Assembly (NCBI GenBank): GCA_965235115.1
Contig: OZ249436.1
Location: forward strand, 7,752,001-7,816,000
Length of the DNA stretch: 64,000 nucleotides
Origin: Laetmonice hystrix
Taxonomy: Eukaryota
Reading direction: 5' to 3'
Shown: positions 1 to 64,000 of the stretch, one piece after another
Layout of the letters: every line of letters starts with the position of its first letter
Numbering within the stretch: position 1 is the first letter of the stretch
Made by a program: the position numbers and the translations under genes
The notes under the pieces: generated by a model
What the model was told of the DNA's origin: nothing
The model's database searches: none
The model's input: only the letters and a program-made list of their open reading frames with translations

Positions 1-650
1 AATGTTTGTTACAAAGATTCTATGAGTTTTCATACATTTATTGATGGTAACGGTAAAGACGATTAATTAATGAGACATAATAGATTACGTAAACTTACCT
101 GACAGATTCTTACAACAGTTTAAAACATAAGTTTGACTTTGAAGACAATATGGCTTCCTTATATCCTGGTCTTGTTCTGTGTACTGTAGCAGTACCATCT
201 GTTGAGTTTAGGTGAAGTTATCTTGTAGCTTGTTGTTTATGGTAACGGTAAAGACATGGGTCTTTCAAAACTCCGGCCAAAGTATCCATGGCAGCAAAAT
301 TATGCAATAATCGCAAGAGAGTAATAAATATTCCTTTTCGTGAAGGCATAAGTAATTGTTATTATGGAAACAGAGATTATAGTTCCACCAATAAAGCCAA
401 TTGCGACATTGCAAAGGTTTTGTAATGGAGGTTCCACTTTTGCCAGGTAACGGTATGGACATTTTTGCCATGTTAATATCTGGCATTTGTGTTTGGTATA
501 GCAACGAACTATAAAACAATTTTCTTTTTAGTGGAAAAGTCATTTTTTATTAATTTCTCCCCCAAAAATTATGTTATGATGCTTCAGTTGACCAAAAAAG
601 GCATGGACACTTATTACTTATAATGTGCACACTTTGCTGAAAATGGCCCA

Positions 651-1548
651 TATCATTGGGACTTGTCTGCGACAATCTATGGCTCGTTATATCATTGGGA
701 CTTGTCTGCGACAATCTATGGCTCGTTATATCATTGGGACTTGTCTGCGACAATCTATGGCTCGTTATATCATTGGGACTTGTCTGCGACAATCTATGGC
801 TCGTTATATCATTGGGACTTGTCTGCGACAATCTATGGCTCGTTATATCATTGGGACTTGTCTGCGACAATCTATGGCTCGTTATATCATTGGGACTTGT
901 CTGCGACAATCTATGGCTCGTTATATCATTGGGACTTGTCTGCGACAATCTATGGCTCGTTATATCATTGGGACTTGTCTGCGACATCTATGGCTCGTTA
1001 TATCATTGGGACTTGTCTGCGACATCTATGGCTCGTTATATCATTGGGACTTGTCTGCGACATCTATGGCTCGTTATATCATTGGGACTTGTCTGCGACA
1101 TCTATGGCTCGTTATATCATTGGGACTTGTCTGCGACATCTATGGCTCGTTATATCATTGGGACTTGTCTGCGACATCTATGGCTCGTTATATCATTGGG
1201 ACTTGTCTGCGACAATCTATGGCTCGTTATATCATTATTGGGACTTGTCTGCGACATCTATGGCTCGTTATATCATTGGGACTTGTCTGCGACAATCTAT
1301 GGCTCGTTATATCATTGGGACTTGTCTGCGACATCTATGGCTCGTTATATCATTGGGACTTGTCTGCGACAATCTATGGCTCGTTATATCATTGGGACTT
1401 GTCTGCGACAATCTATGGCTCGTTATATCATTATTGGGACTTGTCTGCGACATCTATGGCTCGTTATATCATTGGGACTTGTCTGCGACATCTATGGCTC
1501 GTTATATCATTGGGACTTGTCTGCGACAATCTATGGCTCGTTATATCA
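651..1548. repeat. 39-bp minisatellite, ~23 copies (TATCATTGGGACTTGTCTGCGACAATCTATGGCTCGTTA)
   Basis: Directly visible tandem units, with 38-bp (GACATCT) and +3-nt (CATTATTGGG) variants. Explains the repetitive ORFs at 574-1576. Confidence 0.97.
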
Positions 1549-3119
1549 CTGTTCCATAATACTACAGACTGACTGATCATTTAGGATCAGAACTAAACTC
1601 TCTGGAGATATTCTGTACTGCTAATAACCGGATATATATGAAAATCATTCATTACATTCCGCCACATTCCGGTAAACACGTTTTGACGATGCCTTAATAA
1701 TAAGTGAGCCAGAATGATCAATACGCGCCCATTTGACATGAATTAGTATTTGCTAATGCGTTATCATATGAACTTGATAAAGCGAGATTAGGGCCTGGCT
1801 ATAAACACCTTGACTGATTCCAAACTGGACCACATCTTTCATATTTGCCGAAACAGTAAATCTTTCTAACATTCACACAATATAAACACATTTATCAGTA
1901 ACTTATCTGGATATGAACCTAGCCGCACACATGATCACTGAACATTATCAGACTGGAATGATTAATAATATTGTAATCTATTTTAACCATCTGGATAAAG
2001 GTTCTGGGCCCAGTTTGTAAAAACGTAAACTCCTGCTTAAGCTAAGCTTTAAGCTTAAAGGCCTGGATTCGTTACCACCAAGTAACGTTGACCTCTGCTG
2101 ACCCTGCTCCACTGGTTCAGGCCAGCAGTGGGCGGGGCTGCACTGAGCTAACCTACACACTGGCACCGGGACGGCTTTTATAATCGGGGTCGGTCTTTAA
2201 GCAAGATCTTCTTTTTTTTCTAGTTCCTGATTTGCTTGTCGCCTCACTGAGAAAGTTTCCTCCACTAGTCAAACTGAACCCCACCATACACAGTCTCCCC
2301 TCCTGTACCTCTCGCTCTTCATGAGGCGGAACCCTGTACATGTATTTTAAAAGCAAAATATCGGAGAGTTATAGGAATATTTGGACTAGATCTATACATA
2401 AGCATTTTACATACAATCTCCATACAAAATCGGCTGCTCTATAATATTACCTTACCTTGAATGTCAACAAGATACTAATCTACTACCGGTATATCATGGA
2501 TTTACTTGTGTGCCAACAAGCCAAGGCATGTATGCCGTTCATGCTTGTACCAAGAATGCTGTGAATGGAGGCCTATCTTGTATCATCTCCAGTCATCATG
2601 CGCCTCACCTAATCAGGTAAGTATAGCATCTGTCACTTAGAAAATACAGATCTGCCATATTCAGTACATCACATGATTATCAGGCTGGTTGGCTGCCTTC
2701 GACGCTACAAGTATAGCTCAGAAAAATTGTAACTTTTATATTCATCAGCATTTTGACACTGAGTGAAATGTATAGGAAATGATTTTCTAAATAGGAGTTT
2801 TATAGAATCCCTTAAATAATATAGGAAATCTGGGAGGCCTGATATCGTCGAGTCTGTAATGTCCTCGTCAGGTCACATAAGAAAAAACTTACAAACGTAC
2901 AGCACGTAAACAACTTGTTTAAAGTAGTGTTAACTATATAAGTAACGGGAACTAGAGAGTTCTCAGGGCAGTCAAGTTGGCAAGTCTCCATCCATTCACC
3001 GACCGCGTGTGTACATGTGTGTAGGTACTATGACTGGAGGCAGGTGGACTTACCTCTCTATCACCCCGCTATACTCAGTACAATAACCCGCGGTCCGACC
3101 TGGCTGGCTGTCTGGTTGT

Positions 3120-3320
3120 ATGTGGACCACTGTGAGGACTCACACTCACCCTTACACACCAGGTAAACTTGGACTGGTCTATAGCATGTGGACCAGTGTG
3201 AGGACTTACATACACACCGTTACACACCAGGTAAACTTGGACTGGTCTATAGTATGTGGACCAGTGTGAGGACTTACATACACACCGTTACACACCAGGT
3301 AAACTTTGACTGGTCTATAA
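3120..3320. repeat. 66-68-bp tandem repeat, 3 copies
   Basis: ATGTGGACCA...CACACCAGGTAAACTTGGACTGGTCTATAG starts at ~3120, 3186 and 3254. Confidence 0.9.
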
Positions 3321-6300
3321 TCGTAGGTCACGGTCAACTGCTGCCTCACGGCCAACGGCATTCCTACACTTCTCTCCTAACTACATTTTTGTATTACAGT
3401 TCAGTAAAGAATGACAGTTGCATTGTACCGAGTTACGCATTTGTTTTTTTTGTTTTGTTTTTTTTTTTTGGGGGGGGGGGGGGGGGTCAAACTCAGTTTT
3501 TTCTGTCACTTAGACAAGATCACCTGTGCCAACTTAGAGAAGTTTAAGTAGATCAGTATGCCAGATCGTCAGGGAAGCGTCTAGTTCCACCTGATTCAAG
3601 CTGACATTCAAAATAACCAGGAAGCTATAACACCTCACAGCAGAGCACCCATTGGCCCATGATCCTGCTGATTGTAGACCTTTTGTCCTACTTATTGTCA
3701 GATTTATACACGAATCTTTGATAGAAACCATGTCAAGGTATGCAACATGATCTCCACGTTGAAGGATTAGGTCAGGTGCCATGGTAAAAACTCTACCTCT
3801 GAAGGAGTCCGATAGTACTAGCCATACTACGCTGTATGTAAACACAAGTATTGGGTCCAGGCAAATTCGTGTCCTTTCATCAAGGTCAACGGTTGTGGTA
3901 CAGCTCTAGTTACTTCACAACTATTAAAGTTAATGAGTAGTGTCCAAGAAACTGCAGACAAAAGTCTTTCTCTAGCTTCCTCCAAATACTAGATTCATAA
4001 ATTTATCTTATTAATTTCACATCGAGATGTTAAAACAATCTTCATCGAAATATTAGAGCAATCTTTATCCTTTCAATATGACAGAACACTAGGTCATAAT
4101 GATAAGCGGAGAAAGAAATATTTGCATTGAGCAAAACTCGCAGGTTGGCGACATCATCCGTTGTCTGTCAGAAACAGTGCAGGTCAACAGATTAACGACA
4201 TTTCAAATAATCACAGTCATGCAGGCAATCCCCGCCCACCTTTGTTATTATTCATCACTACTAAAAACTGCGTTTATAACTCAGTATTCCATCTCCCTCA
4301 ATAACTGCCATTTGTTCAGGGGGGTTGAGAAATGTGTTAATACGGTACTGATCCCGCCACGGCGTCCGTCCCTTCCCGCCCTGCGCGGTCTTTAGGTGCA
4401 CGTTGTCGTGGGAAGATTTATAATTTATTAATCCCCACTATCTTCCTTCAGCCGGTGGTCAGTGGCCGGCTGGGGGTGGCCGGGGTGAGAATCAGGTCCT
4501 GTCTGTGAACCACTTCCCGAGTTACTCAACCCGGCTAATTCCACCCGGCCGCCGTCGGTTGGGTCCCAGTCGTGGCCTTGTGATGTTTGTTAACCTGTCT
4601 TGTCCTGATTTATTCACGAGCCATTTCAACTGATTTCCCCTGTGTGGTGTCAGAGCTAATACAAGTAGGCCTTTACCCTGAGAGAGTGGGGACAGAGATC
4701 TGAACGTGGGACCCGCCAAATACCACCAGCCTCGTGGACGTAAGTTGGTAATGAATGCAGAGTTTCAGATCCGTCACATGAACAATTTAAATCCGAGTCA
4801 GAAATCAATATCAGTCCCATTACAGTCATTACATGTGCTAATAAACGTTTTCATTTCACCTTTTGATACGAATGTTGTTCAGACAAGATTATTCAGAATG
4901 GAAATAGTCCATGCATGGAGACCGATTGGTCTCCATTCACAGACTACAAAATGATGTAGTACGAATGTGCAATTCAAGATCAATACTGGTTCAACTTTCT
5001 ACTTTATACCATACTGATATTGCCTTTTGGTGGAAACAAAATGTAATTGAGTACCCGCACTATTGCACTGTCTGGTTTAAACAAAATCAAGCACTTAGAG
5101 TCAGGAATGTCCCAAGGCATTCGGGGAGGGCCGTGCAGGTAGCATGCAGTCCAATTTAAGCTTGTACCGGGATCACCTAACTTGCAGTATAGTGTATGTA
5201 TTTGCACTTTATGTTGTCATGTTAAATATGCCTAAAGCTATCAGCATAGTGTGTATGGGTTCTTTGGTAAATACTAAAGTTGGTGTAATCGACTTTATTA
5301 TTATTGTTGAAGGAATGCATGAAAATAGTGACTACATTCTTAACATACCTGAAGTGCTTAACGTCACCTAGCTACCTAACAAATAGTACTCCGATACTCC
5401 GCCCTGTGTTAAAACTACTTCTTTTTTAAAACAGAAAATTACCGGTACATGAAAGCACCGCTGGGTCCCAAACACAGGGCCCCATAAAACCAAACTTTCC
5501 AATAAAGAGGACAATAATGGTTACCTTTAGGCTTTAGACCAAGAATTTAGCCTCATTTATATACTAAATTCATGTCCAAACACCATATGAAATGGAAGTG
5601 AAAGGCAAAGCCTTCACTTAGTTTTCTCAACTGCTCTGCGGCAATGAGCATATTGCATGCGACCGGCTGCTCCCTCAATCGACCAGAGACGTACTCAACT
5701 ACTAATCACCATTCACCACGTTCAAACTTGTCAAAATTGTCTGTAACAACTTTGATCCTTTCACCTAACACAAGGAATATTATGAGGGTTTCAATGGGGG
5801 ATGGCTTTCTGTACCAAGAATACCATAAACTATGGACAACACCCTTATTTTTAGAATCACAGCAGACCCCCCATACTGGCCTGTGAGCAAGCACGCAGTA
5901 ACACGCCCAGGGCCCCAGACGGCCGGGGACCTCTGTGGGGAACTCAAAAGTTTCTGGCCATTGGTGAGAACGGATCTCTTATTCCCAAACACAGCAATGA
6001 TGATGATAAACATGATACACGCGGATGTTGTGAACCCGTGAATATTCCTGACGAAAACAAACTCAACTCCTCACTGAGTCAGTCCCATGCTTCGTGAAAT
6101 CTACTGAGCTGACGATGGATACATTCAACTATGGAATAACTGGCAACAAGCCAACGGACAACTTATTGAGATACAATAAGTCTATATTGAAAGGACCTGG
6201 CTATCTTGTTTCTAACTTTACAGAAAACCTAGATAACAGTCATGTTCAAGCATGAAGCGTAAACAACGCTCCTGATCAAAGATTGAACATCTTAAGTCAA

Positions 6301-6410
6301 TCCCAGCTGTCTGATAACTTCACCATTCTTATAAATCATAACCAAGTGTCAACAGCACTGCTGGCAGCTTCAACTAATTATATTATGGCACAGAAACGAC
6401 CTAGGAGTAA

Positions 6411-6520
6411 TGTGATCACTACTTACTATGGTAATCTTGTTAAGTAGTGAGCCAAGGTTGGGTCGGCTGTGATCACTACTTACTATGGTAATCTTGTTAA
6501 GTAGTGAGCCACAGTTGGGA
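6411..6520. repeat. ~57-bp tandem duplication
   Basis: TGTGATCACTACTTACTATGGTAATCTTGTTAAGTAGTGAGCCA present twice. Confidence 0.9.
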
Positions 6521-7311
6521 TCGGGCAGGGGTAGACCTCAACAACCTGTCTGCTATCTCTCCATGTCACTCAATAACACGTCTCCAACTTTAGCAACAGC
6601 CTATTATAGTAACATAGGAGAAAAGTGTCACGAACTGAACCTCCCACCAGTGTGTCACTGAGCTGGCCCATAGCCGATGTCATACCTGGAGGGGCCCTCA
6701 AAACGACCCATCTCAAGCCTGCCTCATTGTCACACACCTACGCCCTTTTAAATTCCCCAATACAACTTGAGTGATTTTCACGTGAGTGTGACGTAGGCAA
6801 ACATTTGAAGATGTGACCTAAACCTCCGTGACTGCGTCTGCACAGATTGACGTCAAAGTACGTTAATTGGTTCCCCACCATGACTGAACACACCAGTTGA
6901 AAGACTTTTCATGGCAAAACTGCTATTTCTATAGGCCTAATGATGATTTCTGCTGTTGCCCCCACACATCTATGTCCCTGATTTAACTGCGGTCACATAA
7001 GTTTCTTAATATTTCATACATTATGTTGGATAAAACTGTACCTTGAGATTTTAAAATTTGTACATTGTAGGGTCTGTTGACAAAAACCTCCAGTATGAAT
7101 CCAGGGACAGGGTAACACTGGCCAGAAAGCCAACGTAACTTACAAAGTATGATCCAACTTAACTTTGGCCAATTGCAAGGATCTTAAATACCACAAAGTT
7201 GATGACCTATAACGCCTGGACTAGGCGAGTTAGATTTGGGGCTGGTAATAGTGATACATGTAGATTTTTACTTCCACCTCCAAACTTCATGGACATGTAT
7301 CTTACCGTAGG

Positions 7312-8771
7312 CAGGGATGAAAGTGGCCAGCTGTAAAATTTCCTGAAATTCTGACCGGGGGGGAGCGGCGGGGGCCAATGTCCATAATTAATATTTGTTC
7401 ATGCGCACATCCAAGGCTTACCCCCCCCCCCCCTTAAAAAAAGTCAGGCTAGGAACAGCAGACAATCATGATCCGATAAGGCCTCCTAGCTATTATATAT
7501 TATAGGGCCTAGCCCTCAGTATTTAGTCGCCACCCCCCCCCCCACCCCCACCCCCTCAACCCCCCACCCCTGCAAATTTGCTGGATAGACTCCATCACTC
7601 ATCAGTCCATGCCCCTGTTCAAGGCTGTTGCTTGCCTGTCACTCAGTCACAGTCAGTGCATGTCAACCTCTGCCTGGCTCTGCCGTCTCTCTCCAACATT
7701 GGAATCCAGTCGGCTTTTAGCGTCCAAAATGCAACCGATTACGTTGTCAAACAGCTTCCATGTGTTAGACCGACCACACAGGCTGTCCATCAGTCTTGAC
7801 CCTCAGCAGTCACGACCCTCAGCGGCTCTCAGCCAAGCAACACAGGCTTCGCTGAGTCGAGTGGTTCAGCCCGTGTGTCCATGTGCCACTCATGTTGTTG
7901 TGAAAATTGTCACTTCCGGTCTTATCAGGACACCTGCACTGATCGACAAATGTAATGAAAAGTCCTGACAACCCCAAAACTTCAGTGTAAACCACTTACG
8001 TAATGCCACTATCCTCAAATTTATATGCAAGAACACATTATGAGAACTTACTGACATATATACTAGGCAGATTCATAGAACTAAATTGACCCAGTTTCCT
8101 GTGAGGAGTGACATTGTGATGGTGCATAGTTCGTCAGCCTAATCACTATCACCAACGCCGGGACTAGACAGACCGGTCTGTCTATACTATAGTCTCGTTC
8201 ACTAAGTGAGCGCTCAGGCAAAACTCGCGCATGGATATGGCATAATGGCAAGCCTGAATCAACGGGCTTCGCAGCTGCCTGACCATCAATTTTGCCTGAA
8301 GTCATTACCTGAGGTGAGTCGCTCTCACCACAGCGACACGGGGCCGTGCCTGCCAGACGGGACAGACGCCACCGCGTGCCGGTAGAAGTCAGCCCACGCG
8401 GGCCGGTCTATGTGAGCGATGTCACCACAGCTACAGGGACCAGCACCCCCGGCAGACCGGCCTATGCACGGTGGCACCCGTGACACTGAACGGGTTTGAG
8501 ACACTCTAATATCCCCATCTATAAACGAACTTTGGCAGGTAGAGATATATTGAGCTGCATGGTGTTAAAAAACGTCCTGGAAGGGGATATTGTTTCATTT
8601 GATATTAATTGCCCACCACACAGTCCAGGGCAATACTTAGCCTTGGCTTAGGCCTACCTCTTTTGCCTATAGATCTAGGCCTATTTCCTTTTTTGGGTGT
8701 TATTTCTTGGGGGGGGGGGATTTTTTCAAATTTCCTGATTTCAGGAAATTTCCTGAAAACTTTCATCCCTG
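7312..8771. mobile_element. Non-autonomous hAT-like DNA transposon (~1.46 kb)
   Basis: TIR CAGGGATGAAAGT...ACTTTCATCCCTG; flanking direct repeat CGTAGG on both sides; subterminal TTTCCTGA motifs; no convincing transposase ORF. Confidence 0.7.
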
Positions 8772-8931
8772 CGTAGGGGATTGCTAAGTGTGTTACTGGG
8801 TAGCCCACCACCTTATCAATACAGAGTGTATTCCCCCCCCCCCCCCAAAAAAAAAATAAAAAATACTCAGAAAAACCTTCAGTAAATTCATCCAGACATT
8901 GCTAGACGATGGTTTCATGCTTTTAAATATT

Positions 8932-9290
8932 AACATCATGACCATATACAGCATGTCAGGCCTGTGTGAACATGGGCCAGTTTCATAAACCTGATTAAAA
9001 TTAACTTGTGCACAAAAATGCAAGGTTTCAACAGATCAGAGACCATGTTTTTTACTAGCCCCTCTTTTCACCAGACTGTAAAATGAGCCGCGAAACAAAG
9101 CGCAATGTGATTTGGGGGAGGGTGTGGGAGGGGGCCGTTATCTCATTCAGTCTAGTGGGCCAGTGCAGCCAATGCTTTCACTAGCCCGTCACAATTTCTA
9201 CTAGACTCAGGCTTCGGGCTGAAGTGCTCCAGACCACGAAACTGGCCCCTGTTCACACCGGCTTGACATGCTGTACATAATCATGATGTC
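8932..9290. mobile_element. MITE-like element with ~55-bp imperfect inverted arms
   Basis: ACATCATG...CAGCATGTCAGGCCTGTGTGAACATGGGCCAGTTTC matches the reverse complement of GAAACTGGCCCCTGTTCACACCGGCTTGACATGCTG...CATGATGT. The end GAAACTGGCCCCTG recurs at ~16698. Confidence 0.7.
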
Positions 9291-9430
9291 TGGATGCATT
9301 TGGTGTAAATAAAAGTTCCTTTCTGTTTCATTTCCCTGAGTGTACCAGACAAATAATTTGTTGTCACTGGGTGCGTTTCTCTGCACATCTTGTTTTAATA
9401 CTGTGTGTATTCCAAAAGACAAGGCCTGAT

Positions 9431-9788
9431 AAGGGGCCGTCGATTAATTATGTAATTATTTGCTATGCTGATCAAAGTCTGGGGTCCGTTCCACTAACGA
9501 AAGACGTCTTTGGCAAAGACGTCTTTGGAAAGACGTCTTTGCGGCGCCAATGTTAAAGAATAGGATCTTAGTGGAACAGCCGTCGCCGCAAAGACCTCTT
9601 TGGGCTCAGCGACCATCTCAAAGACGTCTTTCGGGCTTAGTGGAACGGACCCCAGATGCCCGGTGACCCCCCCCCCCCCTCGTACCGCTTTCAATGGAGC
9701 TTTATAATGGACCATAATGCATGGCCATACACCTGTCCACGCCCTGAGTGTTAGTAGGCCTACTGTTACGTAATTTATGGACAGCCCA
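9431..9788. mobile_element. MITE (GGGGCCGTC...TTTATGGACAGCCC family) containing a nested MITE
   Basis: Degenerate TIRs similar to the copy at 13265-13783; interrupted by the 9481-9653 element. Confidence 0.6.
9481..9653. mobile_element. MITE with TIR GGGGTCCGTTCCACTAA and internal AAAGACGTCTTT palindromes
   Basis: Perfect 17-bp TIR; a second, inverted and partly degenerate copy lies at ~14210-14373. Confidence 0.8.
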
Positions 9789-10346
9789 TGAAATGCAATT
9801 GTTTTCACAAATTTTTATGCATTTCATACATGTGTCATGCTAATTAAGTACCCCCGTACTTTACACCAGAATTAAACAATGAACCTGTATTGAGAGTGAT
9901 GTTTGCTATACTGCAGGACGTACAGCTAATATACCAATATTTACTCAACAATGACATTTATCAACTGACTATTAAGCTTTAACGTTAGTGATACAAAAGT
10001 TTTAGGTTCATTCTTCCCAACCTTGTCCGTCTTTATTTCACGCAAAAAAATATATATAAATTCCCTCCTGCTCCCCAATATTTCACACGAAAAAAATATA
10101 AAATATAATTAAAGTAGATCTACCCTCCCCCAAATATTTTCAAAAATGAGTCATGTAAAACAAGAAATTAATTTCAACTGGTCTTATAATGTCACGGTTT
10201 TTTGAATTGAAAAAAAAAGAACTATGCTCGGCCAACTGAAGGGCTCGCCAGTCGTTTCGGCCGCCTGCCAGTTCGGCCGCCCGTATATTGTAGTGACCAG
10301 CTTCACCGCGGGTCACTGCCGCGGTGCTACTGGTCACTCAATCGGC

Positions 10347-10550
10347 CGCCGCTCGAAATCGGCCGCCCGTAATAACCTACAGACGATCAGGCTTTGCACG
10401 CAGCACCCCCCGGCTCTGCCGTCGGAGCCGCCCGCGGGACTAAACTATCACTAACCCTAGGCCTAACCTTAACATTAACTCTTCTGGTCGGGTACGGCCG
10501 CCCGTAATTTACGTGCGGCCGACTTCGAGCGGCGGCCGATTTCGATATAG
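10347..10550. mobile_element. Dispersed repeat with TCGAAATCGGCCGCC...GGCGGCCGATTTCGA ends and a TAACCC-rich core
   Basis: Clearly homologous to 16880-17186. Confidence 0.75.
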
Positions 10551-11643
10551 GCCCCTACACCCTAACGTTAACCATACGGGCGGCCGAACCGGCAGGCGGC
10601 CGAAATGGACGGGGGGGGCATGTGCCTGTGAATGACTGTGTTCTTGTACTCGCTGCCGCCCTGTTCCCTGTTCCCTGGGCTGCGGACTGTCAGTGGCGCA
10701 TACACGGCAAGATACCCCTCAGACTCAGTCACTGTCGGCGTCGCGTCGCGTTGCACCCGAGGCGGAGCCAAGCCCGTGCACTGTCGTGACTGAGTCTGTC
10801 TGTGCAGAGCAGCGGTCCTCTTTACTTTAGTAGATTAGTTTAGCCGACGAGCTGTAACTATGTTTTCACAACTTGTTCATGCTCTTATCAAAATCACTGA
10901 GAAAATAAGTGATAAAACGCATGAGAGACTCACCTTTTCAAAATCAAAATTGCAGGCTTACTTAGTCCTAGGCACAACAATATCCCACTGTTCTGGCACG
11001 AGCATTCTCCAACCCCTGTCCCCGATGTTTTCATGTGACGTCACGGATAGGAAAGCTCTTCAAGTACCCCTGCATCAGTCAAATGCGGCCTTAGCACTGT
11101 TCCACGACTCATTCCATCTGCCGCCAGGGGGCTGGAAAGAGATCGTCACCGCACAACACCTATGCCCTATCATTGGCTCGCTGATCTATGACGTCATCTT
11201 TCCATATTAGGACAATTTCTGGAAATTTACTACATGCCGGGGAAGCCCCCGTAATCAAGAGGTGTACTTGGTGAGGCTTTCGGCTGCAGATGCTGACTCC
11301 TTCGCGGTAACCAAGTTACAAGGAGCTAGAAGAATGACTTTTGATATGGAGGTCGGAAAATCGGACCTCTAAGAGGGCGGCGGCAGCATGGGCGGGAACT
11401 TCTCCACATGCAGTCCAGACTGCTCCACATGGGTCGTGATCTGGGTCATGATGGGATGTTTACGAATACCGAAGGGGCTGACGGGACTTACAAGAATTCT
11501 TTTTTTCAAAGAGTACACGAATGTTTCACACAGATAGTGGGCTAACTCTATTTGCAAGTGTTTGGTAATAATATTGTACAGCTTGGAAGGAAAGGTTTGG
11601 AACATAGATTTTAGATCCGGTGGAAATTCTTACCGGATCGCAT

Positions 11644-12355
11644 TCTCTCCCAGGGTTCACCGCGCGGGCGGATTTCACCTCTGTGGACATCTAACAAAAT
11701 GCACAAAATTTGAACATTCGATGTTCCCACCAATATCATCTAGAAATTAGTATCAGTCATTTTTCTGTTTGTCCCCGACTTTACAGAACAATGACACACA
11801 TGTCATGCCATGGACCCTTTGCATGGAATTTTCACTGATAACTGAGGAACTCTATCTTCGGACGGGTATTACTGGGGTATGTAATAAGGTCAGTGAACAA
11901 GTCGTGTAAATACATTCGCCAGTTGTCAAGATTACGAGGGTACGAAATTGTAACGTCACAAACTTTGCAGATCTCCGGCGATGACAGTGCTTGGATTAAG
12001 AAAGGAGGGACCTTCCTAAACAATTCTAAGTTTGTGACATTGTTTGGTTCAATATTTTATCCCCTTATGTCACGTTTCGACGTCCGTCCTTGTGTATTTT
12101 AGGAGTTAGGGGCGTTTGAACTGCCGAAGCGAAGCACCGTCCGCCATTATATTTAGGGCCCGTTATGATCACATTCCATTGTGACCCATTGTGACGTAGC
12201 GCTATTGTGAATTGTTCCTGACGTCGCTGACATTGACAACGTGCTACACGTGCTCGTTGTTGCCCTGGTTATTGTCTAAAAAGATAGTCCCGGTTAGATG
12301 TCAACAGAGGTGAAATCCGCGCCATCGTCCCCGGCGCGGTGAACCCTGGGAGAGA
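11644..12355. mobile_element. ~710-bp element with ~50-bp TIRs
   Basis: TCTCTCCCAGGGTTCACCGCGC...GGATTTCACCTCTGTGGACATCTAAC (11644-11695) is the near reverse complement of 12293-12355. Confidence 0.7.
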
Positions 12356-13264
12356 TTGACCGGATCGTTGTGTGGTGACTGTCCTTACCGCACCACCCCT
12401 GGCCCCCTAGCGGTAGGGCAGGGAAACAGTCCTAATGCGGCCTCGGCAGACTGGGGTGCCCGTCTCTCAAATCATGTCTGGCGTATGCCAACAGAGGGCG
12501 TGATGATCAAAGTTGTAGCTCAGAGATTGTAGTAGCTAGTAGGCTAGGCAATGAACGATGTTTGTCTATCAGAGGTTGGACAAAAATGTTAACAAAGGTT
12601 TCTCACCTGAAATGGGTTTATCAGATGTACATAACACCACAAAAAATTCCCCACCCAAATCCTCCCATGGCAAACCCTCATTTTCGTGGTTATTAACTTG
12701 CCATTCTCCTCATGCAGTAAGGATAAAAGTAACCATAACGTCACCACAATGTGATTCTGACGTCACAATAGACAACAATGCACTCTGACTCAATTTGATT
12801 CTGACGTCACTATGACCAACAATGGACTCTGTCCCAATGTCATTCTGACGTCACAGACACAGGTCCCAGACTGTGCACAAGAATCGCCTACATGCTGATA
12901 TATATTTGTAAGGTGTCCTCAAGTCGTTGAACTGCTTACACATGGAAGGAAACTGTGTTAGTCCATCAACGGACCCACCAACGGCAAAGCCTGGGTCTGC
13001 GCACAGCGAGTGGACTGTTTCCGGTCTAGGAAACTGTAGGCCTAATTCACAAGGAGTGAAAGTCAGGATCTGTGCACGGTACTACACTATAAATATAATG
13101 TAACGTGGAGCTACTTTTCAAGCAAAATAACACAGCAAGAAATTATCCGGAGAGAGCACTTAGCCTAGTTTAGGTGTCATGGAGCTACTTTGGCGTGTAA
13201 AACTTAGCCTACTTTTGACTAAAACTGTTAAAGACAAAGTAATTAAGCCATAGGCCTATTCACC

Positions 13265-13783
13265 TAGGGGCCGTCCATAAATGACGCCATGGCCTAGGGG
13301 GGGGGGGAGGGGGGGATTCTATGACAAGGTATGACAAGGGGGGGGGGGGTCAGCTCATGTATGACGTCATGTCTTAATTTTTTAGTTTAGCCACTCTAGG
13401 TTAGGGGTTCTCAGGCCACTTGGTATTGAAGTCTCTATTTTAAAAGTAAAAATAATTAAAATAATCTCCTGTCTTGGAAATCTATAGTATTAAAATAGAT
13501 ATTAAAAATAAAGCAATCTACAGGTGGCATTCTGAGTGCCTAATGTGATGTTAAACATATATATTCTTACTATTCTGAAACACTTTTTTATGTAGGCCTA
13601 TCTGTAGACTGTAGGCTTCAAGTTCAAAGGGGGGAGGGGGGGGTACTGGACACATGACATCATTTTTTAGGGGGTGGGGGGGGGGTCTGGCACAGCATGA
13701 CGAAGCATGACATCGGCTGGAGGGGGGGGGGGGGGTCAAAAATGGCCCAAAAAAGCATGACGTCATTTATGGACAGCCCCCTA
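13265..13783. mobile_element. MITE nested in the 3-kb element
   Basis: TIR TAGGGGCCGTCCATAAATGACG...CGTCATTTATGGACAGCCCCCTA; internal poly-G tracts. Confidence 0.8.
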
Positions 13784-14209
13784 AATCTAGGCCTATAAGA
13801 TTTAATTTCTTCATTTGATTTATCTCTAGAATGTCTACCGATATAGATGTTACCATAGTAGGCCCTAATTCGATTAGGGCAGAAATAAATGTGAATTTAT
13901 GGCGATATTTTTTAAAAATAATTTTGAAATCTTACTCGTCCATACCTTTTTAGATTCCTAGACTATATAAATTTGGAGGAGGTACGAAAGGGGTAAAGGT
14001 TAATTCTAACCTTTTTCCCTTTGGTCTCCGGCCTCATGCACTAGCCATGACTAGGAGGAAATTCTCCTACAATTGTTTTAAGGTGTTTAAGGGTCACGGC
14101 GGGTCTCCAAACTTAGATCCTATGGATTAATGGGTCCAATGAAGGTCCCCTATAGGGCAGGGGGACTAATGAAGGATCCCAATGGTGGTGCACGGGTGGA
14201 TCCAGGGAT

Positions 14210-14373
14210 GCGTTCACCTAAGCACTAAGCCCGAAAGACGTCTTTGAAATGGTCACTGGGCCCAAAGAGGTCTTTGCGGCGACAGGTGCTCCACTAACCT
14301 CCTATTCCCCGCAAAGACGTCTTTCCAAAGACATCTTTGCTAAAGACGTATTTTGTTAGTGGAACGGACCCCT
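14210..14373. mobile_element. Second copy (inverted) of the 9481-9653 MITE
   Basis: Shares AAAGACGTCTTT repeats and the TTAGTGGAACGGACCCC end. Confidence 0.75.
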
Positions 14374-15763
14374 GACAGGTTTGCGCCCGGGGGGGGGGGT
14401 GCATTGTGGGTCCCCTTCGTAAGGGGAGGGTGCCACCATGACCGTGACTCTTTTAAACAATTGTAGAACTTCCTCCTCGTCATGCATAGTAGAACAGGGC
14501 ATGGCCGGTGACCATTCATTAGTCCGCCTGCTTTGCTGGGGACCCTAAGTGGACAATCGGGAGACACTTTTTCCTAAAATTCTCATATATCATCTTAGTT
14601 TGGAGACCGTTTAAAACAATTGCACAACTTCCTGGACCTAGTCATGGATAGTCCGTGAGAAGAAGAGGGCATGGAGACCATTCATTGGTCCCCCCCCCCC
14701 CCCTGCTCCGCAGGGGACCCTAATTGGACCGACAGGTTACATTTTCATGAAATTCTTAGGCCCCGCCTATATATTGACATTGAAACATGACTTTGACCGA
14801 CAATCAACTGTAAAATATAATGGTATAAAGATTATAGGCAGAGTAAGCTTGTCCTAACGACACCTTAACATGTGTCTTTAGCTTCATTTTGTTGCAAACT
14901 CAGGCCAATTGAATTGGCCCATTTTCGGTGTATTTTAATCAAATTTTATGTTGACCTTGACCTTAATGCATGACTTTGACCTTTTATGATCTCAAAAGTA
15001 TGACGAATGAACAATTATTGCTAAAAATGTCACCTCAAAGGTCTTTCTAGGCAGACATAGCACGCAGATATAAGAAATTTGGCCCAGATTTGGCTTATTT
15101 TGATCAAATTTGATGTTAACCTTGACCTTAATGCATGACCTTGACCTATAATCATGTAGAAAGTATCACCAAATGAATGAACATCCCAATTATTGCTGGA
15201 AATGTCACCTCAAACGTGTTTCTAGGCAGACACAATGTGTTGATATATAAATTTGGCCCAAATTCGGCTTATTTTGATCAAATTCGATGTTGACCTTGAC
15301 CTTAACGCACGACTTTGACCTCTGACGACCTCAACCGTATGACCAAACAAATGGGCATCATAATGTTAGCTGGAAACGACACTTCATATGTGGTTCTATG
15401 TTAATTGGTTCTAAAATTATAGACCCATTTGAATATTAAACCTTTTGAATGTCGGCCATTTTGGATTTGAGACGAAAACGAGGCTTTGCCATGGGGGGAT
15501 TCGGGTGGGGAATTTTTTGTGGTGTAATGTACGACCAATGAACCCATTTCAGGTGAGAAAGCTTTGTTAACATTTTTGTCCAACCTAAATCGTTCATTGC
15601 CTAGCCTATAAGCCTAAATATATTACACTCTCTGGCTCTAACGTGTTAGGCCTATTATTATTATAAACAAATATTCACACGGAATTTACAACTTCTGTCA
15701 CCGTAATTTACGCATTAGTCTAGATAGCTAGGAAGTTAGGTGTCTGGCATTTCTCGGGGCGAA

Positions 15764-15937
15764 TCTTCTTCTTCTTCTTCTTCTTCTTCTTCTTCTTCTT
15801 CTTTCTTCTTCTTCTTCTTCTTCTTCTTCTTCTTCTTCTTCTTCTTCTTCTTCTTCTTCTTCTTCTTCTTCTTCTTCTTCTTCTTCTTCTTCTTCTTCTT
15901 CTTCTTCTTCTTCTTCTTCTTCTTCTTCTTCTTCTTC
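15764..15937. repeat. (CTT)n/(GAA)n microsatellite, ~57 units with one 1-nt interruption
   Basis: Directly visible; gives spurious poly-R/K and poly-S/F ORFs. Confidence 0.98.
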
Positions 15938-16456
15938 GTTGTTTTTGGATGAAACTAAATCTAAAATTAAGGATGAAGCACATGTAATGTTTGAGCCATC
16001 CGAAAGTTTTATATTGAATAGGCTATTCCAACAACTCAGTCAGATCATAGAACGTGTTACAGTTCTATGGTCAGATCGAGTCCTATAGTAGAAAGTGAAC
16101 TACATATCGATTGAGGAATCACGTTCTTTAGGCTCCAAAACAATTCTTTTCACTTAAAATTACAGTCGATATAATACCCAATGTAATAGCTAACACTTTT
16201 GTCAGTTTTGATGCAGGCAGGACGCCGCTACCCCTCAACACGTTGTAGCCGTAGCGCCATCTGCCGTGTACCTACGATACTATACTAATATTTGGGTCCT
16301 TGAAGTCAAAATCATTTGAAACCGGAAGGAGATTCAAACATCACGGCGGTAAGACAAGCTGTAACACGCTGATGTTTTCTAGGCAAACAGATCCACAAAT
16401 TGTCCAACAGAGACGATACGTACGTGCAGTGACAACGGAATGGTCAAAACCTAAAT

Positions 16457-19400
16457 ATGTCGCACCGTAAGTTACCGGTTTTAACTATTTTAATACATTC
16501 AAGATAAACGTAAAGGTTTCATGCAAAGTAAAGGCCTAGCATCCGTAAACAGCCAAACAGTAACAAAGTAACATTCATTGCCTGTGTCTGTGAAGCTGAA
16601 TCGGGGATGTCGCCCACATTTATTTTTAGTGGAACACTTTGAAGTTTAAGTGGGGACACTCCCAAATCGGGGATGTCATGGGGATGTCACTGTTAATGAA
16701 ACTGGCCCCTGCCCTGGCCTGGGTCATTCTGTGTGAATCCACAGTGACATTGAAGAGAGTCCAACTTCAACTACCCAGCAATAGTGAATAGGCAGTGGCG
16801 GATCTAGACTAGTGTGGGTGTGTCGCTCAGCCTCAGGTAGCTTGAGTTGAGCAACAGTCAGCCCCCCCCCCCGGTCTCGGTCGAAATCGGCCGCCCGTAA
16901 TAACCTACGGACGATCGGGCGTAGCACGCGGCGGCTCTGCTAGCGGAGCTACCCGCGGGACTAAACTACCGCTAACCCTAGGCCTAACCTTAACCTTAGA
17001 TCTAACCCTACTAACACTAACCCTAGGCCTAACCTTAACCCTACTAACACTAACCCTAGGCTTAACCTTAACTGCCTCTAGAGGCCCTGGGTGAGTACAG
17101 CCGCCCGTAACTTACGGGCGAGTACGGCGTAACTTACGCGCTGCACGCGCGGCCAATTTCGAGCGGCGGCTGATTTCGATATACACCCCCGCCCCCCAGC
17201 ATTGCTTTGCCTTTGGGGCTGTTCGCGGCTTCTGACCGTCACCCTCAGCTACAGTCAGGGCTCAGGCCTGAGCTACAGTCGGGCTTTGTCTCTGGATCCG
17301 CCCCTGATAGGTACATCTCATCTATAACGTTACACAATTTGCCATGGCAATATATTACAAATAACTACTTTTTTCCTATTTTTTCATTGTTAGCCTGTCT
17401 CATCCCTGACTTATTTAAGAATAAAAAAACTTTTCCTTCAGTATGGCAGCATCCCTATGTGAACGTATTCAAGCACTTCAATTTGCAAACATGGAAGAAG
17501 TCGTCCAAGGAAGGAGAGGTTACATCTCTCATGGTAAGAACTACCATCCATTAAACATTAAAGTTGGTACCAACATCTAATACCATTGAATTATGAGTGG
17601 TGAATATTGCTTGCAACCATGTACTTGGTGATCTCTTTGCATCCTCTTGTGACTGCACTGAAGACTCATTAACCACCCTTCAGTTGTTAGTGACTTATGA
17701 GAGGGGTCTGCTGGAAGGTGCAGAACTTTAGATGTTGCATGTTACAGAACCTAATCTGAATGATAATGTGTGTTTCAGGACAAGACAGTCAAGAGCAGTG
17801 TGTATCGGATCACTGGTTCAATTCCAGCAGGAAACTACATTCAGCTACCGAAGACCTCAACTCAGTCACTGGGTTTGACAGGCCGCTACATGAATTTGCT
17901 CTTCAGGCCCATTCCATCTAAATACTTTGTGGTCCACATCGATGTTGCCACACAGGATGGACTCATCGTGAGGATCTCATTTTCAAACCTCTTCAAGGAA
18001 TTCAAGTCTACCTCGACATGGCTTCAATTTCCATTTGTATGTCATACAGCAAAAGGAACCATTGCAGGGTATGCCGGTATTGGAAGCAAAGGTACGATTC
18101 AAATATTCATAAGCTAGAATAACTAAAGATATTCTGACCTATCTGACATCTTCAATTGACTTTTATTTTCAACTTCTCTATTTCATGCCATTTTGCATTT
18201 CTATTATCTCGTAAACCGAAGAAAAGATTTTAGTGCACTTTATATTTTTCCCCACAAACAATGGAGCAAGAAATTATGATTATGACCCCAAAGGTCCAGT
18301 CTGGCTCGCAGGTTGGAAGTATTAATAGTTATTTATGGACCACTCACATGATGCCGAGTGGACCTATGTGTGATGTCATTTTGCTTTGTTTCCCTCATAA
18401 ATTAAACAGACAACAGTGGGCCAGCACCGATATCGACTCGCTGGACTGTGCTGTGTTTGGACTTCCACTATATACTTTCCATGTATCTCAACCGGCGATA
18501 TTCCTACATTAAAAGCATCAAGCTATGTGCCAACATGCTTGTGAAGAACATTTTTACAAGTGATACACAATATGACCCAGGTAATATGACCCAAATTTTG
18601 AATGACTTTTAAGTGTTTCCTTGTTGCCATAATACACCTAATATCCAGAGTTCTTGTGGACCCTTTCCACCCTGCCAATGTCTATGTGATACAGAATTAT
18701 TATGGCTTGTATGACAACAGGTGTAAGTTTGGAAGAGGTGAAGAGAACAGGAGTCTCTGTCCATGGCTTGGCCCCTCTTCCCCGCGAGATGGCCTACCCA
18801 GTTAGCAAGGGACAGAATTGGCATGACCACTATGATTTCCTCACGTAAGAAAAACTGCAATGCATTATGTAATATGTAGATACATACCAGTCATTAGGAA
18901 TTTGGCATACCACTAATGCTAATGCTTTTTGGGTTGTCATTATGCCATAAGAAATAATCAGTCCAATATTATTATTTTTCAACGTCAAAGCCCCTCTATT
19001 CTGTGACCAATTTTAATGTCCAGGCTTGAAGTTGAAGTCACTACCTCTGAGTTGATACTTTTAAAAAGTTTTACTGTAGCCATATTGCACAAAGTATGTA
19101 TATCACATGACTAATTTTTGTGTCAGAGACCATTTGGAATTGGTCTGAGGTCTTCTGTTTATGACTGCTCATTGACATTAGAAATTTTCATCCTCATTCA
19201 AGGTAGTAACTATTTGTCTGTTCCAGATTTCCAACAGATTCTAGCAAGAAGCCTTTTGATTCCATACAGCATGGGCCAATGAGTCCAAGCCGAATAAGAC
19301 GAGGTCAGAAAATATTTTTAGCATACCCGTTCATCACTGACCTGATAGATATGTTGCATGAAATACATTGTATGTAAGATTCTGGTACATGTACTTCACA

Positions 19401-22400
19401 ACTCCATGTGCTTTTGAATAATTTCTCCATAGATCTATAGAATCTTATTATTATGCAAGATGTACGAAAAGTTGATGTTTTTATTATATGTTTCTAATAT
19501 GATTATACAGCTGTTGAAACAAGTCCACGTCGTGTAGCATCTAAGACGGTTCATGTCGCAAAGCATATTGTACCTGAGAAATCGTGTGTTATAAGTGCAG
19601 CAACAGCAAAACCTAAACGGGTAGGTTCTGTGTCTATTTTATACATGAAATCATTAAAAAGCACCAGATGGAGCAGGAGTGCCTGAAAGTAATAAAAGGT
19701 TGTAATTTTAGAGGTTACCTGGTGCAGATGGCTATGAGATCTGACACAACCTCACCAGATATTGTCTTACCTCCTAAATGCTGGTGTTAATGTAATACTT
19801 CTTTATGCGTGTTTAGCATGTGCATCGCCGTACAGTTGTCTCAGAACTGCCTCAGGTTGGAGTGGGTGTAAATGGTGATGTCAGCATTGAACAGAATCCT
19901 GAAGGAGAAGTGCATGTTTATGCCCACGCTCAAGATAAAGTAATAGTTCATCAGGAGGACAAGAGTACTGGTAAAGTAAGTTTCTTGGAATATACTGGTG
20001 CATGAAGATTTTGTGATTTTTCCCATTTATCTTGTATATTGCATAACTTGATGTCCATTAGTTAGCAGAGAAGTGCCTTTTATCAACATGGTTTTTGTTG
20101 AGCAGGTAACAACTACAGCAATGAAACCTCCCTCGATACTGCCTGCCAAGAAGCCATCATATACATGTCTGAAGCCTGACCCAATCTTAAAACTGCGCCG
20201 GATTGTTGGCTTTGGTGGTGCAACAGTAAAGGATGTAAGCAACCTCACAGAAAAATTCTGAATGGAAAAGATTTCCCCTTTGATTTGTGTAGAGAACTCT
20301 ATCTACTAAGATTGAGCATACTTGTAGTTTTCTATTACCATGTTCTGGTCTCATTTTTGCAGGCCTTGTGGACCAGCAATGGTACAGCTGTTGTATATCC
20401 TTGTCATGCTGTAGTGGTTGCAATGCAGGCAAACAATGGCCAGCAAAGGTTTTTCATTGGACATACGGACAAGGTAATATGCCAGTACTGAGAACATTCC
20501 CGTGGTAATAGAAGCCAGGCGAATAATTAATATTTTCCATGCTTTTACTAGAAAGGCCAAGAAATGGATACAAAATTCGGTGAATGAAAAAGAACCTTTG
20601 ATTATTGACTGGTTGTACCTTGCAGTGTCATGTTAAGTCTTGTACAAGTTCTCCTGTTCATCATCCAGTCACAAAGACATCTTGAAGGAAGAATTTAATC
20701 AGATTGTCATCCATATTGATGAATTATTTCTGCAGGTGTCGTGCATTTCTCTGAATGGTAACAGCTCCCTGCTGGCATCAGGGCAGACAGGTAGTCAGAG
20801 TGTGGTGCGTGTGTGGCGCTTTGATAATACAGAGTGCCTGGCCATGTTCAAGACACACGCCCATTCCATGCATTGCCTCAGGTAAACCATTAACGCAAGT
20901 ATGGATGCTCGAAATAGAAAGTGTCTGTTGTTGTAAATGATCTGCATGATGCATATTGTAAACCTTGAGGACTTGATGTACAGTATACATCTATCCTAGC
21001 AGCATATTTAGGTGGTCACTGATGTAGGTTTGTTTGCCATAACGTCTCATCATCTCCTGCTATTCGATGTATTTCAGTTTTTCCCAGAGTGGAAGTGTTC
21101 TTTGTGGTGTTGGCAAAGATACGCATGGAAAGAATGTAAGCATGCCAGAACAGCATTCTGAGAGTAGCTCGACCCTGTTATAAGATCATGCATGGAATAT
21201 GGCAGTAAGCCACATAACATGGAACAACTGTCAATAGCTCTAAACTTTTTGGTGATTCTTTGTCTTCTTCTCCCTATGATACCCAAGATATTTCACAGTT
21301 TTGCCCATGAAAATGGCACTGTGATTTTATAGAAGTGTTACAATCCATGAGATGACTATTGTGATCAATTCAGATGGTTGTGATCTGGCGAACAGATAGA
21401 GTTAGCAAAGGTGGTGAAGTGTCAGTGATTGCCAAGGCTCATACAGATGTCGACATTGTACGCATGAAGATTGCTGCATTTGATGACACAAGGTAAGCTG
21501 ATCTAAAGAAAAATTTTGATCTAGGAATATAGAACCTATTAATCAAACCGACAGGTTGCATAACTGCAGATTTAATTGGATTCGTTCTGATTTTTGTGTA
21601 TCAAGATAACAAAAAATCGGAACATTCCTATTTTCAAATTTTCAGATCGCAATATATACATCAAATAATGTCAACTTTTAAGGTTCAAAACAGCCTTTCC
21701 TTAGCTTTAAAAAGGCCCCAAAATCCAGTAGCTCACGGAGGCTCTGCCCCCTGTACCCCTGCCTTGGTGGCCCCCTGGACCCCTCGCCGGTAGTGTTCAG
21801 ATTTCTGGTTTTCCAATGTTGGCAGGTATGAGGTTGTCTTGTAACAGGCAGCAGTTTTTAAAGGTTTAACAAAAAGTAGAACAGCAGCAATTAGAATAGG
21901 ATTATTCAGCTTCCTCTTCAAATACAGATTAGAGGCCCATTTTATTGAGGGTAAAAGACATTTGGTATTGCAGATGGCTTCCTACTATGCCCAAGGGATA
22001 CTGGTATACAAAGTAACATGTGGTCATTGTATTGTCAGTGCATAAGTGACACTGTGACCGGTTCCCTATATGCTTTCTATATGTGTTTACCTTTTCTATA
22101 ACATGGTTTCAAAAAGTATTGTTTCCTAATATTGTTTATGTTCTGTGCATGAAGATTAATTTTGTTGAATTATGCACATAAGTTATATATGTGCACACTG
22201 TATACTTTGAATTTAATGGTACACGTACCGGTACTTTATTATGTAAGTCTTGCTCCTATTGTAGTTTTTTCCTCGTATCATTTTATGTATCTTTTACATT
22301 GGGGGAAAAAATTTAGTTCATTGTATTCAAATTTGTGTGGTGAAAATAATTGTACACATGTATGTATGGCAGGTAAAGCCTTTTTACATGATAGTCAATA

Positions 22401-25400
22401 CTTCTTTATGTCAGTACTTCTAAATGATGCAGTCATAGTTTGATTATTTTGTGAGCATCCTAAACTGTATATGGAAATGTTTTTCTTTGTCAGGATTCTA
22501 AAATAATATTTTGTGATTTGTTTGAACACAGGATGGTGTCCTGCGGCCGAGACAATATCCGTCTATGGCGGGTGAAGGATGGCTCACTAAGGTCAGCGCC
22601 AGTAAACCTCGGCGAGTATCACCTCATGGAATTCACAGATTGTGCCTTTGAGGCAGGCTATAGTGCAACATGTGACCCAACAGACAGGCTTGTGTGAGTA
22701 CAACTAAAAGTGTCAGTCCGCTTGGAGACCTTACAGTTGATGTGTAGTTAGATTATGGTTTTCATCGAACCTGAGAATATTGTATTTCCTTGTTGTTTTG
22801 TAGGGTTAAAAGTACAATACATGAAGTCAATCAGATATACTTATTGGTGATAAGTTTGATGTTGTTGTTCCAGTTATGCTTCCAGTCGCTCGGGTCACAT
22901 ATTTGAGATTGACTATCGGAAGGTTACGATCCAACATGTACGTCGACTCTTGCCTGTCGATCCAAAGTCAAAAAAAGACAAGCAAACCTTCAACTCTGGT
23001 ATGTCACAGGTTTTTGTTTACCTGCCATTCTGACTGTAAATCCATCTTAGGATAAAATACTACTGATGTGGTACTGTTACCGTACAATTAAAGTTTTAAT
23101 TATTTTCAGTGCACCAGTCCAGGCCATGAAACTGCTTTCTCTACTGACAACACAATGAAACCTTTGAAGTGTCACGGAATATTCACTGTAATCCCAACAT
23201 AATGTGCACTGCCATCATGCATAACATGCTAATGTAGTGTAGTACAGTATCTGTTGTTTAAAGTGTCACCTGTATGTGTATATTGCAGGTTCTGGTATAG
23301 CCATCAATAGCATGTGTGTGAATGAAGCCTTCTGTGTGACGGGCTCAGATGACGGCTACCTAAGGCTATGGCCTCTAGACTTTAAACACGTCTACCTCGA
23401 GGCTGAACATGAAGGGCCGGTCACAGCTGTCCATATCAGCACTGATGGAGTCAAGATTCTAGCAGCAACTGCCATGGTAAACCCTACAAAAATACAAGTT
23501 TTCTGGACTATGTCTTGATTATTTCAGTTGTATTGTCTTTGTTCTGTCCTGTGATTTCTGTATAACAACAGTCAGATTGCATTCTTTAAAGTCTGAATGT
23601 ATGACATGTGGTCTCAATGCATGACATCAAATGGTAACATCACATTTGAAAACTTTTCAAGGGGAATGTTGGCGTACTTGATATTTCAACTCGGGGTTAC
23701 ACGACAATCATGAGGTCACACACCCAGCACATCAAGGCGATGGCATTCGACCCATTACGGCGCCACCTAGTAACAGTATCAGAAGACCACACTATCCGGG
23801 TCTGGGACTTAGACACCATGCAACAGGTGAGAACGGGGGCTGGAATAATCAGGAAATATGGAATTTAACAGTTTAACAAAATTATTTTTACTGAAGAACT
23901 CGGATCACATGGCAGTGCTGTTATTAACATGGCAGTGGTCTTTGTTCCACAGCTGTATGATTTCAGTGCTCCTAAGGAGAGTCCCTGTGCCATAGCGTAT
24001 CACCCATCACAACAAGTGTTTGCTTGTGGCTTTGAATCTGGGGCAGTTCGAGTATTCAATGTCACCAATACCAGCATGCTGGCAGAGCACAAGTAAGTCG
24101 GCCTGTTTTTATCAGCCTACTGAGTGGAATGATATTGTGTTGTGTAATAGAATGATGTTAGCAGATATATTTAATGTATCTATTGTTCTATACAGATAAT
24201 ATGCTGTCGATTTCAATCCTTAACAACTTGACCTTCAGGCAGCACCGTGGTAAGGTCACAGGGATAGCGTTTTCCCCTAATGGAGACTATCTCTACAGTG
24301 CTGGATCCCTTGGGTCTGTGGCACTCTACGACGCTACAGAACACAAATATCACCTGCTGCGGGTACTTGGCAACACGGTCGGCCGAGGAGAGCATCACGG
24401 TCCAGCGTCATTGGCTGTTAGTCCGGATGGCCGATTTGTTGCATTTGTTGGGCCTTCCGAGTTTACTGTCACTGTTGTGGATGGAAAATCTCTTGATGAG
24501 GTAAATAAGATAATGCGATGAAACAGTTAGCATTTACTGGTAGACCAAGTATTTCTATACGAGTATTTAGAGGTTACCATCTATTTCTGACCTTTTGGCC
24601 CATCTCCACTTTGACAGTTTCTAATTTCTATTTTCTGTGTGAAGGTGATGAGAATAGACATCACGTCCCTCAATACGGCAGATAACACACGGACAGTGAT
24701 AGACACAGCTGTCAAGGTTCACTTTGCATCCGTCAATGTCAAACATCTGCTCGTCACCACCTCCTCCAACAAACTACTCAAGTTTGATGCCAGGAATGGA
24801 AAAATTCTAGCAGAGGTGGGGAACTGTTCTGTATTGTTATCTACTTCTGACATCATTTAAATCTAGATGTGTCATAAAAACTGCAGCCTGATAGAAAGTT
24901 TTGAATTATGGTTTTTTAAACGATAACCGTTCTAGTTCAATATGCATGGACAATCTGAACGAATTTCTGGCTGACAGTTGTGTGTGATTGTTTGAGCAGA
25001 TTGACAACATTCACCGTGCTGGATGCTCGGCATTGGATGTTTCCACAGATGGACGACACCTTATCACAGCTGGTGATCGCATCATCAAAATCTGGGACTA
25101 CCATATGAAGCTTGATCTTAACTTCCAGGTAAACCCTTCTACAGGAAAAATGGAAAAAATTATAAAATATAGAAACGGTTTGACTAATATTACATTAAGG
25201 AGAGAAACACGCGGATGACATAACTTGTGTTCTGATTATCTCTGTATATCACAACTTGTGTTCTGATTATCTCTGTGTATCACAACTTGTGTTCTGATTA
25301 TCTCTGTGTGGCACAAGTTGTGTTCTGATTATCTCTGTGTGGCACAAGTTGTGTTCTGATTATCTCTGTGTGGCACAAGTTGTGGTCTGATTATCTCTGT

Positions 25401-28400
25401 TTGGAATAAGTTGTGTTCTGATTATCTCTGTGGTACAACTTGTGTTCTGATTACCTCTCTGTGTGGCACAACTTGTGTTTTGATTATCTCTGTGTGGCAT
25501 AAATTGTTCTAGATATCTCTGTTATTTTTGTAGGTATTCATTGGGCATGCAGAGACCATTTCCCGAGTGATGTTTACGCCAGATTCCCTGAGTGTTCTCA
25601 GTGTAGGTGAAGCTATCTTTATGTGGGACTTCCTCGCTCAGTGTAGAGATACGCCAGCCATGGAGTAAGTCAAGGAAACATTGTACTCTTTTTCTCAAAC
25701 TTTAAAGAGTGAAAAATTGTTTATATAGGAACAATTGTGTAATAATAGCTGTTAAAATAGATACCTCAACAAGGTAGAGATTCTGTATGTTATTGTTTTT
25801 AGAACATCTCTGTTAAACTTTTAATCCTAAACTCAAGCTTTGCCTTTTTGTCCCCAGGGGTCGTACCTCTGTGAAGAACTATTACACTGGTGAAGGTAAA
25901 GTTTGCAATTAAAGAAATTTTGTGTCTTGTTTAGAATTAATCGAGAGGAAAGCATCAATTTAAAACCATAATTAATAGAACAAAACTTTGGTATTCCAAC
26001 ATGGTGAAAATTAAATAGTGATTATTAATGTGATATCTGCCATGAGGTGTTAGTGATTTAATGATCAATAGTATCAAGTCCAGCTGGCATTGTTTGTTTG
26101 AATTTGTAGAGGAGGAGTTGAATCCTTACAGAGGGATCGGCCTGAGTCCTGGCCGAGCGACAGCTAGCTCACGGATGGGGCTGATTAATGAAGGCATACC
26201 TCGGCACCAAGTCCCACGACCCACACTCTATGACCCCACCACACAGATTGATAATCTCAGCATTATAGAGAAAACTTCTAATGGTGGTAAGGATATGTTA
26301 GCTTGGAGGTACTCTCTGCCTGCCATAGTCTATCTAAGGTGCTACTTTCTTTGTATAGTGGTAGTTCTCTAGAAAAAAGGAAAGGTGGTACAGTTTTTTC
26401 AAATGAAAACGAATGATGGTCATTTCATTCCTTAAAGATCTGCTGGGAGATGAAATTCGGTCAGTGAGTGACTTCTCTGAGAAGGAGGAAGTTTTAATTG
26501 GTCCACAACTCAAGGTGACTGTTGAATCAGACGATGAAGAGGAAATTGGTCTCAAGTCAGGGAAGGAATTTGTAAGTACACAGCTGTAGAAAGCTTCTTT
26601 GTCTTTCTAAATTTACATAAAATCACACTTAATCAAACAACTTGAAATACTTGATATCTGTCACCTTTAATGTGAGAATATTTATTTTATTTTCTTCAAA
26701 ATTTTACTGATTTAAGAATAGATAAACTAAATGGAGGTAAGACTTCAAACTCGAGTTAAAAACAAACTTTTCCTCTTATTTTTATTTTCAGGAGCCTGAA
26801 ATAACAGGCCATGAGGTGTTGGGACGAAGCCCTCAGGTCGAGAAACACCAGAGGCATGCCCCACCTCAGAAACTAGTGGCAACACCTGGTAGTCCTAAGA
26901 AGCGTGGTGATGTTGAACGTCGTAAGCCAACAGTCCAGAAACATTTTATTCAGCGACCCAAACAACATCCATTGGCTCAGGTAAGACTACCGGTAGCTGA
27001 ATTGTACAGGGTCCACACAACGATTCCAAAAAGGCCATAATACCAATAAATATTTTAAGAAACTGCCTGAGTAAATGATGACTTGATGTGGTTTCAGAGA
27101 AGGTACACAGCACCTCCAAGTCAGGCTGGAATCCGACTACACTCAGTAATTGGTTATAATGGTAACGGTCGTGGTAACATGGTGTGGAACGCTGACACTG
27201 GAGTGTTTGCTTACACCTCTGGCTGTGTGATTGTGGTTGAGGATCTCAGTGTGGGAACACAGCAACACCTCATGGGTAACTTACAAACTGTCTACTCTCA
27301 TAGATCTGGATTTTCTGTACAGTCATGTACAGTTCATATACAGTGTGACCTCAGACCTTTGTTAACTGAATACCTCGGTTCCCATTAAAATGCATTGGAT
27401 TGTGAAACATTCAGTATTGAGGTTGCTGAATTGTCTTAAATAGAGAATGTCAGAAAAGGTTCCCAGAAAGTGTTTTCTGATTGTGGGGTACTGTGGATTA
27501 TAGAAGCACAGATTAGTGAGGTCTGACCTTAATTTTGACTCCCCAGTTTTTTGTACCGTAATTTTTGTTGTTGGTGTCGCTTGTCAAGGTCATGCTGAGG
27601 AGATCTCTACGTTAGCACTGCAGCATGACTGTCAGGTAAGGATGTGAGCCAGAGTACATTACTTCATGTCAACATTTACTTCTTACATTAATTTCTGACG
27701 ACCTCGCATAAATCCAAGCTTCTTGTTGCTCTTTTTCTCCATGTCACAGTAAAGTGTGAACTGTTTGCAGGTGTTGGCGTCAGCGAGTGGGTCGTTTGGT
27801 CTGTCTGTCAGTCACATTTGTTTGTGGGACCTTGAGAACATGACATGTAAAAAGGTTCTCAGTCAACATGACAACGATGTCGTCTGCTTGGCTTATTCTC
27901 GTGATGACCGCTTTCTCATCTCAGTTGGTATGGGTCCACAAGTTTTAACAATATCTGGGCTCTGTAGAAAAGAAAATTTAAGGATATCATATTCAGAGCT
28001 CTATAAGAGTGGACTGAATTTCTGTCTGAATGTTAAAATTGGGTACAAATCATGTATGTATTCTGCCATATTTTATGTGCCATTGGGAATGACAAAATTG
28101 AAAAGTGCAGAACATATCAATGAATCTCTTAGTTTATCAAGTTCATGTTATTACTGGCATGTGTTTTCTGACAGGGGATTACAAGGACTGTTCTGTGGTG
28201 GTGTGGAGCACACAGTCCTTTGATATAGTGACGTGCACCCAAACAGATGTCCCAATACATGACCTCAAGTGGGACCCGTACACTGTGAATGAATTTACCT
28301 CAGTCGGGGAGAACGGTACTGTCCTCTTCTGGTTGTTGGATGAGACGGGAGTTACTGCCGTACTCAACGTCCATGAGGCAGATGTTCCTGAGGAGTTACT

Positions 28401-31400
28401 TCAAACTCACCACATGGTATGCAATCTTTCCAAAATTCAGTAAAATTATTTGTAATTCCTGACTTTAATCCCAAGACCAGGATAAGGATTTAAAGATGTT
28501 AAAATGACAGGATGGTTTTGACTTGAGGAAATGAAAATGTCCCGTGTGATTTAGAACGATTGACATGGCTTTCATTCCAGGGAAGTGGCCAGGTAGATTT
28601 TACCTGTCTGGAATATGCAGGAGATAGTACTTTGTATGTTGGTGCAAACAATGGAAAAGTCTCGGCGTGGGACACACGCCAGAACTCATGCTTCATGCAC
28701 TGGGAGGCTGACACACATGAAATTGGTGAGCAGCAGTAACAAATCTATTGGTTTAATTTCAAATGGACCCATTTTCTCATCATCGAAGGGATCTAAAATG
28801 ATGCAAGAATCGGCATGTGTGCTATTTTCAAGATTTATTTCAAATTTGAAAAGAATAAAACAAGTGTTCGTAGAGATCTACTAGAACAAGGGATTTCGTT
28901 TTTATTACACGGCAAAAGACTAAGTTGTCTGATTTGCATGTTCAGTAGGTATTAAGTCAAACATTGTGTGCCATGACAGATATACTGGTTGCCCATGCTG
29001 GCCGTCTCATCACTGGCAGCAGTGGCTGTAATGTGCGCGTGTGGTCAGTGGTTGGCGTGGCAGAGTTACGGTTGCCTGGCGACAATAACACCATGAGAAC
29101 AGATGGACTCGCCATGGAGGATGAGATGAATTTGGATGGACCCATTACCACGGCAGCATTTGATGAAACCATGGACATGGTCAGTATATTGGCATAAACC
29201 TGTGGATGTCACCACTTAAACAGTACCTGGCATGTATACAAAATACCAAATATCACTTTGTAATGTTTGATGATGTCATGTTATGGCACATTCAAAATTG
29301 TAGATACTGGCGTTCAGTGGTATTTCGGATGCCCTTCTTATTCAGGGGTGGCCTATGTTTCATTTTGAGCACCTGCCATGGGTTAAGTGGTCTATGAAAA
29401 TCTACTTGCCATCCCCTGCAATCTAATAGCCTCCGATACTTTCATTACTGGTCGTTGGTTTAATCTTAGCTATAGTTGCACTTGCCACTGAGCGTGGTTT
29501 ACTGGACTTGCCTGGCCCTTGATATTATCATAAAAACAAAATAGTGCAAAGAAAGAGAGACCTATGTTCGTTGTGAAGAGATAATATAGGATGGAAGGTC
29601 TCGAAAAGAACCAATGTAGAACCAGTGTCAAACTCCTATATTACGGTACCTACTCGATCTGTCAGGGTATCGTCGGTACATCGAGTGGAACGCTGTGGTA
29701 CATCAACTGGGCTGAGCGTACCAGTATTCGGCTGGTGTCAGGTCACAAAAGTAAGGTGAATGATCTGGCACTGTGTGATGACAAGTTCCTGGCCTCCTGC
29801 TCCGATGATGGCAGTCTCCGGGTGTGGTCAGTCAGTGATCGAGAGCAAACCCTGCAGTTTCAGGTCCGAGATCAGGTGAGCTGGGCAGCATATATCTGCT
29901 TAATCACATTGCAATATGCAAGGAATTTTTTCTTTTCCTGGGACGAACTTTTTTTCTCACTGGAGAAGAAATGCTGTTAATTTGAAACATCAAAGCAGCA
30001 CGAAATTATTGTTGTCACATTTTTTCACATTGTCCCCCCTTCAGCAACTTAGCATCGTTTTTGATTTTCTGCTAGTCGTGCACCTGCCTTGCCTTTTCTC
30101 CAACGTGGCCTGCCAAAGCATCAACAGTGACCAGAGTAAGTAACTTGGAGGGTACGGCGGTGGTGGCCCACAGCCAGAGGGAAGATGGCATCCGACTTCC
30201 TAATGTGGTAGCTGGTTACAGTGACGGAACAGTGCGTATGTTTGACCTGAATAAGGTGGAGCCTGTACTTAAGATGCATCCCCATGCCGTGGCTGTCACC
30301 GCTATCACTTTCTCAGCAGATGGTGAGCATTAAGAGTTTTACTGCACCTGAACATGGTGTCCAAGAAATTTGTACTTGTATGCAAAAAAAAGACAACAAT
30401 TGTGATTTACTTCTAAAATTAACTATTTAAAATGAACAGTAAGATAGAAAGCATTATAAGATGAGGGTCAGCTCACAGGAAACATTTACTTCCATTGTAT
30501 CAGTTTATGTGAAACTTCCAACATCTTGTCTCATGCACAGGTCGTATGATTCTGTCGGGAGGGAGCGATGGCCTTGTGGCAGTCAGCAGTCCAACAACAG
30601 GCATGACAGTTAGAGTCATCAGTGACCACAAGGGGGCGCCTATCACCTGTCTTGACGTCACTGTTTCTGATGTAGGTCTTTTACAGTCACATTCAGGAGG
30701 AATACAACATTTCTTAAATAAGGTGTCGGTATAATGTTGAGAATCGACCTATAATCAATTACAAGATTGGTAACAAAGGAAAACGATGCATTAAGGGTTT
30801 GTTGATAGAATAAGTTGTTTCATTCAGGATGTGGACGTTGGGGTGAGTGCGCCATTGTTGTGGCTGGCAGTAAGTGCTGACCGGCGTGTTAGCATCTGGT
30901 CCGCTGACTGGTCCAAGGACTCGTGTGAACTCATCGATTGGCTCACCTTCCCTGCGCCGGCATTCACACCAGATGGTGCTGTCGTCAAGCAAGATGACCA
31001 GGTCTGTATCTACGATAACAATTTGTCAAGGCTCAGATTTGTCCTTCCCTTTTGTCAGAAAATACTTGTTGGCTGGTCACAATAAAAAGTAGTGTAATCT
31101 CTGTGGCATGAGGTAATCGTATGTAGCACTGCATATATGTGACACCTTTCTTTTGAGGATGTTATTACAGTCTAGTTGTGTACAGTGCAGTGAGGCTGAC
31201 TGATGACTTATCTGTCATCTAACGACTTTTCTAGAGCTACTTCCAGAGAGTGCCTCCAAGTCTTGCCCAGTTCTCCACAGATGAACCAGACATTGTCATC
31301 TACACTGGTTATGGCATGCAGAAACAAGTGCAGTTTTACAGTCTGACTGAGAGGAAGGTAGTGCGGACCATGGCTTTGACTCACTGGGCCAATGCCATGC

Positions 31401-31706
31401 ACATGGCATCCAACTCTCCCATCATCAGCATAGCAACAGATGGTGAGCCCAATAGTAGATTTTGCCTGGAAAAAAAATCTAACATTTTAGTATCCCCGCC
31501 TTATGGTCTGTATTGTAAAGAAAACTTAATGTTCGACCTGGTTTGTTTCAGAACGCCTCCTCAAGTTAATGGATTACTATGAAGGGAGCTTCCAGGATTT
31601 TGTAGGCCACAACGATGCTATTCAGATTGTGCGTTTCTCCCCAGATGGTAGTAAACTCTTCTCGGCCTCCCATTCGGAAATACTCATGTGGGAAGTCTGC
31701 ATATAG
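16457..31706 (+). CDS. WDR90: WD repeat-containing protein 90 (N-terminal CFA20/DUF667-like domain plus multiple WD40 propellers; centriolar protein), 38 coding exons, ~1907 aa
   Basis: N-terminus MSHLWQHPYVNVFKHF...DKTVKSSVYRITGSIPAGNYIQLPKTSTQSLGLTGRY...ISFSNLFKEFKSTSTWLQFP matches WDR90 as recalled; many GH...WD repeats follow. All introns are GT-AG and phase-consistent. Exons: 16457-16466, 17442-17533, 17779-18091, 18410-18580, 18721-18844, 19227-19303, 19511-19620, 19817-19975, 20106-20234, 20363-20473, 20736-20881, 21078-21135, 21374-21492, 22532-22693, 22874-22998, 23289-23476, 23662-23826, 23953-24092, 24239-24500, 24645-24815, 25000-25128, 25534-25664, 25858-25895, 26110-26286, 26438-26571, 26792-26980, 27098-27275, 27589-27635, 27771-27927, 28175-28416, 28581-28725, 28980-29179, 29666-29875, 30076-30322, 30541-30671, 30828-31001, 31235-31442, 31552-31706 (TAG). 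Confidence 0.95.
16793..17306. mobile_element. MITE (CAGTGGCGGATC...GATCCGCCCCTG) in WDR90 intron 1, with a nested TAACCC-rich repeat at ~16880-17186
   Basis: Imperfect TIR, ATAGG duplicated on both flanks; the inner element is homologous to 10347-10550. Confidence 0.75.
25219..25522. repeat. ~31-bp minisatellite (~10 copies) in a WDR90 intron
   Basis: ACAACTTGTGTTCTGATTATCTCTGTGTGGC-type units, ending just before the 25533 acceptor. Confidence 0.93.
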
Positions 31707-32480
31707 CGTCGATCACATTCAAGGCCAGATTTTACACAGCAGAGGGAGTGTTGATGTGTGTGAAAGACTTAAAATCTTCTCAACATGGGGTCATTCATGA
31801 GAAAATGTCAGTATTTAGAAAAAGAAGTTTTCCAAGGTTCCAAGGAAGGTATATTTCTTGGCAGAGTCCAGAGGTTGTGGAGAGATACCATGGGAATGAC
31901 TGTTTGATTTCTGTGGTGAGCTTGTTATTCCGTCCGACTGAAAGAGCAACTGTCAGTTCTCTAACAAGAGCAACTGTCAGTTCTCTAACGTTTGTTAGAC
32001 TGGATAAGTTCTGATTTCGACAGATCAATCATTGTGCATTAACGACAGATGTGATGAACAGTAATCTTGAAATGTCATTTTTCCATGCCAAACATTGAAA
32101 GTTACTTGCCCATAGAAAAACGGTTACTGTTGGGTAACCCTGAAACCTTAGAAAACATATGAACCCTACTTATATTTTTGTAAACTATTTATAATTCTTA
32201 AAATACCAAAAAAAGCAACTTAGTGATGAAATGCTTTTACTGTTGTATATTTGTTTGTCTACTGTAAATATTTTTATTTTGTTGATAATTTGTACACTTG
32301 ATCATGCATGATGGGAGCTTATTTTATTTCTGTCGTACAATAGAATGAACTCAGCCGACCAAATCAAGAAGAACATACATAGTAACGAGTTTTATTGTAT
32401 GACCAAAAATTTGAACTGAGTCTTGGTCTTTGCCACGCCTCATTTTGTGTTGTCGTTACATGATGGTGTTTTTTCTTAAC

Positions 32481-32491
32481 AATAAAATAAA
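32481..32491 (+). terminator. Candidate WDR90 polyadenylation signal (overlapping AATAAA)
   Basis: AATAAAATAAA ~780 nt after the stop, followed by T/GT-rich sequence. Confidence 0.5.
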
Positions 32492-33660
32492 ATACAAAAT
32501 GTATAAGTTTTGTCAAATGAATTACTGGTGTATAATCTATAATCTTTTGTAGTGCTTGAGCGGAAATTGTAAGATTTCGTCTAAAGGAGAGATTGTTTAG
32601 ATGTTCGGAACTTTTAGTAGCTATTTATTCTATAGCAATACGATGAGGCCAAGCAACAAAACTTCACACAACCTTTTAAATAAGATATCATCGGCGCAAA
32701 GTTGATTAAGCTTCAAAAGGACATCAGAAAATCTTTAACTGGAGTGGATGACGTGAACGCATGATGTTAACTTCTGCTTGCCAGTTCAAATGTTATAGAA
32801 AACTTTGTACTTCATATATTTAGACTGCCGAGGAGAAGCCGAGGGTGTATAGGCCCGTGCCGTTAGTGTGAGGCCAACAATATTTTTGAGACAGAAATTT
32901 TGCAGATAAACAGAGTATGTTGTCCTCTTTCAAAATTCAGCAAAAAAAGATACCTCACCGGGTTAGTTTTTTTTTGTTAAGAGCGTTTGAAATTGATATG
33001 TTCTTCATGTTAATGAATAGCTACACTGTTTGCAATTTTTTTTTACCACTTCTTTTTGGCCTCAAACTAGCACTTTGTCCTCAAGGTATTCATAGAATCA
33101 TACTGCAAAGTATGACAGTGCCTTGGACGCGACCAAAACATTCATGAATACTTAAACTAACAAGACTACTGATACATTGAATTCGTTCATGAATTATAAA
33201 GGCTGGCTTCCCCTTCACAACCCGTCGTGCATGATTGGTGATGTACACTCGTCATATCGAACGTCATCACGCGTTGCTGGAACCAGCTTAGTTAGTATGA
33301 GGAAACATATGTTATATTGATGGAGATCTGTGGTAAGAGGAAACGGTCGAACCTATTCACGAACAAACTGGAAGGTCTCCGGTAGCCTTCATGTAGCGCT
33401 TCACAAATAATTTGAAGCCGGCCTAAGTTTTCCATTCGATTTTTAACAATAGTTCAGTTTTAAAAAAATATTATGGAGGTTAATTACAAGTGGATTTAGT
33501 GGGAACAAATGCAACGGTCGACCGAGATACTCCGGAGGTTTTAGGCCTAACTATGAAGGACTGAATTCAGTTTCTGAGGAGCATATAGCCGTGTCCAAAT
33601 TCAAGACGAGAAGTGAGAAGAAAGAACGTTGATCTCTTTTGGAATTTCTAAAATAAGACT

Positions 33661-36600
33661 ATGAATAAGGTGACCCAGTTTGAGCTCCAGTTGACAAGTC
33701 AAAAACCTTTCTTCAGGCCTGGCGATGACATCGAAGGTATCGTTGTTGTGGAAATAACCGACAAACTGAAAGTGAGAGGTAAGAGTTTAATTAAATCAAG
33801 ATCATTAATGATTAAGACATTGTCTCGCAAATTTCAAGTAATACCCGGCTTTTCACGCCAAAAATGTCTCCATAGCGTTTCGCGTTTCTAAGTTATCAAT
33901 ATCATCCATAGCTCCCCCAGCCATCTATTTGTGTGTTTTTTTTGTTTTGTTTTTTGTTTTGTTTGGGGGGGGGGCTTTTTTGTAATAGAAAAGTGTCAAA
34001 ATCGAGACCCAATGATGAGGAGCTCAGCACAAATCTGAATATTCGGGGGGGGGGGCAAAATCCGATCTGAAAGACAATTACAGGACAAAATCCGACACTC
34101 CCGCAAGGGGGGAGGGGGTGCCCTATCCCGATTCCTACTTATGACTGCCCCTATTTCGCCTTATGGACATGTAATAGGTATGCCTTATTATTTTAGGTTA
34201 TCCCCCCCCATGTGAGATTAATTATGCCATGCATGTCTGCCTCTGCCTATGAATGATAGGCCTATATAGCCCCCCCCCCCCCCATGCCATATGATAGGCC
34301 AATAACCTTTACAATGTTATTGATTTTCGACGTAAATATTAAAGATGTAATATTAAATATTAAACAAAATTCCATTATGAAGATTAGTTAGTATGTTGCT
34401 GTGTTTACAAGGGGTCGACCTGAGGTTTAAAGGCCAGGCTCGGGTCCACTGGCTGGAGAGAGAACTATAGTTAGTATGTTGCTGTGTTCACAAGGGATCG
34501 ACCTGAGGTTTAAAGGCCAGGCTCGGGTCCACTGGCTGGAGAGAGAACTAGTTAGTATGTTGCTGTGTTTACAAGGGATCGACCTGAGGTTTAAAGGCCA
34601 GGCCCGGGTCCACTGGCTGGAGAGAGAACTAGTTAGTATGTTGCTGTGTTTACACGGGATCGACCTGAGGTTTAAAGGCCAGGCTCGGGTCCACTGGCTG
34701 GAGAGAGAACTAGTTAGTATGTTGCTGTGTTTACAAGGGATCGACCTGAGGTTTAAAGGCCAGGCCAGGGTCCACTGGCTGGAGAGAGAACTAGTTAGTA
34801 TGTTGCTGTGTTTACAAAGGATCGACCTGAGGTTTAAAGGCCAGGCCAGGGTCCACTGGCTGGAGAGAGAACTACTTAGTATGTTGCTGTGTTTACACGG
34901 GATCGACCTGAGGTTTAAAGGCCAGGCCCGGGTCCACTGACTGGAGAGAGAACTAGTTAGTATGTTGCTGTGTTTACAATTGGATCGACCTGCGGTTTAA
35001 AGGCCAGGCTCGGGTCCACTGGCTGGAGAAAACTAGTTATAGTATGTTGCTGTGTTTACAAGGGATCGACCTGAGGTTTAAAGGCCAGGCCCGGGTCCAC
35101 TGGCTGGAGAGAGAACTAGTTAGTATGTTGCTGTGTTTACAAGGGATTGACCTGAGGTTTAAAGGCCAGGCCCGGGTCCACTGGCTGGAGAGAGAACTAG
35201 TTAGTATGTTGCTGTGTTTACAAGGGATCGACCTGAGGTTTAAAGGCCAGGCTCGGGTTCACTGGCTGGAGAGAGAACTAGTTAGTATGTTTCTGTGTTT
35301 ACAAGGGATCGACCTGAGGTTTAAAGGCCAGGCCCGGGTCCACTGGCTGGAGAGAGAACGAAGCAACGGCGACAAAAGGCGTGTCGTTACCAAACGATAT
35401 CACAACAAGGAAATCTACTTCAATACAACCATCCTACTCTTCGGAAAGCGTTCGTATATAAATATATACCTAATATACTACACATTTACGTAAAGACCTT
35501 GTATAATTAGGCCTATTTATTTCTTTTCAGAATATTAACCGTTACAAGGTTTCTTTTATGCCTATAGAAACAAGTGTCAATCGGGGGGGGGGGGGGCGCA
35601 CCAGAAAGTTTTAGCCCCTGCTGCTGCACCTTTAATTGTGTTACTTATGATAATTGATATATAATGCTGATCATACTGTGACGAGCTGGGATGGACCCCT
35701 CCCCCCAGCGTAAAGACTGTAAAACGGTAAAAACTTTGCTTCAGACAGTTTCTTAAGAAGACGTCTCTAGAGGCCTATCACGAGAAAAGATTAACCCTCT
35801 GCTGTTTTCTCACACATTGCAGCGGAAGACGCGCCAGGAGATAATCCAGTTCACCCCGCAGGCCTATTTAAGTACCCCTTCAATTTCACCCTGCCCCACG
35901 ACATACCCTCTACATTTGAAAGTGCCTACGGAACCGTTTCATATTCCATTCATGGTGACCTTGACCTACCCTGGGCCATCGACAAGTCCTTCAACCACCG
36001 TTTCAAGGTCGTCCGTGAAGTCGATTTGAATGCAATGCCAGAAGTTAAGGTTTGTTTGAGCCTACCCCGGTACATAGGCGACAGACCTATGTAGGCCTAT
36101 AGAAATTGCCTTGAGCATCATGTTTTAAAATAGGCCTAATGATAAACTTCTTCTCAGGGCCTTTGTAGGCCTTTATGAATAGATCTCTCTAGATCTCGAA
36201 GGCGATGGCGCCTACGTCCAGATGACGGTGCGTGACGGTTTAGTGTTGGGCTTGACTAGGCCTACACATACCTTTCTTCACAAAGAACAACATTATAAAT
36301 GTTTAAATTGCATTCTAGAAGTTTCGAATTTCTCCAGCAAGGCAATCAGTGCCCGCCTTGCAGGAGAAATCGAGATACGGCGTCCACCATATAGGCTACA
36401 TCCTATGAAATGGGCTGACCTTTTGACTTTTCCACAGGAGCCCCTGGGCGTGACGGGGTCGCGAATGCTGTGCTGTCTGTGCTGCAAGCACGGCCCAATA
36501 TCTGGGGATATTTACATTGAACGGATTGGTTACGTGCCTGGCGAGGATATCGTCATCAACGCCGACATTTCCAACAGAAGTCGGCGTAAGATTCTCAGGA

Positions 36601-38562
36601 CGCAGGCCACACTTCTCCAGGTTAGTCCTTCAATCAAAGGTCAGTATACTTTTCAAGGTTAGTCCTTCAATCGAAGGTCATTATACTTTTCAAGGTTACT
36701 CCTTCAATCGAAGGTCATTATTCGCCAGGTTAGTCCTTCAATTGAAGGTCATTATACTTCTCTAGGTTAGTCCTTCAATTGAAGGTCATTATGTACTTCA
36801 CCAGGTTAGTCCTTCAATTGAAGGTCATTAGGCCTATAGGTACTTCGCCAGGTAAGGTCCTTCAACCGTAGGTCATTAGATCTATAGTCTAGGCTGCTTC
36901 GTCAGGTAAGGTCTTCCATTCGTAGGTCATTAGATCTATACTTCTTAGGTAAGGTCCTCAAACGGCCTGTCGACGTCTATAGACCCTGAAAATACCGTTA
37001 CTGCCATTTTGTCTTGGCACGGCAGTGGGCCTACAGCCATCGGATATAAAGCTCTCGCTACGACCCAAGCACCCAAGCCTGGCCATCCACACTCTCTGAC
37101 ATTGCTTTGGGTCGAATCCTATTTGAGTGGACTCATCAATCGAGGGGGGAGGGCTAAAAGGAACCATTATGCAAGTGATGCATAGTAAAGCTGCTTTAAA
37201 TGAGGCATAGATCTATCCATTCATTTTAATGGCGTTAAGAGGACTTCTATACGTTTCCTATTTTTTTTTTACTTGTCTTATTCTGAATTGTCATATACCA
37301 TTACAAATGTGGAATACATGCCTATCTGTTTAGAGAAGGTTGTCTCTTCCTTTGTAGACAACGTATTACCGATCGACAACCAAGACCAAGACAGTCATCA
37401 CCGACCTGGCGGCTCACACAGAAGAGGCCGACATTCTAGGAGGAAATCATTTCCACTGGGAAAACATAAAAATAAACATACCAAACTGTCAACCTTCCCA
37501 CTTCAAATACTGTGATCTCATGAATATCCAGTACCAGCTCAAAGTGAGTTTCGAAAAATACCTGATTTCCTCCTGATTTCCTGATTTGCCTTTCTTTTTC
37601 ATCAGTGTGTAGATTTTGTAACTAAATCCATGTATAGACTGCAGACACGGGCCCAGAGGGCCGGGGCACGTGCCCCCTCTAGACCAAAAGGGGCCGATCC
37701 CCGTTCTATATATTTCAGACCAACGAGAGTAAAGGAAAAGGTTATGACTGTGCCCCCCTAGGCCCCCCTCCTGGACCCCCCCTGTATAGTCTAGGCCTAA
37801 ACAACAGAAGGTAGTACCGGTAGTATTAGTGTGATATGTATAGATTGGTAGCATACATTGGGCAAGTCGTCACTGAGATACACATTTTTCATGTTTAATT
37901 TCTTAATTCTTTAGTTTTTTATCGACGTGGCTGGACCCGCTGTGGACTTAGAACTACCACTACCCATTATCATTGGCACGGTGCCCGTGGAGAAGATCAC
38001 TACGCCAACAACTACAGAAATATACGCCCAGGAGAAAACAATGGATGTGCCTATAATAGCCCAACCACAGACGGCCTCCTCGCCATTCCACCCGATGGAG
38101 ACGGAGGAACCTTCCCGATCTCCACGACCAGGTAAAACAGAGGGGTTAGTCCCAGAGACTAAGCACAGTGTATAACACTGCGAGTCCACATATTCTTTCC
38201 GAGCAAGGGATTTGCGGTTAAAGTGTAATGGACCCCTGAGCGACACTACCGAATTGGAACTGCAGTTTTGAAATTCTTGCCCGAGCCAACGGCTACTTTT
38301 CATACACTACTACTCAATCTGCGCGCCAATACCGACTTTTCATCGGTTATCAATTCTTCGACAACCCTCTATAGATCATCGTGCAAGGTTCCGGTACTTT
38401 CCATAGCCAGTTTTTGTTTAGCAATATGTTATACTCTGTAGCATTGTTGTGTGTAAAAGACCATCTGCTGTTTATTAATTACACATTGTTTCAGAATCAA
38501 CGCGGGTATCAACGCCAGTCGCTGATATTCCGGATGCCACACTCAATGCATCTAATATCTGA
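33661..38562 (+). CDS. Arrestin domain-containing protein (alpha-arrestin/ARRDC-like), ~372-380 aa
   Basis: Arrestin-N/C motifs FRPGDDIEGIVVV, GIDLRFKGQARVHW, KYPFNFTLPHDIPSTFESAYGTVSY, LCCLCCKHGPI, GYVPGEDIVINADISNRS, IQYQLK, LELPLPIIIGTVP. Exons 33661-33778, 35306-35449 (weak donor C|GTTCGT needed for phase), 35823-36049, 36438-36620, 37358-37543, then either 37915-38175 (TAA) or 37915-38131 + 38495-38562 (TGA). Confidence 0.9.
34385..35358 (+). repeat. 81-bp minisatellite, 12 copies, spanning the intron 1/exon 2 junction of the arrestin gene
   Basis: Unit GTTAGTATGTTGCTGTGTTTACAAG|GGATCGACCTGAGGTTTAAAGGCCAGGCCCGGGTCCACTGGCTGGAGAGAGAACTA. Marker ATG at 34393, 34476, 34557, 34638, 34719, 34800, 34881, 34962, 35044, 35125, 35206, 35287. 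Confidence 0.97.
36617..36960 (+). repeat. 34-54-bp degenerate tandem repeat of the arrestin exon-4 donor region
   Basis: Units GTTAGTCCTTCAAT(T/C)GAAGGTCATT...(C/T/A)AG. Confidence 0.9.
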
Positions 38563-38906
38563 CGAGGAAACGACAGATGAAGAAATGTACAAATTCATTC
38601 AAAATGCAATTGAAGAACTTAATATCATGTACATATAATACGCACGGAAGACCAGGTCTAATGACTGGATATTTGTGCTAATGTCCACGTTACGTTATTT
38701 TGTTCGTTTCCTTTAAAAAAAAGTCCAACAGACATCAAAATTTACATGAAATTTAGTGCCAGATCCTGATGATACATGTAATTTGTTGTTGTTTAACTTA
38801 AAGGAGCGGTTATTGTACCAGAATATGAACTGTATGTAAGCCGTTTTAAAGACCAATTCCCCCGCTGACGTCATCAGGGGCAATGGTAAAGAATAGGCAG
38901 GAGTTA

Positions 38907-39535
38907 GGCCCGGTTTCCATGTGAGCGAAAACGCGCGCGTTCTCCGCGCGGTGAAAAGTCGATCCTGTGTATAACGAATGTACCGTTTGCATGTACGCGT
39001 TTTCACACGCGCGCTGATAATTCAGTCGCTCATGTATCGACTTTTTCGCGCGCGGGTAGCTGTCAAGACACCGTCACCTGCTGGACAATGTCACCGTGCA
39101 GGGGAATTCTAGGTCAAATTCCTCAGTTTATGGGGCAGTTCTCGTCACACAGCTTTAAGCATCCTCCAAGAGATCACTACAAAAGATAAATACGACTACT
39201 TTACATCTTTTTAATTCAATCAACTATGTCCAGAAAAGAAGCAATTAAGCTCAGGCCAGAGCAGCAGGAGCGGCTCATTGATCTTGTGGAAGAATGCCCT
39301 CTGCTCTATGATCCATCGTGTCGGGATCATAGAAACAATACTGGGCGCTTTTTTTGTGTTTCTGTAAGGCATACAGAAGCAACATTATTGTAGGACGCCT
39401 GGGGCAAGTTGCCAAGATCCACGTGATGGGCTGAGACAGCTGCTGAAACGCTCACATGGAAAGGGACTCCCCCTCTGCAATCAAGCGTAAAAATCGCGCG
39501 CGGACTTTTCAGTTCGCGTACATGGAAACCGGGCC
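38907..39535. mobile_element. Non-autonomous PIF/Harbinger-like transposon with a MADF (Myb/SANT-like) ORF remnant
   Basis: Perfect 16-bp TIR GGCCCGGTTTCCATGT, flanked by TTA/TGA. Internal 55-aa ORF 39226-39393 begins MSRKEAIKLRPEQQERLIDLVEECPLLYDPSCRDHRN. Confidence 0.75.
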
Positions 39536-40945
39536 TGAGACTGTGATGAGGCGCGAGATTAGAATTTTCAATATTTTTCTAAATTGAGAGGACTTCTCAG
39601 ATAAACCTATCAGGGATACGGCTACAACTCTAAGTGATCTATCTAGATCAGTAAAGTTAGCTATGTGATGTCAGTTGCACTTGCGATTTCGATTGAACAA
39701 TCTTAATGCTGTCGTCGCAGCCACCTAGTGTCATATTTGATAACTACAACCATTCTACACGTACACATGGACGAAATGTATTTTTGCGTTATTTCTGTTC
39801 AACAAAGGATCACTGTAACCCTATTGGAACGGGTGTCCAGGAGGAGCACGTATTTTCAATCAATTGTGATTTTGGTCAGCGGGCGTTAACGATTTGTTTT
39901 GAAGACAACTTCTCGAACTCGACTAGGCATCCAGAGACAGTCGGAATTTTGTTTTGGAGAAAAATAAATTAAGATATAAACAACGTGTTTCTGAGATGTG
40001 TTTTATTACCTAAGAAAACAATACATGCCTCATTACCACCATAAAACATGTCCTTGTAACCCAATATTATACAGATTATCCCCTCAAAAACATAAAAACA
40101 TCATGCTAACAGAACATCCAAGATGCGAATTTTCTTCTTTAATCAATAACAAATAACGGTGAGCAAGTGATTCCTCCTGTGTCATTACAATGAATACAGG
40201 ATTCTGGTCAGACAAATCAAGGGACTACGAAACAAATTTTGTCCCTGCCAGATGTGGCATCATAACAGGTCATAATCCTGGGACTTGTTAATCTCTAGAT
40301 CAATGAAAAAACAGTTAAAATGTACATTATTCAGCGTGAAACAACCATATTTCATATATCAGGCATTTGAAGGCGATATAAAGATTTAGATGTGGTACTG
40401 ATCTCCGACGTACGTACTGATTACGCCTATCTAAGTGCAAACAGTGGAATACCATATAGTTAGCTGTGAACTGAAGTGGGCCCCTACATACAGGGGTTGA
40501 TACACGACCCGGTTCCAGTTTACTAAATGTGTCAAGTTAGTACCGGGTGCTCTTTGGACAAAATTCGGCTTCCAGTTAGCAGAACTTCCGGTATACCATC
40601 TCTTATTATGAATCAATAAGAAAGAACAAAAAACATGATATCATACCAGGAATACCAGCTCCATTTTGCTAACAGCACGTAGCTTTCTACAAAGCCAGAT
40701 AAGATTACCATGGTTACCATAAACCCTCTACCCTTACCGGTATTTCCTGGCACCTCTCCCAGTTTACTACTGATATGCCTGTCAGGCCTCGTCCTACAAC
40801 AGTGCCACTGACAATGGACTAAGTGGCGTATTTAGTTGGGTGAAAATGCGGGGGGGGGGGGGCGCTCCGCCATGTCCGTCCACATCCCGCTTTCCTACTT
40901 ATAAATACGCCATTGAATGGTGTTTAAAGATCACAGATTCTCTTA

Positions 40946-41105
40946 TGGGCCCAGCTTTTCACAAATTCTCAACTTGAGTAAAGCTTACTTAAGTAATCTA
41001 CCAGGCTTTTGATTGGCTGGTTTGCTTAGGCCAGCCAATCAGAAGCCTGTTAGTTTACTTAGGTAAGCTTCACTCAAGTTGAGAATTTTTGAAAAACTGG
41101 GCCCA
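40946..41105. mobile_element. 160-bp near-perfect palindromic MITE/hairpin
   Basis: TGGGCCCAG...TTCTCAACTTGAGTAAAGCTTAC...GATTGGCTGG / CCAGCCAATC...GTAAGCTTCACTCAAGTTGAGAA...CTGGGCCCA. Confidence 0.85.
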
Positions 41106-42824
41106 GATGCATCTAGATGTCTACAGCCAACTTTGATTTAGTCAAGCGGTTTAACATCTCTTCGTATCACATACGGTAAACGCATTCTAGCACGCTCTTC
41201 ACAAATAAACGCCCAGACTGGAAACCTGGGCAGCCATTCCAGTCACAAATACCAGGAGACCTAAACATTGCCGCATATATTATTGTGGACCTTGCATTTT
41301 ATATTCTGTCTATATCAAAACCTGGGCCAAACAAGTCGGAATTCATTAGTTAAATCCGGCAGCCTCTTTGTATAAATGTACATCATAGACTGCATGCAGT
41401 AATTTTAAAAGAAAGAAATTCATTACGTTTTCTCTGCGCCCTGTTTTTAAGGACGACTAGATCATGGTAAAGGTCACCATGTTTTTGTGGACTATCTTTA
41501 GCCCAATGAATACAATCACGGATGATACAGATTTGTATTCATCTACCCGCATTTTTTTAAAGGATTTTCGGGCCTGTAATTTGTCAATTTGATATTACAT
41601 CATTGCCAAGACTTTTAGATCCCTGAAAATAGTCTCCAAGACAAGGTGTAACCAGTCGGCGATGTAACTTATGGAAATCTCCCCAACTGTAACCTCAACT
41701 TGACAAACGTTTAAAACTGCAAGAACTAAATAGAGGATGTCAGTATTGCTGTCGCAGGGCCGTGGATAACTTTGTTATACAGTTATACATCCACAGACAT
41801 TCTTCCTCTTCTGGTAATCTCGCACTCTTTCAGTTTCATACATGGTTCGTACAACTTGACCCAATAAAGTTTCCTTGATTCTCAAAATTTCCCATGTTAG
41901 AGCATAGTTACTAGAAATGACACAAGCAAGTCTTCCCCAACGCTAGAAAATACCAGTACACATTTCAAAACGTCACCAAAAATTTGTATGCACCCTGTCC
42001 AAATACACATTTCTACTAACAATACATATACATGTATACCCGACTTGATATTACCAGACCCTTTTTAAAAAATAATTTTCTCCCCTCTACCGTGGCAGTG
42101 TGTCAAACCAGGAGACAGTTTGACCTAGAGCGGTTACATACAAATATGTACATGTCTCCGTAATACACAAAGTACCAGTCCAGTATTCACCACATTAGGT
42201 ATTTATGACCGTTAAAAGCACAAGTACCTGTATCTTAAATTAGTGCCCTGAGCCTCGGTGTCGAGACTCTATTAAAGTAAGCGACTTCATGCTCTCTCCT
42301 CTGTCAAATGTGATTGCAAATACCAAAAGCACAACAAAATCAAAATTCCCATCATGTGAAGCACATTTACACTGAGATCAACTGCCTTCGTCCACATCCA
42401 TGCTACAGCATGTGACAAAGCTCTGCAGTTGTACTAGACAATGAACTAGCCTACAATATAAGCCCACAAAAACCTCGTGATCCCTACTTACCAAAACAAA
42501 CATCAGGGCCGTAGCCTTCCCAACATTAACAGTGTTATTGACACCTCGTACTTGCCCAAGACCGAGGCACTGCCCCCCTGCCTAACTACCCCATGATTTA
42601 ACCCACATTGGATACCCGTACCTTTATGTACCCCAGTACAATCGGCATGCCCACACCGATAGGTGACCAGCACAAGGACATTACTGGTACTTTCGATTCA
42701 TTAGTCCACACCTGTATTTCACCTGGAATGTTTCCCTTATACTCAGAAATCATTGATTGCATTTCGTTTACGTTTTAATCTTTGGGCGAATTTAAGAAAC
42801 AGCAGCTCATGTCAGATTTCTCCT

Positions 42825-45800
42825 CTAATTACGCATCCCTTCTACAGGGGGCGCCACTTGTCTCCGCTGGCCTTGGTAGGACCCTTTGTTCATCTGAAAT
42901 AAGTGTAAATACATGTATATTAGTAGAAAGTTTGTTATTTTGACTGTTATCTGCAACGAACCTTATCACCCCCACTTTTAACATTACAATACCAGAAACT
43001 TGCTCTCACTTGATACTCAGGGGTGCGTTTCACAACAATCGTAACCCTGTCGTACATAAAACTCCCCATTGAAAATACATTGGTGTTTACGATACAACAA
43101 GCTTACGGCAGGTTGTGAAACGCACCCCTGTATCATAAATCCAGTGCAACACCAAAGAATGATGTCATACTTATAACTTCAACTTACTTCTTCAAACCGT
43201 AGACTTGTGTCTCTGAATTTTTGCTGTTCCTGCAATAAAATAGAAGTACGATCAACAACATTTTAATAATTTAATGACTTCTAAGCACTTCTCAACGAGA
43301 ACAATACGTGTATGCGATAATTCTATTTGGGAAATAGACAGTTGCCTAGAAACTAGACTTACAACTTACAAGCACTGTTTCTACCCAGTAAATCAGTCTT
43401 TGTTTTGTAACATCTACTCCCAATGTAAAATCACTGAAGTAAATAAAAACACTCTGTTTTCGTCCCTACCCCATGTAGTTAAAAATTTGTAACAATATAA
43501 TTTTTAATTGTCCTATTCCGAGCACCAAACTATTTTGGTGTAGTCTTGGTTTGTGAAAACTTCACTTTGGAAAACAAAATGATCTAGGTGAGCGTTTCCA
43601 ACTTTATACTAACATGTACAACATAAAAATTACGAGCGAGTACACCACCAGATATTATACGAGGCCTTCCCAAAGTGAATTCTTGCACCAATGAAACACC
43701 TGCAGCCCCAAAACACTGGCCCACTGATCCAGACGCTGAGCATGATAGAGACCCAAGAGATTGTAAAAGCAAACGCCCAATAGAGGATATGGAATCACAC
43801 TGTACGGTTTCTCCAATCAAAATGTGATCCTAGAAATTTTCCTTATATCCTTTGAATAAAAAAAAATACAGTGCATGCTTTTAGTTTCTTAATAAGTAAT
43901 ATATTGTGTTAACAGGAATATCAAAATTTTGGAACCATTTGAAATTAGGTGACTGACAGCCACCAAGGCAAACCCACTTCAGTAAGCAACGATGACAGAG
44001 GCATAAAAAGTCCAAACCACGAATTAACGTTCCAGAATGTCTCCTAAAAATTGATGTTCTTATGCTTTACCACTATTCCGCTTCAACAGTACAATAAAAC
44101 AATACAAAATTAAACAATCAACTCATTCCGACTCTGAGACCAAACTTTCTATCCTATTGTAAAACACATGGAACTGGAATCGGACTAATACATGTATTAA
44201 TAAGACATGAAATTATTCACAATTCAGATCAATCTTAGGAACACACACTAGTTACTCAGGCTCTAACTCCAGGGCAAAATTTATCATAATTCGTCATGTA
44301 TTTTGCTTCAATTGAACAGCGGTACAATTTTTGGGCGACGCCTGGTCTAGGCCTATGTCTGAATGCAAATTTTGTAAGGTAAATTATGCCCTGAATTCGA
44401 TCACAATCTGCTGCCACTGATGACAGTAAGGTAGCTACAGATATGTACAACTGCTTCAGCAAACCAACTAATCACATTCTGCAAGCATACAAAGTGAACA
44501 CAGGCAAACACAATCACAACGACATAACCTCACACTACACATCGTCACAAAACGTTCCCTTTTAGCCTGCCAAGGTTTGTAACGTTTCATGAAGTTTTGT
44601 AATGTTACCCGCTACTGAACACACCCCTGGTAACAGTGGCAGACTTCATGTCATTCAATAGTAAATATGGGAGTGGACATTCTGTCTAATGTGTGGGCAT
44701 TCTGTCTAATGTTGGTCAGCATCAATGATTGATGAGCGACGAATTTCCAGTAGTCTACTGATTTTTCTGAAATGGCCAGAGTTCATTTCAGCGACTAGTC
44801 ACTGGGCGACTGGCCAAACTGGCCAATGGGAATCCAGCATCATGACCCTTGTCCTTGACCCCAGCAAGACTCCAAAGAGACTGAGGTAAGGTCAGCGACG
44901 CCGGGAGGTCGTCAGACGACCTCAGTGACTAAAGTCGCTGACGGTAGGCGACTGTGCGCGCTGGTCAGTTGGCGTAGGTAGGCATCAGAAGTATGAACCA
45001 GGCTTAAGTCATCTGTCATTGCAACGGAAAAATCATTTGGAGTAAACATTGTCCCAATGTGGATACTACGGTAACTAACCACCCATCTTTGAAATCTTTA
45101 CTCGATATTTCTCTGATAATATTCGTGATCAGATTAGATTTACAAGCGGCAAAGGTAGTCCACTGCCAGGCTATGGGAACCATCATTGGTCAGTCAGTCC
45201 CTTGCCGTAAGCTATATTGCAGCTACAAAAAGTGATGTTGAAAGTTTTGTGCTTCTGAACTCGTGATGTGCACTCACTGTCATACGGTGATCAATGCCGT
45301 TACAATGTGTACAGTTGAAACAGTTCGACGAATGCTTGGGTGACTCATTACTGAGTGGATATTTGGTGAACTCCCACGATCTTATCAGAGATTGAGAAAC
45401 ATTTACCTAGTTGAAGACTAGGTAAATGGCCTTAAACCAGGTAAAATGCAAACACTACTGCCAAAGATTTAAAGATATCTAAAAAATGAATCCAATTACT
45501 GACCCGCCTCATAAAAAGAAGAAAAACAATGATCACTACTCTGTTACTAAATACGTTGGTATAGAGTTGGTCTGAAAGAAGCAATAGAATTTTTTTTTAA
45601 ATAAAAAAAAAAGTGTAATGCAAGCATAATTTGTGAATATAAATATCACTGAAAATCGGACCCAAGATGAAGTGAAAAAGACGTTTTCTCCCTCACTTAT
45701 GTGAAAACTCTTGGACCACCAATTACATCAAGACTGTGATAAATGAAAGCTTTTCTGAGAAAGTAAGAATCGCCAACCAAGTTTAAACCCAAACAACAAA

Positions 45801-48800
45801 GACAGATTGTAAAGATTTGTGGAGAAATCTTTCCGAGAGTTTCAACCAATGAAACCCCAACGTTTGTGATTCCCTGGGTATAAGAGACTGACAATGCTGG
45901 ACGTTGGGAAGACAATCACATGCTTTAGTTAAGCACAACCTGGGGTTTGATACATGCATCCATGCGCTGCACCAGCAGCTCTAGTTGCAGCTATCATACC
46001 ACATCATGAGCTGGGGCTCCTCCTCGCTTTCTCCATGCCATCTCCCGATATCTCAGCTGCTCTTCATCCGTTGGCACATCACCCTTGGCGACATAATCGT
46101 CATCAAAATCTCCATCTGGGACATTTCCAGTACGATCATCCAAAACGTCTTGCTGGTTGTCATTAGGATCTACATCTTGTCCTTGATGGTCACTGTGTAA
46201 TTGTTGCTGATGACTAGCAATGTCCCTTGGATCGTTTCTACCGTCTGTATCATCATCTGGTGGCCTTCTGCCAGCCATCTCAGCAGGCCCATCATCAAAC
46301 CCCTCACCCCTCTCAATCATGGCTTGCATGTGTTGGTTTCTATCATATCCCCTCCCTTCATCTCCATCAAGATGAGGCTGATGGTAAATAGCACCAACCT
46401 GTGGCTTGTCTTTGTTTGCCCCGGCTGCCTCGTTGACAGGGACACTGTTCCTCTCCTGGCCATAACTGGGTCTCTTCTCCTCACCACCACCCACTGGTCT
46501 ACCCTCTGGGGGCTGCTGTACGTTCTCAACACCAGGTGGCGCTCGCTCCATATTCTGTACGCCAGGTGGCGCCTGTAGCCCTGCCTGTTGATCACTTGGT
46601 GGCTGTTGAACAGCGTTTGCGTCATCGTTGGGCGGTGGATTAAGACCACGATTGTTTGAATCTACAGCAGCGCCAATGTGCCCCTCTTTACCAACCTGTG
46701 GCTGGCCCGGCTGCTCTTGCTGTGAGGCCATCTGCCGATTATAGGCCTCATTTGGATTTTCTTGTACTCCGATTTTCCCTTCTCGCTTGATGCCCAAATC
46801 TCCAGCAGGGCCTTCTTCTTTTTTAACATCTGTCAATGACATAAAATATCAAATATGTACCATGGAATAATAATACAAATCTGCTGTTTGGCCAAAATTA
46901 AAACAACTACTTGACAAATGACAAATGACGTAATGCGAACTGTGCAAGTTTTGCTCAACATAACAGAGCATCACAACTGATAAACTGAAACTTTTATGAA
47001 CTTGGAATGATTATACCGATTCAACATGATAAACTTACATGAAAAAATGAAATTATTTCAAATGGCGAATCGAGAGTACCATTAATTAAATTATACCATT
47101 AATTAAATTCCTAATCAATTTAGTAAACTAGAAAAAGGTTAAGCAACCAGTGCATCAGCACAATAGCCCAGAAATGAGAAACTATCAAAAACTCAGAATG
47201 TGTGATTTGCAGACCACCAGTATAAGCTTGCCAAAGAAGAGTAAACCACCAAAACTGAAAACTTCAGGGCACCCAAATTACTCCACCATTACGATAAATA
47301 TCTCATCCCACTGCATATTCTAGGGCTCGGTTTCTTGGTGGAGCTTGAGTCCAACCTTTAAATTAAGATTCACCAAGAAACCGAGCACTTTGGTTAACGG
47401 TATGTCTATTTCACTCCTCCATGGCTGAAAGTGTTAGAAGATTCTGTGTGGATGAGGCGAATCACCTACAGCTGCCGCCCCCCCCCCCCCCCCAAAAAAA
47501 TAAATAAAATAAAAAATTCTGAAAGTGTTAGAACACTACTTTTCACATTTCACTCGTACCTATTGATGGCTCTGTAAGTTCACAGTAAAGTTGTCTAGAA
47601 AACCTTCAGTTAGCATTAGCGGTCCCTGGTGAGGCCCCCGGTGGAGATTATACATACCCTGTGTGACATTGCTTGCTACCTGAGACGGGTACCTTCCTGT
47701 AAGGTTAAAGGTCAGCCCTTGCTGCAGTTCAGCTGCTTTACTACTAGAATTAGTTGCCAAATTGGACTGGCTTGCTGCAGTAGCGTTAGTGTCAAGCCCT
47801 GAACCTTTCTTGCTTGTGCCAATGCCAGTGCCCATCAAAGTCTTCGCCTTTGAATAAAGACTGTGAAAAAGGGACTGGCTTTTAGTGGTTGGTGCTTCCT
47901 CAAGACCCACATGCTGGGCATTTGTTTTGTTGTTGGTAGTGATGGTTTTGTTGAGGTCTGTGGCTAGGGACTCATTCCTGTTAGCCACTGACCCACCCAG
48001 AGTCTGAGTGGTCACAGTTGTGGTTGTACCTGAGGACTGCGCCCTGGTTACTGAAGTGTCTTGTTGCCCTGGTTGTGGCAAATGTTGGGCTTCTGGTTTG
48101 AGTCCTTCTTGTGCTCCTTGGTTAGCATCAAGCCCCTGGGGGACATTGGGGTTATCAGCCTGGCCATATCCAGGCTGTTGTTGTTGCTTCACTTGGTCTT
48201 GGAAAGCTTGCTGCTGATCTTTCTCTCTTTGCAGCTGGTCATTTTGGTTTTGGAAGGATTGGTCTACTTTAGCTGGTTGTTGTTGCCCTTGTTGCTGTGT
48301 TACTTGCTGTTGCTGCTGCTGTTGTTGTAGCTGCGGCTGGACAGCAGGCTCATTTTGCTGGGGTTGTATCCCCTGCTGGTTCTGCGGTGGAATCTGTGCA
48401 GCTTGATTAAACCTCGAGTTGTCCAGTTTCTCTGATGTCCTCACAGTCTGAACGCCATCAGCTCCAACTGAAGGAATTTGATTTCCTTCCTGTTGCTGCA
48501 GTGGTTGTTGCTGTGGTGGCTGCAGCTGCTGCTGTTGTTGTTGCTGTGGTAGCTGTTGTTGCTGTGGTGGTTGTTGTTGTTGCTGTGGTAGCTGTTGTTG
48601 CTGTGGTGGTTGCTGTTGTTGCTGTGGTGGTTGCTGTTGTTGCTGTGGTAGCTGTGGTTGTTGCTGTGGTAGCTGTTGTTGCTGTGGTGGTTGTTGTTGG
48701 AGTGGTTGCTGTTGCTCTGGTGTCTGCTGCTGCTGCTGTAGTGGTGGATGTGTGCCAATGGCTCTGAAATCCAATCAAATTACAATTAAAATTTTAATCA

Positions 48801-51800
48801 CTATCTCAACCTTCATGTGAACATATATAATTAATTTCTTGAGAAACTATTTATGAGGTCCTTTTAATGTTTTTTCAGTACGTACATTCCAGTGTTAAGG
48901 ATTCCTGTCGTGTCGATTCCAGCCTCTTGTAACATATAGATAGCACGAGGTCCCATCTTCTGTTGAACTACTGCGAGAAAGTCTTGCCTGGCCTTCTGCA
49001 CCAACGGCTTGCAATCACTGAAATATTGGCTCAATGTAGTCATTTATTTCAAATGTACATTAAGTGTTTGTATTTATTTATCTGCCCTGAATCATACGTT
49101 TCACTGATTACTATAAAAGTTTACTTGAGTTTTCTACCTACTGATTCTTGTTACTCTCTTAATTACTGATCATGACGATCATGTGTTAGAGTCTGATATT
49201 GATGCCAGTATGGTACAGCTTCTCTGAGCCTGTATTCAGGATAACCTGACAAAAGTTACAGTAGCTGTTGCAGCCTGCATGCCTAGGCACACTCCTACTA
49301 CTGGCCACACCAACCAATACTTCAGAATTATTCCTTTCTGACAACTGAGGTTAGTGGACTTTGGATATGCAGTACAATGTACACTGATATATACAACCAG
49401 ATCCACCATTCGTTCACCCTCACATTTTCGATTTTGGCTTAAAATCTTCAGACTTTCAGAAGGGAGTCTGAGAGATAGGGAATGCATACATTAACAGAGG
49501 TTGTAAGATACTATTAGGATTGGTTTAGCAATAGGAGCAGGAGGGTCAGTACTTACACTTGTGGCTCCGGTTTACATTTTTCATTTACTGCTGTCTTCAG
49601 CCTGACTTGGCAGTCCTCACCCTCTACTGTGTCCCATATGAAAGAAAAAGCGTTGTTTTGGTACTCTGTGATTTGATACTCTTTGACTTGGGAGAAAGCA
49701 AACACAAGAACAATATTTTAACTTAAATATGAGTGTTTTGCAGTTTGTACACATCCTTGCCTTTTTGCTAAATTGGCACACTATGAAAATAAGGCCACTT
49801 TTCTTTCTATAACACTTTCACATATAATACCTAGTTTTACAATCCTTGGGCTCGCTGTAATGATGAAATCCTGCAGGTGATGTGGCTAGAGATGTAATAT
49901 AAACTAAAATCAATAAATCAATTCACCTGTTGCTAGGCATACAAATAAACTTCAAACAGAAAGTGCTCAGGGTTGGACAAATATTTTTATGAGTCACTGG
50001 TCCGAAACTCCAGGATTTCATGGAGTGTTTATGGATCATCACTGCCATGACAGGCCACAGATCTCTAGCATCCTTGGAGGATGGAGGTTTGTGACCAGCT
50101 ACATGCCTGGCACCAGGCTCTGACAGGTACCGGTACCACCTGTCAATGACAGTAGGTTTAACCAAGACTGGGCAAGAGTCCGACGGACTACCATTGATAT
50201 ATATTTTCACAAGTCCGAAGCAATAATAGGCAGGTCCCAGACCTCGGGTTAGTGGATTTGTCCAACTCTGAGTGCTGTTTGTGTAATGCTGTATTCTATA
50301 AATTGCTATTAAAAATGTCAAACTGTACTCTTCCCATATTCAGATTTCACATGGCAGACTGTTCAGTTTCAGAGTCAATGTGACAATAAATGCAGGCATG
50401 GTGATGAAATAACCAGTGGAAGACGGTACACTGGAATAGTCTGAGAAAAAAATCCCACATATAATGAATTCCTGATCTTTCCTCTGTAGAGGTCGGCATA
50501 CCAGGTGCCTAAAGGCAACTGGCAAGGATTCAAGGATTCTTGTGTTTAAAGGGTTGATGACACTTCATTTTGATACCAGCTTGACTATATGACTTCCTTT
50601 TAAAATTTCTAACAGAGTGATCACCATGCTCTAACAATGAGAATAAGGAGTGTGTAAAGGGCCTGATCCACAGACCGATTTACGGCCTATTTTGAGATAC
50701 TGCCGATTTTTCTCCATAGTAAATCGGTCTGTGGATCAGGCCTTTAAGAGTGATAGCACAAACCTTTCCTCACTTGTGGGCCTAAAACCATACACAGAGT
50801 ATGTGAACACCGTGGGACCGACGGCCCGAGACCCGCTAAAAACCCGTCGGTCCGACAGACCTTCCCATTTAGCAGGCCCGATTGTCCCGCACACATTTGG
50901 CTGTTATGTACCCACCTAAGTCCCAAGTAGGCATCGATTGAGGAGAAGCTGCTCCACTACATGCAATAGACTCCACTACACTGTCCTTTAGCCAACCAGA
51001 GCACAGATATACATTTTATATTTATTTATACATTTATTCTATTGCACCTGGTAATGACACCAGCATAATAAAGACGTGTTATATTCATGAGCATGCGTTT
51101 TTATGTAATTTTTGTGACGTATTTCAGTAGGTCAGACAGAACTCTGGTAGGTCCCCCAGACTTGTTACTTCTGCAGGACCGCAGGTCCTGCAGAAATTTT
51201 GGCACTTTCACATACTCTGCATACAGCTGGAAATTCATAAAATCTCTTCTCGGTATTTATTTGAAAAACTTGATAGCCACTGGCGACCATAGGACTGCAA
51301 GGTTCTGCCTCCGAACAGAATCAAGAGACCAACAGGAAACACATGCTGAATTAGTTTCCATATGTTTGCATATAATCCATGCTCATGATGATCCCTCAGT
51401 ATTCACCCAGCTCCAATCAGTATTCACCAAGCTCCATTTCCATGGTTGGTATCCAGGGATAGCTGATTCCTATCACTCGATGTCTGGGGCAAGTTGATAG
51501 AATGGTCGGGCTAGTCCAACAGACCAAAGACAATTTAGCCCAATGGCTAGTGCTCTGACCTAACATACAAACAAGTATAGAGGGCACGTGGAGGTCAGAG
51601 CCAGGCAAGCCTGTCCTGTGGCAAGTGATCAGTTTGAAAAATCGGTATCCACCCTGAATTCCTTGCCTGGACCATTATATTTTAGAGTTCCATAGTTCCA
51701 GGTTGTTCCATGGATATATATACAGGGAACAAAACAGGCGCAGCAAATTTACTTCTCCAAAACCAAACCTCGCATGTCTGGCTTAACAGTAAAACAAGGA

Positions 51801-53977
51801 ACCTTCACACTTTAGGTTAGTGGTGTTGGTGATCACTAGGGGATCGATGTCAGGGATGATTTGGCGATGGCTGGTTACAGCTGAAACGTACATGGTAGCA
51901 AGGGCACCACGGCACTGGACTGCCGTCGATGGTGCAAAAAATAGGAGGGCCCCACGGCAAATGGAAGGGGCACGACGGCAATTGCCGTCGATGCCGTCGT
52001 GTAATTCGAGGCCTGCATGATCATGAATTCCCATTGACTAAATTTAATGATTAAATCAATATAACTCAAAGCACTTACGTTTGAGGGCATTAGCTAAAGC
52101 CTCTTGTTCTTTTCCATTCTGATGACTAATTTCCTGCAAGATAATGAATAAATACTGTATTTAACACGTGCATAGGGCCAGGCCTCACTTTACATGATTT
52201 GTGTTTTCTTAATTTCAATAATTTAAGCAATGTCCAGAGGTGCAAGTTAAGGATGACATGCCAGCACCCCAGTGATGCCCTTAAATTATACCTGGGGGCC
52301 TCCCTGATAGTGGTACCATGCTTTAATTGTCCTGCTTGCTAAGATTGCTACCTCAATCTGACGCCTAGCTAAAATCAACACTAAACAAGTCTAATAAGAA
52401 CAAAACCCTTGCACTAAATTTTATAGGATTATTTTAAAAACTTAAAAATCATGCATTATGCAGAGTATGTGAAAGTGCCAAAATTTCTGCAGGACCTGCG
52501 GTCCTGCAGAAGTAACAAGTCTGGGGGACCTACCAGAGTTCTGTCTGACCTACTGAAATACGTCACTTTTTAAAAATTACACAAAAACGCATGCTCATGA
52601 ATAGGCCTATAACACGTCTTTATTATGCTGGTGTCATTACCAGGTGCAATAGAATAAATGTATAAATAAATATAAAATGTATATCTGTGCTCTGGTTGGC
52701 TAAAGGACAGTGTAATGGAGTCTATTGCATGTAGTGGAGCAGCTTCTCCTCAATGCCAATGGATGCCTACTTGGGACTTAGGTGGGTACATAACAGCCAA
52801 ATGTGTGCGGGACAATCGGGCCTGCTAAATGGGAAGGTCTGTCGGACCGACGGGTTTTTAGCGGGTCTCGGGCCGTCGGTCCCACGGTGTTCACATACTC
52901 TGCATTATGCAGGGATCTGGGATCTCCCCTGTAATTTAATTTCATGTGACATGATAATACTGGGAGACTCAATTTATTTCTCGAATATGTATTTAAGTAG
53001 ATGGTTAAAAATTAGAGAAGTTCATTAAAGCACTCTAAGAATAAGATGCAGGGCACAATTTACAATCTAAAAATACCTTTAAATTCAGTCAAAATTTGTA
53101 ATTTTAAATACAAACATTAGTATGACTCGAGATTTCTAAAAACTCACCATGGCACATATAGACTAAACTATAATTGATTTATGACAGTGCACATTTTGCC
53201 AGCGCCAGCTAAAAAAAATTAGGCCCCTATCTTTGTTTGACTAATTACCAAATCCAAACAAATTCCTTGGGCTTGGGTTTGGGTAAGGGCCTAGGTGGTT
53301 AGTTTTATTTTTGTTCCAAAAGGCCAAATTGGGTGTTAAATAATAAAGGCATTAAAAAACTTGGATAGTCGGCCAATACAGACAGGCTAGCCTTGAGTCC
53401 TTCCCCTAGCTGTATTGTCTGGTAATGTCTGCAATACTACCAAAATTAGTGTTGATATGTATTGGCTTGAGATGTATTCATCAGACACTGACATGAGATA
53501 GCTACTTTGGTCTTGTTGGACTAGGCCTAATCTAGGCCAGCCGAACCACCCAGGCGTGACGGGAAGGCCACATCGACAAACTTATTATTCACTCACCAGT
53601 GACGACTGACATCTCCTGCTTTCACCCTCACAGTTTCCTAACTTATCCCGATCCGTTTCCCGCTGACCCTGACACACAGATAACTCTTCAACTTTACGGT
53701 CGTAGAGCGTTTTCGTACGTGAGACGTCATTTTCCGAATCCTTCATCTTGTTTGTGAGGATCTCGCTCCGTTTTTCGATGGACATTTTCTTTACCGTCGT
53801 CAGACGCAATCGCTCCGTCATATCAGAAAGTTCGTGTGCGAGCATTGAATTTTTGGAAGACACGTTCCAGTAGTTGAACCCTAAGATAGCAATTACAACC
53901 ATGAGTCCGACTACGACAAATGACGGCGTCCTCCCCGCATTATGGGGCCTCATTTGCCCACGCCCGTTCGCTGCCAT
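42825..53977 (-). CDS. GOLM1/GOLM2(CASC4)-family Golgi type II membrane protein with coiled coil and a long Gln/Pro-rich, acidic luminal region (~894 aa)
   Basis: N-terminus AGRTPSFVVVGLMVVIAILGFNYWNVSSKN...IEKRSEIL resembles GOLM2/CASC4 as recalled ([29 protein letters not shown]). Phase-consistent exons: 53977-53597, 52133-52079, 49626-49557, 49017-48886, 48763-47658, 46829-46000, 43229-43188, 42893-42825 (TAG). GOLM1 versus GOLM2 orthology is not resolvable here. Confidence 0.85.
43018..43130. mobile_element. Small MITE in the last GOLM intron
   Basis: 19-bp TIR CAGGGGTGCGTTTCACAAC...GTTGTGAAACGCACCCCTG. Confidence 0.8.
47326..47387. repeat. Short inverted repeat/mini-MITE
   Basis: GCTCGGTTTCTTGGTG...CACCAAGAAACCGAGC. 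Confidence 0.7.
50655..50746. repeat. ~90-bp hairpin/mini-MITE
   Basis: GGCCTGATCCACAGACCGATTTAC...GTAAATCGGTCTGTGGATCAGGCC. Confidence 0.8.
50795..51219 (+). mobile_element. hAT-like MITE, copy 1
   Basis: TIR CAGAGTATGTGAA...TTCACATACTCTG; CATACA on both flanks; nearly identical to the reverse complement of 52461-52902. Confidence 0.88.
52461..52902 (-). mobile_element. hAT-like MITE, copy 2 (inverted)
   Basis: Same TIR; CATTATG on both flanks. The ORF track shows identical mirrored peptides (GLRWVHNSQMCAGQSG). Confidence 0.88.
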
Positions 53978-54294
53978 CTTTGCAATCTTTCAGAAAGAAG
54001 GCGTAGCCTCGATCCTCGATCGGTAGCTGCCGTGCCAAGTCGCTAACAAACAAACATGATAGGGCCCCTTGACACACTAAAAACATCAAACTCGACCTCC
54101 AAACTTTAAAGAAAGGCTTTTAACAAATTCATACGTATCTTAAGAAAAACATGTAATTTCTTCTCTTGTTTAAAAAAAATAAATTTAATTCAGATAAGCT
54201 AACCCTGATTTAAAACCTGGAACCGAATTATTGTTGCGTCAAGATCCAAAAAGGGCACCTGTTCCCCTACAGAGGGCGCACTGCAATTTTGCTG

Positions 54295-54361
54295 AGCTGA
54301 TTCCCGGCTCACTCGCTAGGTGATTCACAGAGCCACCTGGCGAGCGAGCCAGGAACCAGCT
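54295..54361. repeat. Imperfect 28-bp inverted repeat in the divergent intergenic region
   Basis: AGCTGATTCCCGGCTCACTCGCTAGGTG vs CACCTGGCGAGCGAGCCAGGAACCAGCT. Confidence 0.7.
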
Positions 54362-56060
54362 TATATTTTTGCTTTCAAAATCGCTGTCAAAAAGGACAAA
54401 ATCAAGGCAGATGTGAAAAAAACGGAGGGAGGCTAATCAATATGACTGGTAAGTGGAACAAACTCCAGCTTATTATATGAATCTGGTTTTTAGTTTCCAG
54501 TAGCAGGTATAAATTTATTTGATCTCTTACCTCCTCTTTTCTGAGTGACCTTTGCAGCGCCACCTTTTGAGTGTTATGTTAATGTTCTTGTTTAACGTTA
54601 GGGGACGTTAGTAATATGGGAGGACGATTCGTTGGAAGGTGGATAGTGGAATGCCCCTTTTTAACCTGAGGATGAGGTAAAGTTCGAGTCAGAATGCTTT
54701 TTTATTAATAGATAAAGAGAGTAGGATTATTAAAAACAATACACTGGATAACTTAACGATGTAATACGATATTTTTGCCGGTCGAGTAGATATATACACA
54801 TAAACACGAATATATGAGCGATAATAGGGATTTAGTGTGTTAGACTATGTATGTTTTGGTTTTTGTCTCAGCAAGAATGGTGGAATGTAGGATAAATGCA
54901 AGTGCAGACTGGGGAGCCGTCTCTCTGGCAAATAAGAGACTGGGAGGATTTCTGTTGGTTGTTACCACCAGGTGTAGACCTGCCAAGTCCCCCGGTTTCA
55001 CTGGGGGACTCCCAGTTTTTAACCCGTGATCCCCTGCCCCCTCCCCCCGGTATGTCACAACTTTATCACGGTGAATTGAAAACTCATGTATGTACACAAA
55101 TGTACGCAAAAGACAAGAAAAAAGATAAATAAATATGTCAGGATGGAGTCTCACGTAATACCGAGTGGAGCTAGCTGCGAAGAAGCGAGCTCTATACCCA
55201 AGAAATCGAGAACGTTGCATGAACCCGACATGGAAATCCATGGAGTTTTAGTTACTAATATGATTAGGTGCTACCCAGGGGCGAGTGCAGTTTTATCTAT
55301 ATAGTCTAGCTGAGTACGGCTTAATTTGTATCAGCTTTCCATAGTCATTGATAATGATACAGGTGTCTGCCAAGTCAGGCAGTGACAGGTTACTTAAAGC
55401 AATACCTTTTGTCATCTTATGACGACCATGGTAATATTATCACATAACAGTAGACTTTGTAATAAGCATGTGTTGATATTGCGACGTCACAATGGAAATC
55501 AACAGATCGGGTTCTAAATCTACAGTCTAGCAGGGTGTGTTTTTCACCGTTTTCACTTCGGTCAAGCGGCCGTAAAGGGGAGCGATTGGCCGTTACGTTC
55601 CCGACAGGCGATTTCACGTGAATAGTAGGTAGAATCAAATGGAAAAGTCAGTAAATGTTTGGAATCTGTTTATAGAAGTGGCAGGTAAGGAAGCGGTTTG
55701 TAGATTCCCATGCGTTTGGGAAATTTGAATTTCGATGCAGTGCAATTTAAGCCAATCAGATTGCTCTGATTTTGCCGACTCCGTAATACCAGCAAAACCT
55801 CCACGGATTTTCATATCCGATCGATGCACGGTATGCGGTTCCTTGGGTATAGAGCTCGCTCGGCAAGCTGCTTTGCGGCTCGCTGCGCTCGCTATTCCAG
55901 AGCCAGGAAAATCAGAACAATCTCAAACACCCTGTGACACCGGCTGTGATCAGTAAATCATAAATGATTGTGTCGGATGATGGCTACATTTAATAAATGG
56001 CTACTAATAGAGTATAATTGTTTTCATTTTTCTAACAGGCCTGGATAGAGGAGTTCAAAC

Positions 56061-64000
<7,940 letters not shown>

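Follow-up and report, generated by a model that had tools for sequence, protein, structure and literature searches.

A mirage-like 81-bp array repeats the intron 1/exon 2 junction twelve times in an arrestin-domain gene of Laetmonice hystrix

Repeats that lie across exon-intron junctions have been named "mirages", and a search of the literature for junction repeats under that name found only two papers, both on amphioxus (PMC3087553 and PMC3902484). In the first of them, mirages are described at either boundary, and many of their units keep the AG or GT (Ebner et al. 2010; PMC3087553). Haplotypes vary in copy number, homogenisation affects the inner units and leaves out those at the boundary, splicing was regular by RT-PCR, and the authors model intron gain from the repeats (PMC3087553). 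Pavelitz et al. (2013) added mirages in PGBD5 and troponin C, in which splice sites are duplicated and no aberrant mRNAs were found (PMC3902484), and the mirages of the amphioxus genes Adh3, globin and troponin C are described as leaving regular splicing undisturbed (PMC3087553, PMC3902484). Donor-side counterparts have been described in humans. In human F7, a 37-bp VNTR of intron 7 has its first unit across the exon 7 donor, and only this first donor is used (Borensztajn et al. 2006; PMC1557585). According to the introduction of that paper, only the authentic donor is used in lamin B2 and PDGF, and the two pseudo-donors nearest the authentic donor are also used in human 6-16 (IFI6) and CBS.

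Here we describe an array that matches the mirage kind known from amphioxus and is akin to the human donor-side VNTRs of F7, 6-16 and CBS. It lies in a window of 64,000 nucleotides, the whole stretch of DNA that was analysed (contig OZ249436.1, positions 7,752,001 to 7,816,000), and all positions are numbered from the first letter of that window. The host is an ARRDC-like arrestin gene with the following parts, a slash marking the splice junction:

33661..33778, plus strand: exon 1, with ATG at 33661, donor GAG/GTAAGA, an end in phase 1 and a weak Arrestin_N match (profile 1-33)
33779..34384, plus strand: intron 1, unique part upstream of the array
34385..35359, plus strand: tandem array of 12 units of 81 bp, made of the end of intron 1 and the start of exon 2
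35306..35449, plus strand: authentic exon 2, with its acceptor in copy 12 of the array (gtatgtttctgtgtttacaag/GG), donor AGC/GTTCGT and an Arrestin_N match (profile 35-79)
35823..36049, plus strand: exon 3, Arrestin_N, 60.5 bits (cut-off 24.9)
36438..36620, plus strand: exon 4, donor CAG/GTTAGT, Arrestin_C, 28.5 bits (cut-off 27.7)
36611..36887, plus strand: second array of about 7 copies of a unit of about 37 bp, which combines the final 10 nt of exon 4 with the donor CAG/GTTAGT and some 27 nt from intron 4
37358..37543, plus strand: exon 5, Arrestin_C match (profile 57-112)
37915..38178, plus strand: exon 6, read to the first stop, with an internal CAG/GTAAAA as a candidate further donor

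The six exons joined give 372 open codons, and all introns are GT-AG. The bit scores above were obtained with exon 3 alone and exon 4 alone and are set against the Pfam gathering scores; exons 1, 2 and 5 gave matches below the cut-off to adjoining positions of the arrestin profiles, and the end of exon 2 is matched by exon 2 of the nearest paralogue (L010). Exon 3 has at least ten further matches in the genome, the best of which is 43% identical, and therefore the ARRDC-like gene has no recent duplicate. An Rfam scan of positions 33000-38500 returned no family. The acceptor of exon 2 has A at -3 and a pyrimidine tract interrupted by G, and by eye it is the weakest-looking of the five acceptors compared. 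The donor consensus is CAG/GTAAGT. Counted by hand against this consensus, the exon-2 donor AGC/GTTCGT has 5 of 9 matches, versus 6 of 9 for the CTA/GTTAGT that stands behind each decoy copy.

Could the arrays be part of the decay of a pseudogene? We consider this highly improbable given a reading frame of that length open over six exons, splice sites of the GT-AG type throughout and the recognition of both arrestin domains. Additionally, six of the seven haplotype-like differences in the exons fall at third codon positions and four of the seven are synonymous, a bias that fits a gene under constraint, although the other three change a residue and could be claimed for decay. The same could be said of the weak-looking splice sites of exon 2 and of the lack of a close homologue in a word-indexed protein collection, where the array ORF and exon 2 found no match among longer or similar-length proteins and exon 3 found none among longer proteins.

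For the array itself, Tandem Repeats Finder reports 34385-35359 with a score of 1758, a period of 81, 95% matches and 12.0 copies, and when the array is cut at a fixed anchor the head-to-tail units measure 81 bp in 10 of 12 cases, with 83 bp in copy 1 and 82 bp in copy 8. This bears out the original prediction, made from the sequence alone, of a twelvefold 81-bp array at the exon-2 acceptor of an arrestin gene, except that the proposed division of the unit into 25 nt of intron and 56 nt of exon was two bases off. The unit comprises 27 intron-derived nt and 54 nt that match the first bases of exon 2 exactly. The intron-derived part reads TA plus GTTAGT...TTTACAAG, that is, TA and then GTTAGTATGTTGCTGTGTTTACAAG, and it contains a putative branch site, a pyrimidine tract interrupted by G and an AAG acceptor. 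The 3' end of the array is the exact point at which exon 2 turns unique. As had been predicted, only copy 12 runs on into unique coding sequence, and only copy 12 has T in place of G in the pyrimidine tract. The AG is in place in 8 of the 12 copies and is shifted in one more. The copies upstream of the authentic one, which we call decoys, are as follows:

34385..34629, plus strand: decoy copies 1-3, AG intact, first exon bases 34412, 34495 and 34576, each leading to an early stop if used; copy 1, the 83-bp unit, has the sequence CTA TAG
34630..34710, plus strand: decoy copy 4, AG lost (ACACGG)
34711..34791, plus strand: decoy copy 5, AG intact, first exon base 34738, early stop if used
34792..34872, plus strand: decoy copy 6, AG hit by G>A with a new AG one base further on, first exon base 34820, early stop
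34873..34953, plus strand: decoy copy 7, without its AG (ACACGG), with CTTAGT in place of GTTAGT and an in-frame TGA at 34938-34940
34954..35035, plus strand: decoy copy 8, an 82-bp unit without its AG (ACAATTGG) and with small indels near its 3' end
35036..35278, plus strand: decoy copies 9-11, AG intact, first exon bases 35063, 35144 and 35225, adding 81, 54 and 27 residues in frame

The unit table thus agrees with what had been noted about individual copies, namely the loss of AG from copies 4, 7 and 8, its shift by one base in copy 6 and the TGA in copy 7. In copies 1, 3, 5, 9, 10 and 11 the 21 nt before the acceptor are those of copy 12 save for the one G/T difference, and the context upstream is common to copies 2-12. 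All matches to the unit in the 627-Mb genome (35 contigs) fall inside the array (12 of 12), and therefore the array is not a dispersed element. The opposite strand is also open across the array, with a minus-strand ORF of 189 aa that exists because the unit is stop-free, and for this reason the openness of the array carries little meaning.

Arrays of this design occur elsewhere in the same gene and in its relatives. In the exon-4 array the authentic copy comes first, the GT is kept in 6 of 6 decoys and the unit length of 37 is not divisible by three. In the nearest paralogue, located on a different chromosome, an array lies across each edge of exon 3. The acceptor edge carries seven copies of an 80-bp unit at 99% identity (31 nt of intron end and 49 nt of exon), and the donor edge carries 17 copies of a 46-bp unit, with the GT kept throughout. 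In a further paralogue (L016), two large arrays start about 10-30 nt downstream of donors, and the donors are not copied. This genome is prone to such arrays, given four junction arrays in two arrestin paralogues.

An artefact, in which the assembler created or over-expanded the array, is scarcely credible in our view. The region is covered as short contigs by three public runs from one sample and one study, possibly the assembly's own source; a search over runs of every kind listed these three and none of RNA, a result with no bearing on expression. Contig X1 record 3 (33827-34444) bridges the 5' edge and reaches into copy 1, and contig X2 record 11 (35321-35754) bridges the 3' edge. The summed word depth of X1 rises to as much as 252 within the array against about 50-60 in the flanks; this rise reflects the repetition of the words and is not a copy number. 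Furthermore, the copies differ from one another in a structured way, through 17 distinct events, and similar arrays lie at three other junctions. On the other side, these are data of one sample only, the copies are not countable from short contigs, and the amphioxus authors report a mirage that was mis-assembled in a draft genome (PMC3087553). The second set of letters in the contigs is probably the other haplotype. A loose end at 34987, present in all three runs, resembled a structural variant. Its 30 letters map to another chromosome, at a locus that has no more than about 22 nt in common with copy 8, and therefore the loose end was set aside as a chance match.

How closely does this array resemble the described systems? 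In amphioxus BflGb6, the 3' end of an intron and the 5' portion of exon 2 are repeated head-to-tail just as in the 81-bp array. Amphioxus mirages in general also share with it the position over an acceptor or donor boundary, the frequent retention of AG or GT and a terminal authentic unit that is slightly divergent. They differ in their dimensions, with units of 150-160 bp (BflGb6) or 10-72 bp (Adh3) in 3-6 copies, whereas here the unit is 81 bp in 12 copies. The host here belongs to another animal group, and the unit here is a multiple of three and stop-free. Moreover, splicing and length polymorphism were assayed in amphioxus, whereas the array here was studied as DNA sequence.

The human F7 VNTR is likewise a junction-spanning minisatellite with a row of identical pseudo splice sites, and the exon-4 array described above has the same design, the 37-bp unit being shared by coincidence. 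The F7 repeat is on the donor side, however, and its authentic site is transcribed first, whereas the authentic acceptor of the 81-bp array is the last of twelve; the 81-bp array is in effect the mirror image of the F7 donor model. The repeated splice sites of 6-16 and CBS provide the nearest precedent for a modest splicing "dial", the role proposed for the 81-bp array in the original prediction. Those repeats differ in being on the donor side, in that only the pseudo-sites adjoining the authentic one are used, and in that their use is backed by RNA.

A further likeness is to the Rogers model of intron gain, in which a segment holding AG and GT is duplicated in tandem, as outlined in PMC3087553. 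Each decoy consists of an acceptor, a 56-nt exon-like piece and GTTAGT, and GTTAGT is the authentic donor at exon 4 of the ARRDC-like gene and probably also at exon 3 of its nearest paralogue. The difference from the model is that there is no sign of a decoy turned exon, and the 56-nt piece would shift the frame. That such arrays may seed new exons and introns, as was suggested for this locus, is already a published idea for amphioxus mirages (PMC3087553).

To predict the outcome of each choice of acceptor, exon 1 was joined to every AG-bearing copy with the remaining gene unaltered. With the acceptor of copy 12 the normal protein results, with its stop at codon 373. Among the eight AG-bearing decoys, five give an early stop, at codon 59 (copy 1), 188 (copy 2), 161 (copy 3), 107 (copy 5) or 43 (copy 6, through the shifted AG), and three keep the frame, adding 243 nt (copy 9), 162 nt (copy 10) or 81 nt (copy 11), where the 81 nt translate without a stop as LVSMLLCLQGIDLRFKGQARVHWLERE. 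The products originally predicted for copy 12, for copies 1, 2, 3, 5 and 6 and for the intact copies 9-11 were therefore correct. Copies 9-11 are indeed in frame, yet this could be due to chance: a unit length divisible by three together with a stop-free intron part of nine codons has a joint chance of about 1 in 5 by a rough estimate, which is not unlikely.

These in-frame additions are what first speaks for the "dial", under which several acceptors would be used, copies 9-11 would supply arrestins with one to three extra modules of 27 residues, and copy number would tune the mix. A second point is the pattern of substitutions. In the alignment of the 12 copies, about 17 distinct mutational events can be recognised. 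Five of the seven substitution events in the exon-derived part are synonymous (p 0.01-0.03, according to the transition bias assumed) against none of five in the intron-derived part (Fisher p 0.028 for the two parts compared), and all three substitutions found in copies 10-11, whether or not private to them, are synonymous. However, the exon-derived variants of the paralogue's 80-bp acceptor array, which cannot be read in frame, are synonymous as well (2 of 2), and therefore translation of the decoys is not needed to explain the bias. Donor arrays lack it, with 0 of 5 synonymous in the exon-4 array (by eye) and a mixed result, about 2 of 4, in the paralogue's donor array. With the bias confined to acceptor arrays, we set aside the synonymous excess, a weak signal, as a sign of translated decoys; sequence exchange with the authentic exon, which is under constraint, or repeated copying of it could account for the excess.

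Other evidence also weighs against the "dial", which we regard as quite improbable. The module would double a pair of central strands of the Arrestin_N sandwich (profile about 34-52) and add a hydrophobic linker, LVSMLLCLQ, so that folding seems unlikely. Copies 4, 6, 7 and 8 show decay, and the published mirages leave splicing undisturbed (PMC3087553, PMC3902484).

The decay of the decoys has a pattern of its own. Three events destroy an AG, namely an A>C common to copies 4 and 7, a G>A in copy 6 and a G>T with an inserted T in copy 8, and as a result the AG at the homologous position is missing from 4 of the 11 decoys. With about 17 events in all, chance would place about 0.4 in these 2 of the 81 columns, against the three observed (p about 0.008-0.009, in a post hoc test on three events), which makes this a weak signal. 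The loss of AG from 4 of 11 decoys looks more like decoy silencing than like tuning, and an excess of such losses would be expected if the decoys were recognised often enough to be harmful.

It is on these observations that an unproductive-splicing sink might be proposed, in which the decoys capture a sizeable share of the transcripts and send it to NMD, output falls with the number of intact decoys and selection removes the AGs. The enrichment of AG-destroying events in the two columns is consistent with such a sink, as is the contrast between acceptors and donors, since the GT has been lost from 0 of 6 decoy donors in the exon-4 array and 0 of 16 in the paralogue's donor array. Furthermore, the decoy acceptors lie upstream and hence are transcribed before the real one, and five of the AG-bearing decoys lead to early stops. 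Still, the numbers are small, the test is post hoc and the loss in copies 4 and 7 is a single event, and the paralogue's young 80-bp array retains its CAG in 7 of 7 copies. We judge a sink of this kind to be unlikely.

Instead, we favor the hypothesis that the 81-bp array is a locally born and tolerated minisatellite of the mirage type, in which the authentic last acceptor is used and the decoys are ignored or used at the level of noise, and on the sequence evidence we consider this likely. We propose that the founding event was a tandem duplication of an 81-bp segment across the boundary between intron 1 and exon 2 in an intact ARRDC-like gene, and that the array grew to 12 copies, presumably through slippage or unequal exchange. 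Because the array sits inside intron 1, the gene would have remained functional provided that the acceptor before 35306 was used. The 11 upstream copies would then be decoy 3' splice sites, mostly ignored or used at noise level, and their rare use would yield early-stop transcripts or, from copies 9-11, in-frame insertions. The AG would subsequently have been lost from four of them. The copy-12 acceptor may win because only copy 12 precedes a complete exon 2 with its donor. Near-identical acceptors in a shared upstream context mean, however, that there is no strong sequence reason for choosing copy 12 alone. The weak-looking acceptor and donor of exon 2, the excess of AG losses and the pseudo-sites used in 6-16 and CBS also count against the favored view. 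The published precedent favors use of the authentic site only, as do most of the human junction VNTRs.

A wider reading would be that minisatellites in this genome arise preferentially at exon-intron junctions, through a link between splicing or transcription and local duplication, and that decoy acceptors, in contrast to decoy donors, are seen by the spliceosome so often that selection removes their AGs. We hold this reading to be possible but doubtful. With the 81-bp array excluded, three of the five large arrays in the arrestin-family loci that were examined span a junction, versus a rough 10-18% per array under uniform placement (p about 0.04), an enrichment that is suggestive only; closeness to junctions is inflated by short ancestral introns.

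The in-frame unit, the signal of AG loss and the presence of four junction arrays across two paralogues recommend this locus as a good test case, though not as a new principle. A working protein is reached only through the last of its twelve near-identical 3' splice sites, and in this it amounts to a natural experiment on acceptor choice. Together with the other junction arrays, it suggests that mirages are not confined to lancelets. Arrays of this kind can lead gene prediction astray and can make expression vary with the length of the repeat, and they have been put forward as a source of new exons and introns.

Two further arrays of the window, at 3120-3319 and 58373-58784, showed no link to exons on reading. 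Of the 90 window ORFs that reach 90 aa, 69 were compared with Pfam, the array ORFs and the arrestin ORFs already scanned being set apart, and only a WDR90/CFA20-like gene was recovered. This WDR90/POC16-like gene, with its CFA20 domain, lies upstream of the arrestin gene in the window, and one of its introns is filled by an array of 9.8 copies of a 31-bp unit, the end of which lies some 11 nt upstream of the acceptor at 25534.

The arrestin gene carries a second array at a splice junction, this one over the exon-4 donor. In each unit of about 37 bp, the final 10 nt of exon 4 are followed by the donor GTTAGT and some 27 nt of intron, and the GT is intact in all six of the decoy donors. Arrays also lie at or near splice sites in two arrestin paralogues of the same genome, L010, the nearest, on another chromosome, and L016, a further one; array positions within each paralogue are given on the reverse strand of the locus.

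Window 36611-36887: second junction array of the arrestin gene, about 7 copies
L010 (G000:C3:43451779-43454982), about 967-1557, reverse strand: exon-3 acceptor array, 80 bp x 7, 99% identical
L010, about 1680-2505, reverse strand: exon-3 donor array, 46 bp x 17
L016 (G000:C2:743472-746633), 390-1341, reverse strand: first large array, 23 bp x 43
L016, 2625-3032, reverse strand: second large array, 64 bp x 6.6

The L010 arrays are independent in origin from those of the window. Both L016 arrays begin approximately 10-30 nt 3' of donor sites, the second of which is putative, and in both the donor sites themselves lie outside the repeat units.

Upstream of the arrestin gene, a WDR90/POC16-like gene has an array that fills most of a 405-nt intron and ends about 11 nt short of the acceptor at 25534, the pyrimidine tract of which its unit resembles. 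Together with further minisatellites, tandem arrays make up about 8% of the window, by a rough sum over the arrays detected.

Window 17767-31579, + strand: WDR90/POC16-like gene, CFA20 domain and WDR90 beta-propellers
Window 25222-25522: intron array of this gene, 31 bp x 9.8
Window 650-1548: minisatellite, 39 bp x 23
Window 3120-3319: minisatellite, 68 bp x 3, carrying the motif CAGGTAAAC
Window 58373-58784: minisatellite, 59 bp x 7, ending in TTTATTCAG
Window 62395-63002: minisatellite, 16 bp x 38

Three of the five donors of the arrestin gene (window 33779, 35450, 36050, 36621 and 37544) have T at position +3 (GTTCGT, GTTTGT and GTTAGT), and GTTAGT is present in every unit of the L010 donor array. 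In most animals, donors with T at this position are uncommon, and the feature may therefore be a trait of this species.

Introns 1 and 2 of the arrestin gene also contain short segments bounded by long runs of G or C (10-14 nt).

Window 34020-34060: G/C-run segment
Window 34200-34290: G/C-run segment
Window 35575-35600: G/C-run segment

Short DNA contigs from public runs of one sample link 35601 back to 34044, and this suggests a small repeated element that has poly-G at its ends.
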